Assembly (NCBI GenBank): GCA_903864935.1
Contig: CAIPHT010000005.1
Coordinates: 9,867 to 73,866 of the forward strand
Source: Candidatus Vogelbacteria bacterium
GTDB lineage: Bacteria; Patescibacteriota; Minisyncoccia; Phycocordibacterales; XYD1-FULL-46-19
Length of the DNA: 64,000 bases
Direction: 5' to 3'
In this document: positions 1-64,000 of the stretch, piece after piece
How the letters are laid out: each line of letters opens with the position of its first letter
Numbering within the stretch: the stretch's first letter is position 1
Position numbers and translations under genes: made by a program
Notes under the pieces: generated by a model
The model's input: only the letters and a program-made list of their open reading frames with translations
Told to the model about the DNA's origin: nothing
Database searches by the model: none

Positions 1-758
1 ACAGATGATCCTGAGATATCTATCGAGGGATAGCATCGGTGCCCTGGAGGAAAGAAATGCTCTTCTTTAGCAGGTGCCGCTAGACCAACCAGATAGCCGT
101 ATTCCTTGAGAAATCCCTTTCCTTTCCTTGCCCTGGAACATACTTCCGCATGGAAGCTGTGCAAAAGCTCGTCGGATTTCCTTATCGCCGAAGCAAAAGA
201 GAGAACGTCTTGCCGGTTGGCATGACGACTAGACTTCTCGATTACTCCTCTGTCTCTTGCTATCTCCACAAGGCTGAGCGCAGAGAGGTCGTCGATCAGG
301 CATGTTCGGAAGCGAATAATCTGGAATCTCCGCCTGGTCGGCCTCACTTTCTTCATCAGGCTCTCTCTGGCATTGTTTTTGGAGCCAATCGTGGAAAAGA
401 AAATCCACAAAGTCAGCAACCAGATGTAAGCCTTTGACCCCTTTGGCGGGCAATCGAGATCAATCACACTTGATACCGCAGCCTCGTCGGCCATTTTTTC
501 TGCCCAAGTCCGGCGGTCTTTCTTGGGCGGGGCGACAGTCTTTTCTTGGACTTTCTTCATTGTCATATTCCTTTCTTTGCTTACCCCAAGAGGGGAGCGG
601 TTTTCAATGTTTCTGGTCGAATTATGTAACGGCAAATCAAATATGTAAAGTAGCTTCGTCAGAATTGACGAAAAGATGTTAAAGGTGGTAAAATATGTGT
701 GTAAAACAAGGTTAGATTTATCAATAAATGACTAAAGTTATTTCGTCACTTTTATAAA

Positions 759-1502
759 ATGAGCTTCGATCGATTATTAAAACAACTCGGTTTCTCACAA
801 AATGAGACAAAGGTTTATCTGGCTGGCCTAGAGTGTGGGCTGAGTTCAGCTCAAAATATTGCCGAGAAGGCGGGCCTTGAACGCACCACAACCTACTCGG
901 TCCTTGGGCAATTGGTTAAGAGGGGAGTTGTGGCTAAGACTAAAGATAAGGGGAAGAGCCGTTTCTTAGCGGAATCACCCAGTAAATTGATGTCTTTACT
1001 TAATGAGCTTAAAGAGAATTTGAGTAAGACCTTGCCTGAGTTAGAGGCTATTTATAATAAGAGCCAAATTAAACCCAAAATTATTTTCTATGAAGGGGAT
1101 CGGGCGATTCAGAAAGTTTATGACGATACTTTAGCGGAGAAGCCTGAAGAGATTTTGGAATGGAACACTAATGCCTTCTTTGACAATGCTAAAGTAGATC
1201 GAGACTACATTAAGAAGCGGGTGGGCCTTGGCATCTATGCCAGGCGTCTGGCTGGTGAGGGCTCAATCTGGGCCAAGAAGAATAAACTAAAAGACGAACA
1301 GGAGCTGGCCGAGACACTAATTGTGCCTAAAAACATTTTCTGGCCGGGGATTGAAGTTAATATTTACAACAATAAAGTGGCTTTTCTTAACTATGAAGAA
1401 AATATGTCGGTAATTATTGAGAGTAAGGCAATTGCCGATGCGATGAAACAAGTTTATCGCTTGTCCTGGCTTGGGGCGCGAACCGTAGAGGCTAAAAAAT
1501 AA
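759..1502 (+). CDS. TrmB-family HTH transcriptional regulator (paralog 1 of 3)
   Basis: N-terminal wHTH resembling the TrmB family (LGFSQNETKVYLAGLE...AQNIAEKAGLERTTTYSVLGQLVKRGVV). Length ~250 aa is typical. Two paralogs with the same architecture lie at 10972 and 21461. Confidence 0.72.
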   Translation: MSFDRLLKQLGFSQNETKVYLAGLECGLSSAQNIAEKAGLERTTTYSVLGQLVKRGVVAKTKDKGKSRFLAESPSKLMSLLNELKENLSKTLPELEAIYNKSQIKPKIIFYEGDRAIQKVYDDTLAEKPEEILEWNTNAFFDNAKVDRDYIKKRVGLGIYARRLAGEGSIWAKKNKLKDEQELAETLIVPKNIFWPGIEVNIYNNKVAFLNYEENMSVIIESKAIADAMKQVYRLSWLGARTVEAKK

Positions 1503-1602
1503 GGGCCGAATTAAGTCTTGGCGAAGCAGGGGATTATGTGCTAAGATATTCTTGCTGAAACAGGTTGAAAAACGCTTTTTCAGATTCAAGTTCAATTTCT
1601 AA

Positions 1603-1674
1603 CGGGGTGTAGTGCAACGGCTAGCACGAGTCCTTTGGGAGGATTTAATCCGAGTTCGAATCTCGGCACCCCGA
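1603..1674 (+). tRNA. tRNA-Pro(TGG)
   Basis: Cloverleaf read by eye: acceptor CGGGGTG/CACCCCG, D-arm GTGC..GCAC, anticodon stem AGTCC/GGATT with loop TTTGGGA (anticodon TGG), T-arm CCGAG-TTCGAAT-CTCGG, discriminator A. Confidence 0.85.
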
Positions 1675-1683
1675 CACAAAAGA

Positions 1684-1712
1684 AAAAACAGGATTTATTT
1701 CCTGTTTTTTCT
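1684..1712 (+). terminator. Rho-independent terminator hairpin (AACAGG-atttattt-CCTGTT + T-tract) after tRNA-Pro
   Basis: Stem-loop followed by TTTTTT directly after the tRNA. It sits at the centre of a ~30-nt-arm inverted repeat formed by the tRNA 3' half and its downstream antisense copy. Confidence 0.6.
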
Positions 1713-1767
1713 TTTGTGTCGCGAGATTCGAACTGAAGAGGGGGTCGGGGAGAGGGTAGGGTTTCTC

Positions 1768-1796
1768 TTGACTTCTAAACCAATATTTGCTATAAT
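1768..1796 (+). promoter_or_regulatory. sigma70-type promoter TTGACT-N17-(tgc)TATAAT upstream of the DEAD-box helicase leader
   Basis: TTGACT at 1768-1773, 17-nt spacer ending in TGC (extended -10), TATAAT at 1791-1796. About 180 nt of leader with a stem-loop (1851-1884) precedes the ATG at 1978. Confidence 0.55.
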
Positions 1797-1977
1797 TTAA
1801 GTATCGATTAACTGTTCTAAGAAGTCTGACTTAACACTCATATATTCTCAAGGGCTGTTTCGAAAAATGCGTTACAGCCCTTTTCTGTATTCGCGAACCC
1901 TGCTAAGCCTAAAGCTAGACAGGATTGTGATTATTCGTAATGTATCCCAAAAAAACGGGGTATTTAGATAAATAATA

Positions 1978-3252
1978 ATGTATAACTTTAATAACAATAA
2001 GCGTTTTGGTGCTAAGAAACCCCTCTCAAGCAGGGGAGCTCCTTCGCGTCTCGGCTCTCGCGTGATGGGCCGTTCTTCGAGTGCCTCACGACCTTCTCGT
2101 TTCTCTAGTTCCTCGCGCCCTACTTTTAAGAAAAAGATGCGTGGTGAGTATATTGATATCGCCCGCTTCGTTAAGAAAGCGGTGGTTGGTGTTGTCTCCG
2201 AACCGGTAGTCATCGAGCACGTTTTTGCCGACTTCGGCTTCACTCCTCAATTGCAGAAGAATCTTGAAACAAGAAATTATCTTAATCCGACCCCGATTCA
2301 GGATCAGTCTATTAAGCATACTATGGCCGGCAAGGATATGATTGGTCTCGCTAATACTGGTACCGGTAAGACCGCGGCCTTTCTTCTCCCGATGATTAAC
2401 AAATGTTTCCTTGATAAGCAACAGGGTGTCTTGATTGTGGCTCCAACTCGTGAGCTCGCCATCCAGATTGACGATGAATTTAAGAAATTTACCGGTGGTT
2501 TAGGCCTCTTCTCAGCAGTATGCGTTGGTGGTGCACCTATCTATAGACAAATTGCTGACCTTCGTCGTAATCCAAACTTCGTTATTGGTACCCCAGGGCG
2601 CCTTAAGGATCTTAAGGATAGGGGAGTGATCCACTTTGCTGATTATCAAAATATCGTCTTGGATGAGATCGACCGCATGCTCGACATGGGCTTCGTGGAG
2701 GAAATTCGTCGTATCTTGGCGGAGATGCCTAAAGAGCGACAATCCCTCTTCTTCTCCGCTACCCTGCCTCCTAAGATTAGAGAATTATCCCAAGCCTTCT
2801 TGACCGACCCCGTGGTTGTCAAAGTGACAACGGGCGAGACTTCGGAGAATGTTGATCAAGATATTGTTAAGCATAATAAAGAAAATAAATTTGAGAAATT
2901 GCGTGACTTGCTCGGGACTAAGGCTCTTGGCAAAGTCCTTATCTTCTCCGAGACCAAGAGGGAGGTGGATCGCTTGGCGGTGAGCCTCTCTAAAGAAGGC
3001 TTTAAGGCTGACTCTATCCATGGTGATAAGCATCAGAGCCAGCGTGAGAAAGCTCTTCGTCGCTTCAAAGAAGATCATGTGAATATCCTTGTGGCGACTG
3101 ATGTTGCCGCTCGTGGCCTAGATATCAAGAACATCACTCACGTGATCAACTATTCCTTACCTCAAACTTATACTGATTATGTCCACCGCATTGGCCGTAC
3201 TGGTCGTGGTGACACTAAGGGCTGTGCCTTGACCTTTGTTGAGGTGAATTAA
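1978..3252 (+). CDS. DEAD-box ATP-dependent RNA helicase
   Basis: Q-motif (TPIQ), motif I AxTGTGKT, motif II DEID, SAT, and HRIGRTGR motif VI. Arg/Ser-rich N-terminal tail. Confidence 0.9.
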   Translation: MYNFNNNKRFGAKKPLSSRGAPSRLGSRVMGRSSSASRPSRFSSSSRPTFKKKMRGEYIDIARFVKKAVVGVVSEPVVIEHVFADFGFTPQLQKNLETRNYLNPTPIQDQSIKHTMAGKDMIGLANTGTGKTAAFLLPMINKCFLDKQQGVLIVAPTRELAIQIDDEFKKFTGGLGLFSAVCVGGAPIYRQIADLRRNPNFVIGTPGRLKDLKDRGVIHFADYQNIVLDEIDRMLDMGFVEEIRRILAEMPKERQSLFFSATLPPKIRELSQAFLTDPVVVKVTTGETSENVDQDIVKHNKENKFEKLRDLLGTKALGKVLIFSETKREVDRLAVSLSKEGFKADSIHGDKHQSQREKALRRFKEDHVNILVATDVAARGLDIKNITHVINYSLPQTYTDYVHRIGRTGRGDTKGCALTFVEVN

Positions 3253-3273
3253 AAAAAAGATTATACTCTTGGT

Positions 3274-3978
3274 GTGCCTCAGGAAGGTAAGCCATTTTTA
3301 AGCGATAATATTCATCTTGCTAATTTTGCCGAGGGTAAGGGCGATTTTGTTACCGTTAAGGAATTAAAGAATAAAATTGCTGATCCAAGTTTGGGTGGTG
3401 AAGGGAAGTTTGTTTTAAAAGAATATAATAAGGATCCTGTTAGCGACCTTTTTGCCCAGAAAAATCTTACGTTAGAAAAAATGGCCTCTTTATTAAAAAG
3501 ACGGCAAGAATTTACCCGGGCTTACTATAAGGAACTTCCTGAGTTGGTCGTGGAAAGCCAGTTTTTGATTGCTGAAGGAGAAAATGGTCAACCGACAATC
3601 TATGAATTTCAGGAGAAATTAAATAATTTCCACGAAACTAGTTCCGAGGGGATTGATAATATTGTAAAAAGTTTGGATCACGAGCAAAAAGAGGTTTTGA
3701 TAAAAGAGCTTAGGTATTTTGTAGAGAGGACAAACGATTTTATTGAACAAAAGAATTTGCCTGAAGGTTTTGAAGAATACGAATCTTTTTTTCCTGATCT
3801 CGGTGAACAAAATTTAGTTGTCACCGCTGATGGTCATTTAAGGGTTATTGATACTAACATGTACCATAATCTTTGGGAACAGGACGGTACTTTTGAATCA
3901 AGCGAGCAACTTCTTTTTGGTTTGCGCATGATGACAAGGGAATTGGTTTTATCTATCAAAAAATCCCAAAAAGACTAG
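3274..3978 (+). CDS. hypothetical protein (GTG start), co-directional with the helicase
   Basis: Long ORF 20 nt after the helicase stop. No motif recognised; a ...TADGHLRVIDTN... segment is vaguely kinase-like. Confidence 0.45.
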   Translation: MPQEGKPFLSDNIHLANFAEGKGDFVTVKELKNKIADPSLGGEGKFVLKEYNKDPVSDLFAQKNLTLEKMASLLKRRQEFTRAYYKELPELVVESQFLIAEGENGQPTIYEFQEKLNNFHETSSEGIDNIVKSLDHEQKEVLIKELRYFVERTNDFIEQKNLPEGFEEYESFFPDLGEQNLVVTADGHLRVIDTNMYHNLWEQDGTFESSEQLLFGLRMMTRELVLSIKKSQKD

Positions 3979-4008
3979 ACGTTTTTGTCCCCGGTCTTTT
4001 TTTATGTC

Positions 4009-4036
4009 TTGACATTGTGCGTACATTGTATATACT
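4009..4036 (+). promoter_or_regulatory. promoter TTGACA-N16-TATACT for the dinJ-yafQ module, overlapping a GTACA..TATAC palindrome (likely operator)
   Basis: Consensus -35 and -10 hexamers 10 nt upstream of the antitoxin ATG. Confidence 0.5.
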
Positions 4037-4045
4037 TAAGACATT

Positions 4046-4294
4046 ATGACGACTCTAAATATAAGGATTGAGGAGAAAGCTAAAGCTGATGCCAATAAGA
4101 CCCTGGCTCGTCTTGGCCTTGATATGTCGAGTGCCGTGAAGCTTTTTCTCTATCAAGTGGTAAAGGAGGATGGCTTACCTTTCTTGCCGACCAACAATCT
4201 CTCTACTATCAAAGCGCGTTTTGATGCCCAGGTGTCTGAGGCAAAGAAAAGCCGTGGGTTTAAAACTGCTAAACAAGCTCTTAAGGGACTATAG
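4046..4294 (+). CDS. dinJ: type II antitoxin, DinJ/RelB family
   Basis: MTTLNIRIEEKAKADANKTLARLGLDMSSAVKLFLYQVV is a ribbon-helix-helix antitoxin signature. It is immediately followed by a YafQ-like ORF. Confidence 0.75.
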   Translation: MTTLNIRIEEKAKADANKTLARLGLDMSSAVKLFLYQVVKEDGLPFLPTNNLSTIKARFDAQVSEAKKSRGFKTAKQALKGL

Positions 4295-4300
4295 TTAATT

Positions 4301-4588
4301 ATGACTTTTCTCATTAAACGAACTAAGGATTTTGAGAAGTCTTTCAAAAAAATTAGCCGTTCTGGTTTGAATTTAAAAACAAGAGAGAAATTAGAATTTA
4401 TTATTGATGCTATTGCTTGCGAGAGAAGATTAGACATAAAGTAAAAGAATCATAGATTAAAAGGGGAATTAAAAGATTACTACGAATGTCATGTTGTCCC
4501 AGATCTTTTGCTTATTTACAAAATAGAAGAGGAAGTAAATTTCTTGATTTTGGTGGATATAGGAAGCCATAATCAATTGTTTGGGTAG
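4301..4588 (+). pseudogene. yafQ: YafQ/RelE-family toxin gene interrupted by an in-frame TAA (4442-4444)
   Basis: N part MTFLIKRTKDFEKSFKKISRSGLNLKTREKLEFIIDAIACERRLDIK, then a stop, then in the same frame KNHRLKGELKDYYECHVVPDLLLIYKIEEEVNFLILVDIGSHNQLFG. Together these match the YafQ consensus (...GxxKGxRECHIxPDxLLIYK...). The catalytic C-terminal half lies after the stop. Confidence 0.65.
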
Positions 4589-4635
4589 CCTTTTGTCCCA
4601 GGTCTTTTTTTGTGTTAAGTTGTATTTGTTAATTT

Positions 4636-4825
4636 CGGAGTGTAGTGTAACGGTAACATCCACGACGCGCCCCCACACCTTTTTAACGGGGCATAGTGTA
4701 ACGGTAACATCCACGATTCGGGTTCGTGGGACTCTGGGTTCGAGTCCCAGTGCCCCGACAGGAACGTAAAAAAGGTGTGGGGGTGAAGGTTCGTGGGACT
4801 CAGGGTTCGAATCCCTGCACTCCGA
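4636..4825 (+). tRNA. tRNA-Pro-like gene whose anticodon loop holds a 125-nt insertion (4666-4790) containing a complete tRNA-Pro(CGG)
   Basis: 5' part CGGAGTG-TA-GTGTAACGGTAACATC-CCACGA (4636-4665) and 3' part TCGTGG-GACT-CAGGGTTCGAATCCCTG-CACTCCG-A (4791-4825). Acceptor is perfectly complementary and the D-arm is identical to the nested tRNA. The insert has 10-bp perfect inverted repeats CCCCCACACC (4670-4679) and GGTGTGGGGG (4774-4783). Uncertain whether functional, spliced or a pseudo-tRNA. Confidence 0.5.
4687..4758 (+). tRNA. tRNA-Pro(CGG), nested inside the outer tRNA-Pro-like gene
   Basis: Acceptor CGGGGCA/TGCCCCG, anticodon stem CCACGA/TCGTGG, loop TTCGGGT (anticodon CGG), T-arm CTGGG-TTCGAGT-CCCAG, discriminator A. 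Confidence 0.8.
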
Positions 4826-4840
4826 CAAAGCGAAGCATTT

Positions 4841-5016
4841 GGCGGAGTGAGCGAGCCAACTGCTTGGCTTGCGTCTGGGATTCGAACAGCGGAGTGATAT
4901 TTTTTCAGCAGAAAAAATTAGCGAGCTGGTGCCTAGACAAAGTTTTGCGACGGCAAAACTTTAGTCGAAGGAGAATCCCTGCACCGTAGTAGTGATATTT
5001 CCTGCACTCCGACAAA
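4841..5016 (+). repeat. tRNA-flank mimic element copy B (~175 nt), immediately 3' of the outer tRNA-Pro-like gene
   Basis: Homologous to the minus-strand segment 9201-9354. It starts with a GGCGGAGTG acceptor-like 5' end and contains three hairpins: GCGAGCCAA-ctgc-TTGGCTTGC; TTTTTTC-agca-GAAAAAA; AAAGTTTTG-cgacggc-CAAAACTTT. It ends with GAATCCCTGCAC...TCCGACAAA, a direct repeat of the tRNA 3' end plus 4 nt of flank. Confidence 0.5.
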
Positions 5017-5091
5017 TTTCTTTACTTTTTCTCTCTTGTCGTTGATAATTGGGTGGGTTTTTGGGTCTCTATCAACAACAGGAGTTTTCTT

Positions 5092-5541
5092 ATGAATAAC
5101 ACGTCCGTTGCTATTGCGAGCGTTCAGCTTCAACGCTGGGCAACCATCCGTCTCAACCATTGCCGGTTGGAGACGGAATGGAGAGCGAGGTTTCGTTTTT
5201 CTCCCACAAGGAGAAACCTCTCTGCCCTTCCTTCGCTTACCCTTGGGGAGTATGTTATCGGTCTTGATCTCGAGGGAGGGAATTTTGACATCAGTTCAAG
5301 ACTCCCTCTTGAAGATTTTTCTCACGGGGTGGCAATCTATCTCTCGTCTCCTGATTGGGGAGAGGGCGAGGTGGATTCTGGGGCTGGGGTCTCGGGACGT
5401 TTCTTCCAAAGGTTCTATTCTTCTGAGGAAGAGAACCAGGGGCTCTCGGTCGGGGTGTTCCTTGATTTTCCTTCCCGACGAATTTGCCACTTTTTCTTCC
5501 GAGGAGAAAATGGGGGGATGGTGAGAAAAACTTTCAAGTAG
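5092..5541 (+). CDS. hypothetical protein (149 aa), or alternatively part of a structured non-coding region
   Basis: ATG with AGGAG 7 nt upstream, and a terminator right after the stop. However, three overlapping ORFs of similar length occur in different frames and strands here, and the region is rich in hairpins. Confidence 0.3.
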   Translation: MNNTSVAIASVQLQRWATIRLNHCRLETEWRARFRFSPTRRNLSALPSLTLGEYVIGLDLEGGNFDISSRLPLEDFSHGVAIYLSSPDWGEGEVDSGAGVSGRFFQRFYSSEEENQGLSVGVFLDFPSRRICHFFFRGENGGMVRKTFK

Positions 5542-5555
5542 GGTTAAGCCCCGTC

Positions 5556-5595
5556 GGCACATTGCGTGCTGGCGGGGCTTTCTTTTTCTAAACTG
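5556..5595. terminator. bidirectional intrinsic terminator (AAGCCCCGTCGGCAC...GTGCTGGCGGGGCTT + T-tract)
   Basis: Long GC stem flanked by A/T tracts on both sides, lying between convergent genes. Confidence 0.6.
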
Positions 5596-5599
5596 TTTT

Positions 5600-5926
5600 T
5601 TACTCTCTTAGAACGAGAGTCTCTTGATATTCCAAGAAGTGTTTCCAACACTCCTCAGCCGATGGTTCGTATCCGAGCTTTAGTCCGGCGTAGTAGCGGT
5701 TGAGTTCCTCTTGGCCTTGTTCGTAGGCGACCCTGAACATGGCGGCGTAACCCATGCTGATGTACCAGAAGACAACTTCGTTGTTCGTCAGTTTTCTGTC
5801 TCCCATCTCTTCGGCGAGTTTGCGATAGCGCATGGCGTCAACGTATTGGGTAATGTCCCGCTCTACCCTTTTCATTCGCTCTTCTTCGGTGAGCTCAGGA
5901 ACACCTTCGACATTTGGGTCTATCAT
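5600..5926 (-). CDS. hypothetical protein (108 aa), GC-richer than its neighbours
   Basis: RBS AAGGAG 7 nt upstream of the ATG at 5926, clean ORF, terminator downstream. No recognisable domain. Confidence 0.5.
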   Translation of the reverse strand: MIDPNVEGVPELTEEERMKRVERDITQYVDAMRYRKLAEEMGDRKLTNNEVVFWYISMGYAAMFRVAYEQGQEELNRYYAGLKLGYEPSAEECWKHFLEYQETLVLRE

Positions 5927-6066
5927 TTCGGCACTCCTTTCTTGGTTATGACTGATGAGACCAAAAATCTGCCCTTAGTCTAACACCAACCTTTAATTTA
6001 ACAAGCATCAAAAAACTCACCATCAATTGGCGAGTTTTTTGATTTACGAAAATTAATATCTTCTAA

Positions 6067-6321
6067 TTATTTCTTGCCCCACTTCTTCTTGTAAGCATAG
6101 AAGTAGTAGAGGATGTCCAAGATGCCCAAGGTGTTAACCAAGAGAAGCACCACGAACCAAACCTTAGCGCCACTACGAGCAGCGCGCCACATGGCCAAAC
6201 CTTTCCAAAGAAGGTTCCAGGCAATGAGGACAATTAATAAAGTGGTTAGACCAGCGGTGCTGGCGATAACCGTACCCCATGTTGATGGAGGTAACGTACC
6301 CAATTTATAAATGCTTTCCAT
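6067..6321 (-). CDS. small membrane protein with a PLDc_N-like motif (cardiolipin synthase N-terminal-like)
   Basis: Two TM helices and the motif KVWFVVLLLVNTLGILDILYYFYAYKKK, matching the PLD-nuclease N-terminal small-protein family (W..vllL....G...Y...). Confidence 0.55.
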   Translation of the reverse strand: MESIYKLGTLPPSTWGTVIASTAGLTTLLIVLIAWNLLWKGLAMWRAARSGAKVWFVVLLLVNTLGILDILYYFYAYKKKWGKK

Positions 6322-6386
6322 GTTTTGAATTATACCATATGGTTCAGAAATTTGACGAGACTTTTATCCACATCTATCATTAACTC

Positions 6387-7259
6387 ATGTTAACGCAAAT
6401 CCAAAAAGAATTAAGAAAAGTGGCCGACAAAGACAAGGCAAAAATTTTGGCGCGGTTTTTCAAAACTGGGAAAGGCGAGTATGGTGAGGGTGATAAATTC
6501 TTAGGGGTGGTGGTGCCGGAGCAAAGACGGATTGCAAAAGAATATTTGCGAGACGAGAACGTTGTGAGAAGTCGTTTTTCAAGTGAGCCCGAAATGCGAC
6601 TTCGCACAATGTTCGCTGACCTTCAAAATCTTTTGCGAAGCGAGTATCACGAAGACAGGTTAACCGCCCTTTTGGTTTTAGTGGAGCTGTATCGACTTAC
6701 TCAAAAAAATGACCCTACTTCGCCGAGGCTTCGCAGGGTTAATTCGCGCAAGATTTTTTTGTTTTACATAAAAAATCTTGCGCGAACTTGCCCCGTGAGA
6801 GCGAAGCGATTTTACGGGGTTAACAATTGGGACTTAGTAGATTTAAGTGCCCCTAATATTGTCGGCGATTATCTGTTTACCCTGAGTGAAGTCGAAGGGT
6901 TGAATAATTTTTCTAAAATTCAAATAAAAACATTTTTGCTTAAATTAGCTAAGTCAAAAAATCTTTGGTCGCGTCGGGTGGCGGTGCTTGCCACCTTCCC
7001 CTTTATCAAAAATAAAAAGTTCGAAGAAATTTTAGAGTTGACCAAGTTCTTACTTTTCGAACAAAAAGAAAATCATGACCTAATGCACAAGGCTCTTGGT
7101 TGGGCGCTCCGCGAAGTGGGGAAGAGGGAGTTGGGAGTTTTGAGGAACTTCCTTGATCACTATGCGGGAGTCTTGCCTCGGACCACTCTTCGTTACTCAA
7201 TTGAGAGATTGCCTCAAAAGGAGAGGCTCGAGTATCTAGCTAGGCCCAAAATCGCTTGA
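6387..7259 (+). CDS. DNA alkylation repair protein (AlkD-like HEAT-repeat glycosylase family) carrying in-frame palindromic inserts
   Basis: N-terminus MLTQIQKELRKVADKDKAKILARFFKTGKGEYGEGDKFLGVVVPEQRRIAKEY and later ...NNWDLVD..., ...LWSRRVAVLA... are typical of the DNA_alkylation repair family. Extra segments VRSRFSSEPEMRLRT and DPTSPRLRRVNSRK.../...ARTCPVRAKRFYGV coincide with DNA palindromes. Confidence 0.7.
   Translation: MLTQIQKELRKVADKDKAKILARFFKTGKGEYGEGDKFLGVVVPEQRRIAKEYLRDENVVRSRFSSEPEMRLRTMFADLQNLLRSEYHEDRLTALLVLVELYRLTQKNDPTSPRLRRVNSRKIFLFYIKNLARTCPVRAKRFYGVNNWDLVDLSAPNIVGDYLFTLSEVEGLNNFSKIQIKTFLLKLAKSKNLWSRRVAVLATFPFIKNKKFEEILELTKFLLFEQKENHDLMHKALGWALREVGKRELGVLRNFLDHYAGVLPRTTLRYSIERLPQKERLEYLARPKIA
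6564..6607. repeat. 44-nt palindromic element GTGAGAAGTCGTTTTTCAAGTGAGCCCGAAATGCGACTTCGCAC inserted in-frame in the AlkD-like CDS
   Basis: Nucleotide-identical to 45454-45497 inside comEC. Imperfect hairpin (11-bp outer stem plus inner TTTC/GAAA). Encodes VRSRFSSEPEMRLRT in both hosts. Confidence 0.8.
6716..6820. repeat. composite nested palindrome inside the AlkD-like CDS (17-bp perfect stem TTCGCGCAAGATTTTTT/AAAAAATCTTGCGCGAA plus outer CTTCGC..GCGAAG arms)
   Basis: Read directly from the sequence. It stays in-frame (...NDPTSPRLRRVNSRKIFLFYIKNLARTCPVRAKRFYGV...). Confidence 0.6.
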
Positions 7260-7338
7260 GATATAAGGGTTACACGGTTATGGTCGTTCTGCGTCACAAC
7301 TTCTTGGCGAAGATTATTAAAAGAGTATAATTATCTAT

Positions 7339-8241
7339 ATGAAAAAATTAATTAATCTTAAGAAACTTCTTCGACAATCTCGAGCGGTTTATCGAGCGAA
7401 GTTTCCTGTTCTCTTTGGGCTCCTTGTTTTGCCCTTCACCCTCTTTATTATTAGTCCGCTCTTGGTTCAAAGTTTTGATTTTCTTTATCTGCCACTCTCG
7501 CTCTTGCTCACAATCCTGGGCCTCTTCTTGTTGCTCTGGGGTGGGACAGCGGCCATTATTGTTATTCGCGACCGTGATGAGAATCTCTCAATCAGAGAAG
7601 CACTTGAGCGAAGTAAGGGAAAAATTTGGCCCCTTCTCTGGGTCTCAATTATTGTTGGCTTCATTGTTGTCGGGGCTTCAATTTTATTTTTAATCCCTGG
7701 TTTAATTTTGGCCGTCTATTTTATCTTTGCCAAAATTATTGTCGTGGCTGAAGATGAGACTGGTCTCGTCGCTTTGGCCAAGAGCCGTGAATATGTTCGA
7801 GATTATTTCTGGCCAGTTCTTGGACGTTACTTGGTGATTGTTATTCTTACTACAATTGTTGTTGCTATTTTTGCTGGCATTATCTCAGCCCTCAGCCAAG
7901 CCCTTATCTCTGTCTGGGGGCGAGCGGTGAGCGAGGCATTAGTGATTATCTTGCAAGCCTTAGTAAATGCAATTATTTTTCCTTTTGTTTTGTCGGCAAC
8001 TTATTTGCTTTATGAGAATGTGAGAGAAGTTAAGGGTGAGGTGTCTGTTGAAGAAAAAAATAATCAAGCGTGGATTTATCTTGGCGTGGGTTTGGCCGGT
8101 TGGATTTTCTTAGCGGTCTTAATTGTTTTGGCGATTGTCATTCTCACGACCGCTATTGGTGGTTATGTTCTTGGTGCCTTTGCTTCGAATATTTTTAATA
8201 GCCAAGCGTTAATTAAAGCGACGAGTACTCTCGCACAATAA
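7339..8241 (+). CDS. polytopic membrane protein, hypothetical
   Basis: About 6 hydrophobic helices; no catalytic motif recognised. Confidence 0.5.
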   Translation: MKKLINLKKLLRQSRAVYRAKFPVLFGLLVLPFTLFIISPLLVQSFDFLYLPLSLLLTILGLFLLLWGGTAAIIVIRDRDENLSIREALERSKGKIWPLLWVSIIVGFIVVGASILFLIPGLILAVYFIFAKIIVVAEDETGLVALAKSREYVRDYFWPVLGRYLVIVILTTIVVAIFAGIISALSQALISVWGRAVSEALVIILQALVNAIIFPFVLSATYLLYENVREVKGEVSVEEKNNQAWIYLGVGLAGWIFLAVLIVLAIVILTTAIGGYVLGAFASNIFNSQALIKATSTLAQ

Positions 8242-8245
8242 AATT

Positions 8246-8464
8246 ATGTCTTACGGCTTCCTCATTATTTTTCTCGCCTGGCTCTGGCAATGGTATAAGT
8301 TTGGTCAAGGTCATCGCTCGATGGATCCATGGTTTCTTCGCCTCTTTGCGCTTGGGATGTTGGTCTTAGTTCTCGACACTTTCAGAATTTCTAATTGGCT
8401 CACTTGGGCCAATGTCGCCACTCTTGTCATCACTATTTTCTTCATCTGGAAATTCAGACGATAA
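8246..8464 (+). CDS. small 2-TM membrane protein, hypothetical
   Basis: 72 aa ORF 4 nt after the previous stop, with two hydrophobic segments. Confidence 0.35.
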   Translation: MSYGFLIIFLAWLWQWYKFGQGHRSMDPWFLRLFALGMLVLVLDTFRISNWLTWANVATLVITIFFIWKFRR

Positions 8465-8483
8465 AATCCTACCAATCTTTATC

Positions 8484-9104
8484 ATGAAGACTTTCGCTTT
8501 TATTGACGCTTCTAATCTTTTTTATGGTGGTGAAAAAAGTTTAGGTTGGAAGATCGATTATCAAAAATTACTCGCTTATATTAAAGAAAAATACGAAGCG
8601 GAAAAGGTCTTTTATTTTGGAGGAGTGGAAATTCACGATTTTCTCTATGACTATCAAAAAGAAGAAACCGTCAATTTATCGGAGTTAGAGAAACATTTGT
8701 TGTTGATAATCAAAAATGAAGAGAATAATTTTAACGAAGCTCGGTTAATTCTTTTTGGTCACCATCTTCAGCGTGTTCGTTTTTACAAAAAGCTAGAATC
8801 TTTTGGTTACAAAATGTTTCTCAAGCCGGTTAAACTTTTTGAGCAGGAAGATGAATCAACTAAAAGAAAAGCTGATTGCGATGTTGATATGACAGTAAAA
8901 ATTATCAGAGAAAAAGATAATTTTGACCGAGCTCTTATTTTGTCTGGTGATGGAGATTTTTTGCCTACCCTAAAATATCTGAGAGAATTAGAAAAAGAAG
9001 TTGTTATCTTGGCACGTGGGCCTAGGACAGCACGAGAAATTCGCCAATTTGCTGGCAGTAATTTTAGAGACTTCGAGTATCTTCGAGAGCTATTAAAAAG
9101 GTAA
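8484..9104 (+). CDS. NYN-domain (LabA/PIN-like) protein
   Basis: MKTFAFIDASNLFYG ... ILSGDGDFLPTLKYLRE is a NYN/LabA-like nuclease-fold signature. The ATG at 8484 is preferred over the longer upstream extension. Confidence 0.65.
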   Translation: MKTFAFIDASNLFYGGEKSLGWKIDYQKLLAYIKEKYEAEKVFYFGGVEIHDFLYDYQKEETVNLSELEKHLLLIIKNEENNFNEARLILFGHHLQRVRFYKKLESFGYKMFLKPVKLFEQEDESTKRKADCDVDMTVKIIREKDNFDRALILSGDGDFLPTLKYLRELEKEVVILARGPRTAREIRQFAGSNFRDFEYLRELLKR

Positions 9105-9200
9105 TAGAAACACAAACGGCACCCATTTAGGATGCCGTTCAAGTTTAGTACCTTAAGTTTACTTGATTGACGAAAATTGTCAATCGTTGTTTGCAATTTT

Positions 9201-9354
9201 TGCGAGGGATGGGAGAAAACCGTCGCCCGCGACTCAAGTCTCGCCGTCGCTCAACTTGGTCTGGGCACCAGCTCGCTAGTTTTTGTTGGTACAAAAACAT
9301 CGCTCCGCTGTTCGACTCTCCACGCAAGCCAAGCAGTTGGCTTGCTCATCCCGC
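9201..9354 (-). repeat. tRNA-flank mimic element copy A, immediately 3' of tRNA-Gly(TCC)
   Basis: Read on the minus strand: GCGGGAT (the tRNA-Gly acceptor 5' strand), then hairpin GCAAGCCAA-ctgc-TTGGCTTGC, then GTGGAGAGTCGAAC (antisense to the tRNA-Gly T-arm), then AGCGGAGCGAT, then hairpin GTTTTTGT-acca-ACAAAAAC, then TAGCGAGCTGGTGCCCAGAC, then a hairpin with loop CGACGGC, ending CTCCCATCCCTCGCA (a near-copy of the tRNA-Gly 3' end). Core is homologous to 4841-4975. Confidence 0.5.
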
Positions 9355-9356
9355 AA

Positions 9357-9380
9357 AAGAGCCTCCTTGTGGAGGCTCTT
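9357..9380. terminator. bidirectional terminator hairpin AGAGCCTCC-ttgt-GGAGGCTCT flanked by A/T tracts, between tRNA-Gly and element A
   Basis: Perfect 9-bp stem with T-runs on both strands. Confidence 0.55.
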
Positions 9381-9386
9381 TTTCTG

Positions 9387-9457
9387 TGCGGGATGGGAGA
9401 GTCGAACTCCCGACCTCAGTTTGGAAAACTGATATTTTACCGCTAAACTAATCCCGC
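9387..9457 (-). tRNA. tRNA-Gly(TCC)
   Basis: Minus strand: GCGGGAT-TA-GTTTAGCGGTAAAAT-A-TCAGT-TTTCCAA-ACTGA-GGTC-GGGAG-TTCGACT-CTCCC-ATCCCGC-A; anticodon TCC. Confidence 0.8.
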
Positions 9458-9544
9458 CTTCGCTGAAGCTTCGGCGGGCAGGCCCGCTCAGCTAGCTTTG
9501 ACTTCAATACTTTAGCAGGAAAATTGAGTATTTTCAATATAAAA

Positions 9545-9585
9545 AATACGCCGAGGACATTTCTGTCCTCGGCGCTTAATCGTTC
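9545..9585 (-). terminator. intrinsic terminator (GCCGAGGACA-tttct-GTCCTCGGCG + T-tract on the minus strand) after the REC gene
   Basis: Strong stem with an A-tract on plus and T-tract on minus, directly 3' of the 9597 stop. Confidence 0.6.
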
Positions 9586-9596
9586 TCGGCGTGTGG

Positions 9597-10133
9597 CTAA
9601 CGGTGACGGAAACGTTGCTCGTATTTGCTCAGGTCATGGGAGCAAGAGAAACTCTTTCCTGTGTCTGGGTCCTGCCAGAAGTCTTCTGCAAATGCAAGTC
9701 CCCAGTCCTTGCCTGGCTTAGACCCCTCTTCTCTGTTCCAGCGAGGAAGAGCTTGTTTGAAAAAGACTCTCTTCCCACCAACAAGGAATCTCCCCATGCT
9801 GACAATCATCTCGCAAATCGGGTCGGAATGTTGTGTCGAAGTGAAGAGACCCACTCCTTTAACGCAAGGCTTGCTCAGGGCCTCCAACATCACGAGCAGG
9901 CCACTGGGCACAAGCTTCGGCGGGCCGGTAGTGACAGACTTGTTGATGAAGGTTTTGTCCGGGGGCATGTAGAGGTCGGTCATCACCCAGTCGAAGTCTT
10001 GTTTGTCCAGCAGGTCCACCGCTTCTTTGTAGCCCGTCGCGGAGACAATGTCGTAGGCTTCGGGGGAGATTGTCTCCCTGGTAGACTCGATATTCTCTGG
10101 GCTGTCGTCAACAATCAGAATGCGCTCTCTCAT
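9597..10133 (-). CDS. response-regulator receiver (REC)-like domain protein with an uncharacterised C-terminal domain
   Basis: MRERILIVDDSPEN...YDIVSATGYKEAVDLL...FDWVMTDLYMP shows a CheY-like beta1-alpha1-beta2-alpha2-beta3 pattern with the DD pair and a phospho-acceptor Asp. The ATG at 10133 is chosen because it abuts the upstream gene's stop. The C-terminal ~100 aa are unknown. No histidine kinase nearby. Confidence 0.45.
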   Translation of the reverse strand: MRERILIVDDSPENIESTRETISPEAYDIVSATGYKEAVDLLDKQDFDWVMTDLYMPPDKTFINKSVTTGPPKLVPSGLLVMLEALSKPCVKGVGLFTSTQHSDPICEMIVSMGRFLVGGKRVFFKQALPRWNREEGSKPGKDWGLAFAEDFWQDPDTGKSFSCSHDLSKYEQRFRHR

Positions 10134-10134
10134 C

Positions 10135-10770
10135 TTAGGTCTCCTTTTCAAAGTTCTGGTTTTTGTTATCTTCTTCTGAGACGATGAAGGCGAATCCGTT
10201 CGCTCGACTAATCTTCCTTTTTTCGCTCTCAAAAAAGATCGTGTCTAGACTGGGCCGGATCAGGCGGCTGCCGAATCTTCCTTCAATCAGCTTGCCGGGG
10301 AAAAGGGTGAGAATATACTGACCATTTTCGCTACTGAAGTTGGGCAGAGGGTCATGCATAACGACAACGCAATTTGCCCTCATGTAAGACAAGTCTTCGT
10401 CGGAGAGACTTTTGCGGAGAAGGCAGGCAACTTCTGGTGTGGCCTCTCTCCAACCTCGCTCCTTCGCTTCTTGGCGGATATTTTCCACTGTGCACCATTC
10501 AGCCTTGTCGATGTTCCAGCCATCAAGAATGGCGATTTCGTACTTCTTTCCTCTCGTTGGTTTGAAGTCCTCTGATTCGATAATTCTCTCGGCGCAGCCC
10601 TGGATTATGGGGGACTTGTCATCTTCCGAATAAAAGTTACGGAAGGATTCTTCGCACCATTCTTTTCCGGTTTTCCCGTCAGACGTTACGGAGAGGTAGT
10701 AAACCCCATCTTTCCAGGTAAAATGTTCATGGGTCGAGGTCCTTCCTGCCCACGGCTGAGAAATAATCAT
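10135..10770 (-). CDS. hypothetical protein (211 aa), GC-richer, co-transcribed with the REC-like gene
   Basis: Clean ORF with a 1-nt gap to the downstream gene. No recognisable motif. Confidence 0.5.
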   Translation of the reverse strand: MIISQPWAGRTSTHEHFTWKDGVYYLSVTSDGKTGKEWCEESFRNFYSEDDKSPIIQGCAERIIESEDFKPTRGKKYEIAILDGWNIDKAEWCTVENIRQEAKERGWREATPEVACLLRKSLSDEDLSYMRANCVVVMHDPLPNFSSENGQYILTLFPGKLIEGRFGSRLIRPSLDTIFFESEKRKISRANGFAFIVSEEDNKNQNFEKET

Positions 10771-10971
10771 GGTTCATCTCCTTTTCAAGGTTCTTGTTTT
10801 TTGCCTAAATCAACCATTGATTCAGGTATTCACTCTTGCCAATGTTCTGATTATATTTTACAACGAAGACTACATTCTGTCATATTTGTCAACAATTCTT
10901 TATTTTTGACTTATTTTACCTTTATTTATATAATTAAAATGTTGACAATATTTTAGACAAAAACTAAAAAT

Positions 10972-11712
10972 ATGGAAAATAAACTCCTAAATACCCTTAC
11001 AAACATTGGATTATCTGATAAAGAAGCTCGGGTCTATATGGCGACAATGGCTCTAGGGCCTAGTAAAGTCCAAGCTATCGCTAAGGCTGCCGAGGTAAAA
11101 AGGACGACCGTTTATGTTATTTTGGAGGCGCTTAAGTCTAAGGGGTTAATAAGGGTGGAGCTTTCGGGTTGGAAGACTCTGTATGTGGCTGAGAGCCCAG
11201 ACAAATTGGAGTCTCTGGTAGAGCAAATGCGCCATCAGGTTAAGAAGACTCTGCCAGAATTTTCTGCCTTATATAATCTCCACTCCAGCGGCGCTTTTAT
11301 CAGTTATTACGAAGGACTTGAGGCGGTGAAGAACGTCTATGAGGGACTGCTTCGCGATATCAAGCCCCATGAGGACTATCTAGTTATTGGTGATTTGAAT
11401 CAGTGGCTAGAACAAGATAGGGACTTTTTTCTCGATTTTACCAAGCGTAGGGCTAAATTGGATATAAATATCAGAATCTTAATGCAAGAATCGCCTCTAG
11501 CTCATGAGCACAAAAGGTTGGAGAGAAATTTTAATGAAATTGTTAAGATTATGCCTCCAGAGTATAAACTGACAACTAATATGGTCATTATTCCGCATCG
11601 AGTCGTAATAAATCAGCTAACCCCACCCCTCCTTGCAATGGTCATAGAAAATGACAACATTGTCAAAATGAATAGGGAGTTATTCGAAATGATCTGGAAG
11701 TCAATTCCTTAA
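10972..11712 (+). CDS. TrmB-family HTH transcriptional regulator (paralog 2)
   Basis: LGLSDKEARVYMATMALGPSKVQAIAKAAEVKRTTVYVILEALKSKGLI, with the same architecture as 759-1502. Confidence 0.72.
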   Translation: MENKLLNTLTNIGLSDKEARVYMATMALGPSKVQAIAKAAEVKRTTVYVILEALKSKGLIRVELSGWKTLYVAESPDKLESLVEQMRHQVKKTLPEFSALYNLHSSGAFISYYEGLEAVKNVYEGLLRDIKPHEDYLVIGDLNQWLEQDRDFFLDFTKRRAKLDINIRILMQESPLAHEHKRLERNFNEIVKIMPPEYKLTTNMVIIPHRVVINQLTPPLLAMVIENDNIVKMNRELFEMIWKSIP

Positions 11713-11764
11713 ATTGATTATTTACTAAATTTGCCCTTCTCTTCATTTTTGGTATTATTCAAAA

Positions 11765-12907
11765 ATGGTAAATAAAAAAACTCTCCGAACTTGGGTTGAG
11801 ATAGACAAGAAAGCCCTCGTTCATAATTATAAAATGTGGCGGCGTTTTATCGGCCCCAAGAAAAAACTCCTCTCGGTGATTAAGTCTAATGCCTATGGCC
11901 ATGGCCTTGTTGATTGTGCTAAGATTTTTTCTAAACTCGGGGCAGACTGGTTGGGGGTGGATGCGATCGAAGAGGCACTAGTTTTGAGGCGGGCCGGTAT
12001 TAAGAAACCGATCTTGGTCTTGGGCCATACTCGTCCGGCTAACTTCAAGCTCGCTGTTGAAGACAATATTGTTATTACTATTTCTTCCCCCGAATCTCTT
12101 AAAGAGATTGTGTCACTTGATAAGAAGTTGACTGGTAGCCAAGAGCTCCGCTTCCATCTCAAAATTAATACCGGCATGAACAGACAGGGCTTTGCTGTTT
12201 CTGATTTGCCCAAAGTCCTAAAAATTGTTTCTAGTTTAAAAAAAGTTAAGTTGATAGGAGTTTATAGCCACTTGGCTAGCCCTTGTAGTAAAGAAAACGA
12301 AACGAGAACTAAGTCTCAGGTAAAACTCTTCAAACAAGCGGTGCAAATTCTCGAAGAAGCCAGTTTTAATAACTTGATTCGACATCTCTGTGCCACGGGA
12401 GCCACCACCTTCTATCTTGATGATTCCTTAGACATGGTGCGAATTGGCATTGGCTCTTATGGCCTCTGGCCTGACGAGGCGGCTAAGAAGTATCTGGCCA
12501 AGACGGCCAAATGGTTCTCACTTAAGCCAGCTCTTACTTGGAAGGCGGTGGTGAGCGAGATTCATGGAGCGAAGAAGGGCGAGGCCGTTGGTTATGATTT
12601 CACCCATGTTTTCAAAAAAGATTCTAAATTGGCTATTTGCGCCGTCGGTTATTGGCATGGCTATAATCGCATACTCTCCAATCGGGGTTACGTAATGATC
12701 AAAGGAAAGAAGGCCCCTCTCGTCGGGCGAGTCTCGATGGATATGATTATTGTTGATGTGACTAATATCCCTCAGGCCAAAGTTGGTGATGAAGTTATCA
12801 TTATGGGGCCCGGCATTAGTGCTTATGATTTTGCCAAACTCTCTGACACTTCTCCCTATGAAGTAATCACCCGTATTAATCCAGATATTCCTAGGTTATA
12901 TAAATAA
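11765..12907 (+). CDS. alr: alanine racemase
   Basis: PLP-lysine motif VIKSNAYGHG near the N-terminus, length 380 aa, C-terminal beta-domain pattern. Confidence 0.88.
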   Translation: MVNKKTLRTWVEIDKKALVHNYKMWRRFIGPKKKLLSVIKSNAYGHGLVDCAKIFSKLGADWLGVDAIEEALVLRRAGIKKPILVLGHTRPANFKLAVEDNIVITISSPESLKEIVSLDKKLTGSQELRFHLKINTGMNRQGFAVSDLPKVLKIVSSLKKVKLIGVYSHLASPCSKENETRTKSQVKLFKQAVQILEEASFNNLIRHLCATGATTFYLDDSLDMVRIGIGSYGLWPDEAAKKYLAKTAKWFSLKPALTWKAVVSEIHGAKKGEAVGYDFTHVFKKDSKLAICAVGYWHGYNRILSNRGYVMIKGKKAPLVGRVSMDMIIVDVTNIPQAKVGDEVIIMGPGISAYDFAKLSDTSPYEVITRINPDIPRLYK

Positions 12908-13297
12908 AAAATCTTTTACTTCTTTGCTCGAAGCTAGTTTTAGGATGATAAGGCCAATTATTACTCCAATGATAATGTTTTGGAGTTTTGTGTTAGATGA
13001 GGCGGAGTTAATTTGATAGAAAAATTCACCAACTGGCAAAATTATGAGAATTAATCCTTCAAAAATAGCCAGTTTTTGCCCGAGCTTCTTTTTCTTAGCT
13101 AATAAGATCCCGGCAAAGAGAGGCAACCCTATTGAAAAAATTAAGGATGATAAAAAGGTTATGATTAAAATCGAGCCATTACCACCTGTCAAAGATAAGA
13201 AGGCTGGGATTAGCAATAGGGAAAGAGCTAACCCAAATATTCCAATTGCCGTCTCTATAGAAAGTAGGATGAGTAGGACTTTTAATTTTGTCGGCAT
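12896..13297 (-). CDS. small polytopic membrane protein, hypothetical
   Basis: 4 hydrophobic helices in 133 aa, convergent with alr. Confidence 0.4.
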   Translation of the reverse strand: MPTKLKVLLILLSIETAIGIFGLALSLLLIPAFLSLTGGNGSILIITFLSSLIFSIGLPLFAGILLAKKKKLGQKLAIFEGLILIILPVGEFFYQINSASSNTKLQNIIIGVIIGLIILKLASSKEVKDFLFI

Positions 13298-13355
13298 AAT
13301 TTTATCTGTTAAGTTATTAATCTCTTTAATTATACAACCGTTAGCTTAAAATCAA

Positions 13356-13395
13356 AAAACCAGCCGGTGTAAGGGCTGGTTTTTTGATGGTTTGG
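13356..13395. terminator. bidirectional intrinsic terminator AAACCAGCCGGTGTAAGGGCTGGTTTTTT
   Basis: GC stem with an A-run upstream and a T-run downstream, between convergent genes. Confidence 0.6.
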
Positions 13396-13427
13396 CTAAA
13401 AGCTATTAGCTAAAACCTAGAAGCTTT

Positions 13428-13700
13428 CTACTTAACAGCGTCCTTCAAGGCCTTAGCAGGCTTGAACTTAGGCACGTTCATAGCAGGAACGTGGACTGCC
13501 TCGCCGGTGCGAGGATTACGAGCCTCACGAGCCTTGCGGGCCTTAACAGCGAAGATACCGAGACCGGCGATAGAGACGTCATTACCTTTCTTAAGGCTTG
13601 AGATGATCGCATCGATCATTACGTCGACGGCTTTCTCGGCGCTGGCCTTGGTTGTACCAATCGCTTCGGCGACCACTTCGACAATTGCTTGCTTATTCAT
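13428..13700 (-). CDS. hup: DNA-binding protein HU
   Basis: MNKQAIVEVVAEAIGTTKASAEKAVDVMIDAIISSLKKGNDVSIAGLGIFAVKARKAREARNPRTGEAVHVPA is a classic HU/IHF fold sequence, 90 aa. Confidence 0.9.
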   Translation of the reverse strand: MNKQAIVEVVAEAIGTTKASAEKAVDVMIDAIISSLKKGNDVSIAGLGIFAVKARKAREARNPRTGEAVHVPAMNVPKFKPAKALKDAVK

Positions 13701-13797
13701 AGTGTTGTTTTTCCCTTTTAACGGGGATATTTTTGTTAATGTGTAAACAACTTATAATGAGGCCATTGTAATACAAGGCTATTTGGGTGTAAAGGGT

Positions 13798-15792
13798 CTA
13801 GAACCAGATCTTGAGCAGGAGCGGGATGATCAAGAGGGCGACAATATTTAAGATTTTGATCATTGGGTTGATGGCGGGACCGGCGGTATCCTTGTAAGGA
13901 TCACCCACGGTGTCACCAGTAACGGCGGCTTTGTGCGCATCGCTACCTTTGCCACCAAAATTACCTAACTCGATGTACTTCTTAGCATTATCCCAAGCCC
14001 CACCACCAGAGGTCATCGAGATAGCGACGAAGAGACCCGTTACAATACTACCCACCAAGAGGCCACCCAAGGCAACTGGGCCAAGGATTAACCCAACAAG
14101 GACAGGAGCGAGAACGGGGATAAGGGCAGGGATAATCATCTGTCTGAGAGCAGCCGAGGTCACAATGTCGACAGCCTTGGCATAATCAGGCTTGGCGGTG
14201 CCAGCCATAATACCAGGAATCTCGCGGAATTGACGACGAACTTCCTCCACAACTTCGCCAGCGGCTTTGCCCACGGCCTCCATGGAGAGGGCGGCAAAAT
14301 AATAAGGGAGAAGTCCTCCAATGAAGAGGCCAACAATAACTTTAGGATCAGAGAGGGAGAAAGCAAGGTTGCCAGCTTCTTGAGTGTAAGAGGCGAAGAG
14401 GACAAGTGCCGCGAGACCAGCCGAACCAATGGCATAACCCTTGGTGACGGCCTTGGTGGTGTTGCCCACGGCATCAAGCGGGTCGGTAACATTGCGAACT
14501 TCTTCAGGCAACTCGGCCATCTCGGCAATACCACCGGCATTGTCGGTGATTGGACCATAGGCATCGATGGCAACAATAATACCAGCCATCGAGAGCATGC
14601 TCATGGCGGCAATCGCGATACCGTAGAGTCCGGCGAGATCATAGGCGGCTAAGATACCAATAACGATGGAGATAAGAGGGAGAGCGGTCGACTTCATCGA
14701 CATGGCGAGGCCTTGGATAATGTTGGTGCCGTGACCAGAGACAGAAGCCTTGGCAATGGACTGGACAGGATAATACTTGGTAGAGGTGTAGTACTCAGTA
14801 ATGATAACGAGAGCGCCAGTGACAAGGAGTCCCACAATAGCTGAACCAAAGAGGGCGGCGACTGGATAGAGACCGTTACTTCCCATCATCAGGTCGGTGA
14901 TGAAGTAGAAGGCGACAGCTGAGATGAGTCCAGAGGCGATAAGTCCCTTATAGAGAGCCCCCATAATATTCTCTGATTTGCCCATCTTTACAAACCAGGT
15001 ACCAATAATTGAGGAAATAATAGCCGCACCACCTAAGACGAGAGGGTAAGTAATGGCAATGCTCCCCGCTTTGAAGAGGGAGAGACCAATAATCATACAA
15101 GCAATAGTGGTAACAGCGTAGGTTTCGAAGAGGTCGGCAGCCATACCAGCACAGTCACCAACGTTGTCACCAACGTTGTCAGCAATAACCCCAGGGTTAC
15201 GAGGATCATCTTCGGGAATGCCAGCCTCAACTTTACCGACGAGGTCAGTACCAACATCAGCGGCTTTGGTAAAGATACCGCCACCGAGACGAGCGAAGAT
15301 AGAGATTAAAGAGGCGCCGAAGCCAAGACCAATTAAAGAGGCGACATCCTTGGTGATGGCGTAGAAGCCGGTAACACCCAAGAGAGCGAGACCAACGACA
15401 AGGAGGCCAGTAACTGACCCGCCACGGAAGGCGAGTTTGAGAGCGGCATCTAAACCATCACGGGCGGCCTCGGTGGTGCGCACGTTGGTGCGAACCGAGA
15501 CATTCATCCCGATATAGCCAGTCGCGGCGGAGAGAAGGGCCCCAACCAAGAAGCCAATGGCCAAAGTTAAGCCGAGGGCGACCCAAAGGATAACAAAAAG
15601 GATGGCCGCAATGATGGCAATCGTCTTGTATTGACGATTGAGATAGGCGCTTGCGCCTTGCTGAATAGCGAGGGCAATCTCTTGCATGCGAGCGTTGCCG
15701 GCCGGCTTCTTCATGATCAAACTGGCCAAAAAGAGACCATAAACGATGGCCAAAATGGCGGTCACGAGAGCAAAAATGATGTATGGATCCAT
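13798..15792 (-). CDS. hppA: membrane-bound proton/sodium-translocating pyrophosphatase
   Basis: 664 aa polytopic protein with signature [21 protein letters not shown] and multiple conserved acidic loops ([24 protein letters not shown]). Confidence 0.9.
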
Positions 15793-15913
15793 AAAAATTT
15801 ATAATTAATAATTGCTAAATAATGGCTATATACTAACATATTTTGGCTTTTTGGCTAGTTTATGCTAATAATTAAGTCAGGTCTGAACACTCTAGAGAGA
15901 AAGGAATAACAAG

Positions 15914-16132
15914 ATGTTTTATGTTGGTTGCGCCTCTAAAAAATGGGAGGAAATGACTTCTGCGGAGAGGCTGCAAGCTCTCCGTCGGGATAGTTACGCT
16001 GATCCGATGCCGACACCAGAAGGAGTCTGCGGAATTTGCTTTGAAACGAGTGAGGATCGTGACAAGTTTCGCTCGTCTCGTGCCCAGGAATACCAAGATA
16101 AACTTGACGACGAGGAGAGAGCCAATTTGTAG
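15914..16132 (+). CDS. small hypothetical protein (72 aa)
   Basis: RBS GAAAGGAA upstream, followed by two tandem terminators (16138-16195 and 16205-16240). No domain recognised. Confidence 0.4.
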   Translation: MFYVGCASKKWEEMTSAERLQALRRDSYADPMPTPEGVCGICFETSEDRDKFRSSRAQEYQDKLDDEERANL

Positions 16133-16261
16133 CTCTGCCCGCTTCGTGCAACAGCAAAGCCCCTCTGTCTGTACGAAGCGGGTTTTTGTTTTAGCAAGAA
16201 AGCAAAAAGCTGTCGGATCTGGCTCGACAGCTTTTTTGGGTGGACAGTTTTCCGTTTCTAA

Positions 16262-16909
16262 TTAATTAGTGGTGCGGAAGGAAGCTGGCCAAGTGACACT
16301 CACATTACCCTGTTGATCGGTGGAGTAGATCAAGTAGTAATAAGTAGTGTTGGATTGAAGACCGGAGAGGCTCACGCCTTGGAAGTTGCGATAATTAGAG
16401 TCAGTTCGCGCAATGTTACCGCTAACATCAACAGAGTTTGGATGCTCGTAGGTGGTAAGGGGGCTAGTGCTGTAGTAGACCTGGCCCTTAGCACTCTCGT
16501 TGGTCATCCAGCTAACAACAGCATTATTGCTATTGGTGCTGATGCCGACATTGCTGATAAGTGGAGCCGAACCAGTTGTCCCACTTCCACTACCATCATC
16601 ATTGGCCATCTTGTCGTTAAGAACGGGGAGGGTGGCGGGTCCAACACGACCAACTGAAGGAAGGCCATTGGCACTCTGGAAGTTGGCCACGGCCGACTTG
16701 GTCAAGAAACCGAAGTAGCTGGTAACCAAACCTTGAGGGTAGATAGTTGGATCTTCTGCAAGATAACTTTGCATAGCACCAACATCAGAGCCAGACATTC
16801 CCACTTCGAGCTGGCGATTTATTGCGGCGGCTGAAGCTGTGGCAGGGGAGCTCATTAAGAAGAGGGCCATAAGCATTAAGCCGGTTCCGAAAATTAAAGT
16901 TTTTGTCAT
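16262..16909 (-). CDS. secreted protein with a peptidoglycan-binding (PG_binding_1-like) domain and an FN3-like domain
   Basis: Signal peptide MTKTLIFGTGLMLMALFLMSSPATASA. Then LEVGMSGSDVGAMQSYLAE...GLVTSYFGFLTKSAVANFQSANGLPSVGRVGPATLPVL, which is PG-binding-like. Then a beta-rich ...YYYLIYSTDQQGN... FN3-like region. Confidence 0.6.
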   Translation of the reverse strand: MTKTLIFGTGLMLMALFLMSSPATASAAAINRQLEVGMSGSDVGAMQSYLAEDPTIYPQGLVTSYFGFLTKSAVANFQSANGLPSVGRVGPATLPVLNDKMANDDGSGSGTTGSAPLISNVGISTNSNNAVVSWMTNESAKGQVYYSTSPLTTYEHPNSVDVSGNIARTDSNYRNFQGVSLSGLQSNTTYYYLIYSTDQQGNVSVTWPASFRTTN

Positions 16910-17205
16910 AATATTTTATTTTAAGTTATTTTTTATTTACTGGTATGAATATTCGACCTTATATCTCATACCTCCATTTGCTACGTACCTGATGCCGTGG
17001 CTTGCCCGAAAAAATTACAGACCCCATTACAAATTAGGGATAAACTTTTTACTATGCTAGGCTTAATATCTCAGCAATAACTCTATTTTAGTGGTCTCTT
17101 TTGTAATTAATCTTGTCTCCCACGGCTTCATAAATAGTTAATGTCTCAGGCGTAATATTGAAGACATGACCTCAAAACAAGAAACAGAAAAAAGGCAGGG
17201 GGGTA

Positions 17206-17682
17206 ATGGCCACTGCTCACCACGACTTTGAGAAAGGTCTTAAAGCTCGGGCCTTGTTTAAGGTTCATGACAAGGTTATGAGTGATGACTTAGTCCAAGA
17301 TACTTTTATGAAAACGTGGAGCTATTTGGTAAAAGGAGGCAAAATCGATATGATGAAGGCCTTTCTCTATCATGTTCTCAATAATCTTATTATCGATGAG
17401 TATCGTCGGCACAAGACAAACTCGCTTGAGGTTTTGCTCGAAAAAGGTTTTGAGCCCGCCTCTGATCATTCGCGTATCTTTGAAATTCTTGATGGTAAAG
17501 CAACCATTCTTCTCATCCAACTTTTGCCGGATAAATATCAGAAAGTTGTCCGCATGCGTTACATCCAAGACCTCTCGCTTGATGAGATTGCTGTTCTCAC
17601 CGGAGAAACCAAGAACGCCGTTGCCGTACAATTGCATCGCGGGCTTAAGAAGTTAAGGGACCTGTACGAACACCGTTTTTAG
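17206..17682 (+). CDS. ECF-type sigma-70 family RNA polymerase sigma factor
   Basis: Region 2 (DLVQDTFMKTWSYLV...YHVLNNLIIDEYRR) and region 4 HTH (LPDKYQKVVRMRYIQDLSLDEIAVLTGETKNAVAVQLHRGLKKLR). Confidence 0.75.
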   Translation: MATAHHDFEKGLKARALFKVHDKVMSDDLVQDTFMKTWSYLVKGGKIDMMKAFLYHVLNNLIIDEYRRHKTNSLEVLLEKGFEPASDHSRIFEILDGKATILLIQLLPDKYQKVVRMRYIQDLSLDEIAVLTGETKNAVAVQLHRGLKKLRDLYEHRF

Positions 17683-17732
17683 TTTATAATATCCCAGGGT
17701 TTGTAACTTTTTCTTAAATATGGAGATCGGTC

Positions 17733-17960
17733 ATGACTACGCCCATAGCTATTCACACCAGACTAAAAGATTTGCCCGAGGGCACCCGCTTTAAGATCTC
17801 TGGCTGTCATAGTCGGGGAGTTTTTGTTCGCGTTTGCAACAAAGGAGTCCGAACAGCTTGTTCCGAAGCCTCTGGCCGGGAAGTTGTCCTCCATTTGGAG
17901 AACTTTGTCGACCCTGTCCCGACTTCGGAAGAGGCTCTTGCTCCCACTTTGGTCGAGTAG
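17733..17960 (+). CDS. small hypothetical protein (75 aa) downstream of the ECF sigma factor; possible anti-sigma or partner
   Basis: RBS GGAG 9 nt upstream; Cys/His-containing segment GCHSRGVFVRVCNKGVRTAC; terminator 17970-18015 follows. Confidence 0.4.
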   Translation: MTTPIAIHTRLKDLPEGTRFKISGCHSRGVFVRVCNKGVRTACSEASGREVVLHLENFVDPVPTSEEALAPTLVE

Positions 17961-18133
17961 CCTTCTTACAGAAAATCCCGCACGGCGCGAAGCGCCGTGC
18001 GGGATTCCTTTTTTTGTTCGTAACTATGTCATAGATTGACATAAACAATGTTATTAAGTAGGGTTGGTTTAGAAATCGGTAGGCTTAAGCTGGAATAGGC
18101 CAGCAAGGAGTAGACCGTAGAAAGGACATTGTC

Positions 18134-18874
18134 ATGTCGCTTGATTCGCATATTGCCGCAGATGCCTTCGAAATTGCGAAGGTTATCAAGGCCCTCACTG
18201 AGGGTGTCAAAGACGCTGGGGGTAATCCTGACTTGGACTTGGGATTGCTCTGTGATAAGGAGACGAAGCACGAAGTGGGGAAGTTGATTGCCCGCAAGAT
18301 GTTTCGGGTTTGCTACGAAGCGAAAGTTTCTGCTTTCGGCAAAGAGTTTGACGCAGCCTTCTCTTTTGTTGCGAATCTCCCCAACGTGAAAGGGCAAAAC
18401 TGGCCTGCTTTGACTGATTACAAGACCGAGCCAATCTTTTTGCCCGGAGATCTCCGGGATGGCCAGTTCCGCAGTCTGAAGTTCCTCAGATTTTACCGGG
18501 GGTTCGAACAGCAGCGTGAAGTGCAAAAGGTTCTTGGCTCGGCTGGGTTGAGGCTTGCCTCCTTCGAACAGCTGGCATTGTTTCTTCACGGTCTGGCTGA
18601 TGGCTCGAGTGACCTCATCCTTCCTGAAGAGTTACAACCTGGAGAGGTGAAAAACAGCTCCACTGTGTCCTTTATTTCCGCCGACCATCACTGGGAGGAG
18701 GCCGGTCACTACTGGACGCCGGTCATGTTCAAGAAGGTCTTCTACATCTCGCTCGAAAGCAATGTTAGGACGATGAAGGTTCTCTATGAGCTTCGCCCCT
18801 TTGATCACCAGCGACTCGAAGAGGACAAACCCAACAACCGGACATTCGTGGTTGCGGTCGACAAGGTCGCCTAG
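18134..18874 (+). CDS. hypothetical protein (246 aa), GC-richer
   Basis: Longest ORF in a region with overlapping antisense ORFs; RBS AAAGGA upstream; strong terminator 18878-18916 right after the stop. Confidence 0.45.
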   Translation: MSLDSHIAADAFEIAKVIKALTEGVKDAGGNPDLDLGLLCDKETKHEVGKLIARKMFRVCYEAKVSAFGKEFDAAFSFVANLPNVKGQNWPALTDYKTEPIFLPGDLRDGQFRSLKFLRFYRGFEQQREVQKVLGSAGLRLASFEQLALFLHGLADGSSDLILPEELQPGEVKNSSTVSFISADHHWEEAGHYWTPVMFKKVFYISLESNVRTMKVLYELRPFDHQRLEEDKPNNRTFVVAVDKVA

Positions 18875-18971
18875 TTTTTGTCGCCCCGAGGAGCGTCCCG
18901 CTCCTCGGGGCGTTCTTTGTTTAACGAAAAGCCCCTGGCTCGCGAAGCGAACCAGAGGCTTTATCTTGTTT

Positions 18972-20501
18972 TTATCTCGCGTAATCGATAACTCTTGTTT
19001 CTCTAATGACGGTAATTTTAATTTCGCCAGGATACTTGAGTTCTTGCTCAATTCGCAGAGCAATGTCTCGGGCAATTTTGCGAGCTTCGAGGTCATTAAC
19101 CTCTTCTGGGCGAATGAAGACGCGGATCTCACGACCGGCGGCAATAGCATAAGTTTTCTCAATACCTGAGAAAGAGTTGGCAATGTCTTCAAGGTCCTTC
19201 AAACGCTTAAGATAATTCTCTAGGCTGTCACGACGAGCGCCGGGGCGAGAACCGGAGATGGCGTCGGCCACCTTCACAATCACAGCCTCCAAGCTCTCAT
19301 AAGGATATTCTTCGTGGTGACTCTTCATAGCTGAGACAATCTTAGGGTCAGCACCAAATTTCTCTAAGATGCGCTTGCCAATCTCCACGTGAGTTCCAGG
19401 GATCTCGTGGTCGACGGCTTTGCCCAAGTCATGGAGGAGGGCTCCGGCCTTAGCGACTTGAACATCGGCTCCGAGCTCTTCAGCCAACATGCTGGCCAAG
19501 TGAGCCATCTCAATGGAGTGTTGGAGAACATTCTGACCGTAAGAGGTGCGGAAGTGGAGGCGACCTAAGATGATAAGAACACGAGGGTCAAGATTCAAGA
19601 CACCCACTTCATAAGCGGCCGACTCACCCTTCTCTTTAATAATTTTAGAAATTTCTTCGCGCGCCTTCTCAACTGTCTCTTCAATCTTGGCTGGCTGGAT
19701 ACGGCCATCGGCAATGAGGTTGGTGAGGGCAACTTTGGCAATCTGGCGACGCACTGGGTCGAAGGAGGAGAGGACAATTGAGCCTGGGGTGTCATCAATG
19801 ATAACTTCGACACCGGTTGCTTTCTCGAAGGCGCGGATATTACGTCCTTCTTTACCAATAATCTTGCCCTTTAAGTCATCGGAGGAGATATCAATGATTG
19901 TCGACATCGTCTCAGCGACCGTGGAGGTGGAGAGACGTTGGAGGACAGTGCTCATGGCCTCCTTAGCCTTCTGTTCTAGGCGTTCAGCTCCATCAATCTC
20001 AAATTTCTTAAGACGAGAGAGGATATCCTCTTCGTATTCGCGCTCAGTGACTTTAATTAATTCAGTCTTAGCCTCTTCAATAGAGAGGCGACCTACGCGC
20101 TCGAGCTCCTTCTTCTTAATTTCTTCAGCTTGAGCGAGACGCTCTTTAATCTCTTTAACCTCTTCGATTTTTTTCTTGATCTCTTCAGTTTCACGGTCAA
20201 TATCCCCCTGCCTCTTGTCGAGGAGCTCATCTTTGTTGAGGAGGCGGTCCTCCATCTTCTTGAGCTGGGTCTCTTTTTCTTCGGCCTTAAGCTTGGCTTC
20301 GTTGGTAATTTTGTTGGCTTCTTCTTCGGCCTCGGCGACAATTTTTTGAGCTTTGTCTTTGGCTTCGAGGAAGGCTTGCTTGACCTGCAACTCCATTGAC
20401 CCCTTCTGAGCGGAGAGAATAAGGTAACGCAAAAGATACCCAACGGCGATACCGAGGGCTCCAGCTGCTCCAGCGAGGAGGAATACTATTTTTAAACTCA
20501 T
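18972..20501 (-). CDS. rny: ribonuclease Y
   Basis: N-terminal TM helix, long coiled-coil (EEKETQLKKMEDRLL...), a KH domain, and an HD domain (HSIEMAHLASMLAEELGADVQVAKAGALLHDLGKA). 509 aa. Confidence 0.9.
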   Translation of the reverse strand: MSLKIVFLLAGAAGALGIAVGYLLRYLILSAQKGSMELQVKQAFLEAKDKAQKIVAEAEEEANKITNEAKLKAEEKETQLKKMEDRLLNKDELLDKRQGDIDRETEEIKKKIEEVKEIKERLAQAEEIKKKELERVGRLSIEEAKTELIKVTEREYEEDILSRLKKFEIDGAERLEQKAKEAMSTVLQRLSTSTVAETMSTIIDISSDDLKGKIIGKEGRNIRAFEKATGVEVIIDDTPGSIVLSSFDPVRRQIAKVALTNLIADGRIQPAKIEETVEKAREEISKIIKEKGESAAYEVGVLNLDPRVLIILGRLHFRTSYGQNVLQHSIEMAHLASMLAEELGADVQVAKAGALLHDLGKAVDHEIPGTHVEIGKRILEKFGADPKIVSAMKSHHEEYPYESLEAVIVKVADAISGSRPGARRDSLENYLKRLKDLEDIANSFSGIEKTYAIAAGREIRVFIRPEEVNDLEARKIARDIALRIEQELKYPGEIKITVIRETRVIDYAR

Positions 20502-20751
20502 AAGCGTGCTGCCGCTCGGTATTTTTACACGGTAATTTTAGACAACGAAAGAGAAATCAAGGTTTTTGCCTTAACTTTAAGGGGATTTGAGATGGTAATT
20601 GATTTCTGGGCCATGACCGGTTAGAGACCAAACGGACTTTAGGTTAATGTTTCTAATAAATTTACAACCAATTTGATTTAATATCGAATGACTTAATGAT
20701 ACCACACCCCTCGTCAGACCTCAAGTCCCAAACTTGCTCAGTAAAACAACA

Positions 20752-20797
20752 CAGAAAACCCCTCCAGCGAGGGGTTTTCTGTGTTGTTTAGGCTAAC
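20752..20797. terminator. intrinsic terminator AACAACACAGAAAACCCCTCCAGCGAGGGGTTTTCTGTGTTGTT (near-identical copy at 53963-54003)
   Basis: Long perfect stem GAAAACCCCTC/GAGGGGTTTTC, downstream of clpP on the minus strand. Confidence 0.65.
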
Positions 20798-20809
20798 AAG
20801 GTTGACGGC

Positions 20810-21394
20810 CTACTTTCCCTTGCTCTTAATTATCTCATCGATAATCCCGTATTTTTTGCCTTCTTCGGCCGAGAGATAGAAGTCGCGGTCGAGGTCTTTC
20901 TCGATTTGGGTCTCACTCTGTCCAGTGTTCTTTGCCATTATCTTAGTGAGGTTCTTCTTTGTCTTGATGATATGTTCCGCCGTGATTGCAATGTCGGAGG
21001 CTTGTCCCTCAGTTCCACCGAGTGGTTGGTGAATCATTATCTCGGCATTAGGGAGAGCCAAGCGCTTACCTTTAGCGCCAGAAGAGAGAACCCAAGCCCC
21101 ACCTGAGGCGGCCATGCCCACACAGACAGTGGAGACATCAGGCTTGATATAATTCATTGTATCTATAATAGCGAGGGTTGAAGTGACGGAACCTCCAGGG
21201 GAATTAACATAAAGAGTAATATCCTTAGAGCCATCTTCGGCTGCTAAGAAGAGGAGTTGAGCAATAATGATATTGGCGAGATTGTCATCAATAGCGCCAC
21301 CTAAGAAGACAATGCGGTCCTTCAAGAGGCGTGAATAGATATCGTAGGCGCGTTCGCCTTGAGGGGATTTCTCAATAACGGTTGGGATTAACAT
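20810..21394 (-). CDS. clpP: ATP-dependent Clp protease proteolytic subunit
   Basis: [19 protein letters not shown]...MIHQPLGG with the Ser-His-Asp triad context, 194 aa. Confidence 0.92.
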
Positions 21395-21460
21395 ATTGAA
21401 TAGTATTAAGTAATAAGTAGTAAATAATAAGTTAGATTAAAGCATAAAAAAGACAGATAA

Positions 21461-22216
21461 TCAATTTTGCCAATTTGAGTTCTGGTCGAGAAGTTTCCAG
21501 AGTAAATCAAATTTGTCTCGTTCATCAGAGGCAATATCATCGCTCTCTATGACTATTGTTATTAAATCCTTTTGGCTCGAGGTAATAACTACCTTATTCT
21601 CATAAATCAACATCGCCGTTTTTAACTTATAGTCCTTAGGCAAGAAACGCATTTCTCTTCGCTCCGAGTTATTCATTTTTTTGAATCCGACGCTTGTGTC
21701 GTCGGTGTAGATAGCCCTTATCGAGATATGCCTTTTGACTCTAGTCGGGATATAGTGTTCGAGATCATATTTTTCGCCAACAATGTGGTGGAGCTCTGTG
21801 AGTGATCCAATGTGCCTGAGGGTGATATGGGGCTTTTTAAGCGAATCTTCACAGGCTGTTATGTAACCCTCGCGACCTTCATAATAAGTAATCTTCGGTT
21901 TCTTGTCGGCATTGTTGGCAATTGCCCTCAATTCGGGGATTATTTTTTTTAGATCACCTAAATCTTTCTCGGTTTTAATAAGAAGGGCTTCTGGCTTGGT
22001 GGCGACGAACTTCATCCCACTTTTCATCTTGAAGCTACCCATTAAGCCCCTCTGCTCTAGAGATTTGAAGGTCATATAAGCGGTAGTCTTCTTTAGTTCA
22101 GCCTTTTTGGCCAAATCTGTGATCCCAGAGTCACCCAATTGAAGGGCGGCCATATATAGGGATATCTCTTTATCGGAGAGCCCCATTGATTTTAGAGTTT
22201 GCTGTGCTTCTCTCAT
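21461..22216 (-). CDS. TrmB-family HTH transcriptional regulator (paralog 3)
   Basis: MGLSDKEISLYMAALQLGDSGITDLAKKAELKKTTAYMTFKSLEQRGLM, with the same fold as the other two paralogs. Confidence 0.72.
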   Translation of the reverse strand: MREAQQTLKSMGLSDKEISLYMAALQLGDSGITDLAKKAELKKTTAYMTFKSLEQRGLMGSFKMKSGMKFVATKPEALLIKTEKDLGDLKKIIPELRAIANNADKKPKITYYEGREGYITACEDSLKKPHITLRHIGSLTELHHIVGEKYDLEHYIPTRVKRHISIRAIYTDDTSVGFKKMNNSERREMRFLPKDYKLKTAMLIYENKVVITSSQKDLITIVIESDDIASDERDKFDLLWKLLDQNSNWQN

Positions 22217-22437
22217 TGGGTGTTTTTATTAAAAACGTCGTCTTTTATGACGTCATCATAACACGGTACATAAAATAGTACAAATCTCTTTAATTAGCAA
22301 CATATTTAAGATATTAGAAAATGTCTACTTCCTTTAAATCTAGACATATTTTTTGACCATATCTCAATACTACGACACAATTAAGATATATTATCAAGAG
22401 TTTAATAGTCGTCAGTGCCATTAATTGCTTATAGAAT

Positions 22438-23544
22438 ATGTCTAAATTAACAAAGTGGGTGCTCGGGATCATTGTTCTGGTTTTTGTTGTAGGGGGAATC
22501 TGGTTTTCCTCAAAAGGGGCTTTAGTTTTATCTGATAACGGCCCGATTAAAATTGGTTTTATCTCGGCCTTGTCAGGGGACGGTGCTCTTTGGGGTCAGA
22601 ATGTGAGGACCGGTTTTGACTTTGCCCTAAAGGAGATTAATGATAAGGGTGGAGTAAATGGAAGAAAAATCGAAGTCTATTACGATGATGACAAATGTGA
22701 TGCCACGGCTGGTGTCACGGCCTTCAATAAGGCCGTTGATATTGATAAGTTAAAAATTATAACGGGGTCGGTCTGTTCATCGGTCGCCATGTCTGTTGCC
22801 AAGAAAACTCAAGATAATGACGTTCTTTATATCGCCTCCGGAGCTACCAATCCAGATGTTCCCAAGCAGGGAGATTTAGTCTTCCGCCTTTGGGTATCTG
22901 ACGCTTATGAAGCTAAGGCTATCGCCAACTATGCGACCAAGACATTGGGGTTGAAGAGCTTCGCTATTGCTCATATGAATGACAATCCCGCTGGTCTGGC
23001 TCTAAGAGATGAGTTTAAGACTGTGGCCGTAGCTAATGGTGGTGAAATTAAGGGAATTGAGAGTTTCTCTTCTAAGGAGAGAGATTATAAAACTTCTCTA
23101 ATTAAGTTGATGGCTAGCAAGCCAGATGCTCTCTATCTTGTTACCTTGCCAGAGTCAATGCCGATTATTATTAATCAAGCTCGGGTCCTCGGGTATAAAG
23201 GGGTTATTCTTGCTTATAGCCCGGCTATAGTGGCTGATGGTGTTATCTCTAAGATAAAGAATAAAGATAATCTCTACTACTCGACCCCGATTGAGAAAAA
23301 GGAGACAAATTTCTGGTCTGATTATCGTTCGTCAACCGGGAAAGAGGCTGACATGCTTACCGCTTTGGGCTATGACAGTATGAAGGTTATCGAAGCTGGC
23401 CTCCTAAAGTGTGGGGAAGACAATCAGTGTATAAAAAATTATCTACTTAATCTCAAGGATTACCAAAGTTCAAGAGGAAAATTAAACTTTGACCAGTATG
23501 GGGATTTAACCAACATTGAGTTCAATACGATTAAGGTTAAATAA
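22438..23544 (+). CDS. ABC-transporter periplasmic substrate-binding protein, Leu/Ile/Val-binding (LivJ-like, PBP type I); orphan
   Basis: N-terminal TM/signal, IKIGFISALSGDGALWGQNVRTGFDFALKEINDKGGVNGRKIEVYYDDDKCDA matches the Peripla_BP_6 family. No permease or ATPase genes are adjacent. Confidence 0.72.
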   Translation: MSKLTKWVLGIIVLVFVVGGIWFSSKGALVLSDNGPIKIGFISALSGDGALWGQNVRTGFDFALKEINDKGGVNGRKIEVYYDDDKCDATAGVTAFNKAVDIDKLKIITGSVCSSVAMSVAKKTQDNDVLYIASGATNPDVPKQGDLVFRLWVSDAYEAKAIANYATKTLGLKSFAIAHMNDNPAGLALRDEFKTVAVANGGEIKGIESFSSKERDYKTSLIKLMASKPDALYLVTLPESMPIIINQARVLGYKGVILAYSPAIVADGVISKIKNKDNLYYSTPIEKKETNFWSDYRSSTGKEADMLTALGYDSMKVIEAGLLKCGEDNQCIKNYLLNLKDYQSSRGKLNFDQYGDLTNIEFNTIKVK

Positions 23545-23564
23545 AAATTCTTGTGGCTTAACAA

Positions 23565-23605
23565 AGAACCCCCCCCACGCGACAATTGGTCGCGTGGGGG
23601 GGGTC
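23565..23605. terminator. bidirectional terminator AACCCCCCCCACGCGACAATTGGTCGCGTGGGGGGGGTCTTGTTT
   Basis: Very strong GC stem between convergent genes. Confidence 0.65.
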
Positions 23606-23617
23606 TTGTTTCTCCTT

Positions 23618-24718
23618 TTACTTTAATCCTTCAAGAAATTCAAAAACTTTTTCGTTTACAATTAGACCGGCGGCGTAGGAGCGAAGGCGGTCTTCGGGGA
23701 CATCTTTATATTGATTCTTGAGATAATCTACTTCGTTCTTTAATTCATCTTCAGGTGCAGTGATTCCTTCTAAGTGGGCGATCTCGTTTAAGATGAGACC
23801 GAAGGCGACACGCTCACGGGCTTGCTTCTCCCAGGAGTCGCGCAATTCCTCACGAGTTTTCTTAAGATGAGTGAGATAATCTTCGAAGTCCATACCCATA
23901 TAGCCAATTTGCCCTTCCATCTCGGCCAGCATCTTGTCTTTCTCGTTCTCGATGAAGACTTTCGCCATCTTGATCTCAGACTTGGCAATCACGCCCTCGA
24001 TAATCCCAACTCGTCTCTTGTCCTTGGCTTTATTAGCCTTCTCGAGAGCCAGATTTTCTTTAATTTTGGCTTTTAGCTCATCAAGAGTCTCAAATTGGCC
24101 GAGACTTTTGGCAAAATCATCATTAAGCTCGATTTCATGTCCCGCTTCCGCAGAATGCTCCGGCGAGGCGAGGTCACATTTCTCGCCCTCTTTGTGCTCG
24201 TGGTGGCTATGCTCGGCGCTCGAACGGCTTTTGCGTAATTCTTCGAGGACGTTGGTAATTTCTTCTTCTTTGACGGCCAAAGGCGAGTCCTCAAGTGAGC
24301 CCGAGGTCTCTCCTTGGGTCGTCACGGTGTTCTTGGCAATCGCTTTATAATCCCCAATTTTTACCTCCGGCATAATAGCGGTATTGATCTTGAAGCCGAG
24401 CGGGTTGCCGGGAGCGAGCTTGGTAATAGTAATCTCGGGGCGGCCAAGCGCCATAATTTTATTGTCGGTAATTATCTGCAAGTACATCTCGGAGATTGCC
24501 TGCTGAGCCATTTCCCAGAGAATTTTTTCTTCACCCAACTTCTCAACAAGAACGTTCTCGGGGATGTGGCCAGGGCGGAAGCCGTCTAACTTAGCATCTT
24601 GGCCCAGAGTTTTGAGGGCTTTCTCTCGATAGGGGGCAAATTCGGTGACGGCTAATTCGCCAGTGATTTCGAGTTCACCTTCTTCAGCCGGATTTATTTT
24701 AAGATCGGTAATTGTCAT
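23618..24718 (-). CDS. tig: trigger factor (short form, 366 aa)
   Basis: N-terminal ribosome-binding domain with the GFRPGHIP signature (cf. GFRKGKVP), followed by a PPIase-like and C-terminal helical region. Near clpP, as in the conserved tig-clpP neighbourhood. Confidence 0.7.
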   Translation of the reverse strand: MTITDLKINPAEEGELEITGELAVTEFAPYREKALKTLGQDAKLDGFRPGHIPENVLVEKLGEEKILWEMAQQAISEMYLQIITDNKIMALGRPEITITKLAPGNPLGFKINTAIMPEVKIGDYKAIAKNTVTTQGETSGSLEDSPLAVKEEEITNVLEELRKSRSSAEHSHHEHKEGEKCDLASPEHSAEAGHEIELNDDFAKSLGQFETLDELKAKIKENLALEKANKAKDKRRVGIIEGVIAKSEIKMAKVFIENEKDKMLAEMEGQIGYMGMDFEDYLTHLKKTREELRDSWEKQARERVAFGLILNEIAHLEGITAPEDELKNEVDYLKNQYKDVPEDRLRSYAAGLIVNEKVFEFLEGLK

Positions 24719-24726
24719 AGACTATA

Positions 24727-24879
24727 TTATTGGATTGGTAATTCCTGAGTGGTTGTGGCGGTCTGGTCAGTAGAACTTTGGTTATAGAGTTGGCCGAAGA
24801 CGAGATACCAACCACCAAAGAAGATGGCCACGACGAGGAGAGCAATAATGACGGCGATATTTGTGTGTTCTTTGTCCAT
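24727..24879 (-). CDS. small membrane protein (50 aa), possibly translationally coupled to nusA
   Basis: ATG 2 nt after the nusA stop; one TM helix (IAVIIALLVVAIFFGGWYLVF). Below the ORF-track size cutoff. Confidence 0.3.
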   Translation of the reverse strand: MDKEHTNIAVIIALLVVAIFFGGWYLVFGQLYNQSSTDQTATTTQELPIQ

Positions 24880-24881
24880 AT

Positions 24882-26009
24882 TTAATTTGGGGTTTCTTCC
24901 TCTTCTTCACTTTCTTCGACTTCAGGAGAGCTAATGTCGATCTTCCAGCCGGTTAATTTGGCCGCGAGACGAGCATTTTGCCCACCTTTACCAACCGCGA
25001 GAGAGAATTGGTCGGCATCCACTTCAATTTGGGCCTCCTTATTTTCCTCATCAAGAGAGAGGCTGTTGACCTTAGCTGGAGAAAGGGCGTTGGCGATGAA
25101 GGTCTCTGGAGCCTCGGACCATTCAATTATATCAATTTTCTCACCCCCAAGCTCGTTGATGACGGCTGTGACACGAGCACCTCGTTGACCGACACAAGAA
25201 CCCACCGGGTCAATGTTGGGAGCATTAGAAGCAACGGCGACCTTAGAACGAGAACCGGCTTCACGAGCGACGGCCTTGATTTCTACTACCCCGCTAGCAA
25301 TTTCTGGAGCTTCGGCGGAGAAGAGGAGTTCAACAAATTTAGGATGAGAACGGGATAGGCGAAGGTTGATACCACGGGGGGTCTCTTCTACTTGATAGAG
25401 ATAAGCGCGAATACGCTCACCGGGGCGATAGAATTCGCCTGGGATTTGGTCGTCACGCAAGAGGACACCAACGGCGCGACCGAGGTCGACGAAGACTGTC
25501 CCACGATCTACCTTCTGAACTGAACCGCTCAAAATAACACCAACTTGGTCTTGGTATTCGCCTAGAGTGCTTTCTTTCTCGGCTTCGCGGAGACGTTGGA
25601 TAATAACTTGTTTGGCTGTCTGAGCAGCGATACGGCCATAATCATCCTTAGTTTCTAATGGGAAGACGACTTCGTCCCCAACTTGAGAATCTTTTTTAAT
25701 TTTCTTGGCGTCTTCTAAGGTAATGTGGTGCTCAGAATTGAATTTTGGACGCTCATCATCATCGTCCTCTCTCTCTTCATCATCCATGCGAGCGGTAGTG
25801 GCGTCGGCCACAATTTTGACCTGATAGAAGCTGGTGACACCGGTCTCGAGGTCGAATTTGGCCCTAATAATCTGGCCTTTTTTGCCATAGTCCTTCTTAT
25901 AGGCAGCAACAAGAGAATCCTCAATGGCCGTGAGGATTTTCTCTTTAGGAATGTGACGCTCCTCTTCCATTTGGTCGAGGCCGGCGCGTAGAGCTTTAAG
26001 ATCAATCAT
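24882..26009 (-). CDS. nusA: transcription termination/antitermination factor NusA
   Basis: N-terminal domain, an acidic insert (DDEEREDDDDER), S1 and two KH domains (GxxG motifs), 375 aa. Confidence 0.9.
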   Translation of the reverse strand: MIDLKALRAGLDQMEEERHIPKEKILTAIEDSLVAAYKKDYGKKGQIIRAKFDLETGVTSFYQVKIVADATTARMDDEEREDDDDERPKFNSEHHITLEDAKKIKKDSQVGDEVVFPLETKDDYGRIAAQTAKQVIIQRLREAEKESTLGEYQDQVGVILSGSVQKVDRGTVFVDLGRAVGVLLRDDQIPGEFYRPGERIRAYLYQVEETPRGINLRLSRSHPKFVELLFSAEAPEIASGVVEIKAVAREAGSRSKVAVASNAPNIDPVGSCVGQRGARVTAVINELGGEKIDIIEWSEAPETFIANALSPAKVNSLSLDEENKEAQIEVDADQFSLAVGKGGQNARLAAKLTGWKIDISSPEVEESEEEEETPN

Positions 26010-26161
26010 AATTTATTTATTATCTTTTAAAAAAAATGGTCCGTTGGGACACAACAGACGACTGATATAATAATAATACTTTTAGGTAATATGTCAAACT
26101 TATCAACAGTTTCTACTCTAACTGATTGTCCTTCTCTTAATTTCTGCGATATAATTAAATT

Positions 26162-26443
26162 ATGGAATTTTCCCAACCAAATTTTCCTGTGGTCAATAAC
26201 CCAGGCAAGCGACATCTTGGTTTGATTGTGTCTATGGTTGTTGTTTTGGTTGTGGCCGTGATTCTTCTTATACTATTGAATGGTAAGGCAAGCTTACCTG
26301 AATCTTCCCCAGCAATTTCTTCTGAAACTTCTCTCACAGAAGAACAACAAACAATAATGACGCAGAATCTGAGCCAAAAAGTTGAACCTTTAACTTCCTC
26401 ACAAAAAAATAATATGGCCAAGAATTTGGGAGCTGTTCAATAA
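26162..26443 (+). CDS. small membrane-anchored hypothetical protein
   Basis: One TM helix (LGLIVSMVVVLVVAVILLILL), immediately upstream of the pilus locus. Confidence 0.35.
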   Translation: MEFSQPNFPVVNNPGKRHLGLIVSMVVVLVVAVILLILLNGKASLPESSPAISSETSLTEEQQTIMTQNLSQKVEPLTSSQKNNMAKNLGAVQ

Positions 26444-26482
26444 ATATTAAGTCAAAATTTATTATTAACTATTTTAAAAAAA

Positions 26483-27721
26483 ATGTTTACAAAAAATATT
26501 AATCTGCTCCTTTTGATCCTCATCATCGCTCTCTTCCTCATCGTCGGTCAGAATGTTTTTGCTGCCACTGTCGAGCAAAATTATCCTTGGACCGCGCCAC
26601 AGAGCACCCCTCCTGATTGTTATCCTAGTAAAGATGGCCTTGGCTGTTTCTCTCCTGTGAATGTTGGCAATGTCCTTCAAATTAAAGCTGGGAGCCTTGG
26701 TTTGGGTGGTGATTTGGGCTTGACTCCTGATAAAGCCGTTGATTTTGCTTCAACCTTAGCGATGCCGGGAGAGCGTGCTAATTATGCTGGTCGCATTGCC
26801 TATAAGAAGAGTTACGATTTGGATTGGAACGGTGTCGCTCCTTATACCGAGGTCCATACCGGAGTGCTTCGTAGTCTCCTGAACATTATTGGTGGCGGGA
26901 TGAGAGAAGGTGACCGCTTGGTGAAGATTTGGGATAATCTTGATGTGGTAGGGACAACAACGACCGGCAGTCTCTATGCTCAAAATTACTATGTTTGTAA
27001 TAGCTCGGGAGCTTGTAGTCCACTTACTACCTCTTCTGGCTCAACCAATTTTTGGACGGCTCTTGGTACAGATGCTATTACCAGCGCTCGTCGCGTTTTT
27101 GTGAATAGTAGTTCTGAAGTTTCTGGAGCTGGTGGTTCTACTTTTCAGGTTAAATTAGCAAATTCAGTTAACAATGGTTTGGCTTTTCAAACAGCTGATG
27201 GCTCTAAGACTTGGCGTTTTATCTTCGGTCGGGCTAATGTTGCTGGGGACACTAATCCTGGAGGTTTTAGTATCTACAACGGTATTTCCAATGTTTTCAA
27301 TATCAAGGACCCTAATTCTAACTCACACAATGCCAGTAACGTTGTTATAACGAGCGGTCTGGTTTTGAGTAATGGTCTGTTAAATAAGGGTGAGCCAGAA
27401 GCAGCCGCCGGAGAGTTGTGTTTAGGTGGGGTGTGTAAAAATGCTTGGCCTTCAGCCTCTGCTCCCGTGGTGAAGAGATGTGTCTATTATTTAGATGGGA
27501 GGGCAAATCAGGCCGCAGATTGTCCTGCTCCTAGCTATTCTGCTTCTTCTGACTCTGGCACGATGTATTGTCCTGCTGGTTATACTGTCATGAGTGGTGG
27601 GGTCGCTTGTTCCAAGGGCAATAGAATTGAATCGAGTGTTCTTACCTCAACAAATTCTTGGTTTGTTAATTGCCAGAATTCAATCGTGAGCGCCTCAATT
27701 TCTTGCCTCAAGACTAATTAG
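26483..27721 (+). CDS. secreted Cys-rich protein, hypothetical (possible pilus-associated adhesin)
   Basis: N-terminal signal/TM, Gly/Ser/Thr-rich beta-like body, and a Cys-rich C-terminal ~90 aa. Terminator 27740-27775 follows. Sits directly before pilB. Confidence 0.5.
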   Translation: MFTKNINLLLLILIIALFLIVGQNVFAATVEQNYPWTAPQSTPPDCYPSKDGLGCFSPVNVGNVLQIKAGSLGLGGDLGLTPDKAVDFASTLAMPGERANYAGRIAYKKSYDLDWNGVAPYTEVHTGVLRSLLNIIGGGMREGDRLVKIWDNLDVVGTTTTGSLYAQNYYVCNSSGACSPLTTSSGSTNFWTALGTDAITSARRVFVNSSSEVSGAGGSTFQVKLANSVNNGLAFQTADGSKTWRFIFGRANVAGDTNPGGFSIYNGISNVFNIKDPNSNSHNASNVVITSGLVLSNGLLNKGEPEAAAGELCLGGVCKNAWPSASAPVVKRCVYYLDGRANQAADCPAPSYSASSDSGTMYCPAGYTVMSGGVACSKGNRIESSVLTSTNSWFVNCQNSIVSASISCLKTN

Positions 27722-27815
27722 AGAGTAAAAATTTATCAAAACAAAAAAGAGCGGACTTATCCGCTCTTTTTTGTTGGGAATAAAAAATATTTGCGTTATA
27801 ATTTAGGTAAAGTTT

Positions 27816-29576
27816 ATGCTAGTTAGTTTGGAAAGTTTAAAAAATTTTTTGATCGACGCGCGTCTCATCACGTTGCGAGATTTTGATGCGGTGATGACCG
27901 AAGCGGGAGGAGATTCTCGCCGGGCGGAGGACTTACTTTTGAGCAAGGGACTCTTGACCGAGGACGATCTGCGTCGAGCCAAGTCTTATATTTTGGGCAT
28001 CCCTTTTGTGAATTTGAGCAAAGAGCGCATCCCTAAAGAAGTTCTCTTTTTAATTCCTGAGCCAATTGCTCGTAAGCACAATATTGTCGCTTACAAGAAA
28101 GGGACCGATACACTTGAGGTGGCTATGCTTGACCCGCTTGATCTGGAGTCAATTGATTTTGTGAAGAAGGGGACGGGGCTTAAGATTTTGCCTCGTTTAA
28201 CCGACAATGAGTCGATCAAGAGCATCTTGGTTCAATACCAGAAGAGTCTTAAGGCGGAGTTCGGCGATTTGATCCAGAAGGAGTCTCTTGCGATTAAGAA
28301 TCAGGCCAGCGGTGCTCCTCTTGAGGAGCCAACGGGTGATGATCTTAAGAAATTGGCCGAGGGGTTGCCGGTGGTGCGTATTGTCGATTCGCTCTTAGAG
28401 CATGCCATTATGCAGAAGGCCTCGGATATTCATATTGAACCATTCGAGAATGAATTGGTTATTCGTTATCGTATTGATGGAGTTTTGCATGATGCGATGA
28501 TTTTGCCTAAGGAGACGGCCTCGGGAATTGTCGCTCGTATTAAAGTCTTGGCCAATTTGCGCTTGGATGAGAAACGTTTGCCTCAAGATGGACGTTTCAA
28601 GACAACGAGCCATGGGGCCAACGTTTCTTATCGTGTCTCGACTTTGCCAATTCAATTTGGTGAGAAGGTGGTGATGCGTCTTCTCCCCGACTCTGTCCAT
28701 GGTCTGACTCTTGAGTCTGTCGGCTTCCATGGTGAAGGCTTAGAGAAAATTCAGAAAGCAATTCAGCGCACAACAGGTATGCTCTTAGTGACGGGGCCAA
28801 CTGGTTCGGGTAAGTCTACCACTCTTTATGCGCTCTTAGATATTCTTAATACCCCAGATGTTAATATCTCTACGGTTGAGGATCCGGTCGAGTATCAGAT
28901 CAAACGCGTTAATCAAACACAGGTTCGTCCGGATATTGGTCTGACCTTTGCCAGTGGTTTGCGTACCCTTGTTCGCCAGGACCCGGACATCATTATGGTG
29001 GGGGAAATTCGCGATCAAGAGACGGCGAGTCTTGCGATTAACGCTTCTCTTACTGGTCACTTGGTGCTCTCGACTCTCCATACCAACTCGGCGGCGGGGA
29101 CTATCCCACGCTTGCTTGATCTTGGGGCCGAGGCTTTCTTGCTTGTCTCAACGGTTGAGGTTATCGTCGCTCAGCGTTTGGTGCGTAAGCTCTGTGAACC
29201 GAAGGAGCCTTATGTTATGACCGAGGCAGAGCTCAAGTCTTTTGGTGAGAAGGCCGACCTGCCTAAGGTTCTCGCCTGTTTAAAAAAAGAAAATATTATT
29301 AAAGAGACAGATGATTGGGCTAACATTACTTTCTACCGTCCCAAAGAATTACCAGAATCGGCTCACCCCGATGGTTATGCTGGCCGCTTGGCTATTGTTG
29401 AGGTCTTGACCATGTCACGCATCTTAAGAGAGATGATTATTAAGAATGCTACCGCCGATGATCTTAATATCGAGGCTCGTAAGGAGGGGATGCTTACTAT
29501 GCTTGAGGACGGGCTCTTCAAGGCGGCGCAGGGTTTAACTTCGGTCGAAGAGATTTTGCGGGCGGTGACAGAATAA
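27816..29576 (+). CDS. pilB: type IV pilus assembly ATPase PilB (GspE family)
   Basis: N-terminal GSPII_E_N-like region, Walker A GPTGSGKSTT, Asp/His boxes, and a tetracysteine-free C-terminus; 586 aa. Confidence 0.9.
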   Translation: MLVSLESLKNFLIDARLITLRDFDAVMTEAGGDSRRAEDLLLSKGLLTEDDLRRAKSYILGIPFVNLSKERIPKEVLFLIPEPIARKHNIVAYKKGTDTLEVAMLDPLDLESIDFVKKGTGLKILPRLTDNESIKSILVQYQKSLKAEFGDLIQKESLAIKNQASGAPLEEPTGDDLKKLAEGLPVVRIVDSLLEHAIMQKASDIHIEPFENELVIRYRIDGVLHDAMILPKETASGIVARIKVLANLRLDEKRLPQDGRFKTTSHGANVSYRVSTLPIQFGEKVVMRLLPDSVHGLTLESVGFHGEGLEKIQKAIQRTTGMLLVTGPTGSGKSTTLYALLDILNTPDVNISTVEDPVEYQIKRVNQTQVRPDIGLTFASGLRTLVRQDPDIIMVGEIRDQETASLAINASLTGHLVLSTLHTNSAAGTIPRLLDLGAEAFLLVSTVEVIVAQRLVRKLCEPKEPYVMTEAELKSFGEKADLPKVLACLKKENIIKETDDWANITFYRPKELPESAHPDGYAGRLAIVEVLTMSRILREMIIKNATADDLNIEARKEGMLTMLEDGLFKAAQGLTSVEEILRAVTE

Positions 29577-29582
29577 ATTTAA

Positions 29583-30812
29583 ATGACAATGATTAACTTT
29601 TCCTATCGAGCAAAAAAAGAGGATAACGAAGAGGTTGTTGGGGAGCGACAGTCTACTGATCGCTTTGCTTTGGCTCGCGAATTGCGGAGTGAAGGCCTAA
29701 CAGTTATTTCGGTTAATGAGATAAGGGCTAATCGAGGGTTTAATCTTCTTTCCAGTTTTAATATCTTTGGGCACCGAGTTAAGTTAAAAGATAAAATTAT
29801 TTTTGCCAGTAACTTAAGTGCGATGTTATCAGCGGGCCTCTCTTTGTCGCGAGCGCTCACCGTTCTTTCTAAACAGACTAACAGCAAACATTTCAAAGAA
29901 ATTATTGATCAAGTCGGTCAGAAGATAAATAAGGGTGATAGTTTTAGTCGTGCCCTCTCATCTTATCCTAAGGTTTTTCCTGAAGTCTTTGTGGCAATGG
30001 TGGAGGCAGCCGAGGAGTCAGGTAAGCTGGCTGAGGCTCTTAAATTAATTGCTGAACAATTGGATAAGAGTTATGGTCTTAGGCGCAAGATTATGGGGGC
30101 GCTTATTTACCCGGCGGTTATTGTGGTGGCGATTGTGGTAATTGGAATTTTAATGATGGTCTTCTTAATCCCAACCTTGTCGGCCACCTTCCGTGAGCTT
30201 AATGTTCCCTTACCAATAACAACGAAGTTGGTCATTGGGCTGTCTGATTTTCTCGTTAATAACCTTTTGCTGGTTGTTGGTCTAATTTTTGCCGTGGTTG
30301 TTTCGACAGTGATTACTTTGCGCTCGACTTGGGGGCAAAGGTATGCCTCGTTGGTCTTTTTGCATGTCCCCTTTATTAATAATCTGACTCGTCAGTCTAA
30401 TTCGGCCACTGTTTTGCGAACAATTTCTTCGCTTATTGCGGCTGGTGTCAGTATGACCGAGACAATTGAGATCACAGCACGCGTTGTTCAGAATCATTAT
30501 TACCGTGAAGTTTTAATTGAGGCTTACGATAAAGTGCAGAAAGGTTTCTCTCTCTCTGCTGTTTTTGCCGCCCATCAAAATCTTTTCCCTATTTTTGCTA
30601 GCGAAATGGCCGCCGTGGGTGAAGAGACAGGGCAATTGCCCGAACTTCTGCTCAAAGGGGCCCTTTTCTTCGAAGATGAGGTTGATCAGGTAACGAAGAA
30701 CTTGTCGACAGTTATTGAACCAGTCTTGATGATTGTCATTGGTGTGGCGGTCGGCTTTTTTGCCATCTCGATGATTGGCCCAATGTATTCTCTTTCCAAT
30801 GCTATTAAATAA
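29583..30812 (+). CDS. pilC: type IV pilus platform protein PilC (GspF family)
   Basis: Two T2SSF repeats with three TM segments, 409 aa, directly after pilB. Confidence 0.9.
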   Translation: MTMINFSYRAKKEDNEEVVGERQSTDRFALARELRSEGLTVISVNEIRANRGFNLLSSFNIFGHRVKLKDKIIFASNLSAMLSAGLSLSRALTVLSKQTNSKHFKEIIDQVGQKINKGDSFSRALSSYPKVFPEVFVAMVEAAEESGKLAEALKLIAEQLDKSYGLRRKIMGALIYPAVIVVAIVVIGILMMVFLIPTLSATFRELNVPLPITTKLVIGLSDFLVNNLLLVVGLIFAVVVSTVITLRSTWGQRYASLVFLHVPFINNLTRQSNSATVLRTISSLIAAGVSMTETIEITARVVQNHYYREVLIEAYDKVQKGFSLSAVFAAHQNLFPIFASEMAAVGEETGQLPELLLKGALFFEDEVDQVTKNLSTVIEPVLMIVIGVAVGFFAISMIGPMYSLSNAIK

Positions 30813-32574
30813 TAAGAAAAAGGGTTTCACTCTTATTGAGTCGATGGTCGCGACTGTTATTTTTGCGATGTTGGCGGTGGGGGTTTATCAGGCCCTTGGG
30901 AGCCTGGCGAGCCTTGTCCAGATGTCTAAACTTAAGGCGGCGGCTATTGCTTTGGCCAACGAGCAATTAGAAGTGGCGCGTAATTTGCCATATTCGGATG
31001 TTGGTATTGCTGGTGGTTGGCCCGTGGGGAAGATCCCTTACCAGAAGACAGATGTTAGGAGTGGGGCTAATTTTATTGTGACAACTACGGTTCGCGAAAT
31101 TGACGACCCTTTTGACGGGGTAATTGGCAGTTCGACGAAGAACGATCTTAACCCGGGCGATTACAAACTTGTCGCGGTGGAGATTACTTGTCCAACTTGT
31201 CTCCACTACTCGCCCTTAACCTTGACGGCTCAGGTGGCTCCGAAGAATTTAGAGACGAGTTCGGGTAACGGCGCTCTCTTTGTTCAGGTTATTGATGCCA
31301 ATGGTCAGGCGGTAGTGGATGCTGATGTTAAGGTGACGAGGGTTGTTGGTACGACCACGATGGTTATTCGAGATTCAACCAACAATGTTGGACTTTTGCA
31401 GTTGGTGGATTTGCCAACGGGAAATCTCGCTTATCGAGTTGAGGTGAGTAAGACCGGCTACTCGTCTGATCGAACTTATGCTGCGGGCGAGAATGGTCTG
31501 ACCAAACCAGCTAAGCCTAATGCCACGGTTCTGGCTGGGCAATTAACCCGTTTGACTTTGGTGATTGATAAACTTAGCAATTTGCAGGTTAAGACCATTG
31601 ACCAGTATTGTCAGCCCGCTGGACCCTTCTCCTTCCGTTTACAGGGGAGCAAATATATGGACGCTGATAATACTATCTTGCGCTATAGCCAGAACCTAAC
31701 CGTCCCTGTTGCCGGCCTTCTCAATCTTATTAATATGGAGTGGGATACTTATAAATTTACTCCCAATGATAGTGCTTGGGCGATTGTCGGGTCTTTTCCC
31801 TTGCAATCAGTACTCTTACCTCCAGGGGTGACGAGTGAGGTTAAGTTGCTCCTGGCCCCGCCGTCTGGCCGTGGACTCTTGGTGTCGGTGAAGGATGGCT
31901 CAACTCGTCTTCCTTTGTCTGATGTTACGGTCACTCTTAGTAAGGTGGGGGAGACAAGCAAGTCGCAAGGCACAAGCCGAGGCTTCTTCAGAGATACCGA
32001 CTGGTCTCTCGGCAGTGGGACAACTGATGGCAATATCGAAATTAATAATCCGGCCGGTGATATAAAATTAAAAAATACTCTCGGTCTCTACGCCAGTAGC
32101 GGTTATTTGATTTCTCGAGTTTTTGATGCAGGGACCGCCTCGACAACTTTTTATAATTTGAATTGGCAACCGGCTGATCAAGCCTCATCAACGGGCTCGG
32201 GTAGCGTTCGCCTTCAACTGGCTTCAAGCAATGATCCGGCAACTACAACTTGGAATTTTGCTGGTCCGGATGGAACAGCAAGCACCTTCTACACTGTCTC
32301 GGGCAGCAATATAAATGTTCAACATAATAACAAGCGCTATCTGCGCTATAAAATTTTCTTAGCTACGACGAACCGTAGTTTCACCCCTAATATCTCAGAA
32401 ATTACGGTTACCTATAGTTCCGAATGTTTACCTTTTGGCCAGGTCTTCTTTTCCGATTTAAGTCTTGGGACTTATAATTTACTAACTCAAAAGACGGGCT
32501 ACCAAGCTTATAATGGTTCGGTAACAATGAGCAGCAATTGGCAGATTTTAGAGATAACTCTTAATCCGCAATAA
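30799..32574 (+). CDS. large prepilin-like protein (N-terminal KKGFTLIESMVA class III signal; ~590 aa)
   Basis: Prepilin cleavage/methylation motif G|FTLIE with a hydrophobic helix, then a long beta-rich C-terminus. The ATG at 30799 overlaps the pilC stop. Confidence 0.7.
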   Translation: MLLNNKKKGFTLIESMVATVIFAMLAVGVYQALGSLASLVQMSKLKAAAIALANEQLEVARNLPYSDVGIAGGWPVGKIPYQKTDVRSGANFIVTTTVREIDDPFDGVIGSSTKNDLNPGDYKLVAVEITCPTCLHYSPLTLTAQVAPKNLETSSGNGALFVQVIDANGQAVVDADVKVTRVVGTTTMVIRDSTNNVGLLQLVDLPTGNLAYRVEVSKTGYSSDRTYAAGENGLTKPAKPNATVLAGQLTRLTLVIDKLSNLQVKTIDQYCQPAGPFSFRLQGSKYMDADNTILRYSQNLTVPVAGLLNLINMEWDTYKFTPNDSAWAIVGSFPLQSVLLPPGVTSEVKLLLAPPSGRGLLVSVKDGSTRLPLSDVTVTLSKVGETSKSQGTSRGFFRDTDWSLGSGTTDGNIEINNPAGDIKLKNTLGLYASSGYLISRVFDAGTASTTFYNLNWQPADQASSTGSGSVRLQLASSNDPATTTWNFAGPDGTASTFYTVSGSNINVQHNNKRYLRYKIFLATTNRSFTPNISEITVTYSSECLPFGQVFFSDLSLGTYNLLTQKTGYQAYNGSVTMSSNWQILEITLNPQ

Positions 32575-32578
32575 TAAA

Positions 32579-33184
32579 ATGATTAAAAAAGGTTTTACTC
32601 TTATCGAAATATTAGTTGTTGTTGGCATTTGTGCTGTCGTGGGCTTAGCTGTCTCCAACTTTGGGCGAGATATTTTTGTGCAGAATTATGTTGTGTCCAA
32701 ATCGCTGGTGGCACAAAGTGATGCCAATATGGCGATTTCTCGCATGATGACCGAGCTTCGTCGGGCTCAGCCAGCTTCGAATGGGGCTTACCCAATAGAG
32801 GCGGCGGCTTCCTCGACCATTACATTTTATAGTGACGTTGATAATAATGGCATAAGAGACAGAATCCGTTATTGGCTTGAGGGTAAGGTTTTGAAGCGAG
32901 GGGTTATACGCCCGACAGGTCAACCCTACGTTTATCTTCAAAGTAATGAGAGCATCGGGACAGCCGCTAACGATCTTGTTAACTCAAACGGTTTAATTTT
33001 TAGTTACTATGACAAGAATTATGACGGCACCGCTTCGAGTTCGCCCCTTTCTTATCCGATTGACCTCAAGGCCGTACGTTTGATTAAAGTTGAATTATTA
33101 ATTGATGCCAACCCGACTCGTTCACCGGCTCCGCTCTACTTGAGTAGTCAAGTGATGCTTCGTAATTTGAAAGATAATTTATGA
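32579..33184 (+). CDS. type IV pilin / pseudopilin-like protein
   Basis: MIKKGFTLIEILVVVGICAVVGLAV is a class III signal peptide; 201 aa. Confidence 0.7.
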   Translation: MIKKGFTLIEILVVVGICAVVGLAVSNFGRDIFVQNYVVSKSLVAQSDANMAISRMMTELRRAQPASNGAYPIEAAASSTITFYSDVDNNGIRDRIRYWLEGKVLKRGVIRPTGQPYVYLQSNESIGTAANDLVNSNGLIFSYYDKNYDGTASSSPLSYPIDLKAVRLIKVELLIDANPTRSPAPLYLSSQVMLRNLKDNL

Positions 33185-34599
33185 GATTAAAGACTTTAAA
33201 TTCTGGCTACTTATTAATCCAAGTTCTCGTTTTTGGAGCCATTGGAGTGGTTATTATTACGGGTCTTCTTGGTTGGGCCGGGACAAGTCTGCGTTACTCC
33301 AAACTTCTTAATTCTCGAGAACAAGCCTTAGCCATTGCCGAGTCTGGCCTTGATTATTATCGTTGGCACTTGGCCCATGCTACCAAAGACTTCCAAGATG
33401 GCACGGGGCGTGTGGGTCCTTATGTCCACTCTTTTGCGGATAAGGACGGTAATGTTATTGGTCAATTCACTCTTACAATTACACCGCCAATTGTCGGCTC
33501 GACGATTGTTACAATTGTTTCTAAAGGAGAAGTTTTTGACGGGTCCAAGGCGGTACGAACCTTAGAAAGTAAATTAGCAATACCTTCTCTCGCGAAGTAT
33601 GCGATGGTGGCTAATACCGATATGCGTTTTGGTGAGGGGACCGAAGTCTTTGGCCCCGTTCATTCCAATGGTGGTATCCGTTTTGACGGCTTGGCTCATA
33701 ATTTGGTCACTAGTGCCCGAGCGACCTACTCTGACCCGGATCATGTTGGTGCCGATGAATACGCTGTTCATACTCACTTGGGAACGGTTGATCCACTCCC
33801 TAATGCTACTTTGCCAGCACGAACAGATGTCTTTATGGCGGGGAGGCAGTCTCCCGTGCCAGCGGTAGATTTCGTTGGCTTGTCGGCCGATTTGGCCACA
33901 ATTAAGGCCAGTGCCAACACCTCGAGCGGTAAGTACCTTGCCAATTCTGGGTCGCAGGGTTATCACTTAATTTTAAAAACCAACGATACCTTTGATGTTT
34001 ATAAAGTTACTTCGATCATCTCTACTCCTAGGAACTGTGATGACCCTGGTAACCAGGATGATTGGGGAACCTGGAGCATCAACAAAGAGACCTATGTGAC
34101 TAATTACCCTTTCCCATCCAATGGTTTGATTTTTGTTGAGGATAATGTCTGGGTCTCGGGACAAATCAATACGGCGCGAATTACAATTGCCTCGGCCCGT
34201 TTCCCTGAGAGTACCAACACCAACACTAGCATTACTATTAATAGTGACCTTAAATATACAAACTTCGATGGGCAAGATGTGATCTCGCTCGTGGCTCAAG
34301 ATAATATTAATGTTGGAGAATATAGTGATGATGACTTGGAGATTGACGGGGCCCTCGTGGCTAAGGGTGGGCGAGTTGGTCGTTATTACTATGAAAGTGC
34401 TTGTGATAATGCTGATCGACACAGCCTTACCCTCTTTGGTATGATTGCCACTAAAGAACGTTACGGTTTTGCTTATACTGATGGTCGTGGCTATGATATC
34501 CGCAATATCACCTATGATGGCAACCTCTTGTATGGTCCGCCGCCATCCTTCCCTCTGACTTCTGACCAGTATCAAACAATTTCTTGGCGAGAAATTTAA
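33181..34599 (+). CDS. PilX-like minor pilin / pilus-associated protein
   Basis: Hydrophobic N-terminal helix (GYLLIQVLVFGAIGVVIITGLL) like PilX-N, a large beta-rich body, ATGA overlap with the previous gene, and a terminator at 34612-34645. Confidence 0.5.
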   Translation: MRLKTLNSGYLLIQVLVFGAIGVVIITGLLGWAGTSLRYSKLLNSREQALAIAESGLDYYRWHLAHATKDFQDGTGRVGPYVHSFADKDGNVIGQFTLTITPPIVGSTIVTIVSKGEVFDGSKAVRTLESKLAIPSLAKYAMVANTDMRFGEGTEVFGPVHSNGGIRFDGLAHNLVTSARATYSDPDHVGADEYAVHTHLGTVDPLPNATLPARTDVFMAGRQSPVPAVDFVGLSADLATIKASANTSSGKYLANSGSQGYHLILKTNDTFDVYKVTSIISTPRNCDDPGNQDDWGTWSINKETYVTNYPFPSNGLIFVEDNVWVSGQINTARITIASARFPESTNTNTSITINSDLKYTNFDGQDVISLVAQDNINVGEYSDDDLEIDGALVAKGGRVGRYYYESACDNADRHSLTLFGMIATKERYGFAYTDGRGYDIRNITYDGNLLYGPPPSFPLTSDQYQTISWREI

Positions 34600-34667
34600 T
34601 TCAAAAATAGTAATGGCCCGCGCAACGGATATTGCGCGGGCCATTGTTTGACCGGGGGAGAAGGCCA

Positions 34668-34895
34668 TTATCTCAGAGTCTTCTGGGGTTCGATGAAGAG
34701 TCCTTGTTCCACGAAGGGGCAGACACCCTTGGCCTTTATTTCCGTGCAGCCACTCTGGTGAAGCTCCCCGTTTGGTTCGCCATCTGTCAACCAGGTGCAC
34801 CCTCTTAGTTTTTCGACTCCGTCCACAGTCTCAAAGTTGACCTTGTGACCAGCGTTGTGGTCACAATCTCTGCGCGTCTTCTTGTTCATGGCCAT
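34668..34895 (-). CDS. small Cys-containing hypothetical protein (75 aa), GC-richer
   Basis: RBS AAAGGAG upstream of the ATG at 34895; four Cys residues; shares the 34612-34645 terminator. Confidence 0.4.
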   Translation of the reverse strand: MAMNKKTRRDCDHNAGHKVNFETVDGVEKLRGCTWLTDGEPNGELHQSGCTEIKAKGVCPFVEQGLFIEPQKTLR

Positions 34896-35132
34896 GACTC
34901 CTTTGTTGTCTGAAAGAACAATTTTGACTTAAACGAAAACGATCCGCCTACAGGGCGGATCGTCTGATTTCGTGAAGTCTTTGATTACACGAATAAACTT
35001 TCCGCCTGAGGCAGACAGTAGCTAAACCAGAAGCTAAAGTTTATTCGATTAATCATACTATATTTAGTCTAACTTATATATGTAAAAAGGCAAGACGGAC
35101 TGTTTATGTCTATTAAAATAAAATTGCAATAT

Positions 35133-35175
35133 CATATATGGTAACATTTTTTACAATTGTAAAAAATGTTACCAA
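35133..35175. promoter_or_regulatory. 36-bp perfect palindrome TGGTAACATTTTTTACAATTGTAAAAAATGTTACCA (copy 1, downstream of the PaaX-like gene)
   Basis: Perfect dyad symmetry. A second copy at 35737-35774 differs by a single centre base. Confidence 0.6.
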
Positions 35176-35194
35176 TTTGGAAGGTTAAAGAAAA

Positions 35195-35713
35195 TTAAAC
35201 AATTTCTTTCTCTTTGACCTCAAAAAATTTGAGGTGGGGGAGAAGGTCCATTGTTTTTAGATGCTCAATAAATTCCTTGGGTAGGGGAGCGGGTCCAAGC
35301 CAAACGCTTTTTTGTAGTAGCTTAAATCCGAGCCCAACCAGTTCTACTCTTAGCCAGTAACGACTTCTTTTCTTGTCTTCTGGGATATCGAAAGCAATGA
35401 TAACTTTTTTGTCCGTTTTGTTCCCTTTAATTGGTGTAGTGTGATTTTTGTATAATTTTTGGCTCTTAAATTTTCTTAGCCCTTCAATTGTCAGACTCCA
35501 ATTTTGCCCATTTTCTTTAAGTAGCCCGTTTTCCTTGAGACGATATAGTGTTGATTTTAATACTTTTTCTTGGGCATATTTCGCTCTTCTTTGCGTTGAT
35601 ACTTTTTCCATCTCCTCTTCTATTCGAGGATCTCCCATCATGTGTAACCGCAAATTACGGTAATTACCTGGATGATTAGATAAAAAGAGAAATATTTGGT
35701 CGGTTAGTTTCAT
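35195..35713 (-). CDS. PaaX-like transcriptional regulator (wHTH + PaaX-middle-domain-like), truncated form
   Basis: N-terminal wHTH (...KVLKSTLYRLKENGLLKENGQNWSLTIEGLRKF). Then DKKVIIAFDIPEDKKRSRYWLRVELVGLGFKLLQKSVWLGP, which resembles the PaaX central domain (GKWLLLLSEGLDKS...QLIWQGFGALAPSLMASP). Confidence 0.55.
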   Translation of the reverse strand: MKLTDQIFLFLSNHPGNYRNLRLHMMGDPRIEEEMEKVSTQRRAKYAQEKVLKSTLYRLKENGLLKENGQNWSLTIEGLRKFKSQKLYKNHTTPIKGNKTDKKVIIAFDIPEDKKRSRYWLRVELVGLGFKLLQKSVWLGPAPLPKEFIEHLKTMDLLPHLKFFEVKEKEIV

Positions 35714-35736
35714 TATTATTATCTATTTTAACAAAT

Positions 35737-35774
35737 GGTAACATTTTTTACAATCGTAAAAAATGTTACCAGAA
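35737..35774. promoter_or_regulatory. 36-bp palindrome copy 2 in the divergent intergenic region between the PaaX-like gene and tpiA (putative operator)
   Basis: GGTAACATTTTTTACAATCGTAAAAAATGTTACC, 60 nt upstream of the tpiA ATG. Confidence 0.55.
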
Positions 35775-35834
35775 AAACAACTTTTTAATAACGGCTCTTT
35801 TTTGTTTATTTTTGTTTTGGTCTATAATAACCCT

Positions 35835-36602
35835 ATGTCTACAAAAATTATTGCTGGGAACTGGAAGATGAATCCGGTGACCCTTAAGGACGTTAAGTCC
35901 ACTTTTGCGGGAATTAAGCGTTCGGTGAGTAAGGTTCGTGGGGTCTCGGTGCTTATTTGCCCACCTTTTATCTATTTACCAGAACTTAAGAAAATGGCGA
36001 TGGGGGGCAAGGTTGAAGTTGGAGCTCAGGACGTGAGCGACAAGGACCAAGGCGCGCAGACGGGGAGTGTCTCGGCTTATATGGTGCGAGACCTTGGCGT
36101 TAAGAGCACAATTATCGGTCACTCCGAGCGACGAGCGGGTGGTGATACCGACGAGATTGTGAACCAGAAGGTCCTGACCGCCCTAACCGCGGGTCTTAAG
36201 GTCATACTCTGTATTGGTGAGAAGGTCCGCGATGAGAAGGGGCAATATCTTGAAGCTTTGCAGAAGCAGCTCGAGAAGGCCCTAGCTGGCTTCCCTGTAA
36301 AATTAGCTGACCGCTTGATTGTCGCCTATGAGCCGGTTTGGGCGATTGGCAAGAATGCGACAGGTGTTGAGACCCCCGACGGCTTTCTTCATAATAAAAT
36401 TTTTATCCGCAAGGTTCTCTCGGGCATACTCGGCAAGAAGAAGGCCCTCGCCGTGCCAGTTCTTTATGGCGGTTCGGCGAATGCCCAAAACGCTGGTGAT
36501 TTTCTTGGTGCCGGTCAGGCCGATGGTCTCTTGGTGGGCCGCGATTCCTTGAATCCTAAGAATTTTGCCGAGATTATTAAGATTGCCTCATTGTCTAAAT
36601 AG
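35835..36602 (+). CDS. tpiA: triosephosphate isomerase
   Basis: IIAGNWKMN, IGHSERR, AYEPVWAIG and YGGS motifs. The ATG at 35835 is preferred over the upstream in-frame extension. Confidence 0.9.
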   Translation: MSTKIIAGNWKMNPVTLKDVKSTFAGIKRSVSKVRGVSVLICPPFIYLPELKKMAMGGKVEVGAQDVSDKDQGAQTGSVSAYMVRDLGVKSTIIGHSERRAGGDTDEIVNQKVLTALTAGLKVILCIGEKVRDEKGQYLEALQKQLEKALAGFPVKLADRLIVAYEPVWAIGKNATGVETPDGFLHNKIFIRKVLSGILGKKKALAVPVLYGGSANAQNAGDFLGAGQADGLLVGRDSLNPKNFAEIIKIASLSK

Positions 36603-36605
36603 ATT

Positions 36606-37676
36606 ATGAAATTCCTTAATCAATTAAAAAAGAAAGATCTCCTAAATAAGAAAGTTCTTGTTCGTGTCGATTATAATGCTCCGATTAAGGCTGGTAAAAT
36701 CACCGAGACAACAAGAATTGATGAGAGTTTGCTGACCATTAATTATCTCTTAGAGAAGGGAGCAAGGGTAATCTTGGTTAGCCATATGGGAAACGATGGG
36801 AGCAAGAGTTTGGCTCCAGTCGCGAAGTATCTTGGAAAATTCTTTGGTGTTCAGTTGGTTAAAAAAATAAATGATCCCAAGCTTGAGAGTTATTTGTTGT
36901 CAGGCCAAATTGTTCTCTTAGAGAATATCCGTCAATATGAAGGAGAGAAAAAGAATGATCCCGCTTTTGCAAAGCAATTAGCCGGTCTTGCCGATATTTA
37001 TATTAACGATGCCTTCTCGGTTTCGCATCGGGCTCACGCCTCCGTCTCGGCCATTACTAAGTACTTGCCAAGTTATGCCGGCCTACTCTTTGCTAAAGAA
37101 TTTAAAAATTTAAGTTTGGCCCTTAAGCCTAGACAGCCTCTCACGGTAATTTTGGGCGGTATCAAATTCGAGACCAAGATTCCGCTCATTAAGAAATTTT
37201 TGAAGACGGCTGACCAAATTTTTATCGTTGGTGCTTTTGCCAATTCCTTTATGAAGGCGATGGGTTGTGATATTGGTGCTTCGATTGCCGATGATGATGT
37301 GAGTTATATTAAGCCGTTCTTGAAAAATAAAAAAATTGTAGTGCCATCAGATGTGGTGACTAATAAAAAAGACCAGATTGTTGATATTGGCAAAGATACT
37401 CTAGAGGTTATTGAAGAGGCTGTGAAGAAATCTAAGATGATAATCTGGAATGGTCCCGCGGGTTGGTTTGAGGTTGGGGCTAAGAAGGGGACACTAGAGT
37501 TGGCCAAAATAATTGCTGAAGCCAAAGGCTTCTCAATTGTTGGCGGTGGCGATACCTTGGCGGCGATTCATGAACTTAAAATTGATAAAAAATTCAACTT
37601 CGTCTCCACTGCTGGCGGGGCGATGCTCGATTTTCTCTCTTCCGGCACCTTGCCGGGGATCAAAGCATTAAAATAA
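36606..37676 (+). CDS. pgk: phosphoglycerate kinase (compact, 356 aa)
   Basis: VRVDYNAP, ILVSHMG, and a hinge plus C-terminal nucleotide-binding motif (GGGDT..A); directly after tpiA. Confidence 0.85.
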   Translation: MKFLNQLKKKDLLNKKVLVRVDYNAPIKAGKITETTRIDESLLTINYLLEKGARVILVSHMGNDGSKSLAPVAKYLGKFFGVQLVKKINDPKLESYLLSGQIVLLENIRQYEGEKKNDPAFAKQLAGLADIYINDAFSVSHRAHASVSAITKYLPSYAGLLFAKEFKNLSLALKPRQPLTVILGGIKFETKIPLIKKFLKTADQIFIVGAFANSFMKAMGCDIGASIADDDVSYIKPFLKNKKIVVPSDVVTNKKDQIVDIGKDTLEVIEEAVKKSKMIIWNGPAGWFEVGAKKGTLELAKIIAEAKGFSIVGGGDTLAAIHELKIDKKFNFVSTAGGAMLDFLSSGTLPGIKALK

Positions 37677-37682
37677 ATTATT

Positions 37683-39236
37683 ATGAAAGAAGGGCAACTA
37701 GATGATTTTAGAAATTTTCGCCAAGCTTCTAAGGAAGTTGGTTATGATGACGACGAACGAAAGCTGATTGCGGTAGAGCCATCTCTAGTCCTAGAGGAAG
37801 CCAGTGATTCTTTGAGAGAAAAAGTGACACCCGAAATAATTTCCTCTTTCTTCGAGGCAATAATGGGTAAAAAAGATATCGACGATAATAATCTTGTTGC
37901 ATTAGGTCGTTTTCTTTATAATTTTCGGCCAGATATTAAAGCGCCGAATATGTTTGAGGAAAAAGATGTTCGGTTGATTAACCTCGGTTGTGTATTACTA
38001 GAAAATTCTTTCTATTCTGGACAGATTTTTAATCTTGATAAAAAGGCTACAGCGGCAATGGCTTTTGTGGTTAATGTTTTGGCTAAAATTTTTGAAAGAG
38101 ACGATTTACCCAGTGGCCTAATCGGCTTCAAAAAGGAGAAGTTGGAGGACTTTGTTACTAGTGTTCGTCAATTTGAGGAAAAAGAACTTTTTCCCGATGG
38201 ACCGGATCCAGAGAGAAAGGCCTCTGCTCGCCGTCGAACGATAGAGGATCTCGATCGAGAAATATTAGACCTTTTGAATCAAGCCAAAGAAACTCTGGCT
38301 AATACTAATTGGGAAGATTATTTTTACTATGAGGCCTCTGACCGACTAATGAAAGATTATGACCTTTTGGCCAGTCAAGGCAAAGATTTTAGGCTTTGGC
38401 TTAATGACATAATACATTTTCGTGACTTTATTGCCCTCCCTTCCTTTCGAGAGAGGTTAATCGGCCAGATTAGAGTTGGAATCAGGGCCCTTGAAGCGGA
38501 AGAAAAAGGAGTGGTTGGTCTAAACCGCCAAATTAACACATCCGAAGACACTTTTTTGTTCCGTCGGGGCTCTATCCACCGTATTGTCCATGAAGATATC
38601 ATGACAGAAGACGAGCGCTATGAGTATGGATGTTCCCCGGATACTTTTGCTGCTCTGTTAAAAAAGATCCAGCAAAAAATAGATCAAACACAAAAAGAGG
38701 AAGGAGGAAAGAAAAAACAAATTATCTCAAGTTTTGCTGAGCTCGGGCAAAATTTGGCGCCGCAGATATTGCCCGAGATTTTAGCTGATCTCCAATCTTT
38801 TGTGGGAGAATATGGAGATGATGTGCTTGGTAGTTTGTTGAAGAAATGTCGAGAGGTGGGCCGTCTGATTGTCCAAAGGGAAAGTCTAAAGAATAAAGAC
38901 AATAATTATCAAATCGCCGAACAACGTCTGCGGCAGGGAATGGACGGCAACTTATCCTCAGCCCTTCTTTATTTGTTAAAAACGTCGCTGATTGTGAAGG
39001 ATATGATTGCCGATGAAGAAGGGAAATGGGATCCAAATAGTTTTGGAGGGAGGGATTTAGCCAGCGGAAGAAAAGGCGAAAGTCTTTATCGTTATTCTGG
39101 TGGCCAGACTCCGGTCCATGACTTTCTTCTCTCAAAGGGTGACTCTGGGCCGGCCTATGCGAGGTTACATATACTCCCAGAAGATATTCCTCTTTCCTTC
39201 TGGATCCTGAATTATTTTGACACAAGATCTAAGTAA
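37683..39236 (+). CDS. hypothetical protein (517 aa)
   Basis: Long clean ORF 6 nt after pgk; helical, acidic; no motif recognised. Confidence 0.5.
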   Translation: MKEGQLDDFRNFRQASKEVGYDDDERKLIAVEPSLVLEEASDSLREKVTPEIISSFFEAIMGKKDIDDNNLVALGRFLYNFRPDIKAPNMFEEKDVRLINLGCVLLENSFYSGQIFNLDKKATAAMAFVVNVLAKIFERDDLPSGLIGFKKEKLEDFVTSVRQFEEKELFPDGPDPERKASARRRTIEDLDREILDLLNQAKETLANTNWEDYFYYEASDRLMKDYDLLASQGKDFRLWLNDIIHFRDFIALPSFRERLIGQIRVGIRALEAEEKGVVGLNRQINTSEDTFLFRRGSIHRIVHEDIMTEDERYEYGCSPDTFAALLKKIQQKIDQTQKEEGGKKKQIISSFAELGQNLAPQILPEILADLQSFVGEYGDDVLGSLLKKCREVGRLIVQRESLKNKDNNYQIAEQRLRQGMDGNLSSALLYLLKTSLIVKDMIADEEGKWDPNSFGGRDLASGRKGESLYRYSGGQTPVHDFLLSKGDSGPAYARLHILPEDIPLSFWILNYFDTRSK

Positions 39237-39807
39237 TCTTTAAAATAATTTTTTTAGAATTACAAAGCCGCCAGAGGTCCTAAGACATGGCGGCAAACGG
39301 GGCCCCTCGAGGGGGCAAAAGCAGTGAGCAACGAAATCCAGACGCATGAACTTCGTTGCCTAATCTAAATAAAAATTGAAAGTTAGGGCACTTTCGTGGC
39401 GTCGTCCGTGGGCCTACTACTCCGAGCGATTCGGAGTGCAACTACGCGAGCTCTCGCAGTTGCTACGGCCTTTCTTTATTTATAGAACAGAGAAGATTGC
39501 TGGGGTGGTCTCATCGCTAACTCGCAATTGGGCGAGCGAGGGGTCAGCAAACTTCTTAGAGGAGCATCTAAGTTAAGTATATCATAACCACAAAATTTGT
39601 CAAGGATAAAAATAGAAACCGCCAGGTCTCGCAATGCGGTGGGACCCCAAGGGGGTGGTCGCGTTACGAAAAACTGGCGGCGGTAGCCGGTGGCATCCGG
39701 CCACGCGGGGAGCATTCAGATAGAGCTTGGGCCCCAATGCCCTTCTTTGTGGCATCCCTCTGCCCTTTAGTGTGTCATAACTTCAAAATTCGTCAAGTAT
39801 AAAAACA

Positions 39808-39843
39808 CCGCCCAGGTTTCGGACTCACTTGAGGCCTGGGCGG
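39808..39843. repeat. GC-rich hairpin of the CCGCCCAGG...CCTGGGCGG family (3' of the HIT gene)
   Basis: CCGCCCAGGTTTCGGACTCACTTGAGGCCTGGGCGG. Related copies at 48441-48476, 54947-54986 and 59543-59580. Confidence 0.6.
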
Positions 39844-39859
39844 GGAGAGGAGAAATGGC

Positions 39860-40276
39860 TTAAATTAAAGATTTTTTGATAGCTTCTTGAGTCTCGGCAA
39901 AATCTTCTTTGGTATAGCCACCTTGGCCATGCCAATGGATGAAACCGTCGCCGTCGAAGCGGGGGATGAGGTGTACATGGGAGTGGAAGACGAGTTGGCC
40001 GGCAGCCGGTTCGTTATTCCAACCAATATTTAAGCCATCGGCTTTGGTTCCGTCTTTGATTGCTCTGGCCAGTTTTTGTAAGACTGGGCCTAGTTTGATG
40101 AGAAGTTCTGCGGGTAGGTCGAAGAGGTTGCGGTGGTGTGCCTTAGGTAAGAGCAAGGTGTGGCCAAGATTAACAGGGTTGATATCGAGAACGGCCAGCC
40201 AGTCGTTATCCTCATAAACTTTGTCAGCCGGGATATCGCCGGCGATAATTTTGCAAAAAATACAGTCTGTTTCCAT
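39860..40276 (-). CDS. HIT-family (histidine triad) nucleotide hydrolase
   Basis: GHTLLLPKAHH...HSHVHLIPR: an HxHxHxx histidine triad with the N-terminal CIFCKII motif. Confidence 0.85.
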   Translation of the reverse strand: METDCIFCKIIAGDIPADKVYEDNDWLAVLDINPVNLGHTLLLPKAHHRNLFDLPAELLIKLGPVLQKLARAIKDGTKADGLNIGWNNEPAAGQLVFHSHVHLIPRFDGDGFIHWHGQGGYTKEDFAETQEAIKKSLI

Positions 40277-40326
40277 AATTTTATATATTAGCTCTTATAT
40301 AGTATATTGTATAACAATAAAGACAA

Positions 40327-42081
40327 ATGATTAAGAAAAAATGGGCCCTGAGGAAGGCTATACCGAAGAAAGTTGAGAAAGAATTAACCAATTACCCCGA
40401 ACTTGTTCGGAAACTTCTTTTTTATCGTGGTATCACTACGGCCAAGGACGCCGAGCTCTATCTTAATCCCGACTATGAACGTGACCTTCTCGACCCATTT
40501 CTTATGCAAGATATGAAAAAGGGTGTCGATCGGCTACTGTTGGCGATTGAGAAGGGCGAGCGAGTTGTTATCTTTGGTGACTATGATGCTGATGGTATCC
40601 CCGGTTCGGCTATTCTCTCCTCGTTTTTTGACGAGGTTAAATTTACTAATTATGAAGTTTATATCCCCGATCGGCACAATGAGGCCTATGGTCTGAATGA
40701 GAAGAAGATTGGCGACTTTATCAAAGAAGGGGTCAAAGTCGTCATCACCATTGATTGCGGCATTACTGACGTGAAGGAAGTGGCGATGGCTCAAGCGGAG
40801 GGGATTGATGTGATTATTACCGATCATCACCTTGTCCCACCTATTGCCCCACCCGCCTTTGCCGTGATTGATGCGAAGCGTAGTGATGATGAATATCCTT
40901 ATAAACTTTTGGCTGGCGCGGGTGTCATGTTTAAATTTGTGTGCGCGGTGCTCGCGACCAAGCGCTTCGATCTCCCCGTTGGTTGGGAGAAATGGTTGCT
41001 CGACCTTGTCGCTATCGCCACAGTCTCGGATATGGTGGCGCTCACGGGAGAGAATCGAATGCTGGTCACCTATGGACTTAAAGTTTTGCGTCAGACTCGT
41101 CGCCTTGGCCTCCAGACCCTTCTCTCTCAAATCAAACTCCGCCCGGCGAATATTGTTGAAGATGACATTAGCTTTATGATTGGGCCGCGTATCAACTCGG
41201 CTAGTCGCATGTCGCACGCTTCGCAGGCTTATTATCTCTTAACCACTAAAGATCAAGCCGAGGCCCGGACTATTGCCGATCACCTTGAGGGGAAGAATCA
41301 AGAGCGCAAAGAGGCTGTTGAGAGAATTGTTAAAGATATTGGAGAAAAGTTGGACGGCTTAGCTAGTTTGCCCGAGATTATTGTGATGGGTTCGTCGGAT
41401 TGGGGCCTTGGTGTGCTTGGTATGACCTCGTCCAAAATAACCGAGAAATATGGTCGCTCCGTTTGGCTTTGGAGTAAGAATGACGCTGGGACGATTAAGG
41501 GTTCGTGTCGTTCTGATGGCTCACTCAATGTGGTGGAGGTGATGGCTGGTGCGGGCGATAAATTCTTCAATGATTTTGGCGGACATCCAATGGCGGGTGG
41601 CTTTTCTCTCTCTGGTGACAAAGGAAAAGATTTGGAGAAGAAGCTTGTCGCCTCAGCTAAAAAAGCGAAGAAAAAAGATGTCGTCACTGAGCTCTTGGCA
41701 GACGAAGAGCTTTCTCTTGATCAATTAACTTGGGAGACCTATAAATTGATAGAACCCATGGCTCCTTTTGGGATGGAGAATCCTAAACCCATCTTTTGGT
41801 TAAGAGCGATAGAAATTGACGAGGTAAAATATTTTGGTAACGGAGGTTTGCATCTAGAATTGATGTTTAAAAAGTCTGACGGGAAGAAGATTCCGGCCAT
41901 AGGATTTTTTGTGAGTCCTACTCCCAATGACCCAACCCATATTTTTGGTGATATTAAATTAGAGAAAGGGGAGAAGATTGACCTGCTGGTAACTCTTGAG
42001 AAATCAATGTTTAAAAATTATCCTGAATTGCGTTTACGTATCATAGATCTCAAAAAACCTGAGGGAAAAGTTAAGCCTTAA
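40327..42081 (+). CDS. recJ: single-stranded-DNA-specific exonuclease RecJ
   Basis: DHH motifs (VIFGDYDADGI, TDHH) and a DHHA1 region (GGHPMAGG); 584 aa. Confidence 0.88.
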   Translation: MIKKKWALRKAIPKKVEKELTNYPELVRKLLFYRGITTAKDAELYLNPDYERDLLDPFLMQDMKKGVDRLLLAIEKGERVVIFGDYDADGIPGSAILSSFFDEVKFTNYEVYIPDRHNEAYGLNEKKIGDFIKEGVKVVITIDCGITDVKEVAMAQAEGIDVIITDHHLVPPIAPPAFAVIDAKRSDDEYPYKLLAGAGVMFKFVCAVLATKRFDLPVGWEKWLLDLVAIATVSDMVALTGENRMLVTYGLKVLRQTRRLGLQTLLSQIKLRPANIVEDDISFMIGPRINSASRMSHASQAYYLLTTKDQAEARTIADHLEGKNQERKEAVERIVKDIGEKLDGLASLPEIIVMGSSDWGLGVLGMTSSKITEKYGRSVWLWSKNDAGTIKGSCRSDGSLNVVEVMAGAGDKFFNDFGGHPMAGGFSLSGDKGKDLEKKLVASAKKAKKKDVVTELLADEELSLDQLTWETYKLIEPMAPFGMENPKPIFWLRAIEIDEVKYFGNGGLHLELMFKKSDGKKIPAIGFFVSPTPNDPTHIFGDIKLEKGEKIDLLVTLEKSMFKNYPELRLRIIDLKKPEGKVKP

Positions 42082-42247
42082 AACATCTTGCATTTTCTTA
42101 ATAATTATGTTGTAATCTCGACAGACGAGGCTTAGTAGCCTCTTTTTATCTTTGGTCTCTGACAATTGAGGATACGACGCTCACGAAGCTTGTCTGCTTC
42201 GTGAGCGAGAAAATAAATGCTGAAACATAAGGTTAAGGAGAAAAGTT

Positions 42248-43108
42248 ATGGAGTCGAATGGAGAGACATTTCAATCTCAACCCCAACACAAGCCTGTGCC
42301 GGGTGCCCCAATTGCTGAGAAGATACATCCTCCCAAGAAGGGGGGATGGAGGGCGAAGCTACTCTTTGCCTTCAGTCGCCATCAGGACGAGAATTCGATC
42401 GTGTTCCACTCATACCCGAAGTTTGTTTTCTGCTGGCCGATCCTGTTCTTGGGTTTGGTCGGCTACTTGTGGAGTCTGGTGGGGACACCTCCGTCGGCTC
42501 TTTCCTGGGTCTATGTCTTGGCCATGACGGTGGTGCTTCTGGCCATTAGTTTCGACATGGGGCGCAACTGGGTGGCCATATGGTCCCTCGTCGTAATGGT
42601 TTTTGTGTTCTGTGCCCTGTGGTTGGGGTCGGTTTATGGGGTTCCCGTTTTTCGGACTATCGGCCACTGGCTGGGAACACGAGAGATGGATTATCCCGTG
42701 GGCCTGACCTCGACGATCAGCTTGATCCTTGCCCCGATATTTCTGGGCATGGTGATCTCTGTTCGACTCAATCAGAAATGGCGGATGACGCACAATGAGA
42801 TAGAACGTTTCGTGTTTTGGTCAAGCAGCGACTCTTTCGGGCGTGGGTCCAAACAGTTCACCTTTACCTTTCCGGACGTTCTCGAGCGACTACTGCTCTT
42901 CTCTGGGACGATTACAGTGAAGACGAACAATGGGAAGTTTCTGAAGGCCATCCCTGATGTTCCAGGACTAACGCTCAAGATGAGGAAGTTTGATCGTATT
43001 TTGGCTGCAGTGGCCATGTCTCCGCACCTTGATGAAGAGGATGATGGGGATCACGGTGACGCTGATGGCCACGACTCGGAAGATGAAAACAATGACGGCC
43101 ACGATTGA
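42248..43108 (+). CDS. hypothetical membrane protein (4-5 TM) with an acidic His-rich C-terminal tail, GC-richer
   Basis: RBS AAGGAGAAAAG upstream. An 11-bp perfect hairpin (GCTCACGAAGC-ttgtct-GCTTCGTGAGC) at 42168-42195 precedes it. The tail ends ...EEDDGDHGDADGHDSEDENNDGHD. Confidence 0.5.
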   Translation: MESNGETFQSQPQHKPVPGAPIAEKIHPPKKGGWRAKLLFAFSRHQDENSIVFHSYPKFVFCWPILFLGLVGYLWSLVGTPPSALSWVYVLAMTVVLLAISFDMGRNWVAIWSLVVMVFVFCALWLGSVYGVPVFRTIGHWLGTREMDYPVGLTSTISLILAPIFLGMVISVRLNQKWRMTHNEIERFVFWSSSDSFGRGSKQFTFTFPDVLERLLLFSGTITVKTNNGKFLKAIPDVPGLTLKMRKFDRILAAVAMSPHLDEEDDGDHGDADGHDSEDENNDGHD

Positions 43109-44078
43109 GCGCCCTCGGAAGAGGTTGAAAGGACAAACGCCAAACCTCATGGCCAAGCGAGAAGTCCCTTCGGACTTGGTTGACGCTTTGATGGCGTTGA
43201 CCCCGGCGAATGTCTGCAACCTTGCCTACAGCATGTACGTGTGTACGGCTGAAGAAGAAAAGGGTAAGGTCACTTCGATTGGGCGAACCGCTCGTGAGGC
43301 CGTTAAGGTCTTCGAGGCCCTTGAGAAATGGGTTGAGCGTCGTGGCGGACCGAGGGAGAAGAAATTTCTCTTCCTCATCCGCCTCTCGGCAGTGTCTTTG
43401 TCTCGTGGGCTATTTCGGCGCAAGCAGGAACAGCACGTTCGGACCGAGGCAGCTATCGAGGAACGAGCTCGCAGTATTAAGCAGGCCCAACTTTCGACGA
43501 GTCGAGGAGTCTTCCTCACAACTGCATGGAAGGCGGCTATGACCGGAGGTGTTGGCTTTCTCTTCGCGAAGACCTTTGCGCCGGATTTCTTGAGTGAATC
43601 TGGCCATGGTCCGACGGTCTTCTCTATGGGCGTCGGCTTTGCTTCTCTCTTGGCGTACTATTACTTCCGTTCCTTTTACCTGCAGAGGGTGGACCGGCGG
43701 ATATATACGCTCTATGAGATGGCAGAACGTTTTGCCGTTGAGGAGAATGAGGTCGGTTCGCGGGGTGAGTACATTCGTGCTCGACGTGAAGTGACCGAAG
43801 CTTGGAAGGGTTACTTTGGACATGCTCCTAAGGGTAACACTTTGGACTTTGGGCATGTGCTCGAGGACAATATCGAGCGTCGCCGTGATCATGAGCGCCA
43901 AATCCAGAGGGTTCGCATGGGTGAATGGTATTATTTCGTGACCTTTGTCTCGGCGACTTATCGCGAGGCAAGGAAGTTGCGGAAGACCGCCACGAAGGCC
44001 ACCAACGGCTGGCTCCAGAAGCGGCATCGCAAGCAGGAAGCTCTTAAGGTAGCTAAGGCGAAGCGAATCGAGAAGTGA
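43083..44078 (+). CDS. hypothetical protein with a central two-TM hairpin flanked by charged helical regions; overlaps the previous gene (operon)
   Basis: ATG at 43083 overlaps the upstream stop by 26 nt. TM pair ...GGVGFLFAKTFAP... and ...VFSMGVGFASLLAYYYF.... Terminator at 44095-44135. Confidence 0.45.
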   Translation: MKTMTATIERPRKRLKGQTPNLMAKREVPSDLVDALMALTPANVCNLAYSMYVCTAEEEKGKVTSIGRTAREAVKVFEALEKWVERRGGPREKKFLFLIRLSAVSLSRGLFRRKQEQHVRTEAAIEERARSIKQAQLSTSRGVFLTTAWKAAMTGGVGFLFAKTFAPDFLSESGHGPTVFSMGVGFASLLAYYYFRSFYLQRVDRRIYTLYEMAERFAVEENEVGSRGEYIRARREVTEAWKGYFGHAPKGNTLDFGHVLEDNIERRRDHERQIQRVRMGEWYYFVTFVSATYREARKLRKTATKATNGWLQKRHRKQEALKVAKAKRIEK

Positions 44079-44160
44079 TATCCTCAATTAAGTACCGCCC
44101 CGGGCCAAATGGCACGGGGCGGTTTTCTGTTGTCTAGGAAGTTATTGAGCTGGAGAGAAA

Positions 44161-44544
44161 CTAGTGTCTGAAGTAGTAGATTGATTTGGACTTATTGCCC
44201 CCTAAGAACTCACGGCAGAATTTCTCGGCCTCCTTGTGATCGAAGAATTTGCAACTGAATATGTCGATGAAGGCACGATTGTCGTGTTGGTCGTCGAAGT
44301 GCATGGTAATACTCGAGGTCTCGATGAATTGCATGGCCGAGTGACCAGCGAGTTCCCCTTCGGCAAAGCGCTCGATCAAGGTTGGTCCGTGACGCTTCAT
44401 GTCAATATGCTTGCAGAGCTCAATGACGAACTTTTGGATTTCTTTTTTACTAGTAATCTTCTTGGGGTTGCATTTGTAGACATCGATGGAGGAAACCATG
44501 CCCCAACATTTTTTCTTATTATATTCTTGTTCGATTTTTTTCAT
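44161..44544 (-). CDS. speH: S-adenosylmethionine decarboxylase proenzyme, prokaryotic class 1B (SpeH-like)
   Basis: ~125 aa with ...FIETSSITMHFDD... resembling the self-cleavage/pyruvoyl site (..SESHLTIHTWPE..) of small AdoMetDCs. Confidence 0.65.
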   Translation of the reverse strand: MKKIEQEYNKKKCWGMVSSIDVYKCNPKKITSKKEIQKFVIELCKHIDMKRHGPTLIERFAEGELAGHSAMQFIETSSITMHFDDQHDNRAFIDIFSCKFFDHKEAEKFCREFLGGNKSKSIYYFRH

Positions 44545-44631
44545 TTTTTAGTGCGTTTTTAGTATAGTAGAAATGGCCAGAATTACAATAGAAAGTGTTG
44601 ATAACTTAGATGTCCTTGTTATAATAAAAAT

Positions 44632-45084
44632 ATGAATACAGACAAAATATTTATGTACACCGATGGCGGTTCACGTGGCAATCCGGGTCCGGCCGGTGCA
44701 GGGGTCTATATTTGCAATGAGAAGAAGGATGCGGTGCGTACGGCCAAACTTTTTTTAGGCAAGGTGACCAATAACGAAGCTGAGTATCAAGCGGTAATTT
44801 TGGGCTTAGAGACTCTTAAAAAAGTCTTTGGCAAAGATAAGATCAAAGATTTGCCGGTCGAGATTCGTATGGATAGCGAGTTGATTTGCCGGCAGTTAAA
44901 AGGGGAGTATCAGATAAAAGATGATAATCTGGCCAAACTCTTTATGAAAATTTGGAATGCCCGCGTCGCCGACTTCCATAACCTGTCCTTTGTGCATATT
45001 CCCCGCGAAGAGAATCATGAGGCCGACAAGCTGGCCAACGAAGCCATGGACGAGGGAAGTAATTCTCAGTCGGGGTTGTTTTAA
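44632..45084 (+). CDS. rnhA: ribonuclease HI
   Basis: YTDGGSRGNPGPAG, NNEAEY, MDSELI and a C-terminal HEEAD-like motif; 150 aa. Confidence 0.88.
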   Translation: MNTDKIFMYTDGGSRGNPGPAGAGVYICNEKKDAVRTAKLFLGKVTNNEAEYQAVILGLETLKKVFGKDKIKDLPVEIRMDSELICRQLKGEYQIKDDNLAKLFMKIWNARVADFHNLSFVHIPREENHEADKLANEAMDEGSNSQSGLF

Positions 45085-45093
45085 AAAAGAAAA

Positions 45094-46641
45094 ATGAGCA
45101 TGGCTAATTTGAGAAAAAATTTAGCCCTGCTCATATTTGGTTTTTTGAGCGGTGTCACCTTGGGTGGTCTTATCTCTTGGGCTTTGCCGTGGGTGGGGCT
45201 ATTTTTGGTTCTCGCTCTGGCTTTCTCGGCCCTGTTTCTCAAACTTAAGCGCCAAAAGCTTTTTTTAGCTCTCGCCATAATTTTTGTTGGAGTGATTCTC
45301 GGCCTGATTAGATTTAACTTTAGCCAAAAAACTGACCAAGCTTTGCCCGATTGCTCATCTTCGTCTAGGCCTTGCCTAGCCATGGTTGTCGCTGACCCAG
45401 ACCGGCGAGATGCTTCAACGAGGTTGGTGATTGAGCTTATGGAGTCCGAGTTTGTGAGAAGTCGTTTTTCAAGTGAGCCCGAAATGCGACTTCGCACGAA
45501 CTCGAGAGTTCTAGCTATTATTGACAACTTCACCGACTACTCTTACGGCGACAAAGTGGAGCTCGTTGGTAAAGTAGAAAAGCCTCAGAACTTTTTGACT
45601 GAACAAAACACCGTCTTCGATTATCAAAATTATTTATTAGTCCGCGGCATAGAACAAACAGTTTATCAGCCCAAACTTAAAATCATTTCTCGGGGTAACG
45701 GTTCTACTGTTAAGGCTGGTCTCTATTCTTTAAAAAATAATTTCTTAGGCAATCTTCGTCGTACTTTGCCCGAGCCGGCTGCCTCGTTAGCTGGCGGTCT
45801 CATCTTGGGGGACAAGGGCGGCTTAGGTAAGAAGACTGAAGATGAGTTTAGGCAAGCCGGGGTCTCGCACATTATTGTCCTCTCTGGCTATAACATTACG
45901 ATTGTGGCCGAGAGTGTGCTCTATTTCTTCGCTTGGCTCACACCGGCTTTCTCCTGGCTCCTTTCTATTGGTTCAATCTTTCTTTTTGTCCTGATGACCG
46001 GTGGCGAAGCTGCGGCCGTGCGCTCGGCGGTGATGGGCGCCATCGCGCTCATAGCAAGGCGTTATGGTCGCACCTATGATGCGGGAGTGGCCTTAATTGT
46101 TGCCGGCTTCTTGATGATAGTTTGGAATCCAAGGCTTCTCGCCTTCGACCTCGGCTTTCAACTCTCCTTCCTCGCCACATTGGGTTTGATATATTTGTCA
46201 CCCGTGGTGGAGAAGCTTTTGGATATCGGTTCGGGATTTCTGCGAAGTCGCATCTGGCTACGCGAGAAACGACTTCTCAAAAATCCCGAGCTTTTGAGAA
46301 GTTGGACTTCAAGAGAGCCCGAAGTCCAACTTCGCGGAAGCGGGGAGAAAAAGTTTAACAAGGATGTTTGGTCCGGTCTCAAAGAGCTCATCTGCACCAC
46401 CACCGGCGCCCAACTCGCCGTCTACCCTTGGCTCCTCTATAAAATGGGCAACGCTTCGCTCGTTGGTTTCATCTCCAACATCTTCATTCTCCCACCTATT
46501 CCCATTGCCATGTTCTTAAGTTTCTTAACGGGTATTACTGGTTTTATTTCCTCCTTCCTATCTCTTCTCATCAGTTATCCTACTTATTTCCTCCTCGCTT
46601 ATATCCTCAAAATGGCTCATATCTTTGCGAGTTTGTTATAA
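45094..46641 (+). CDS. comEC: ComEC/Rec2 competence protein, membrane channel part (DUF4131 + Competence domain), with in-frame palindromic inserts
   Basis: Multi-TM with IIVLSGYNITIVAES (competence domain signature). Contains the 44-nt palindrome at 45454-45497 and a related one at 46297-46335. Confidence 0.8.
   Translation: MSMANLRKNLALLIFGFLSGVTLGGLISWALPWVGLFLVLALAFSALFLKLKRQKLFLALAIIFVGVILGLIRFNFSQKTDQALPDCSSSSRPCLAMVVADPDRRDASTRLVIELMESEFVRSRFSSEPEMRLRTNSRVLAIIDNFTDYSYGDKVELVGKVEKPQNFLTEQNTVFDYQNYLLVRGIEQTVYQPKLKIISRGNGSTVKAGLYSLKNNFLGNLRRTLPEPAASLAGGLILGDKGGLGKKTEDEFRQAGVSHIIVLSGYNITIVAESVLYFFAWLTPAFSWLLSIGSIFLFVLMTGGEAAAVRSAVMGAIALIARRYGRTYDAGVALIVAGFLMIVWNPRLLAFDLGFQLSFLATLGLIYLSPVVEKLLDIGSGFLRSRIWLREKRLLKNPELLRSWTSREPEVQLRGSGEKKFNKDVWSGLKELICTTTGAQLAVYPWLLYKMGNASLVGFISNIFILPPIPIAMFLSFLTGITGFISSFLSLLISYPTYFLLAYILKMAHIFASLL
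45454..45497. repeat. 44-nt palindromic element, identical to 6564-6607, in-frame inside comEC
   Basis: Exact 44/44 nt identity. Encodes VRSRFSSEPEMRLRT in the same frame as in the AlkD-like gene. Flanks form extra complementary arms (CGAGTT / AACTCG). Confidence 0.8.
46297..46335. repeat. diverged member of the same palindromic element family inside comEC (GAGAAGTTGGACTTCAAGAGAGCCCGAAGTCCAACTTCGC)
   Basis: Shares the GAGAAGT...TTCAAG.GAGCCCGAA...ACTTCGC framework, with a compensatory inner stem TGGACTTC/GAAGTCCA. Confidence 0.6.
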
Positions 46642-46649
46642 TCAGAACA

Positions 46650-47504
46650 ATGAAATATCGCTGGGGCTTTATTTTTTTACTTTTAATTTTTACCGTCACT
46701 ACTTGGCTGGCGGTTTGGTATGAGACGCCGAGTAAGTATTTAACAGTAGACTTTCTTGATGTCGGCCAAGGCGATGCCATCTTAATCACGGCGCCCAACG
46801 GCAACCAAGTTTTGATTGATGGGGGTCCAGACCGGAGTGTGATACGCGCCCTTGGTCAAGCCATGCCCTTCTTTGATCACTCCATTGATCTTGTTTTAGA
46901 ATCTCATCCCGACCAAGACCATATTGGTGGTTTGCCCGAAGTCTTTGATCGTTATAATGTGGCTGGTTTTATTGAGCCACTCTTCACGGCCGAGACTTCT
47001 GTCTATAAAACTCTTGAGCAAGATGTAATAAAAGAAAAATCTTCGCACCTGATTGCAAAAAGGGGAACAAAAATTACTCTAAGCCCTGGCGTCTATCTCA
47101 GTATTATCGAAGCCCATCCTGCCACTTGGGGTCCGAGGGGAGGGAAGCCGGATTCTAATTATAGTTCGATTATTGCCAAGCTCACTTATGCCTCCACCTC
47201 CTTCCTCTTCATGGGTGATGCGTCTATTAAATTAGAGAATCAATTACTAACAGCTAAAAGCTCTGACCTAAAAGCTACGGTGCTAAAAGTTGCCCACCAT
47301 GGCGCGAAGAGCTCTAATTCCCTAGCTTTCTTCAGGGCGGTTAAACCAGAGCTGGCGATAATCTCTGTTGCGGAGAAGAACCGCTATAACCACCCAAGCC
47401 CCGAGACTATCGGTTGGCTAAAAATGGCCGGCATCCAAACTCTCCAAACCAAGGACCTCGGCACCATCAAACTAAAATCCGACGGTATTAGTGTCGGATT
47501 TTAG
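46650..47504 (+). CDS. ComEC C-terminal metallo-beta-lactamase domain encoded as a separate ORF with its own N-terminal TM helix
   Basis: HPDQDHIGG and VAHHGAKSS motifs (MBL fold); begins 9 nt after the comEC stop. Confidence 0.78.
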   Translation: MKYRWGFIFLLLIFTVTTWLAVWYETPSKYLTVDFLDVGQGDAILITAPNGNQVLIDGGPDRSVIRALGQAMPFFDHSIDLVLESHPDQDHIGGLPEVFDRYNVAGFIEPLFTAETSVYKTLEQDVIKEKSSHLIAKRGTKITLSPGVYLSIIEAHPATWGPRGGKPDSNYSSIIAKLTYASTSFLFMGDASIKLENQLLTAKSSDLKATVLKVAHHGAKSSNSLAFFRAVKPELAIISVAEKNRYNHPSPETIGWLKMAGIQTLQTKDLGTIKLKSDGISVGF

Positions 47505-47520
47505 CAATGTCTTTTTGAAT

Positions 47521-47739
47521 TTATTTTGCCTTAACTTTAGCAGAAGTAACCGTGAGATTCTTGCCAGCCTTTAAACATCGGGTGCAAAGCTTAATGCGGG
47601 AACCGTCGGCGGTTTTGCCCCATTGCAAGTTAGGCTGCTTGCGCTGCTTAGGGATGGGGTTATATTTGGTCGCGCGCACGCGGTTGGAGTAACCACCAAC
47701 CATGAGGGAACCTTTGTCGCAAATTAAACAAGTTTTCAT
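47521..47739 (-). CDS. rpmB: 50S ribosomal protein bL28
   Basis: 72 aa, basic, with ...ATKYNPIPKQRKQPNLQW... matching the L28 core (..RrwlPNLq..). Carries an N-terminal CxxC and a later CxxC pair (zinc-ribbon form). Confidence 0.7.
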   Translation of the reverse strand: MKTCLICDKGSLMVGGYSNRVRATKYNPIPKQRKQPNLQWGKTADGSRIKLCTRCLKAGKNLTVTSAKVKAK

Positions 47740-47804
47740 ATAAGTGGTTACATGCTATCATTATATAGTTAATTTGGCAACCCTTTAATCTTTATCTATA
47801 AATT

Positions 47805-48425
47805 ATGGACGTTATATCATTAAGTTTTATATTCTCCTTGGCCATTTTGGTCATTTCGGTCATTGTTCATGAGGTCTCTCATGGCTGGATGGCCTATGTT
47901 TTGGGTGACCCAACGGCCAAATTGGCGGGGCGCTTAACTCTGAACCCGATTCCTCATATTGACCCGATTGGTTCTATTCTTGTCCCTCTTGTCTTGTCTC
48001 TTATCCCTGGGGGTATCGTTTTTGGCTGGGCCAAGCCGGTGCCTTATAACCCCTACAACCTCAAGGCGGGGAAGTATGGTCCGGCTTATGTGGCGGCCGC
48101 TGGTCCCGCTTCCAACTTGCTCTTGGCTTTGATCTTTGGTCTTCTTATCCGTTCTGGTATTGCCGTCGCCTACTTGGGAGCCTCGGTAACTCCCATACTT
48201 TCGGCCATTGTAATTATTAATATAATGTTGGCCCTCTTCAACCTCATTCCGGTCCCACCCCTTGATGGCTCCACCATCCTCTTCTCGGCCTTGCCTTATC
48301 GTTCGCGGATTGCCCATTTCTTCTCCCGTTATCAAATTATTGTTATTTTGGCCGTCATCCTCGCCGCCGGCGCTATTATCGACAAGCTTGTCGGCTCTAT
48401 CTATTACCTAATCACGGGGCTATAG
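47805..48425 (+). CDS. site-2 protease (peptidase M50)-like membrane metalloprotease
   Basis: HEVSHG (HExxH) in the first TM helix, a second motif NLIPVPPLDGS (LDG), 206 aa polytopic. Confidence 0.72.
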   Translation: MDVISLSFIFSLAILVISVIVHEVSHGWMAYVLGDPTAKLAGRLTLNPIPHIDPIGSILVPLVLSLIPGGIVFGWAKPVPYNPYNLKAGKYGPAYVAAAGPASNLLLALIFGLLIRSGIAVAYLGASVTPILSAIVIINIMLALFNLIPVPPLDGSTILFSALPYRSRIAHFFSRYQIIVILAVILAAGAIIDKLVGSIYYLITGL

Positions 48426-48440
48426 AAATTCACCTAAAAA

Positions 48441-48476
48441 CCCGCCAGGCCTCGGGCTCACTTGAGGCCTGGCGGG
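48441..48476. repeat. GC-rich hairpin of the CCGCCAGG...CCTGGCGG family (terminator for the S2P gene)
   Basis: CCCGCCAGGCCTCGGGCTCACTTGAGGCCTGGCGGG. Confidence 0.6.
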
Positions 48477-48499
48477 GGAGAAAGGGGGAGTTTTTGCCC

Positions 48500-48528
48500 T
48501 TGACAGAAATAACCTGTTATGCTATACT
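48500..48528 (+). promoter_or_regulatory. extended -10 sigma70 promoter TTGACA-N17(..TGC)-TATACT
   Basis: TTGACA 48500-48505, TATACT 48523-48528 preceded by TGC. An RBS AAGGAG and the ATG at 48601 follow. Confidence 0.6.
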
Positions 48529-48600
48529 AGACGTTAGGTAAGGTAATATTTGGTGTTCTCTACAAAAGGCCTTTTGGCCAGAAAATAAGGAGATAGAGTC

Positions 48601-48888
48601 ATGAGCCGAGAGGAGCAATTTGCTCAGATTTTGGAACGTGTGTGTGGTCGCAACATCGGTTGCCTTGTCTGCTATGCGGGTAGCCACGGAAACTGGTTGG
48701 TGGAACTCCAAGACGCGCTTGAAGACATGGGCGTGTCGGTAGAGGAGTTCGCCTCGACCCGCAGCGACCAAGCAGGAATTTTGTTCACTGTCACTCGGGG
48801 CCGCCTCAGGTTGCTTCACCCCGGCCAGTGCGTCGACTCCAAGGCGATCATGAGCATTTTTCTCCGGCTCGAGAAGGCAGAGGATTAG
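48601..48888 (+). CDS. small hypothetical protein (95 aa), GC-richer, inserted just upstream of rpsL
   Basis: Own promoter, RBS and terminator (48896-48936). No domain recognised. Confidence 0.45.
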   Translation: MSREEQFAQILERVCGRNIGCLVCYAGSHGNWLVELQDALEDMGVSVEEFASTRSDQAGILFTVTRGRLRLLHPGQCVDSKAIMSIFLRLEKAED

Positions 48889-49015
48889 GCTCAAACACCG
48901 CCCACAACGGAAAACCGTTGGAGGGCGGTTTTCTTTTTGCCCAAACAGTTGCATTTTCTAAGCATTTATATTAAAGTAGTGCTTACCTGGCCGAGAGGTC
49001 ATTTTTATTGTATTT

Positions 49016-49447
49016 ATGCCAACAATCAATCAATTAATTAGGAAGCCTCGCAAAATCGTTAAGCGCAAGTCTAACACGGTGGCTTTGGAGCGTGGTTTTA
49101 ATACTATCAAGAACAAGCCTGTTTTTTACCCATCACCTTTCAAACGAGGTGTCTGTTTGCAGGTTAAGACTACTACCCCTAAGAAGCCTAACTCCGCTTT
49201 GCGTAAGATTGCCCGTGTGCGTTTGACCAACGGTATGGAAGTGACCGCCTATATCCCAGGTGAGGGCCACAATTTGCAAGAGCACTCCGTCGTCATTATC
49301 CGTGGCGGTCGTGTGAAGGACTTGCCAGGTGTTCGTTACCACATTGTTCGCGGTCTCTTGGATACCGCTGGTGTAGAGAAGCGCCGTCAGGGCCGTTCTC
49401 TATATGGTAACAAGCGTCCTAAGGCTGGTGATGCCAAGAAGAAATAG
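49016..49447 (+). CDS. rpsL: 30S ribosomal protein uS12 (with a ~12 aa insertion near the N-terminus)
   Basis: PTINQLIRK...[27 protein letters not shown] core. The extra segment [13 protein letters not shown] is not in canonical S12. Confidence 0.9.
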
Positions 49448-49462
49448 TATATTAAATAAATC

Positions 49463-49942
49463 ATGCGACGACCTACTAAAAAATTAGTTAAATTACAGCC
49501 TGACCATCAATACCAGTCTCTTAAGGTTGAGAAGCTTATCAATTATATAATGGAGCGTGGCAAGAAGAATGTCGCTCGCACCATTGTTTATAACGCCTTC
49601 GATATCATTAAGGAGAAGACTAAGGAGGAGCCAATTGAAGTCTTCGAGACCGCTATTCGTAATGTTTCCCCACAAGTTGAAGTTCGTTCCCGCCGTGTCG
49701 GTGGTGCCAACTATCAGGTTCCTCACGAGGTTCGTCCTGAGCGCAAGATTGCTTTGACCTATCGCTGGATTATTGAGGCTGCCAAGGGTAAGAAGGGTAA
49801 GCCAATGGCCGAGAAACTTGCTGATGAATTGATCGGTGCCTATAAAAATGAAGGTGAAGCAATCAAGAAACGTGAGAACGTTCATCGCATGGCCGAGGCC
49901 AACCGCGCTTTTGCTCACTTTGCCCTTGCTCGCAAGAAGTAG
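49463..49942 (+). CDS. rpsG: 30S ribosomal protein uS7
   Basis: Classic S7 sequence throughout. Confidence 0.92.
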   Translation: MRRPTKKLVKLQPDHQYQSLKVEKLINYIMERGKKNVARTIVYNAFDIIKEKTKEEPIEVFETAIRNVSPQVEVRSRRVGGANYQVPHEVRPERKIALTYRWIIEAAKGKKGKPMAEKLADELIGAYKNEGEAIKKRENVHRMAEANRAFAHFALARKK

Positions 49943-50031
49943 ATTAATAAAGTAACCTAATTTCTAATTGGTCTAATTGACCTAAATTACAAGCCTTAGA
50001 AATTAGAATAATTAGAAATTAGAATAATTTT

Positions 50032-52173
50032 ATGCGTGACTATCCGCTCGATAAAGTTCGTAACTTCGGTATTATTGCCCACATTGACGCTGGTAAGACA
50101 ACTGTCTCCGAGCGTATTCTTTATTATACTGGTGTTTCTCATAAGATTGGTGAAGTTCACGAAGGGGAGGCGACCATGGACTGGATGGATCAAGAGCGTG
50201 AGCGTGGTATCACCATTTGTTCGGCTGCGACCACCGCTTTTTGGACACCTACCTATGATCTCCTAAATCCTGAGCGCAAGCACCGCTTGAATATTATTGA
50301 TACCCCAGGGCACATCGACTTCACTGTTGAGGTTAAGCGCTCTCTCCGCGTGCTTGATGGTGCTGTCGTTATCTTCGACGGTGTCGCTGGTGTGGAGCCT
50401 CAGTCTGAGACCAACTGGCGTTATGCTGATGAGGCTAAGGTTCCTCGTATGTGCTTCATCAACAAGCTCGACCGTATGGGTGCCTCTTTTGATAAATCCT
50501 ATCAGACCATTCTTGACCGTCTCTCTAAGAAAGCGGTTCGCACTCAGATCCCGATCGGCGTTGATTCTGAACACGAAGGCGTTATTGATTTGTTGAAGAT
50601 GAAGGGTTACCTCTTCGAAGGCGATAAAGGTAAAGAAATTAAAGAAATTGAGATTCCCGAGAAATATCTTGAGGATGCCAAAACTCTTCGCGCCGAGCTC
50701 GTTGAGCGTATTGTTGAGAATGATGACGCTCTAATGACCGATTTTCTTGAGGGTAAGGAGATTGCCATCGCTGATCTTAAGCGTGTTTTGCGCAAGGCGG
50801 TTATTGCTAATGAAATTTTCCCAGTCATGTGTGGTTCAGCTCTTAAGAACAAGGGTGTTCAGCTAATGCTTGATGCCGTTGTTGATTATTTGCCAAGTCC
50901 ACTCGACATGCCCGCTATCCACGGCTTCCACCCCGTCACTGGCGAAGAGGAATTCCGCAAGACCTCTGATGATGAGCATTTCTCTGCTCTTGCTTTCAAA
51001 ATGCAGGCTGACCCCTTTGTTGGGCAGTTGACCTTCTTCCGTGTCTACTCCGGCGTTCTTAAATCCGGTTCTTATGTCTACAACTCGATCAATGATGAGA
51101 AAGAGCGTGTTGGCCGTATCGTCCGTCTCCATGCTAACCATCGTGAAGAAGTTCCCGAGGTCTATGCTGGAGAAATTGCCGCTATCGTCGGATTGAAGAA
51201 TACCAAGACTGGTCACACCCTTTGTGACGAGAATTTCCCCATCGTACTTGAAGGTATCAAGATTCCTGAGCCGGTGGTGGAGATGCGCATTGAGCCTAAG
51301 ACCAAGGTTGACCAAGAGAAGATGGGTATTGCGCTTAAGAAACTTTCTGACGAAGATCCAACCTTCCGCATCAAATCTGATCCTGAGACTATGGAGACTA
51401 TTATTGCCGGTATGGGTGAATTGCACTTAGACGTTCTCGTTGAGCGTATGAAGCGTGAGTTTGGTGTAGAGGCGAATATTGGTAAGCCACAGGTCGCTTA
51501 TAAAGAAACAATCACTGCCGAGGCTGAGGCTGAAGGCAAATATGTTAAGCAGTCTGGTGGTAAGGGTCAATACGGTCACGTTCGTTTGCGCATTAAGCCG
51601 ATGGAGAAGATTGTTGACCCCGATGCTAAGGTGGCCAAGAACATTAAGCGTGAAGCTAATTTTGAATTCATCAATAATATTAAGGGTGGCGCTATCCCTG
51701 GTGAATATATCCCAGCCGTGGAGAAGGGTGTGCGCGAGGGTCTCTCCCGTGGTATCTCAGCGGGCTTCGAAGTTGTCGATGTCTCTGTCGAGCTCTATGA
51801 TGGTTCTTATCACGAAGTGGACTCCTCCGAAATGGCCTTCAAGATGGCCGGTTCGATGGCTCTCCAAGATGCCGCTCGTCGCGCCAAGCCAGTGCTCCTT
51901 GAGCCAATTATGAAAGTTGAGGTCGTGGTGCCTGAGAAGTTCATGGGTGATATCACTGGTCACCTCTCCTCCAAGCGTGGCCAGATTGAGGCGATGGAAG
52001 AAAGAGGCGACCTCAAGGTTATCAATGCCAAGGTACCGCTCTCCGAAATGTTCGGCTATGTCACCACTCTCCGCTCGATGACCGAAGGCCGTGGTAATTA
52101 CACAATGGAATTCCTCGAGTATGCCATTATCCCTAACTCGGTGGCCCAGGCGATTATTGAGGCGAGAAAATAA
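50032..52173 (+). CDS. fusA: elongation factor G
   Basis: G-domain [22 protein letters not shown]; domains II-V; 713 aa. Confidence 0.95.
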
Positions 52174-52327
52174 GACTTAAAAATTAGCCAAAGCCCCGCT
52201 GGATATGTCCATATCCAGCGGGGCTTTGCTTTTATTGACTTATCTTTGGATTTTGCTAATATAAGTGTTGCGTTTGTGCGCAGTCTTTTAATTTGTATTT
52301 ATTATTAATCGTTAATTTTAATTAATT

Positions 52328-53533
52328 ATGGCAGCAGAAAAATTTGATCGTTCCAAGCCACACGTTAACGTCGGGACCATTGGCCACGTTGACCACGGCA
52401 AGACCACCCTCACCGCCGCTATCTTGTACACTCTAAACATGGCCGCTGGCCAGGGTTATAGTGCACGCGTAGAAGGTGTTGATGGTATTGATAATGCCCC
52501 TGAAGAAAAAGCTCGTGGGATCACGATTGCTCTTCACCACTCCGAGTACGGTACTCCTAAGCGTCACTATGCTCACATCGACGCCCCAGGTCACGCCGAC
52601 TATATTAAGAACATGATCACTGGTGCTGCCCAGATGGATGGCGCTGTTATCGTTGTTGCTGCGACTGACGGTCTTATGCCTCAGACTCGTGAGCACATTC
52701 TTTTGGCTCGTCAGGTTGGTGTACCTAAGATTATTGTCTTCATCAACAAGTGCGATATGGTTGATGATCCTGAACTTATTGACTTGGTTGAGGAAGAAGT
52801 TCGCGAACTTCTTACCAAACAAGAATTCGATGGTGCCAACTGCCCAGTTATCCGTGGCTCCGCTCTTAAGGCTCTTGCCGCCACCAGTCTTGATGACGAG
52901 TGGTCCAAGAAGATTATGGAGTTAGTCCAAGCGATGGATGACTATATTCCTGATCCTGTTCGTGAAGTTGACAAGCCTTTCTTGATGCCGATTGAAGATA
53001 TCTTCTCTATTGAAGGTCGCGGTACTGTCGTTACTGGCCGTATCGAGCGCGGTGTTGTGAAGGTTGGTGAAGATGCTGAGATTGTTGGTCTTAAGGACAC
53101 TGTCAAGACCACCATTACCGGTATCGAAATGTTCAACAAGCAACTCGATGAGGGTATGGCTGGCGACAACGCTGGTATTCTCTTGCGCGGTCTTAAGAAG
53201 GATGATGTCACTCGTGGTCAGGTTTTGGCCAAGGTTGGTTCTATCACTCCTCACACCGAATTTACTGCTGAAGTTTACATTTTGACTAAGGAAGAAGGTG
53301 GTCGTCACACCCCATTCTTCGCTGGTTACAAACCACAGTTCTACATCCGTACCACTGACGTGACTGGTGAGGTTATCCTCCCAGAGGATGTGAAGATGGT
53401 TATGCCTGGCGATACCATTAGCATTACTGTTAAGTTGATTTCTCCGGTTGCCTTGGAAGACAAGCAACGCTTTGCTATCCGCGAGGGTGGTAAGACTGTT
53501 GGAGCCGGTGCCGTTAACAAAATTATTGCTTAA
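52328..53533 (+). CDS. tuf: elongation factor Tu
   Basis: [22 protein letters not shown], and the remainder canonical; 401 aa. Confidence 0.95.
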
Positions 53534-53566
53534 GTTCGCTTAATCAATCAAGCACCTTACAAAATT

Positions 53567-53941
53567 ATGGAAAACGAAACAAAAACAACCAAAGCCAAGA
53601 AGCCGGTGAAGGCCAAGAAGGATGAGGTAAAAGAATTGGCCAAGTTGCGCATCCGTGTCTCAGCTTATGAGCACAAAGTGCTTGATGCTTCGGTGAAGCA
53701 GATTGTCGATACCGCGACTCGTTATGATGGTAAGATTGAGGGCCCTATCCCTCTTCCTACTGAGTTCAAGAAGTATACGGTTAACCGTAGCTCCTTCATC
53801 GACAAGAACTCCCGCGAGCAGTTCGAAATGCGTATCCATAAGCGCTTGATTGATATCTCTAACCCCTCTCCGAAGTTGATTGAGAGCCTCACAAATCTCA
53901 ATCTTCCATCCGGAGTTAACATTGACGTAAAGATGATGTAA
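53567..53941 (+). CDS. rpsJ: 30S ribosomal protein uS10 with a Lys-rich N-terminal extension
   Basis: [37 protein letters not shown]... with an extra ~25 aa [12 protein letters not shown] at the N-terminus. Confidence 0.9.
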
Positions 53942-53962
53942 AGTCGCTCGACTTACTTCAGT

Positions 53963-54003
53963 TAAACAACACAGAAAACCCCTCCAGCGAGGGGTTTTCT
54001 TAC
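53963..54003. terminator. intrinsic terminator, near-identical copy of 20752-20797
   Basis: AAACAACACAGAAAACCCCTCCAGCGAGGGGTTTTC. Confidence 0.6.
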
Positions 54004-54412
54004 GCTCCGCATCGGCCATTTTGCCATTGTTCTCGCTTTGCTCGAACATAAATGATGGCAAAAACCGGCTGGCCGTAGCTACGCGAGGTTGTTTAACTGA
54101 AGAAGTCTCGCTTAACTGCAAACCGCCACTGAGAGGCGAAGCCTCTCAGTGGCGGTTTGCTAGAAACTCGAAACCCTACCAATCGGTAGGGTTTCTCGGA
54201 GGCCGGAGCCACTAATACATAAATTGTAATACTGGGCATTTGAAAGTCAAATCAAAAAAAAGGCCCCCGATGCAGACGTGTCTGCATAAGGGTCCTCTCC
54301 GTAGTGATGTGTATATTATACCCCCGGGTATTAAAAAGTCAAGAAATGGAAAACCCGCCGGCGGCAAGCGGGAAATCCGTTTGCGCGCGCGGCGGGTGTG
54401 TGGGCAGTGAAC

Positions 54413-54829
54413 TTAGCTGAGGTCGACGCCAGCCTCTTTCATGGCTTTGGCGAGGGCCTTTTCGACGAGGGTGGGAAGTTTTTTCTTGAACTCTTCGACC
54501 AGGGCCAGGGCTCTTGCCGGAAGGTCTTCAAGGTGAGATCTCTTCAACTCGTCACCGTCCCTTCTGTGCTTCAGTGAAATCTTGCTCATCTCGGCGCAGA
54601 GGATTTTGACCTGCTCCAATTCCTGGAGGTCCTCTTTCGGGATGTCCTTGCTGAGAAAATGGTATTTCGAGGCCATGTCTCTGCCGGCATCTTCCACTGT
54701 GTGCACCAAACGCCAGTCGTCTTTCCCTTCCCAGTTGGTGAGTCTCTTGAGGGGGTTACCGAAGTGTTCTGTTGAGCGTGTTGGTTGGCTTCGGTATTCT
54801 TCAACTAAACGCCTGAAGTTTATCATCAA
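54413..54829 (-). CDS. hypothetical protein (138 aa), GC-richer, inserted between rpsJ and rplC on the opposite strand
   Basis: Own consensus promoter (54902-54930, minus), RBS AAGGAGAA, and several downstream terminator hairpins (54120-54400). Confidence 0.5.
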   Translation of the reverse strand: MMINFRRLVEEYRSQPTRSTEHFGNPLKRLTNWEGKDDWRLVHTVEDAGRDMASKYHFLSKDIPKEDLQELEQVKILCAEMSKISLKHRRDGDELKRSHLEDLPARALALVEEFKKKLPTLVEKALAKAMKEAGVDLS

Positions 54830-54901
54830 CTTTCTCCTTCTTCTTTCTGACCTTATCTCAAAAGCACCCTACTTGTTCGGGCACCTTACTCTCTATAATT
54901 A

Positions 54902-54930
54902 AGTATAGCACAATAGGTTCTATATGTCAA
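54902..54930 (-). promoter_or_regulatory. extended -10 sigma70 promoter TTGACA-N17(..TGC)-TATACT on the minus strand
   Basis: Reverse complement reads TTGACAtatagaacctattgtgcTATACT; drives the 54413-54829 gene. Confidence 0.6.
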
Positions 54931-54946
54931 TGGCTCTACATTCAGA

Positions 54947-54986
54947 CCCCGCCCAGGTCTCGGGCGACCTTGAGGCCTGGGCGGGG
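54947..54986. repeat. GC-rich hairpin CCCCGCCCAGGTCTCGGGCGACCTTGAGGCCTGGGCGGGG between divergent promoters
   Basis: Same family as 39808, 48441 and 59543. Confidence 0.6.
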
Positions 54987-55003
54987 GAAAGGAGGGGTAA
55001 ATA

Positions 55004-55032
55004 TTGACTTTAAATGACATTCTGGTAGTATA
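55004..55032 (+). promoter_or_regulatory. putative promoter TTGACT-N16-TAGTAT for the rplC-rplB segment
   Basis: Hexamers read by eye; weaker than the others. Confidence 0.35.
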
Positions 55033-55067
55033 AACCAGAGCTCGTAGGGGCTATTATTTTTACTTTT

Positions 55068-55721
55068 ATGAAATTCATTCTCGGCAAAAAGGAATACATG
55101 ACCCAGCTCTTCGATGAGTCTGGTAAGGTTGTCCCTGGGACGGTTGTTTCGGTTGGGCCGATGTCTGTTCTAGAGATTAAGAAAGGCAAGCCTTCTACGA
55201 CTAGATCCAAGACTGGTACTTACGATTCAATGGTTATTGGTTATGGTGAGCGCAAACTCTCTAATGTTAATAAGCCTCAGAAAGGTTTGATTAAGAAGGC
55301 CCTGGCTGATAAGGAAAAGGGTTTTGCCGTTATTCGTGAGTTCAATAATAAGAAAAGCGAGTTACCAGCTGTTGAAGTTGGCTCAACTATCGATGCCTCG
55401 GTCTTCGCTGTCGGCGATAAGGTGGTTGTGAGCTCTATTTCTAAGGGTAAGGGCTTCCAAGGTGTCGTCAAGCGTCACGGCTTCAAGGGTGGACGTCGTT
55501 CTCATGGTCAGAAGCACTCTGAGCGTGAGCCAGGTTCTATCGGTGCTGGTGGCAAACAACGTGTTCTTCCTGGTATGCGCATGGGTGGCCGTATGGGTAC
55601 TGATCGTATTACTGCTAAGAATTGCATCGTTTCCCGTGTTGATGCCGAGAAGAATTTGATTTTTATAAAGGGGGCCATTGCCGGTCGCAAGGGGACGTTG
55701 GTTGAGATAATGAGCAAGTAG
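55068..55721 (+). CDS. rplC: 50S ribosomal protein uL3
   Basis: Canonical L3 sequence (..GKGFQGVVKRHGF.GG...HG...). Confidence 0.92.
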   Translation: MKFILGKKEYMTQLFDESGKVVPGTVVSVGPMSVLEIKKGKPSTTRSKTGTYDSMVIGYGERKLSNVNKPQKGLIKKALADKEKGFAVIREFNNKKSELPAVEVGSTIDASVFAVGDKVVVSSISKGKGFQGVVKRHGFKGGRRSHGQKHSEREPGSIGAGGKQRVLPGMRMGGRMGTDRITAKNCIVSRVDAEKNLIFIKGAIAGRKGTLVEIMSK

Positions 55722-55750
55722 TAAAAGTAGTAGAGTAGTAAAGTAATATC

Positions 55751-56419
55751 ATGATTGACGCTAAAGTATACAATTTTGAAGGAGTAGAGTCAGGGAAGGC
55801 GAGTTTGCCTGAAGCAGTTTTTGGCGTTAAGTGGAACAATGATCTTGTTTATCAAGTGGCTGTTGCTATGCAGGCTAATCTTCGCCGCGTGACCGCTGAT
55901 ACTAAAGACCGCGCTGAAGTTCGTGGTGGTGGCAAGAAGCCTTATCGCCAGAAGGGTACCGGCCGCGCTCGTCACGGGTCCTCTCGTTCACCAATCTGGA
56001 TTGGTGGTGGTGTTACTCATGGACCGCTCGCCGAGAAGGATTATAGCCAGAAGATTAATAAGAAAATGAAATCCAAGGCCTTCTTCATTGTTTTGTCTAA
56101 GAAATTAGCTGATGGTGAAGTCGTTTTTGTCCAAGATTTGCCTCTAACTGTGGCTAAGACTAAGCAAGCTCAAGCTTATTTGAATAATTTTGCTAAGGCT
56201 GGCTTCGAGAAAATCAACTACAAGAAGGGCAAGCGTGCTCTTATCACTACCGCCAAGAAGGATGAGAAGACCTCTAAGAGTTTCAAGAATATTCCTAGCG
56301 CTACTGTCACTGACTTGCGCGACGTGAACATGCTTGATTTGTTGAATTACAAGTATTTGGTCATTACTAATCCGGCTGACAGTTTGGCTGTTCTTAAAAC
56401 AAGAGCTAAAGCAGAATAG
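55751..56419 (+). CDS. rplD: 50S ribosomal protein uL4
   Basis: Canonical L4 (..RGGGKKPYRQKGTGRARHGS..). Confidence 0.92.
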   Translation: MIDAKVYNFEGVESGKASLPEAVFGVKWNNDLVYQVAVAMQANLRRVTADTKDRAEVRGGGKKPYRQKGTGRARHGSSRSPIWIGGGVTHGPLAEKDYSQKINKKMKSKAFFIVLSKKLADGEVVFVQDLPLTVAKTKQAQAYLNNFAKAGFEKINYKKGKRALITTAKKDEKTSKSFKNIPSATVTDLRDVNMLDLLNYKYLVITNPADSLAVLKTRAKAE

Positions 56420-56447
56420 TTCGATAAACTCACTATAAATAATTATT

Positions 56448-56750
56448 ATGTCTAAGATTGGCAAAGAAAATAAAACCCAGATTGTCCTGAAGTCACCTCG
56501 CGTCACCGAGAAGTCGACCGATTTGTCTGTCCGGACGAACCCCGCTTATGTCTTCGAAGTTGCTCGTGAGGCCACCAAGCCGATGATTGTTGCCGCTTTT
56601 GAAGCGAAGTATAAGGTCAAGCCGGTCAAGGTCAACATTGTTAATTTGCCAGCCAAGAAGACCATGGTCCGCGGTAAGCGTGGCTCTAAGAGCGCGATCA
56701 AGAAGGCGATGGTTTTTATTAAAGCTGGTGAGAAAATAGAAATTGTCTAA
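56448..56750 (+). CDS. rplW: 50S ribosomal protein uL23
   Basis: Canonical L23. Confidence 0.9.
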   Translation: MSKIGKENKTQIVLKSPRVTEKSTDLSVRTNPAYVFEVAREATKPMIVAAFEAKYKVKPVKVNIVNLPAKKTMVRGKRGSKSAIKKAMVFIKAGEKIEIV

Positions 56751-57591
56751 TATGAAAAAATACGCCCCAACAACTCCATCCCGTCGCAACATGACCACGA
56801 TCAACTATCGTGAGTATTTGACCGTTTCTGAGCCACATAAGCCTCTCACCAAAGGGGTGAAGCGAGATGTTGGCCGTAATGGTGATGGTCGCATCACTGT
56901 CCGTCACAAGGGGGGTGGACACAAGCGCCTCTATCGCGACATTGATTTTAAATATACTAAGGTTGGTATCCCGGCCAAGATTGAGACTGTGGAGTATGAT
57001 CCTAATCGCTCTGGCTTCATTGCCCTTGTCTGTTACAAGGATGGGGCTCGTGCTTATCACTTGCTTCCTAAGGAGCTCAAGGTTGGTGATGTTATCTTGA
57101 ATGATGCTAGCGCTGATGTGAAGACCGGCAACCGTTTACCACTTTCTAAAATTCCTGTTGGTACCTTTATTTACAATATCGAGACCAAGCCGGGGAGTGG
57201 AGCTAAGTTTGTCCGTTCGGCTGGTTCTTATGCTGAGGTTGTCTCTCATGATGCTGGCTATACCGCCATCAAGATGCCTTCAACTGAAGTTCATAAATTA
57301 CTTGATACCTGTTCCGCTTCGATTGGGGCCGTTTCTAATGATGAACACAAATTAGTTAAGTATGGTAAGGCCGGCCGTTCTCGCTGGAAGGGTATTCGCC
57401 CAACTGTCCGAGGCACCGCTATGAACCCAGTAGATCATCCATACGGAGGAGGTGAAGGTGTCCAAGGCCGAGGTACTCGTCGTCCTAAGACCATGTGGGG
57501 TAAGGTTACCGGTGGTAAGAAGACTCGTCACCCTAAGAAATACTCTAACCACCTCGTTGTTTCTCGCCGTAAGGTTGGGAAAAGAAAGTAA
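56743..57591 (+). CDS. rplB: 50S ribosomal protein uL2
   Basis: Canonical L2 (..GGGHKRLYR.., ..RGTAMNPVDHPYGGGEG..). Confidence 0.93.
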   Translation: MSNMKKYAPTTPSRRNMTTINYREYLTVSEPHKPLTKGVKRDVGRNGDGRITVRHKGGGHKRLYRDIDFKYTKVGIPAKIETVEYDPNRSGFIALVCYKDGARAYHLLPKELKVGDVILNDASADVKTGNRLPLSKIPVGTFIYNIETKPGSGAKFVRSAGSYAEVVSHDAGYTAIKMPSTEVHKLLDTCSASIGAVSNDEHKLVKYGKAGRSRWKGIRPTVRGTAMNPVDHPYGGGEGVQGRGTRRPKTMWGKVTGGKKTRHPKKYSNHLVVSRRKVGKRK

Positions 57592-57602
57592 AAACTCAGA
57601 AC

Positions 57603-57645
57603 TGCCCTTGGCCTTCGGTCAAGGGCAGTTTTACTTTTCCCCCTT
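57603..57645 (+). terminator. intrinsic terminator CTGCCCTTGGCCTTCGGTCAAGGGCAG + TTTT immediately after rplB (inside the S10 operon)
   Basis: Perfect 9-bp stem plus a T-run. Confidence 0.6.
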
Positions 57646-57750
57646 TTTTTCTTTTCCCTCATGTCCCTCAATGCTATTATTAACCTAGGCCTAAAGTGCC
57701 TAACGTGTTTTTATTATAAATTTATTAGTAACCAATTTTTTATTAAACAA

Positions 57751-59511
57751 ATGAAAAAGTATCTTTTTGGAGCCCTCTTGGCCTTAGCGCTAGTTGTTGC
57801 TCCTTTTGTGTCTAGTGCGGCAACTACCCCTGTGGCAAATCAAGGCAAGCCAGTTGTTAAGTTGGCCACCGGGTCAGTATCTCTAAAAGATGGGCGGGTT
57901 GAAGCCGTTTTTAATGGTTACGTTTCCTCTTCTGGCGGGGAGGCCTACATTGATAAGAACAATCCCTTTAACGTTCGCCTGATTAATTATTCGGGAAAGG
58001 GCCTAAATAATAATAGTTGTAAAGTTGTGTCATATGATTATGATAAAAATTTGTCTAGCGTAAAGGGTAAATGGGGGCAATTAATTACAGTTTTGAAAAA
58101 TGGCACAAATGCTCGATATAGAGTTGTGGTTAGTTGCGACACTAATGGGTTATTAGCTGGAGTTTACTATGCAGAATTATCCTATTTATATTATTGGCCA
58201 ACTATCATGAGTCAATATGGGGCTCATCTAAATATCAATAATAAGTCAAATGATTATGTTTATGTGTCTGGTGATAAATCATCCCCTTGGATTTCCAATG
58301 TAAATAATCCTGTTGAGAACGGAGGCAAAGTTGCTCTAAGTGGTTTCAATTTGGGTAATATTAACGCTGTCTATGTCGATGGTCTTCCGGTTTCCACTGA
58401 ACATAACACCTCTGACCCTAACAATCTTTCGTTTAATTTGGCAGAAGACCTTACTGTTGGTCATCATGAATTTCAAGTGGCCAACGTTAATGGGCGAAGT
58501 AATTTAGGCGACTTAATTATTAAACCCCGTGTTATTATTGTAAGCCTTCTCTTTGCTCCATCGACCTTTATCCCTACCAGTCAGACCCTTAAGGGGGGAG
58601 ACTCAAAGTCGATTATTGCGATTGATCTCAGCGTCTACAGGTCAAAGCTGGCTGTTAGCCGTTTAGATGTTCATTTTACCGAGCGCCCATGGCTTAACTT
58701 CAGTGAAGTTAGCTTAAGAGATATCAATGGTACGATTATTGCTCGCAAAACCTTATCAGGACCTAATGACGCGACAGAAGTCTCGGCTGGTTCTGAGTAT
58801 TTTGTTCGTTTTGATAACATTGATTATCCCGTTATTCCTGGTAACAAGTCTACTCTCGTTGCTTGGGCCAATGTCCGCCCTATTGCTAAGTTTACGGCTG
58901 GAGAGAAGGTTGGAGTTAGTATTCCTGCTGGTTCCGTCCAGTATTTTAGTGGCCTAAGCACGACGACTGTTGGCTTGGGTTCTGCTTTTCGGATTGGCGG
59001 GGCCTATGTCAATACTTTAACCATGCTTGATACGGTCTCCTCTCCGGTTATTACTCCAACCCCTGCACCAGTCACTCCAGTTACTACCGGTTCGGTTGTT
59101 ACTCCAACCCCAGTTTCAACTCCAGCCCCTACTACCGTTACGGCTGAAGTTTCCCCTCGCGTCTCGGCTATTGCCGGTAACCTTTACCCAGGTGGGTGGG
59201 TTAAGTTGAGTGGGGCTCGCTTAACGACGGACGTCAAAATTGTAGATAATTATGACCCTAGTAAGATTGTGGTGCCACTGAGCCTCTCCGATGTTAATGG
59301 TGACGGGACACGCATTGATTTCAAGTTGCCTTCGGATATGAAGATCGGGGCCTATTACCTTAATGTTTACAGCAAGACGGGCATGAAGAGCCCAACCATG
59401 CCTTTCCCAGTCACTGCCAAACCTGTCACTTCGGCTCAAGCTAAGGTTAACCAGCTCGCGGCCACGGCCAGTGCCCTACAGGCTATTCTTGATAAAATGA
59501 TGGGGCAGTAG
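57751..59511 (+). CDS. secreted surface protein (signal peptide, Ig/IPT-like beta domains, Pro/Thr-rich linker) inserted between rplB and rpsS
   Basis: MKKYLFGALLALALVVAPFVSSAA signal, PTPAPVTPVTTGSVVTPTPVSTPAPTT linker, and 586 aa of beta-rich sequence. The ATG at 57751 is preferred over the upstream extension. Confidence 0.6.
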   Translation: MKKYLFGALLALALVVAPFVSSAATTPVANQGKPVVKLATGSVSLKDGRVEAVFNGYVSSSGGEAYIDKNNPFNVRLINYSGKGLNNNSCKVVSYDYDKNLSSVKGKWGQLITVLKNGTNARYRVVVSCDTNGLLAGVYYAELSYLYYWPTIMSQYGAHLNINNKSNDYVYVSGDKSSPWISNVNNPVENGGKVALSGFNLGNINAVYVDGLPVSTEHNTSDPNNLSFNLAEDLTVGHHEFQVANVNGRSNLGDLIIKPRVIIVSLLFAPSTFIPTSQTLKGGDSKSIIAIDLSVYRSKLAVSRLDVHFTERPWLNFSEVSLRDINGTIIARKTLSGPNDATEVSAGSEYFVRFDNIDYPVIPGNKSTLVAWANVRPIAKFTAGEKVGVSIPAGSVQYFSGLSTTTVGLGSAFRIGGAYVNTLTMLDTVSSPVITPTPAPVTPVTTGSVVTPTPVSTPAPTTVTAEVSPRVSAIAGNLYPGGWVKLSGARLTTDVKIVDNYDPSKIVVPLSLSDVNGDGTRIDFKLPSDMKIGAYYLNVYSKTGMKSPTMPFPVTAKPVTSAQAKVNQLAATASALQAILDKMMGQ

Positions 59512-59542
59512 AGTATTGAGATTGTCCTGAAATTAAGAAAAC

Positions 59543-59580
59543 CGCCCAGACCTCTAGTTTCCCGAGGTCTGGGCGGTTTT
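59543..59580 (+). terminator. intrinsic terminator of the CCGCCCAG hairpin family (CCGCCCAGACCTC...GAGGTCTGGGCGG + TTTT)
   Basis: 13-bp stem plus a T-tract after the surface-protein gene. Confidence 0.65.
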
Positions 59581-59616
59581 TGCTTGCCCCGTGGGGGTGA
59601 AGTCCCTCTACGGGGT

Positions 59617-59644
59617 TTGACATTATCCCCAATTTTGCTATGCT
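59617..59644 (+). promoter_or_regulatory. promoter TTGACA-N16(..TGC)-TATGCT re-starting transcription for rpsS...rplE, followed by a leader hairpin GTCCGCC-gact-GGCGGAC
   Basis: Hexamers at 59617-59622 and 59639-59644, with about 100 nt of structured leader before the rpsS ATG. Confidence 0.5.
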
Positions 59645-59746
59645 ATCCCTAGCTCAAATAAGGGGCGTCTGTCCGCCGACTGGCGGACTAAATTTTGCTC
59701 GTCAGGGTGTGCCGGTAGGCCACTTCAACGGGCGTTTAAAATATTT

Positions 59747-60085
59747 ATGGCACGATCATTATCTAAGGGTCCCTATGTGGACGAAAAACTTTTAAAGAAA
59801 CTTGTCGGTAAGAAGGCAAGTGAATCTGGCGTAATTAAGACTTGGGCCAGACGTAGCCAAATCTCCCCAGAGATGATCGGCTTTACTTTTGGTGTTCATA
59901 ATGGCAAGAGCCACTTGGAGGTTTTCGTGACCGAAGAAATGGTGGGCCACCGCTTAGGCGAATTTTCCCCAACTCGCAAGTTTACCAAACACGGCGGTAA
60001 GATGCAGAAGGAGATAGAGCAGAAGAAGAAGGAGGCTGAGATTAGCGCGGCTAAAGCGGCTAAGGACTCCCCAGCTAAGAAATAG
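59747..60085 (+). CDS. rpsS: 30S ribosomal protein uS19 with a Lys/Ala-rich C-terminal extension
   Basis: Canonical S19 core (..GPYVD..L...........IKTWSR.S.I.PEM.G..F.VHNG..) plus a ~25 aa extension. Confidence 0.9.
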
Positions 60086-60110
60086 TTCGACCCGCTCACT
60101 ATAAATAATC

Positions 60111-60461
60111 ATGAAAGCTTTTCTTAAAAACCATCATCAGACTCCACGCAAGACCCGTCTCATCGCGGATCTTATTCGTGGCAAGAAGGTCTCGGTCGCT
60201 TTGGCTGAGCTTGATTTGGTAATTAAGAAGTCAGCGGCTCCAATCAAGAAGCTTATTGAGTCCGCCGTAGCGAATGCTAAATCTAATTTTAAGGCTAACG
60301 AGGAGGATCTCTATGTTAAGAATTTGACCGTCGATAAGGGTAATGTTATCAAGCGTTCTCAGCCGATGTCCCGTGGTCGCGCTTTCCCTATTCGTCACCG
60401 CTTGAGCCACATTCAAGTTGAATTAGAAGCTAAAAGCTCAAACCTTAACCCTAAAAGCTAA
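60111..60461 (+). CDS. rplV: 50S ribosomal protein uL22
   Basis: Canonical L22. Confidence 0.9.
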   Translation: MKAFLKNHHQTPRKTRLIADLIRGKKVSVALAELDLVIKKSAAPIKKLIESAVANAKSNFKANEEDLYVKNLTVDKGNVIKRSQPMSRGRAFPIRHRLSHIQVELEAKSSNLNPKS

Positions 60462-60465
60462 TATT

Positions 60466-61131
60466 ATGACACACCGCGTCCATCCATATGCACATAGACT
60501 CACTATCATTCGCGACTGGCAGTCACGTTGGTTTGGTAAGGGTCCTAAGTATGTTGAGTTCCTAAAGGCTGACGTTCTCCTTCGTGAGTATCTCACCAAG
60601 CGTTTGCGCGGTTTTTATGTTGATCGTGTTGATATTGAGCGCGGTGAGAATTTCTATAAAATAATTATCCGTACTTCTCGCCCTGGTATGATCATTGGCC
60701 GTGGGGGAGATGGTATTACTAAACTTAAGACTGAGATTATCTCCCAATTGTTAAAGACGGGGACCACTTTGCCTAAGGATGTTCAGGTTGATATCCAGGA
60801 GGTTAAAGAACCGGAGGCCAGCGCCGCTATTGTTGCTTATATGATTGCTGAGGGCTTAGAGAAGCGTTTGCCTTTCCGTCGTGTTTTGAAGCAGACGGTT
60901 GAGAAGGTTTTGAATAGCAAATCCGTGAAGGGAGTTAAGGTTACCTTGTCTGGCCGCCTTGGTGGTGCTGATATGGGTCGTACTGAGACCTTGCGCAAGG
61001 GTCAAGTACCGCTTCAGACTTTGCGCGCTGATATCGATTTTGCTCGTGAGAAGGCCTATATGTATTACGGCGTGACCGGTATTAAGGTCTGGATTTATCG
61101 AGGCGAGATTTTTAATACTGAGAATAAATAA
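60466..61131 (+). CDS. rpsC: 30S ribosomal protein uS3
   Basis: KH domain and C-terminal domain (..GIKVWIY.GE..). Confidence 0.92.
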   Translation: MTHRVHPYAHRLTIIRDWQSRWFGKGPKYVEFLKADVLLREYLTKRLRGFYVDRVDIERGENFYKIIIRTSRPGMIIGRGGDGITKLKTEIISQLLKTGTTLPKDVQVDIQEVKEPEASAAIVAYMIAEGLEKRLPFRRVLKQTVEKVLNSKSVKGVKVTLSGRLGGADMGRTETLRKGQVPLQTLRADIDFAREKAYMYYGVTGIKVWIYRGEIFNTENK

Positions 61132-61137
61132 ACTACC

Positions 61138-61554
61138 ATGTTATTACCAAAAAAAGTAAAATTCAGAAAGTGGCAGACGATGCGGACTAATCCTAATAAG
61201 ATTAAGACGGAGACTCGCGGGACTAAATTATCTTTTGGTAATTTTGGTTTGAAGGCTGAGACCCCCGGCCGTATTCGTTCTAACCAAATTGAGGCTGCCC
61301 GTAAGACGATTGCTCGCCAAATGCATAAGACCGGCAAACTCTGGATTCGTATTTTCCCCGATATGCCTTTTACTGCTAAAGCGGCTGAGGTGGGTATGGG
61401 TAAAGGTAAGGGAGATCCACAGGGTTACCAGATTCAAGTTTGGCCTGGCCGTTTGATCTTCGAAGTTGATGGTTTGACCGATGAGATTGCCAAGGAGGCT
61501 CTTCGCAAGGCCGGTGCTAAATTGCCTATTAAAACCAAAATAGTCAGTCGATAG
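61138..61554 (+). CDS. rplP: 50S ribosomal protein uL16
   Basis: Canonical L16 (..MLLPKKVKFRK.Q.MR..). Confidence 0.92.
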   Translation: MLLPKKVKFRKWQTMRTNPNKIKTETRGTKLSFGNFGLKAETPGRIRSNQIEAARKTIARQMHKTGKLWIRIFPDMPFTAKAAEVGMGKGKGDPQGYQIQVWPGRLIFEVDGLTDEIAKEALRKAGAKLPIKTKIVSR

Positions 61555-61570
61555 GGGAATAAATAAAAAC

Positions 61571-61750
61571 ATGAAGAAAACAGATTTTAAAAAAGAGACA
61601 GAGGCCGCGTTGAAGAAAACCCTTATTGAGAAGCGTGATTCTTTGGCTAAATTCAAGTTCGGCATGACTGGATCCCGCACCAAGAATGTCAAAGAAGGGC
61701 GCAATACTCGTCGAGATATTGCCAGAATCTTAACCGCCCTAAAAAAATAA
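61571..61750 (+). CDS. rpmC: 50S ribosomal protein uL29
   Basis: 59 aa (MKKTDFKKETEAALKKTLIEKRDSLAKFKFGMTGSRTKNVKEGRNTRRDIARILTALKK); below the ORF-track size cutoff but in the canonical position. Confidence 0.85.
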   Translation: MKKTDFKKETEAALKKTLIEKRDSLAKFKFGMTGSRTKNVKEGRNTRRDIARILTALKK

Positions 61751-61751
61751 T

Positions 61752-61997
61752 ATGAAAACAGAAATAGCAAACAAAAAAATATTAAAGGGAAAGGTTGTCT
61801 CGGACAAGATGGACAAGACTGTTGTTGTTGAGATTAAGCGCTTCGTTAAGCATCCTAAGTACGGCAAGTTCTTCAACCTCTCTAAGCGTCACAAGGCTCA
61901 TGATCCAGAGAATAAGGCCAAGATTGGAGATGAGGTTGAGATCCGTGAGTGTCGCCCAATGTCTAAAGACAAGCATTTCGAAGTAATTTATAAATAA
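61752..61997 (+). CDS. rpsQ: 30S ribosomal protein uS17
   Basis: Canonical S17 (..GKVVSDKMDKTVVV.., ..HDPENKAKIGDEVEIRECRP.SK.K.F.V). Confidence 0.92.
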   Translation: MKTEIANKKILKGKVVSDKMDKTVVVEIKRFVKHPKYGKFFNLSKRHKAHDPENKAKIGDEVEIRECRPMSKDKHFEVIYK

Positions 61998-62003
61998 ACT
62001 ACC

Positions 62004-62375
62004 ATGATTCAGCCACAATCCATTGTAAAAATTGCCGATAACACGGGCGCCAAGATTGGACGCGTCTTCAAGGTGCTTGGCAGTTCGAAGAAGCGCTATG
62101 CTCGGATTGGTGAGCTGGTTATTCTTTCCGTGCAATCTGCTGAACCTCGTAAGGCGGTTAAGAAAAAGGAAGTTCTTCGTGCTCTTGTTGTTCGTCAGAA
62201 GTCTCCCTTCCGTCGTGCCGATGGTACCTATCTCCGTTTTGACGAGAATGCCGTTGTGATTTTAGACAAGACCAAGCCTGAGCCACGTGGTGGCCGTATA
62301 TTTGGACCTATTCCTCGCGAGATTGGCGAATTGGGTTATCAGAAAATTGTGTCATTAGCGCCAGAAGTGGTATAA
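62004..62375 (+). CDS. rplN: 50S ribosomal protein uL14
   Basis: MIQPQSIVKIADNTGAK...; canonical. Confidence 0.93.
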   Translation: MIQPQSIVKIADNTGAKIGRVFKVLGSSKKRYARIGELVILSVQSAEPRKAVKKKEVLRALVVRQKSPFRRADGTYLRFDENAVVILDKTKPEPRGGRIFGPIPREIGELGYQKIVSLAPEVV

Positions 62376-62387
62376 AAAAATACGAGT

Positions 62388-62693
62388 ATGAAAATCAAAA
62401 AGAATGACAATGTAATAATCATCACCGGTAAGGACCGCGGTAAGCAGGGCAAAGTTTTGCGCGTGTTGGCGGAGGATGAGAAGGTCTTAGTGGAGGGGAT
62501 GAATCTTCGCAAGAAGCACCAGAAGCCTCGCAAAGAAGGGGAGAAGGGTCAGATGATTGATATGCCACATCCTGTTCATATATCTAATGTTGCCCTTTAT
62601 TGCTCAAGTTGTGGCAAGGGTGTTCGTATGGGCGCTAAGGTTAACGGCAAGAAGAAGATTCGCGTTTGTAAGAAATGCGGTAAAGAAATTTAA
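62388..62693 (+). CDS. rplX: 50S ribosomal protein uL24 with a C-terminal C4 zinc-ribbon variant
   Basis: KOW domain (IKKNDNVIIITGKDRGKQGKV) then ...YCSSCGKGVRMGAKVNGKKKIRVCKKCGKEI (CxxC-x17-CxxC) in place of the usual Cys-free C-terminus. Confidence 0.88.
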   Translation: MKIKKNDNVIIITGKDRGKQGKVLRVLAEDEKVLVEGMNLRKKHQKPRKEGEKGQMIDMPHPVHISNVALYCSSCGKGVRMGAKVNGKKKIRVCKKCGKEI

Positions 62694-62695
62694 AT

Positions 62696-63244
62696 ATGAA
62701 AAAATTAAAGGAAAAAATTGAATCAATTACACCTGAGCTTAAAAAAGAGCTTGGTGTTAAGAATAAAATGGCTACCCCTCACTTGGTGAAGGTGGTTGTT
62801 AACTCTGGCACCGGTAAGGCTAAGGACAAGAAGCGCAATGAACTCGTCGAGAATCGTCTCGCCAAGATCACTGGTCAGAAGGCTTCACCTCGTGGTGCCA
62901 AGCAATCTGTGGCCTCCTTCAAAGTTCGTCAGGGTGATATCATTGGTTTTGCGACCACTCTCCGTGGTCAGCGCATGTATGACTTCCTTGATCTCCTCTT
63001 CAATGTCACTATCCCTCGTATCCGTGACTTCAAGGGTTATGATGAGAAAATTGTTGATGAAGTTGGGAACTTAACCTTGGGGGTCAAAGAGCACACCGTC
63101 TTCCCTCAGACCGCTGATGAAGAACTTAAGGATGTCTTCGGTCTCGCTATCACTATTGTTACTTCTGCCAAGGATAAGGAATCGGCTCTCGCTTTCTTTA
63201 AAGCTATCGGCTTTCCTTTTAAGAAAAAAGTGGCTGCTAAATAA
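62696..63244 (+). CDS. rplE: 50S ribosomal protein uL5
   Basis: Canonical L5. Confidence 0.92.
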   Translation: MKKLKEKIESITPELKKELGVKNKMATPHLVKVVVNSGTGKAKDKKRNELVENRLAKITGQKASPRGAKQSVASFKVRQGDIIGFATTLRGQRMYDFLDLLFNVTIPRIRDFKGYDEKIVDEVGNLTLGVKEHTVFPQTADEELKDVFGLAITIVTSAKDKESALAFFKAIGFPFKKKVAAK

Positions 63245-63347
63245 ATATCGCTCAGGTTGTTGTTTATAAAACCTCGAAAAATCCCCCTAGCCGGGGCTTT
63301 TTTGTGCTATAGTAAATTAAGCAAATTAATAGTCTAATTATAAAATA

Positions 63348-64000
63348 ATGAAAAAATATTATGTTCTCGTTGCGATAATTATTGTTCTAGTCATTGCTGT
63401 TGTTTATTTCGCTTTTTTTAAAAAGGTGGGGCCTATTGAGCAGCCTGTGGTGACCTCGACTCCGGCACCTGTTCAAGAAAACCCAATTGTTAACGCTCCA
63501 ATTAAAACAACATTGCAAAAAGAAGGGTGGAGGACTTATGAAAATTCAAAATATGGTTTTTCTATTCAATATCCTTGCGATGAGAAGTGTCAGGCTGATT
63601 TACCAGTCCCATCTAAAAGTGATTATTTCTGGGAGACAAATTGGTTACCTACGGGAACAAGAGCTAGTGTTATTGTGAGCTCTTTTACTGATGAAAGCGT
63701 TAAAGCTTGGAATGACTCACTTAAAAACTCTGGCGAAGAAGCAGCTATCCCTTTTCAGTTTAGTTTGTCTTCTTTTAGAGAAGCTTTAAATTTACCTTTA
63801 AATTCGAAGTGTAAAATAGCCAGTTATTTTGGGGGTGATGTTTCCTTTGGCTGTAGCATTGTTTCGTTGGGAGGGAAGAAGGCTGTCAAATTCGATAACG
63901 GGGTCATTCATTCTTTTGATGGGGATCCTCATCAATACTATTATGTTAATCTTGGGGGAAATAATTGGCTAACTATTAATGAAGCTTACAATCTGATAGA
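63348..64000 (+). CDS. membrane-anchored hypothetical protein, 3'-truncated by the window end
   Basis: ATG at 63348; N-terminal TM (YYVLVAIIIVLVIAVVYFAFF); open to 64000 with no stop. Follows a weak terminator after rplE. Confidence 0.5.
   Translation, partial: MKKYYVLVAIIIVLVIAVVYFAFFKKVGPIEQPVVTSTPAPVQENPIVNAPIKTTLQKEGWRTYENSKYGFSIQYPCDEKCQADLPVPSKSDYFWETNWLPTGTRASVIVSSFTDESVKAWNDSLKNSGEEAAIPFQFSLSSFREALNLPLNSKCKIASYFGGDVSFGCSIVSLGGKKAVKFDNGVIHSFDGDPHQYYYVNLGGNNWLTINEAYNLI

Follow-up and report, generated by a model that had tools for sequence, protein, structure and literature searches.

The junction between the ribosomal protein genes rpsJ and rplC in this Patescibacteria genus probably represents an old transcription-unit boundary, where lineage-specific accessory genes find a permissive slot. 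In the window, i.e. the whole stretch of 64,000 nucleotides analyzed here, derived from a small-genome Patescibacteria bacterium, the two genes are separated by 1,126 nt (Table 1). This flexible islet at an operon boundary is real, but represents an ordinary kind of genome variability.

According to this explanation, the tuf-rpsJ unit would end at a strong intrinsic terminator, and rplC-rplD-rplW-rplB would restart from a sigma-70-type promoter of their own; DNA inserted between this terminator and the -35 element would interrupt no essential function, and would therefore be tolerated. The slot would be filled by self-contained one-gene cassettes, in which an ORF comes with its own near-consensus promoter, Shine-Dalgarno site and hairpin terminator, as well as by reusable hairpin modules known from elsewhere in the genome. 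Such modules are found shuffled between alleles of the slot. In the window, the slot would contain a single cassette, orf137, followed by an 'empty' promoter-terminator module and by a stack of hairpins. Homologous recombination between relatives, with the conserved flanks and the shared modules as anchors, is the most likely route by which this content is exchanged; neither recombination machinery nor an uptake route was identified.

Authenticity and content of the junction

The possibility of an assembly error had been raised together with the original prediction; the gap could be an artefact of assembly or binning, in which rpsJ and rplC were joined in a chimera. The rpsJ terminator is indeed a repeat sequence, and four short Logan contigs (L094-L097) stop within it, at the equivalent of window position 53993. 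However, the whole gap is bridged identically by contigs from different samples and assemblers: L001 (8,240 nt, 1 mismatch), L002 (5,873 nt, 1 mismatch) and a 12-kb ENA/NCBI contig of the same sequence; identity ranges between 99.9 and 100% for L002-L004. The same flanking genes are also joined in related alleles. The agreement of independent metagenome assemblies excludes an assembly error, and the artefact, to which next to no probability is assigned, is refuted in practice. The minus-strand ORF, hairpins, terminator and promoters that had been predicted were all found in place, with small corrections. A scan of the region 53400-55300 identified 9 terminator-like sites (2.3 ± 1.6 in shuffled sequences) and 7 promoter-like sites (1.5 ± 1.1 in shuffled sequences).

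The synteny comparison suggested along with the prediction showed that the split between rpsJ and rplC is common to the independent assemblies and to the relatives, which are MAGs or metagenome contigs, several of them short. Eight related lineages, whose flanking genes are 79-94% identical to those of the window, display seven different states of the slot. It contains orf137 in the window; a 36%-identical homologue of orf137 (P0002), a NYN gene and a 240-aa ORF in L085; unrelated ORFs of 115, 111 and 386 aa in L091/L092, L099 and L103, respectively; and a small plus-strand ORF in L005. It is empty in L101 and L105. Remnants of the NYN and 240-aa genes were searched for in the window gap by tblastn, which found only a separate NYN paralogue at 8484-9032. 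A scan of metagenome contigs with the rplC 5' codon pattern returned a single contig, the unrelated, high-GC L090.

Within the empty junctions, only 93 and 132 nt long, the terminator directly abuts a TTGACA-17-TAGTAT promoter, followed by the same leader as in the filled alleles. As terminator and promoter are both present where there is no cargo, the operon break probably predates the cargo, and the description of the gap as a single 1.1-kb insertion does not hold, since slot content also differs among congeners. As the outgroup L005 also has the upstream half of the filled-type promoter (TAAATATTGACTTTA), the empty alleles could have arisen by secondary deletion.

The comparison of the window with L085 revealed a mosaic of identities. 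The rplC body is 81% identical, while the rplC 5' end, its leader, promoter and hairpin reach 96%; the -10 element and 5' UTR of orf137 are 93% identical, although most of the coding region cannot be aligned (44%); the terminator-promoter-terminator module downstream reaches 97%. The high identity of the non-coding segments (96-97%), compared to rplC, could result from strong functional constraint, for example on a small RNA or an operator, rather than from recent exchange.

In a broader sample, the S10-L3 gap exceeds 300 nt in 18 out of 43 Patescibacteria-like loci, compared to 184 nt or less in all of the 24 other bacteria sampled. In more distant Patescibacteria, this junction is occupied by a complete DGR (RT, bAvd and Fib_succ_major target) or a ParE toxin. 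The two genes had been described as universally contiguous outside this genome, a claim contradicted by these loci and also by plastid genomes, where rps12-rps7-tufA-rps10 are kept apart from the rpl3 cluster (PMC6330054). The fusA|tuf and rplB|rpsS junctions also vary between congeners. A wider generalization, considered improbable, is that in Paceibacteria-like Patescibacteria compact terminator-promoter junctions of the ribosomal supercluster (fusA|tuf, rpsJ|rplC, rplB|rpsS) are preferred landing pads for fast-turnover accessory genes, such as orphans, DGRs, toxins and surface proteins, with cargo moved by a hairpin-directed copy-and-insert process that nests palindromes. If real, such a process would mobilise portable terminators by a route so far undescribed in the group.

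Predicted transcription signals and the hairpin stack

Table 1. Position of the features identified at the rpsJ-rplC junction, and of related hairpins within the window.
Feature	Position	Strand	Basis or remark
rpsJ, ribosomal protein S10, 124 aa	53567-53941	+	NCBIfam equivalog NF001861, E 2.6e-40, residues 25-123
Y-shaped palindromic element	53950-54108		Fold results; three versions with the same architecture
Intrinsic terminator hairpin, 12-bp stem, predicted end of tuf-rpsJ unit	53973-54000	both	Plus-strand tail TTTTCTT
Nested insert of ~90 nt in 3' arm of terminator palindrome	54001-54091		Copy comparison
20-bp perfect hairpin, 3-nt loop	54118-54160		Stem arms 54118-54137 / 54141-54160
11-bp perfect hairpin	54170-54195		Only in window allele
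Promoter-like site TTGACT-16-TACAAT	54223-54250	-	10/12 matches; only in window allele
Promoter TTGACT-16-TATAAT (54342->54315) and hairpin-T8 terminator (54296->54251)	54251-54350	-	Promoter/terminator scan
Terminator module T1, 3' of orf137	54351-54412	-	Hairpin 54372->54354, tail TTTTCCATTT
orf137, 137-aa all-helical orphan	54413-54826	-	ATG 54826; alternative TTG 54829 = 138 aa
orf137 expression-signal region	54827-54930	-	Promoter, 5' UTR, Shine-Dalgarno
orf137 promoter TTGACA-17-TATACT with extended TG	54930->54902	-	11/12 matches
15-bp hairpin, repeated family, between two divergent promoters	54947-54986		CCCGCCCAGG...CCTGGGCGGG then GGAGA
rplC promoter-leader region	54998-55067	+	Conserved in relatives
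rplC promoter TTGACT-16-TAGTAT with TG	55004-55031	+	Promoter scan
rplC, ribosomal protein L3, 217 aa	55068-55721	+	NCBIfam TIGR03625 equivalog, E 3.1e-57
Hairpin family copies	20738-20790, 53956-54000		
Hairpin family copies	35139-35174, 35736-35771		
Hairpin family copies	39810-39850, 48441-48476, 54947-54986		

The rpsJ gene starts 33 nt after the stop codon of tuf (52328-53533), and encodes an S10 protein with a Lys-rich N-terminal extension of about 24 aa. Upstream, the fusA|tuf junction has the same layout as rpsJ|rplC in the empty alleles, its 18-bp terminator (52189-52228) being directly followed by a TTGACT-16-TAATAT promoter (52235-52262); the upstream genes, previously taken as one str-tuf-rpsJ unit, therefore probably do not form a single one. 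The rplC gene is the first of the rplC-rplD-rplW-rplB unit. Its predicted promoter, anticipated by the original prediction, has -35 and extended -10 elements invariant in four lineages, L005 included, whose L3 identity goes as low as 72%; the empty alleles, too, have this -10 and this leader. The promoter-leader region shows 100% identity to that of L085 and 97% to that of L091. The leader, of about 36 nt, contains a small hairpin (55039-55052) and a U-rich tract, and is devoid of a Shine-Dalgarno site. Judging from these signals, rpsJ and rplC appear to belong to separate transcription units. The separate transcription of rplC-rplB, as had been proposed, is well supported at the sequence level by the invariant promoter and by its position next to the terminator even in the empty congeners. 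The arrangement differs from the classical S10 operon, as the rpsJ terminator and the rplC promoter, both predicted from sequence, lie between genes that are adjacent and co-transcribed there, and as only 33 nt separate rpsJ from tuf and no Rfam leader is found. It corresponds to the str cluster of the cyanobacterial/plastid type, with rps10 after tufA and apart from rpl3.

The region downstream of rpsJ had been described as about 400 nt with at least four strong hairpins, and the analysis agrees: the segment 53950-54216 folds with a z-score of -12.7 on the minus and -13.5 on the plus strand, and 3 of the 27 perfect stems of at least 10 bp found in the 64-kb window fall within this stretch of about 460 nt, where about 0.2 are expected. 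The first hairpin is terminator-like on the minus strand too. Within 53958-54000, 43 nt are 97.7% identical to the sequence 20738-20780, located directly 3' of the minus-strand Clp protease gene (clpP, 20810-21394); the terminator had been rightly recognized as a copy of the one following that gene.

The same hairpin is part of a larger Y-shaped palindrome. Its outer helix is formed by 53950-53970 with 54088-54108, including a long-range pairing of 15 bp (53956-53970 / 54088-54102), and encloses the rpsJ terminator hairpin and a long nested hairpin. The architecture is common to the window, L099 and L091, in the last case downstream of rplB. When the three versions were compared, 93% of the cells were paired, and in 5 pairs both partners were changed; 3 out of 500 shuffles scored as high. 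The nested hairpin corresponds to the insert of about 90 nt, in which the basal stem (GGCCATTTTGCCAT / ATGGCAAAAACC) is conserved and the tip is variable. The insert is missing from the clpP terminator copy and from the L091 rpsJ terminator, and is found with other tips in L099 and, after rplB, in L091.

The 20-bp hairpin that follows had been reported as a 19-bp stem: pairing is perfect, as predicted, but the stem is one pair longer. It lacks a U-tract on either strand. It is retained in L091/L092 with 20 out of 20 pairs intact, thanks to a compensatory G>T / C>A change, while in L099 another hairpin takes its place. No copy of the 11-bp hairpin was found in any relative examined. Having no U-tracts, these two hairpins fail as intrinsic terminators; a G+C-rich stem-loop followed by a U-tract is found at 53973-54000, at 54372->54354 and at 54296->54261, the latter with T8.

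The promoter-terminator module next to orf137 contains a hairpin (54261-54296) with a 17-bp stem, 82% paired, which a T8 run follows on the minus strand. Its predicted transcript, of about 55 nt, includes an 11-codon mini-ORF (54287->54252) preceded by GGAGAGG, and folds with a z-score of -5.2. The module is 97-98% identical in L085 and missing in L091. The promoter-like site at 54223-54250, not present in relatives, is a degenerate direct repeat of the module promoter. The T1 terminator module is found not only after orf137, but also behind three unrelated cargo genes: two of L085, P0002 and the 240-aa ORF, and one of L091, the 115-aa ORF. Hairpins akin to the one separating the divergent orf137 and rplC promoters were found at two further sites in the window (Table 1), in L085 and in L091 (8018-8054). 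From its layout, the stack of hairpins would most likely shield rpsJ from convergent minus-strand transcription leaving the cargo.

orf137 and alternative explanations

The ORF spans 54413-54829 on the minus strand. It had been described as a GC-richer 138-aa gene with its own consensus promoter; strand, composition (GC 0.519 and GC3 0.652, compared to 0.452 for the whole window) and promoter stand, while the likely ATG start gives a product of 137 aa, identical to that of the gene caller (P0001). An AAGGAG Shine-Dalgarno motif (54839->54834) is located 7 nt upstream of the ATG, and the predicted 5' UTR, of about 69 nt, contains a small hairpin and a U-run. Shine-Dalgarno-like motifs precede all the checked cargo genes (five members of the orf137 family, the 115-aa and the 111-aa ORFs), and only 4 out of 50 long ORFs of the window. 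Such a site, as carried by the cassettes, is unusual in this genome.

Searches of 5.8 and 1.8 billion proteins identified only five cluster representatives of the orf137 family; being so rare, orf137 is for now more a curiosity than a lead. No match was found in Pfam, PHROGs, NCBIfam or PADLOC, nor by tblastn against phage and plasmid collections, which gave no blastn match to the region either; within IMG/VR, neither the family profile nor the T1 terminator motif was matched. The AF2 model is all helix (mean pLDDT 78.8), and the biochemical role of the protein is not readable from the sequence or from the modelled helical-bundle fold. Three possible relationships were discarded: to tubulin chaperone A, the best hit of the PDB sequence-profile search (E 0.04, not credible); to a 138-aa minus-strand ORF (39860-40276), which is a HIT-family protein; and to the DGR accessory protein bAvd, a small helical bundle encoded at the same junction in L017, for lack of profile support.

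The position of orf137 would be explained if it were a dedicated partner of the ribosomal operon, acting as a regulator of the rplC promoter or as a ribosome-associated factor. Two family members, in the window and in L085, share the divergent layout with rplC, the control region between the two genes is 96% conserved, and a palindrome (ATACCC/GGGTAT) overlaps the spacer and the -10 of the downstream module promoter. However, the members P0004 and P0005 are found in unrelated contexts, adjoining a HAD hydrolase, and congeners carry unrelated ORFs, or nothing, next to an unchanged rplC promoter and leader. Moreover, no DNA- or RNA-binding domain was detected in orf137, and Foldseek returned only generic helical bundles (best E 0.23 in PDB, 0.18 in BFVD), which leaves a dedicated role very improbable.

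Two other explanations concern the hairpins, which might be small non-autonomous mobile elements, similar to REP/BIMEs or MITEs, able to place copies of themselves between genes and even within one another's stems. The gap would then largely be a pile-up of them, with the cargo dragged in or trapped. At least three families have several copies (2-3 each) in the 64 kb and further copies in relatives; one of them recurs in the L099 slot, and a copy of the rpsJ terminator follows rplB in L091. Hairpins are also found within hairpins, as for the insert of about 90 nt, whose tip contains further perfect hairpins in L091 and L099. Copy numbers are low, though, the gap contains no transposase, RAYT or integrase, and the copies sit at sites where terminators are needed, so duplication with the neighbouring genes, or recombination, suffices to account for them. 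Neither terminal inverted repeats nor target-site duplications are seen when filled and empty junctions are compared; this also led to the rejection of IS or MITE insertion, together with the absence of transposase-like ORFs from the gap. An integron cassette array was rejected, as the only ORF of the gap, orf137, has no Pfam match, the cassettes have near-consensus promoters of their own and occur in both orientations among alleles, and the hairpins are perfect palindromes, not attC-like. Self-copying hairpins, rather doubtful on balance, are compatible with the permissive slot, the two explanations not being exclusive.

The point of the locus could otherwise be not the ORF, but one or more functional minus-strand small RNAs, encoded by about 53950-54310. 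Candidates would be the transcript of about 55 nt described above and a highly structured one of about 250 nt, from the site at 54250->54223 to the terminator at 54000->53973. Both near-consensus promoters are rightly placed, folding is extreme, stems are preserved by compensatory changes, and the short module is conserved in L085 next to unalignable coding DNA. Yet, the stems being perfect palindromes, folding is just as good on one strand as on the other, which fits modules acting at the DNA level, or terminators, just as well. No Rfam family matches the region, even at E values up to 10: the search of the whole window against Rfam 15 at gathering threshold gave three tRNAs only, and the best result of a permissive search of 53850-55150 was a microRNA model (25 bits, compared to a gathering score of 93). 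Moreover, the longer candidate depends on a promoter limited, as the 11-bp hairpin, to the window allele, L091 lacks 54167-54342, and L099 has a substitute for the 20-bp hairpin; an important RNA gene would not be so dispensable among congeners. Small RNAs are therefore unlikely to be the point of the locus.

Relationship to known systems

Integration hotspots, or flexible islets between conserved core genes, are among the systems closest to the permissive slot. As in these, the slot keeps its place between conserved genes, close relatives differ in what it contains, the cargo is orphan or accessory (in distant relatives a DGR or a toxin gene among others), and identity is mosaic, in agreement with homologous recombination in the flanks. 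Unlike them, the slot is part of the ribosomal-protein supercluster, one of the best conserved gene orders of bacteria. Moreover, the islet is tiny, usually of one gene, contains no integrase, tRNA or att site, and has its cassettes bounded by reusable terminator and promoter modules. The hairpins themselves are reminiscent of REP/BIME elements, being intergenic families clustered at gene 3' ends and plausibly acting as terminators or insulators; they differ by their longer, perfect stems, up to 20-21 bp, by their very low copy number, and by being nested in one another; no RAYT was identified either, the Pfam scan having covered nine other ORFs of the window. Nothing here points to a new molecular system.

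The likeness to the cyanobacterial/plastid arrangement concerns the position of rpsJ right after tuf and its separation from rplC, which heads a unit of its own. A shared origin is unlikely. Within the genus the two clusters are still neighbours, 93-1,126 nt apart, and fusA|tuf is probably a boundary as well. Insertions at operon-operon boundaries, such as that of bfd-bfr or ilv-leu separating str from S10, were described for other phyla in a study tracing 67% of rearrangement events to insertions; the boundary involved there is tufA|rpsJ, while here it is located one gene downstream and its content turns over at genus level. The E. coli S10 operon, which has an L4-responsive attenuator leader upstream of rpsJ (PMC3616713), shares gene content and order from rplC on, and a leader where a small hairpin precedes a U-rich tract; in the window rpsJ is not the first gene of the rplC unit, and the short rplC leader has no detectable similarity to that of E. 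coli.

Even the most conserved gene cluster can be cut into short units, and the cuts are tolerated slots for lineage-specific genes beside very highly expressed operons. Genomes of candidate phyla are often binned or placed by their syntenic ribosomal-protein block; its interruption at defined junctions in Patescibacteria matters for annotation and phylogenomics. Contigs also tend to break at the repeated terminators of these junctions, as did the four Logan contigs ending inside one of them.

Layout of the interval between rpsJ and rplC

rpsJ and rplC, both identified by curated NCBIfam equivalog models, are separated by 1,126 nt; rpsL, rpsG, fusA and tuf lie upstream on the same strand as rpsJ, with 33 nt between tuf and rpsJ. 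The original prediction described the gap rightly, apart from two small corrections: the quoted hairpin is present with a stem of 20 bp, not 19, and the likeliest start of the minus-strand ORF (orf137) is the ATG at 54826, with AAGGAG 7 nt upstream, which gives 137 aa rather than 138. The terminator after rpsJ is indeed, as had been noticed, a copy of the one after clpP: the 43 nt around it are 97.7% identical to 20738-20780, just downstream of the minus-strand Clp protease gene. Because an insert of about 90 nt sits within the 3' arm of this terminator palindrome, the enclosing segment (Y-element) has a Y-shaped predicted fold.

Features of the rpsJ-rplC interval and of related sites in the window
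Feature	Position	Strand	Description
Hairpin pair	35139-35174, 35736-35771		13-bp stems, near-identical
Bracketed ORF	35195-35713	minus	172 aa
ORF-poor region	39237-39859		about 620 nt
fusA-tuf junction	52174-52327
fusA-tuf terminator	52189-52228		18-bp perfect hairpin
fusA-tuf promoter	52235-52262		TTGACT-16-TAATAT
rpsJ	53567-53941
Y-element	53950-54108		palindromic, encloses rpsJ terminator
rpsJ terminator	53973-54000		12-bp hairpin
Nested insert	54001-54091
Perfect hairpin	54118-54160		20-bp stem
Perfect hairpin	54170-54195		11-bp stem
Promoter-like sites	54250 to 54223, 54342 to 54315	minus	tandem, degenerate copies of one another
Mini-ORF	54252-54287	minus	11 codons
Terminator module T1	54351-54412
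orf137	54413-54826	minus	137 aa
orf137 promoter	54930 to 54902	minus	TTGACA-17-TATACT, extended TG
Hairpin	54947-54986		15-bp stem
rplC promoter	55004-55031	plus	TTGACT-16-TAGTAT, TG; short leader after
rplC	55068-55721
rplB-rpsS slot	57592-59600		second variable slot
Flanking hairpins	57600-57630, 59538-59580
ORF in rplB-rpsS slot	57661-59511	plus	616 aa

The region 53400-55300 contains 9 terminator-like sites (2.3 +/- 1.6 in shuffles) and 7 promoter-like sites (1.5 +/- 1.1); the promoter-like site at 54342 to 54315 is aimed directly into a terminator formed by a hairpin plus T8. Fold z-scores for 53950-54216 are about -13, and three of the 27 perfect stems of at least 10 bp found window-wide fall inside one stretch of about 460 nt. 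The terminator, promoter, folding and stem signals are thus all beyond chance.

The mini-ORF (MQTRLHRGPFF), preceded by GGAGAGG inside the promoter-to-terminator module, could be fortuitous; in the congener locus L085 (1027-1083) it is extended to 18 codons by a frame difference in a T-run. In the promoter of the same module, an ATACCC/GGGTAT palindrome spans the spacer and the -10 element. The S10 protein carries a Lys-rich N-terminal extension of about 24 residues (53567-53640) before the part matching the bacterial S10 model, and tblastn alignments with other loci open at query residues 24-27, i.e. only past it.

That the gap might be an assembly artefact, a possibility raised at the outset, was checked and is excluded: the arrangement recurs, with the 137-aa product encoded exactly, in independent contigs that come from several samples and assemblers. 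The near-identical contigs L001 and L002 match the window over 8,240 and 5,873 nt, with one mismatch each, and a 12-kb ENA/NCBI contig has the same gene order. Four short independent Logan contigs all terminate at the same base, equivalent to 53993, within the repeated 43-nt terminator. This is an expected repeat effect, not evidence against the rpsJ-rplC join, and shows how short-read assemblies of the ribosomal block break up at these repeated hairpins.

The junction in other genomes

The best L3 matches were all from Patescibacteria ('Candidatus Paceibacterota', Kaiserbacteria, Nomurabacteria and similar labels); among species representatives L005 is closest, with identities of 72% (L3), 95% (S10) and 91% (EF-Tu). 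S10-to-L3 distances were determined by tblastn on fetched loci. Gaps exceed 300 nt in 18 of 43 Patescibacteria-like loci and 600 nt in 8, up to 4,077 nt, whereas in the 24 loci from other phyla the gap never exceeds 184 nt. The split is common within the group and rare outside, and calling the S10-L3 junction universally contiguous was too strong. In a Candidatus Nomurabacteria MAG (JACKGI010000003; positions 677-4754 of locus L017) the gap contains a complete diversity-generating retroelement, made up of a reverse transcriptase (E 1e-16), a Fib_succ_major target protein, bAvd and what looks like an Asn-rich template-repeat region. Two other large gaps contain a ParE toxin (L027) and a protein with a sigma-70 region-4-like domain (L016), and the remaining ones orphans only. 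In plastids, rps12-rps7-tufA-rps10 is separate from the rpl3 cluster (PMC6330054), so that there, as in the window, rps10/rpsJ travels with tuf and not with rpl3/rplC. In Gammaproteobacteria and Bacilli, it is mainly the spaces between operons of the ribosomal supercluster that receive insertions (PMC8046335).

Congeners were found by looking for the same S10 protein and for near homologues of L3; their flanking genes are 79-94% identical to those of the window.

Contents of three junctions in the window, its congeners and the outgroup L005
Locus	L3 identity	rpsJ-rplC	fusA-tuf	rplB-rpsS
Window		orf137, minus	compact	616 aa
L101/L102	88%	empty, 93 nt	Methyltransf_21 gene, 126-aa ORF (L101)	549 aa with PG_binding_1 (L101)
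L105	81%	empty, 132 nt	DUF5671 gene	empty, 204 nt
L091/L092	89%	unrelated 115-aa ORF, minus		98 + 392 aa, C-terminal region similar to 616-aa protein (L091)
L099		unrelated 111-aa ORF, plus
L103/L104	82%	386-aa ORF, minus		>754 aa, weak PKD match (L103)
L085	partial	P0002 (36% homologue of orf137), NYN-domain gene, 240-aa ORF
L005	72%	small plus-strand ORF

The empty junctions of L101 and L105 are the most informative comparison. In both, the rpsJ stop is followed by AAAAAAGCCCC-TYCG-GGGGCTTTTTT, directly by TTGACA-17-TAGTAT, and then by the same leader hairpin and rplC. Terminator and promoter adjoin with nothing between, and therefore the putative transcription break belongs to the junction and is not caused by the cargo. 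This terminator-like and promoter-like break is retained whether cargo is present or absent, and the window, L085, L091 and L005 have identical -35 and extended -10 elements in the rplC promoter.

The fusA-tuf junction of the window has the same compact form, its terminator directly abutting a promoter; what was proposed as one str-tuf-rpsJ unit thus probably consists of two. The contents of fusA-tuf and rplB-rpsS also differ between congeners. The 616-aa protein of the window's rplB-rpsS slot, flanked on both sides by hairpins, has no Pfam family, and its hydrophobic N-terminal segment suggests that it may be secreted.

Reuse of modules and probable working of the slot

Identity between the window and L085 shifts blockwise: 81% in the rplC body; 96% over the first 69 nt of rplC, the leader, the promoter and the 15-bp hairpin; 93% over the -10 element and 5' UTR of orf137; 44%, unalignable, over most of its coding region; 72% over its last 25 codons; and 97% over the module of T1, promoter, mini-ORF and terminator, past which there is none. 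T1 is found after orf137, P0002, the 240-aa ORF of L085 and the unrelated 115-aa ORF of L091. Copies related to the 15-bp hairpin occur at 39810-39850, at 48441-48476 and in L091. The Y-element follows rpsJ in the window and in L099, and rplB in L091, with a different tip in each copy and further perfect hairpins in the tips. In L099 the 20-bp hairpin is replaced by a copy of the 35139-35174/35736-35771 pair; in L091 it carries G>T in one arm and C>A in the other, keeping 20/20 pairs. When the Y-element is compared across its three copies, 93% of cells pair and both partners have changed in five pairs; 3 of 500 shuffles scored this high. As there are only three sequences and the structure comes from one of them, conserved pairing is suggestive only, and the covariation is compatible with constraint at either the RNA or the DNA level.

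The 13-bp-stem hairpins (TGGTAACATTTTT...AAAAATGTTACCA) bracket a single ORF, whose product matches the PaaX central Cas2-like domain (E 2e-13), and look like the bounds of another single-gene cassette. The 39237-39859 region, devoid of ORFs of at least 120 aa, contains several GC-rich hairpins and, twice, the motif TCATAAC...AAAATT.GTCAAG.ATAAAAA; it matches nothing in Rfam up to E = 1.

These data probably reflect a conserved transcription break joined to a variable cargo slot, whose content is exchanged between relatives. Judging from the signals present, transcription of tuf-rpsJ would stop at 53973-54000 and that of rplC-rplB begin near 55038. As the interval lies outside both units, an insertion there would leave ribosomal gene expression unaffected if it brings its own terminators. 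orf137 would be transcribed towards rpsJ, and antisense read-through into rpsJ would be blocked by a minus-strand stack of T1, the T8 terminator, the 20-bp and 11-bp hairpins and the bidirectional rpsJ terminator. Swapping probably proceeds by homologous recombination, with rpsJ, rplC and the shared modules as the recombining stretches.

That the hairpins are REP- or MITE-like mobile elements is compatible with this reading and fits their repeated families and nesting, but stays doubtful, as no inverted terminal repeats, target duplications or transposase are in view. Functional minus-strand sRNAs encoded in the hairpin-rich stretch are unlikely: promoters, extreme folding and a short module 97% conserved in L085 speak for them, whereas their presence or absence varies among congeners, the perfect palindromes are symmetric and no Rfam family matches, which all speaks against. 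A dedicated role of orf137 as regulator or partner of the ribosomal operon is very improbable, the gene being replaced or absent in congeners that retain the same promoter and leader.

A slot with a conserved break and exchangeable content belongs to a known kind, the flexible islets at operon boundaries, and an rpsJ that stays with tuf instead of rplC is likewise known already; the rpsJ-rplC instance is new and modestly interesting, for its compact conserved break and for the unusual reuse and nesting of hairpin modules. It sits inside the ribosomal-protein block used for binning and placing these organisms.

The orf137 family and other cargo genes

A word-indexed search of 5.8 billion proteins returned orf137 itself as sole match; two weak matches came from scanning 1.8 billion representatives exhaustively with HMMER, and a profile search contributed two more. 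The five members (127-137 aa) have two motifs in common, M-x-N-x-K/R...YR-x-Q at the N-terminus and LP-x-L-I/V-EK-x-L...E-A/S-G at the C-terminus. AlphaFold2, with a shallow alignment, predicts an all-helical bundle (mean pLDDT 78.8, pTM 0.70), for which Foldseek returned generic bundles only, none significant. Nothing was found in Pfam, PHROGs, NCBIfam, PADLOC, PDB sequences, phage/plasmid records or IMG/VR. Two members are stand-alone genes in unrelated neighbourhoods, each with a promoter and a terminator of its own.

A Shine-Dalgarno-like motif precedes each of the five family genes as well as the cargo genes for 115 and 111 aa, and is absent upstream of the ribosomal and other core genes (rpsJ, rplC, tuf, fusA); by a crude count from the first ATG, 4 of 50 long window ORFs have the core (GGAG/GAGG/AGGA, -18 to -4). 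The GC3 of cargo genes (0.57-0.66, except 0.28 for the NYN gene) is somewhat higher than that of most host genes, a hint that they may have come from outside or be expressed under another regime. orf137 is concluded to be a real accessory protein, presumably strongly expressed and dispensable.

Downstream of distant family members (L087 1400-1560, L089 1170-1320) lies a conserved, very basic ORF of about 47 aa (MKKT..SPxRRENLKAI.AF.ESQKHIDSRPPVK...), absent from the window, with its own promoter-like and terminator-like signals. Upstream of the L089 member (60-480), a series of long imperfect inverted repeats can be seen by eye, e.g. ...CGCGCCATCTCCAC... with ...GTGGAGATGAG...

Follow-up and report, generated by a model that had tools for sequence, protein, structure and literature searches.

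The junction between rplB and rpsS is a conserved operon boundary in the lineage of Patescibacteria (CPR; Paceibacterota-type) to which the genome analysed here belongs, and it holds very variable genes, often genes for surface proteins. In the window, that is, the whole stretch of 64,000 nucleotides that was analysed, the layout deviates from the canonical S10 operon in that a gene for a protein of 586 aa, X586, lies between rplB and rpsS. This gene is a positionally conserved, fast-evolving and domain-shuffling locus for a putative surface protein, with its own predicted promoter and terminator. The explanation that joins these elements, a split ribosomal-protein supercluster whose rplB/rpsS slot houses a surface-protein family, with X586 as an independent unit, is in our view probable as a whole.

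Anatomy of the rplB-rpsS locus

The S10 cluster is among the most conserved prokaryotic gene orders and is used as a contiguous marker block in CPR phylogenomics and binning. In E. coli, the S10 operon yields one transcript and is regulated by L4 at its leader. The eleven genes of the canonical operon (rpsJ-rplC-rplD-rplW-rplB-rpsS-rplV-rpsC-rplP-rpmC-rpsQ) keep the same order and orientation in the window, with the spc-operon genes next. The stop codon of rplB (57589-57591) closes an upstream transcription unit, rplC-rplD-rplW-rplB, and rpsS opens a downstream one, rpsS-rplV-rpsC-rplP-rpmC-rpsQ-rplN-rplX-rplE. The X586 gene lies between them on the same strand, its start 160 nt past rplB (Table 1). 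A preliminary description of this DNA had placed a secreted-protein gene, with its flanking signals, between rplB and rpsS, and every element that it listed was found in place.

Table 1. Features of the S10 region in the window (nucleotide positions counted from the first letter of the window; residues are those of X586).
Feature	Position (nt)	Residues (aa)	Strand	Details
Second interrupted junction, rpsJ/rplC	53942-55067		.	Cargo, hairpins and promoter
Promoter for rplC	55004-55031			Within the rpsJ/rplC junction
rplB (ribosomal protein L2)	56743-57591		+	Pfam Ribosomal_L2_N E 3.5e-31, L2_C E 2.4e-50
Terminator hairpin and T-tract after rplB	57598-57641		+	Intrinsic-terminator prediction; also found as inverted repeat I1
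Extended -10 element of the X586 gene (predicted)	57672-57680		+	TGCTATTAT; weak -35
X586 gene, multi-domain beta-sandwich protein, probably secreted	57751-59511	586 aa	+	ORF between rplB and rpsS
Signal peptide		1-23		Predicted
Module A1		28-165
Module A2, IPT/TIG-like		166-260
Module B		262-428
Pro/Thr linker	59038-59157	430-469		Direct reading of the sequence
Module C, IPT/TIG-like		470-560
C-terminal helix		561-586
Amphipathic C-terminal helix motif	59431-59508		+	..NQLAATASALQAILDKMMGQ; AF2 helix 561-585
Terminator of the X586 gene (predicted)	59537-59581		+	CCGCCCAG-type palindrome, flanked by A-run and T-run
rpsS promoter (predicted)	59617-59644		+	TTGACA 59617-59622, 16-nt spacer, TATGCT 59639-59644, upstream TG (TGcTATGCT)
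rpsS leader, ~96 nt	59645-59746		+	Terminator-like hairpin and conserved 3' hairpin
rpsS (S19)	59747-60085		+	Pfam Ribosomal_S19 E 1.3e-33
Third interrupted junction, after rplE	63245-64000		+	Terminator-like hairpin, then gene

The same gene order is present on two independent contigs, one of 12.1 kb (ERZ1426711) and one of 6.3 kb from another sample (ERZ18660404; L001), the latter collinear over 56420-62679 and 99.95% identical over 6260 bp, with 3 SNPs. Chimeric contigs do occur among MAGs, but nothing specific to this locus favours an assembly chimera of two loci; since two independently assembled contigs carry the arrangement and it recurs in relatives, misassembly is ruled out and the probability of a chimera is negligible.

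Two terminators had been proposed around the X586 gene, and both were confirmed. The first, right after rplB, is a hairpin with a 16-bp stem (57598-57632) followed by TTTTACTTTT; it folds at -26.5 kcal/mol (z = -5.85), and none of 200 shuffled sequences folded equally well. The second, downstream of X586 (59537-59581, or up to 59585), folds at -33.5 kcal/mol (z = -7.4) and has a T-run after it. Two further hairpins of this CCGCCCAG type occur in the window, at 39808-39843 and 54949-54984. Both have the features of Rho-independent terminators and are predicted to act as such. Upstream of the X586 start, an extended -10 element would serve as the promoter of the gene. The corresponding pattern, TGCTAWNAT, has seven matches in the window against 3.5 expected, a number not above chance; the plus-strand matches that were checked lie 50-190 nt upstream of plus-strand gene or tRNA starts, namely those of tRNA-Pro, ORF 1978, ORF 47805, tuf and the X586 gene. 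From 5' to 3', the rplB terminator would be followed by the X586 unit (its own extended -10 element, the coding sequence and its own terminator) and then by the promoter and leader of rpsS.

It could be postulated that X586 is sited for co-expression through read-through from the rplC-rplB unit, which would tie the output of the surface protein to growth rate. The shared strand, the distance of 160 nt from rplB, the weak -35 of the X586 promoter and the recurrence of surface-protein genes by ribosomal blocks at three junctions would be in line with such an arrangement, but the strong predicted terminator with its T-tract right after rplB and the extended -10 element of the gene itself argue against it, as does the junction cargo found elsewhere, which includes minus-strand genes and unrelated functions. 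Co-expression of this kind is unlikely, and the predicted signals give no support to the suggestion of the preliminary description that X586 might be coupled to a ribosomal promoter.

In the window, the rpsJ/rplC junction carries a 138-aa minus-strand ORF (54413-54829), which has a promoter of its own, and also several hairpins. A second 138-aa minus-strand ORF, at 39860-40276, was considered as a paralogue and rejected, as the two have no similarity. The gene that begins at 63349, after rplE, has a hydrophobic N-terminus (MKKYYVLVAIIIVLVIAVVYFAFF..) and continues beyond the window edge; the GC3 of this region is 0.295.

A conserved operon boundary in related genomes

The junctions of the cluster were surveyed in the 80 best rplB matches among Paceibacterota relatives (GTDB loci). 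At rplB/rpsS, 42 of 57 loci have a gap above 300 bp, 23 of them one above 1 kb, and in 14 further loci rpsS was not found within 3 kb of rplB. Gaps above 300 bp also occur between rplE and rpsN (20/33 relatives) and between rpsJ and rplC (12/71). Eight of the remaining ten measured junctions never exceed this length, and the other two do so rarely (tuf/rpsJ, 1/70; rplX/rplE, 3/47). When the 160 nt upstream of each gene were scanned, the promoter motif was found before rpsS in 49 of 57 loci, before rpsN in 25 of 33, before tuf in 30 of 61 and before rplC in 9 of 72, the count for all other cluster genes, whose junctions are tight, being 0-2. Several loci with a gap of no more than ~100-150 bp also have the motif before rpsS; below 90 bp, three of four loci lack it. 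Since the rpsS promoter is present even at gaps of ~100-150 bp, the operon was already split at rplB/rpsS, and the boundary is older than the X586 gene. The claim that insertion of this gene had split the operon does not hold, given a junction that is open in most of the 80 relatives and a promoter that recurs before rpsS.

The cargo of the rplB/rpsS junction is diverse. Found there, among others, were a GH9 enzyme, PKD/Kre9/dockerin proteins, a helicase, a DAG kinase, an ABC transporter and housekeeping blocks; minus-strand genes and unrelated functions also occur. Occupancy is not uniform among the nearest GTDB relatives, as L002 carries the GH9 enzyme, without detected homology to X586, and the gaps of L004 and L005 are nearly empty. 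Surface-protein genes recur beside ribosomal blocks at three junctions in the clade.

The cluster of this lineage thus differs from the canonical S10 organization in that terminators and internal promoters divide it at rplB/rpsS in most relatives and at rpsJ/rplC in some, in having its next boundary at rplE/rpsN rather than at rpsQ/rplN, and in carrying non-ribosomal genes in the cuts. We propose that the ribosomal-protein supercluster would be divided into the blocks tuf-rpsJ (with or without rplC..rplB), rpsS..rplE and rpsN.., and that rplB/rpsS, and to a lesser degree rpsJ/rplC and rplE/rpsN, would tolerate genes that are foreign or variable, since every block downstream is served by a promoter of its own. 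A search of the literature for an rplB/rpsS split or an interruption of the S10 operon in CPR/Patescibacteria returned no relevant paper, which does not prove that the arrangement is unpublished.

Promoter and leader of rpsS

The consensus promoter that had been noted before rpsS is present, matching the sigma-70-type consensus at 10 of 12 positions. The structured leader of ~100 nt that had also been described was likewise recovered, at ~96 nt and with a fold z of -2.3. Two hairpins lie within it, a terminator-like one (59671-59688) with TAAATTTT after it, and a conserved one towards the 3' end (59697-59733) with a U-rich tail. The five closest GTDB relatives keep this second hairpin, which shows compensatory changes among them; the consensus fold, built on 5 sequences, has 13 pairs, of which 3 show compensatory changes. 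A covariance model of the 45-nt hairpin matched only its five training sequences (the window and L002-L005), so that this form is specific to the sub-clade, and a simpler version, AGCUC-loop-GAGCU with a U-run, is present in 38 of 49 relatives. Searched against Rfam at the gathering score, the whole window gave no match to a ribosomal-protein leader, the S10/L4 leader included, and the segment 59500-59800 gave only a chance-level match (E 5.8), as did L078.

Modular structure of X586

The start of the X586 ORF reads MKKYLFGALLALALVVAPFVSSA/ATT. An ATG at 57661 would allow a reading of 616 aa, but the 586-aa start is favoured because homologues begin with MKKY and because the likely -10 box lies downstream of 57661. 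An exact look-up of the 586-aa product found no record, the 616-aa gene call being the sole version recorded. By inspection, the N-terminus has the parts of a Sec/SPase I signal peptide (MKK, YLFGALLALALVVAPFV and SSA/A); it forms a helix at residues 3-15 in the AlphaFold2 (AF2) model and is conserved in homologues. Export by Sec is most likely.

X586 has four beta-sandwich modules, two of which are divergent IPT/TIG domains. The AF2 model is all-beta, with pLDDT above 90 at residues 30-260 and 470-585; module B, not resolved in the full-length model, gave a confident beta-sandwich (pLDDT 88) when modelled alone. X586 itself had nothing significant in Pfam, NCBIfam or the PDB sequences, and hmmscan at E<=1 returned only Plug (0.062) and LPAM_1 (0.3), with no match to TIG (PF01833). 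The two IPT/TIG assignments come from homology, joined to an Ig-like (E-set) fold: residues ~177-257 and ~475-560 align to bona fide PF01833 regions of the homologues P0070, P0094 and P0075. Specifically, residues 159-273 align to 501-621 of P0070, whose TIG domain spans 524-598 (E 5e-23), residues 443-558 to 36-143 of P0094 (TIG 61-138), and residues 449-556 to 8-109 of P0075 (TIG 28-97). The PDB fold matches include the IPT-containing Ebf1, plexin and CGTase. The picture of a signal-peptide protein with Ig/IPT-like beta domains and a Pro/Thr linker, drawn beforehand, is borne out by the fold model, the TIG-aligned homologues and the linker; the homology search that had been called for yielded Ig-like and TIG relatives, but no direct family match.

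X586 has no recognizable wall anchor: neither PG_binding_1 (PF01471), LPXTG, a lipobox Cys, a hydrophobic tail nor a C-terminal TM segment was found. The first 80 residues contain no Cys and the LPAM_1 match is insignificant, so X586 does not qualify as a lipoprotein. The protein ends instead in an amphipathic helix (..ALQAILDKMMGQ) whose family consensus is SQ[ILM]A..L.AL..IL.QLK.Q. This motif stands at the extreme C-terminus in 13 of the 96 homologues (see below) and in the junction proteins of L003, L005 and L042, and matched no curated family in Pfam and NCBIfam searches.

Position and divergence of X586 homologues

A word-indexed search of 5.8 billion proteins recovered only X586 itself and one partial homologue, perhaps because too many of the candidates were drawn in by words of the Pro/Thr linker. 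An exhaustive HMMER search found 96 homologues in three module groups, and one profile HMM per module was used for module searches. Of the seven best homologues, six lie on informative contigs, and all six (P0004, P0005, P0006, P0007, P0008 and P0013) are directly upstream of rpsS. The same holds for the homologues at the three metagenome loci (L094-L096; 3/3) that a scan with a 4-sequence alignment as query returned. Among the 80 GTDB loci, X586 modules were detected in the rplB/rpsS gap of only L003 and L010, the L003 protein matching A1 (E 8e-20) and A2 (E 3e-16) and carrying the C-terminal helix. X586-type homologues thus reside at rplB/rpsS in at least ten other genomes or metagenome contigs. 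The preliminary description had itself named an ancestral arrangement in relatives as the result that would speak against an insertion, and synteny points to just this within the sub-clade.

A recent horizontal insertion, by which a genomic islet or the cargo of a mobile element would have split an intact S10 operon in this genome, is very unlikely. It would account for the low GC (0.394) and GC3 (0.327) of module A, ~2 SD from the window GC3 of 0.47 +/- 0.07, for the detection of X586 modules in only two of the 80 GTDB loci and for the single partial homologue of the word-indexed search. However, the homologues at the same junction largely refute it, the rpsS promoter is found in most relatives, those with short gaps included, and the GC3 of the whole gene (0.39) is only ~1 SD below the window mean. 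Moreover, no integrase, transposase or other recombinase ORF was found in 57592-59746, and apart from the two terminator palindromes the flanks showed neither direct nor terminal inverted repeats. As only module A deviates, composition is not decisive for a foreign origin. No tRNA gene lies within 45 kb of the locus.

The occupant changes much faster than its flanks. In the close relative L089, L2 is 98% and S10 100% identical to the window proteins, and the ribosomal-protein genes differ by dN 0.016-0.07 and dS ~0.7-1.0. The L089 occupant is a protein of 392 aa, with an extra 98-aa ORF, and has only one module (~90 codons) in common with X586, at dN 0.42. Nucleotide homology between the two loci breaks off at 57590, virtually on the rplB stop codon, and is found again from 59693, in the rpsS leader. 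The ends of the gene are kept: the 25 aa of the signal peptide show 64-84% identity, the C-terminal helix is also conserved, and in L084 the 5'UTR and first codons are 82% identical to those of X586. Domain composition differs among genomes whose L2 is 98% identical. The relatives that share modules with X586 contain PG_binding_1, PKD, Kre9_KNH, TIG, MG2 and dockerin domains, PG_binding_1 being carried by 47 of 56 module-B relatives and by 13 of 39 module-A/C relatives. In those 47, the domain after PG_binding_1 has 35-45% identity to module B, and two examined members of this family sit at another conserved locus, between recA-ftsK and rplJ-rplL. By sequence, X586 appears to be a mosaic that has taken module B from the PG_binding_1 family resident at ftsK..rplJ.

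Such a pattern might reflect a recombination-driven cassette locus, in which the ribosomal genes and the conserved gene ends would serve as homology arms for an exchange of surface-protein alleles or modules among strains, with diversifying selection imposed by hosts or phages. We regard this as possible, although doubtful. The sharp limits of the L089 homology, the conserved ends around a variable middle, the change of domains at 98% identity of L2, the import of module B from a family at another locus and the heterogeneous GC3 within the gene (0.33, 0.39 and 0.55 across its three parts) would fit it. On the other hand, at a flank dS of ~0.7-1.0, unconstrained sequence would be unalignable regardless, dN/dS in the shared module is ~0.5 and not above 1, and the flank identities agree (84.0% left, 85.0% right), with no sign of recent exchange. 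Because dS to the nearest informative relative is near saturation, divergence in place and cassette replacement leave the same picture.

Relation to known systems and implications

Our preferred explanation remains that of a split supercluster in which, within the sub-clade, the rplB/rpsS slot would be occupied by a family of secreted surface proteins that keep their signal peptide and C-terminal helix on either side of tandem Ig-like modules, IPT/TIG among them, and whose sequence and domain composition would change much faster than the flanking genes. X586 resembles surface proteins and adhesins of the IPT/TIG (PF01833), PKD, Kre9_KNH and Big types in its signal peptide, tandem beta-sandwiches and Pro/Thr linker, but falls below every Pfam threshold, its modules A1 and B having no named family. 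In Foldseek searches, the full-length model matched tandem Ig-like surface proteins (E 1e-8), the best match being SGBP-B of Bacteroides (PDB 6e57, 6e9b and 7k44; probability 1.0), where 12% identity and a TM-score of ~0.2 indicate likeness of fold class only. Both are chains of Ig-like domains; SGBP-B is a cell-surface protein, a location that we infer for X586. SGBP-B is a lipoprotein whose gene belongs to a polysaccharide-utilisation locus; X586 lacks a lipobox, and its gene has no such neighbours. Wall-associated PG_binding_1 proteins of CPR/Parcubacteria (for example P0002 and P0009-P0032) have module B in common with X586, which differs from them in lacking PG_binding_1 and in its locus. 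X586 most likely works at the cell surface, in adhesion, in glycan or host binding, or as an envelope component.

Capsule and O-antigen loci are hypervariable surface-structure loci between conserved housekeeping genes. By analogy, the X586 locus would share with them conserved flanks, a variable occupant and a predicted surface product, but it is a single-gene protein cassette with ribosomal-protein flanks, and exchange is only putative. A more far-reaching and somewhat unlikely proposal is that the junctions, rplB/rpsS foremost and then rplE/rpsN and rpsJ/rplC, might be fixed harbours for diversifying surface-protein cassettes exchanged through homology arms, with variation by which host attachment, or evasion, might be adjusted in these episymbionts, the previously undescribed C-terminal helix motif serving as a retention or assembly signal and the AGCUC hairpin leader as a lineage-specific regulatory RNA.

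This lineage has re-cut the S10 cluster at fixed points that are each furnished with a promoter, and variable genes fill the cuts, which affects operon prediction, the checking of scaffolds by marker genes and ideas on the regulation of ribosomal proteins in reduced genomes. In addition, the rplB/rpsS junction offers a positional handle for fast-evolving surface proteins of uncultivated episymbionts that, like X586, are nearly invisible to homology search and are obvious candidates for host-attachment determinants.

Segmentation of the Ribosomal Cluster and Its Junctions

The str/S10/spc ribosomal cluster was located on the plus strand of the window by ORF and Pfam analysis, and the relatives of its rplB assign the organism to the Patescibacteria (CPR), Paceibacterota/Parcubacteria type; among GTDB species representatives, the highest L2 identity is 81%. 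The genes are ordered as in the canonical S10/spc cluster, from which segmentation and cargo differ. All three hot spots (rpsJ-rplC, rplB-rpsS and downstream of rplE) are interrupted in the window. The 2155-bp rplB-rpsS interval contains a single long ORF, coding for the 586-aa protein X586. The terminators, ORF, linker, promoter and leader (~96 nt) that the preliminary description placed between both genes were all located. Misassembly, which it had raised as a possible cause, is ruled out by the same order on 12.1-kb and 6.3-kb contigs of two ENA assemblies; the latter contig is 99.95% identical to the window, with 3 mismatches in 6260 bp.

Coordinates of the features in and around the ribosomal cluster, numbered along the window
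Feature	Position	Strand	Remarks
CCGCCCAG palindromes	39808-39843, 54949-54984, 59542-59576		three copies in the window
fusA	50032-52173	+
tuf extended -10 element	52254-52262		TGCTAATAT; 66 nt before tuf start
tuf	52328-53533	+
rpsJ	53567-53941	+
rpsJ-rplC interruption	53942-55067
AGAAAACCCCTCCAGCGAGGGGTTTTCT region	53947-54127		75% identical to 5230-5438 of L089
Stable hairpins	53974-54000, 54118-54160, 54170-54197, 54949-54984
Promoter-like sites	54342, 54250	-
138-aa ORF	54413-54829	-
Promoter of 138-aa ORF	54930-54902	-	11/12 matches plus TG
AGCUC hairpin of rplC leader	55036-55060
rplC	55068-55721	+	then rplD, rplW
rplB	56743-57591	+	stop codon 57589-57591
Hairpin downstream of rplB	57598-57632		then TTTTACTTTT; -26.5 kcal/mol, z = -5.85
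Alternative ATG of X586	57661	+	616 aa
X586 extended -10 element	57672-57680		TGCTATTAT
X586 ORF	57751-59511	+	586 aa
X586 C-terminal helix	59431-59508	+	last ~25 residues
Hairpin 3' of X586	59537-59581		-33.5 kcal/mol, z = -7.4
rpsS promoter	59617-59644	+	TTGACA-16-TATGCT plus upstream TG
Terminator-like hairpin in rpsS leader	59671-59688		plus TAAATTTT
Second rpsS leader hairpin	59697-59733		37 nt
rpsS	59747-60085	+	then rplV, rpsC, rplP, rpmC, rpsQ, rplN, rplX, rplE
rplE (3' end)	63244	+
Region downstream of rplE	63245-64000		terminator-like hairpin (CCCCTAGCCGGGGCTTTTTT)
Gene after rplE	from 63349	+	MKKYYVLVAIIIVLVIAVVYFAFF...; continues past window end

In a survey of 80 GTDB species representatives (L2 identity 64-81%), gaps above 300 bp were found in 42/57 loci at rplB-rpsS, exceeding 1 kb in 23 and reaching 6.5 kb, while rpsS was absent within at least 3 kb in 14 more. 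Such gaps also occur at rplE-rpsN (20/33) and rpsJ-rplC (12/71), in a few loci at rplX-rplE (3/47) and tuf-rpsJ (1/70), and at none of eight other measured junctions. The cargo at rplB-rpsS is highly diverse, ranging from a secreted 1316-aa GH9/CelD_N enzyme in the nearest relative (L002) to PKD/Kre9/dockerin proteins (L003, L042, L016), an ABC transporter and a ResIII helicase; where the cluster is simply broken, blocks of type IV pilus or housekeeping genes are found. In ten more distant relatives (L018, L022, L028, L032, L037, L041, L053, L061, L070, L079) the gap carries a family of ~130-140-aa ORFs, in several of them as the last gene before rpsS. The single member scanned, from L053, matches prokaryotic diacylglycerol kinase (PF01219, E 2e-31). 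The slot has in this family a second occupant recurring by position. At rplE-rpsN, L004, L005, L009 and L086 harbor related surface proteins containing PG_binding_1, IPT-like modules or both, followed in L005 and L086 by a metallophosphoesterase-type gene.

In the window, the gene that follows rplE has the second lowest GC3 (0.295). The rpsJ-rplC interruption carries a minus-strand ORF of 138 aa that matched no family and is preceded by a strong promoter. Further promoter-like sites on the same strand are also present in this junction, as are four stable hairpins with no Rfam match, and a small minus-strand non-coding transcript between ~54305 and 53973 is possible.

Promoters and the Operon Boundary

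The motif TTGAC[AT]-N16-18-TAnnnT, usually with an extended TGn, was counted in the 160 nt 5' of every gene in the cluster. Before rpsS it is found in 49/57 loci, before rpsN in 25/33, before tuf in 30/61 and before rplC in 9/72, as against 0-2 loci for any other cluster gene. The rpsS promoter is kept in several loci with an rplB-rpsS gap of merely ~100-150 bp and is absent in 3/4 loci with a gap below 90 bp. Its presence even at short gaps indicates that rpsS to rplE form their own transcription unit in this lineage. Likewise, given the -10 element of tuf and the motif in 30/61 relatives, tuf-rpsJ(-rplC..rplB) is apparently separate from the rpsL-rpsG-fusA unit. The junctions that accept cargo are the same that bear promoters. 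Thus the surface gene did not split an operon by insertion, as had been proposed; X586 occupies a lineage-specific operon boundary that existed beforehand.

Terminators and Proposed Transcription of X586

Both ends of the X586 gene are flanked by stable hairpins. According to the model proposed here, the rplC-rplB transcript would terminate at 57598-57641, the extended -10 element TGCTATTAT would drive X586, whose transcript would end at its own 3' hairpin, and transcription of rpsS to rplE would begin from the rpsS promoter. The sequence TGCTAWNAT is also found 5' of tRNA-Pro, tuf and other genes, its total count in the window not being above chance. Judging from these elements, X586 is probably transcriptionally autonomous, and the suggested coupling to a ribosomal promoter is not favored given the apparent insulation by the terminator and the putative -10 element.

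The predicted X586 terminator belongs to the CCGCCCAG palindrome family, one member of which also follows rplB in the close relative L089. Moreover, the hairpin AGAAAACCCCTCCAGCGAGGGGTTTTCT, together with ~200 nt around it, is located after rpsJ in the window but, in L089, after rplB. It seems that intergenic terminator modules are moved or duplicated from one ribosomal-cluster junction to another.

Leader RNAs and Translation Starts

The rpsS leader has a fold z of -2.3 and includes a terminator-like hairpin. Conservation of its second hairpin, supported by compensatory changes, is confined to the five nearest GTDB relatives; this is a version expanded in the window sub-clade. In more distant relatives its place is taken, at the very start of the transcript, by the shorter (A)AGCUC-GUUAG-GAGCU hairpin and a U-run behind it. 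This AGCUC-loop-GAGCU hairpin appears in 38/49 rpsS leaders (at 9634-9655 in L078, and in 37 other loci), 6/9 rplC leaders (the window's included) and 5/25 rpsN leaders, and in none of 30 leaders after tuf promoters. In the alignment 92% of cells pair, with modest covariation, and neither this hairpin nor the window leader matched an Rfam family. Possible roles are those of a ribosomal-protein leader, an attenuator or a 5' stabilizer specific to the lineage.

A different conserved motif, GGUYUGAUCUGUGUUUCUCCUUAAGG, lies ~10-40 nt past the rpsN promoter in more distant relatives (L038, L039, L044, L069, L075, L080 and others); its CUCCUU core is anti-Shine-Dalgarno-like and recalls the 16S rRNA 3' end. 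No recognizable Shine-Dalgarno sequence precedes X586, rpsS or rplC in the window, their starts being preceded by AT-rich sequence (e.g., TTATTAAACAAATG, AAAATATTTATG), which suggests Shine-Dalgarno-independent initiation in this organism.

Domain Organization of X586

Gene callers choose the upstream ATG; the start at 57751 is preferred because homologues begin at MKKY and the likely -10 box is situated 3' of 57661. By inspection, the N-terminus MKK-YLFGALLALALVVAPFV-SSA|A shows the tripartite layout of a Sec signal peptide. Pfam, NCBIfam and PDB-sequence searches gave no significant match, and a word-indexed search of 5.8 billion proteins returned one partial match only. An exhaustive HMMER search of 1.84 billion representatives yielded 96 matches in three groups: module A (residues ~20-260, with subdivisions A1 and A2), module B (262 to ~428) and module C with the C-terminal tail (470-586), residues 430-469 being a Pro/Thr-rich linker. 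Profile HMMs show that A2 and C are mutually related; both align with true IPT/TIG domains of homologues. In 47/56 relatives, module B stands behind an N-terminal PG_binding_1 domain; PKD, Kre9_KNH, MG2 and dockerin domains are present in other relatives.

AlphaFold2 confidently predicts an all-beta structure for residues 30-260 and 470-560, with residues 561-585 helical, and module B alone is modeled as a beta-sandwich (pLDDT 88, pTM 0.79). The Foldseek neighbors of the full model are tandem Ig-like surface or ecto-domains; the best match, Bacteroides SGBP-B (E 1e-8), has a TM-score of ~0.2, denoting a common fold class only. Matches of module B are weak (GH123 N-domain, diphtheria toxin R domain, cohesins). 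The description as a secreted, Ig/IPT-like protein with a Pro/Thr linker is thus borne out by transitive homology and fold, not by a direct family match: X586 resembles bacterial Ig-like/IPT surface proteins, yet fails direct membership of every curated family.

None of the standard anchors of surface proteins is present in X586, which has no PG_binding_1 domain, lipobox Cys, LPXTG or C-terminal TM segment. The protein ends in an amphipathic helix with the conserved motif SQ[ILM]A..L.AL..IL.QLK.Q, which also terminates 13/96 homologues (among them P0004-P0008, P0013, P0017, P0043, P0063, P0069) and the proteins at the L003, L005 and L042 junctions; the domain content of these CPR secreted proteins is otherwise variable. 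No curated family matched this motif in the searches run, and it may be a retention or oligomerization signal. A comparable Ala/Gln/Leu helix is present in many of the proteins immediately downstream of the signal peptide.

Position and Evolution of the X586 Family

The gap protein of the second-nearest relative, L003, contains A1 (E 8e-20), A2 (3e-16) and the C-terminal helix according to module profile HMMs. Among seven of the best HMMER matches whose genomic context was checked, six (P0004, P0005, P0006, P0007, P0008, P0013) lie directly 5' of rpsS, with rplB on the other side wherever the contig reaches far enough; the contig of the seventh, P0017, measures 2.5 kb and is uninformative as to position. 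A scan of JGI/ENA metagenome contigs added three homologous loci, all directly upstream of rpsS. This synteny comparison argues against a recent insertion: unusual with respect to textbook bacteria, the arrangement is ancestral and widespread within the lineage, as judged from the 80-relative survey.

Module B has a different home. Both members examined (P0009, P0010) reside at another conserved locus, between recA-ftsK and rplJ-rplL, where PG_binding_1 plus module-B genes (L092 5001-6986; L093 4890-6661) follow recA-ftsK, the L092 contig reaching rplJ-rplL. X586 is therefore a mosaic. At this locus, again, a gene for a wall-associated protein adjoins a ribosomal-protein operon.

In the close relatives L089/L090 and L096 (identities: L2 98%, S10 99-100%, L14 98-99%), the slot is filled by a 392-aa protein together with a 98-aa ORF (L089/L090) and by a protein of ~550 aa (L096; estimated from the tblastn span 3632-5278). 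Similarity of these occupants to X586 is limited to the signal peptide, one module-C-like domain (~46-51% identity) and the C-terminal helix. At the nucleotide level, homology of the window to L089 ends at 57590, in the rplB stop codon, and restarts at 59693. In the same comparison, ribosomal genes show dN of 0.016-0.07 and dS of ~0.7-1.0, and module C, over ~90 alignable codons, dN of 0.42. Non-synonymous change in the occupant is thus ~6-25 times faster than in the ribosomal genes, and entire domains are gained and lost. The implied dN/dS of module C (~0.5) is by itself no evidence of positive selection.

Two processes might account for this turnover, in-place divergence with domain shuffling or cassette replacement by recombination via the conserved flanks, and they are not separable because dS is near saturation. 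ORF and repeat searches found no integrase, transposase or flanking repeats at the X586 locus, and module A alone is compositionally unusual (GC3 0.33 versus 0.47 +/- 0.07). By analogy, the X586 locus appears to behave as do those variable surface-structure loci that lie between conserved housekeeping genes, and exchange may occur at it.

The phenomena concerned, operon re-segmentation and a variable surface-protein locus, are of known kinds. A full-text literature search, incomplete in coverage and thus weak evidence of novelty, found no rplB-rpsS split or surface-protein cargo in CPR ribosomal clusters. X586 is the occupant of a pre-existing operon boundary and not a disruptive insertion. 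The most interesting outcome is the pattern observed at the level of the clade, namely three fixed permissive junctions with conserved promoters and, at rplB-rpsS, a family of predicted surface proteins that keeps its position, evolves fast and shuffles its domains.
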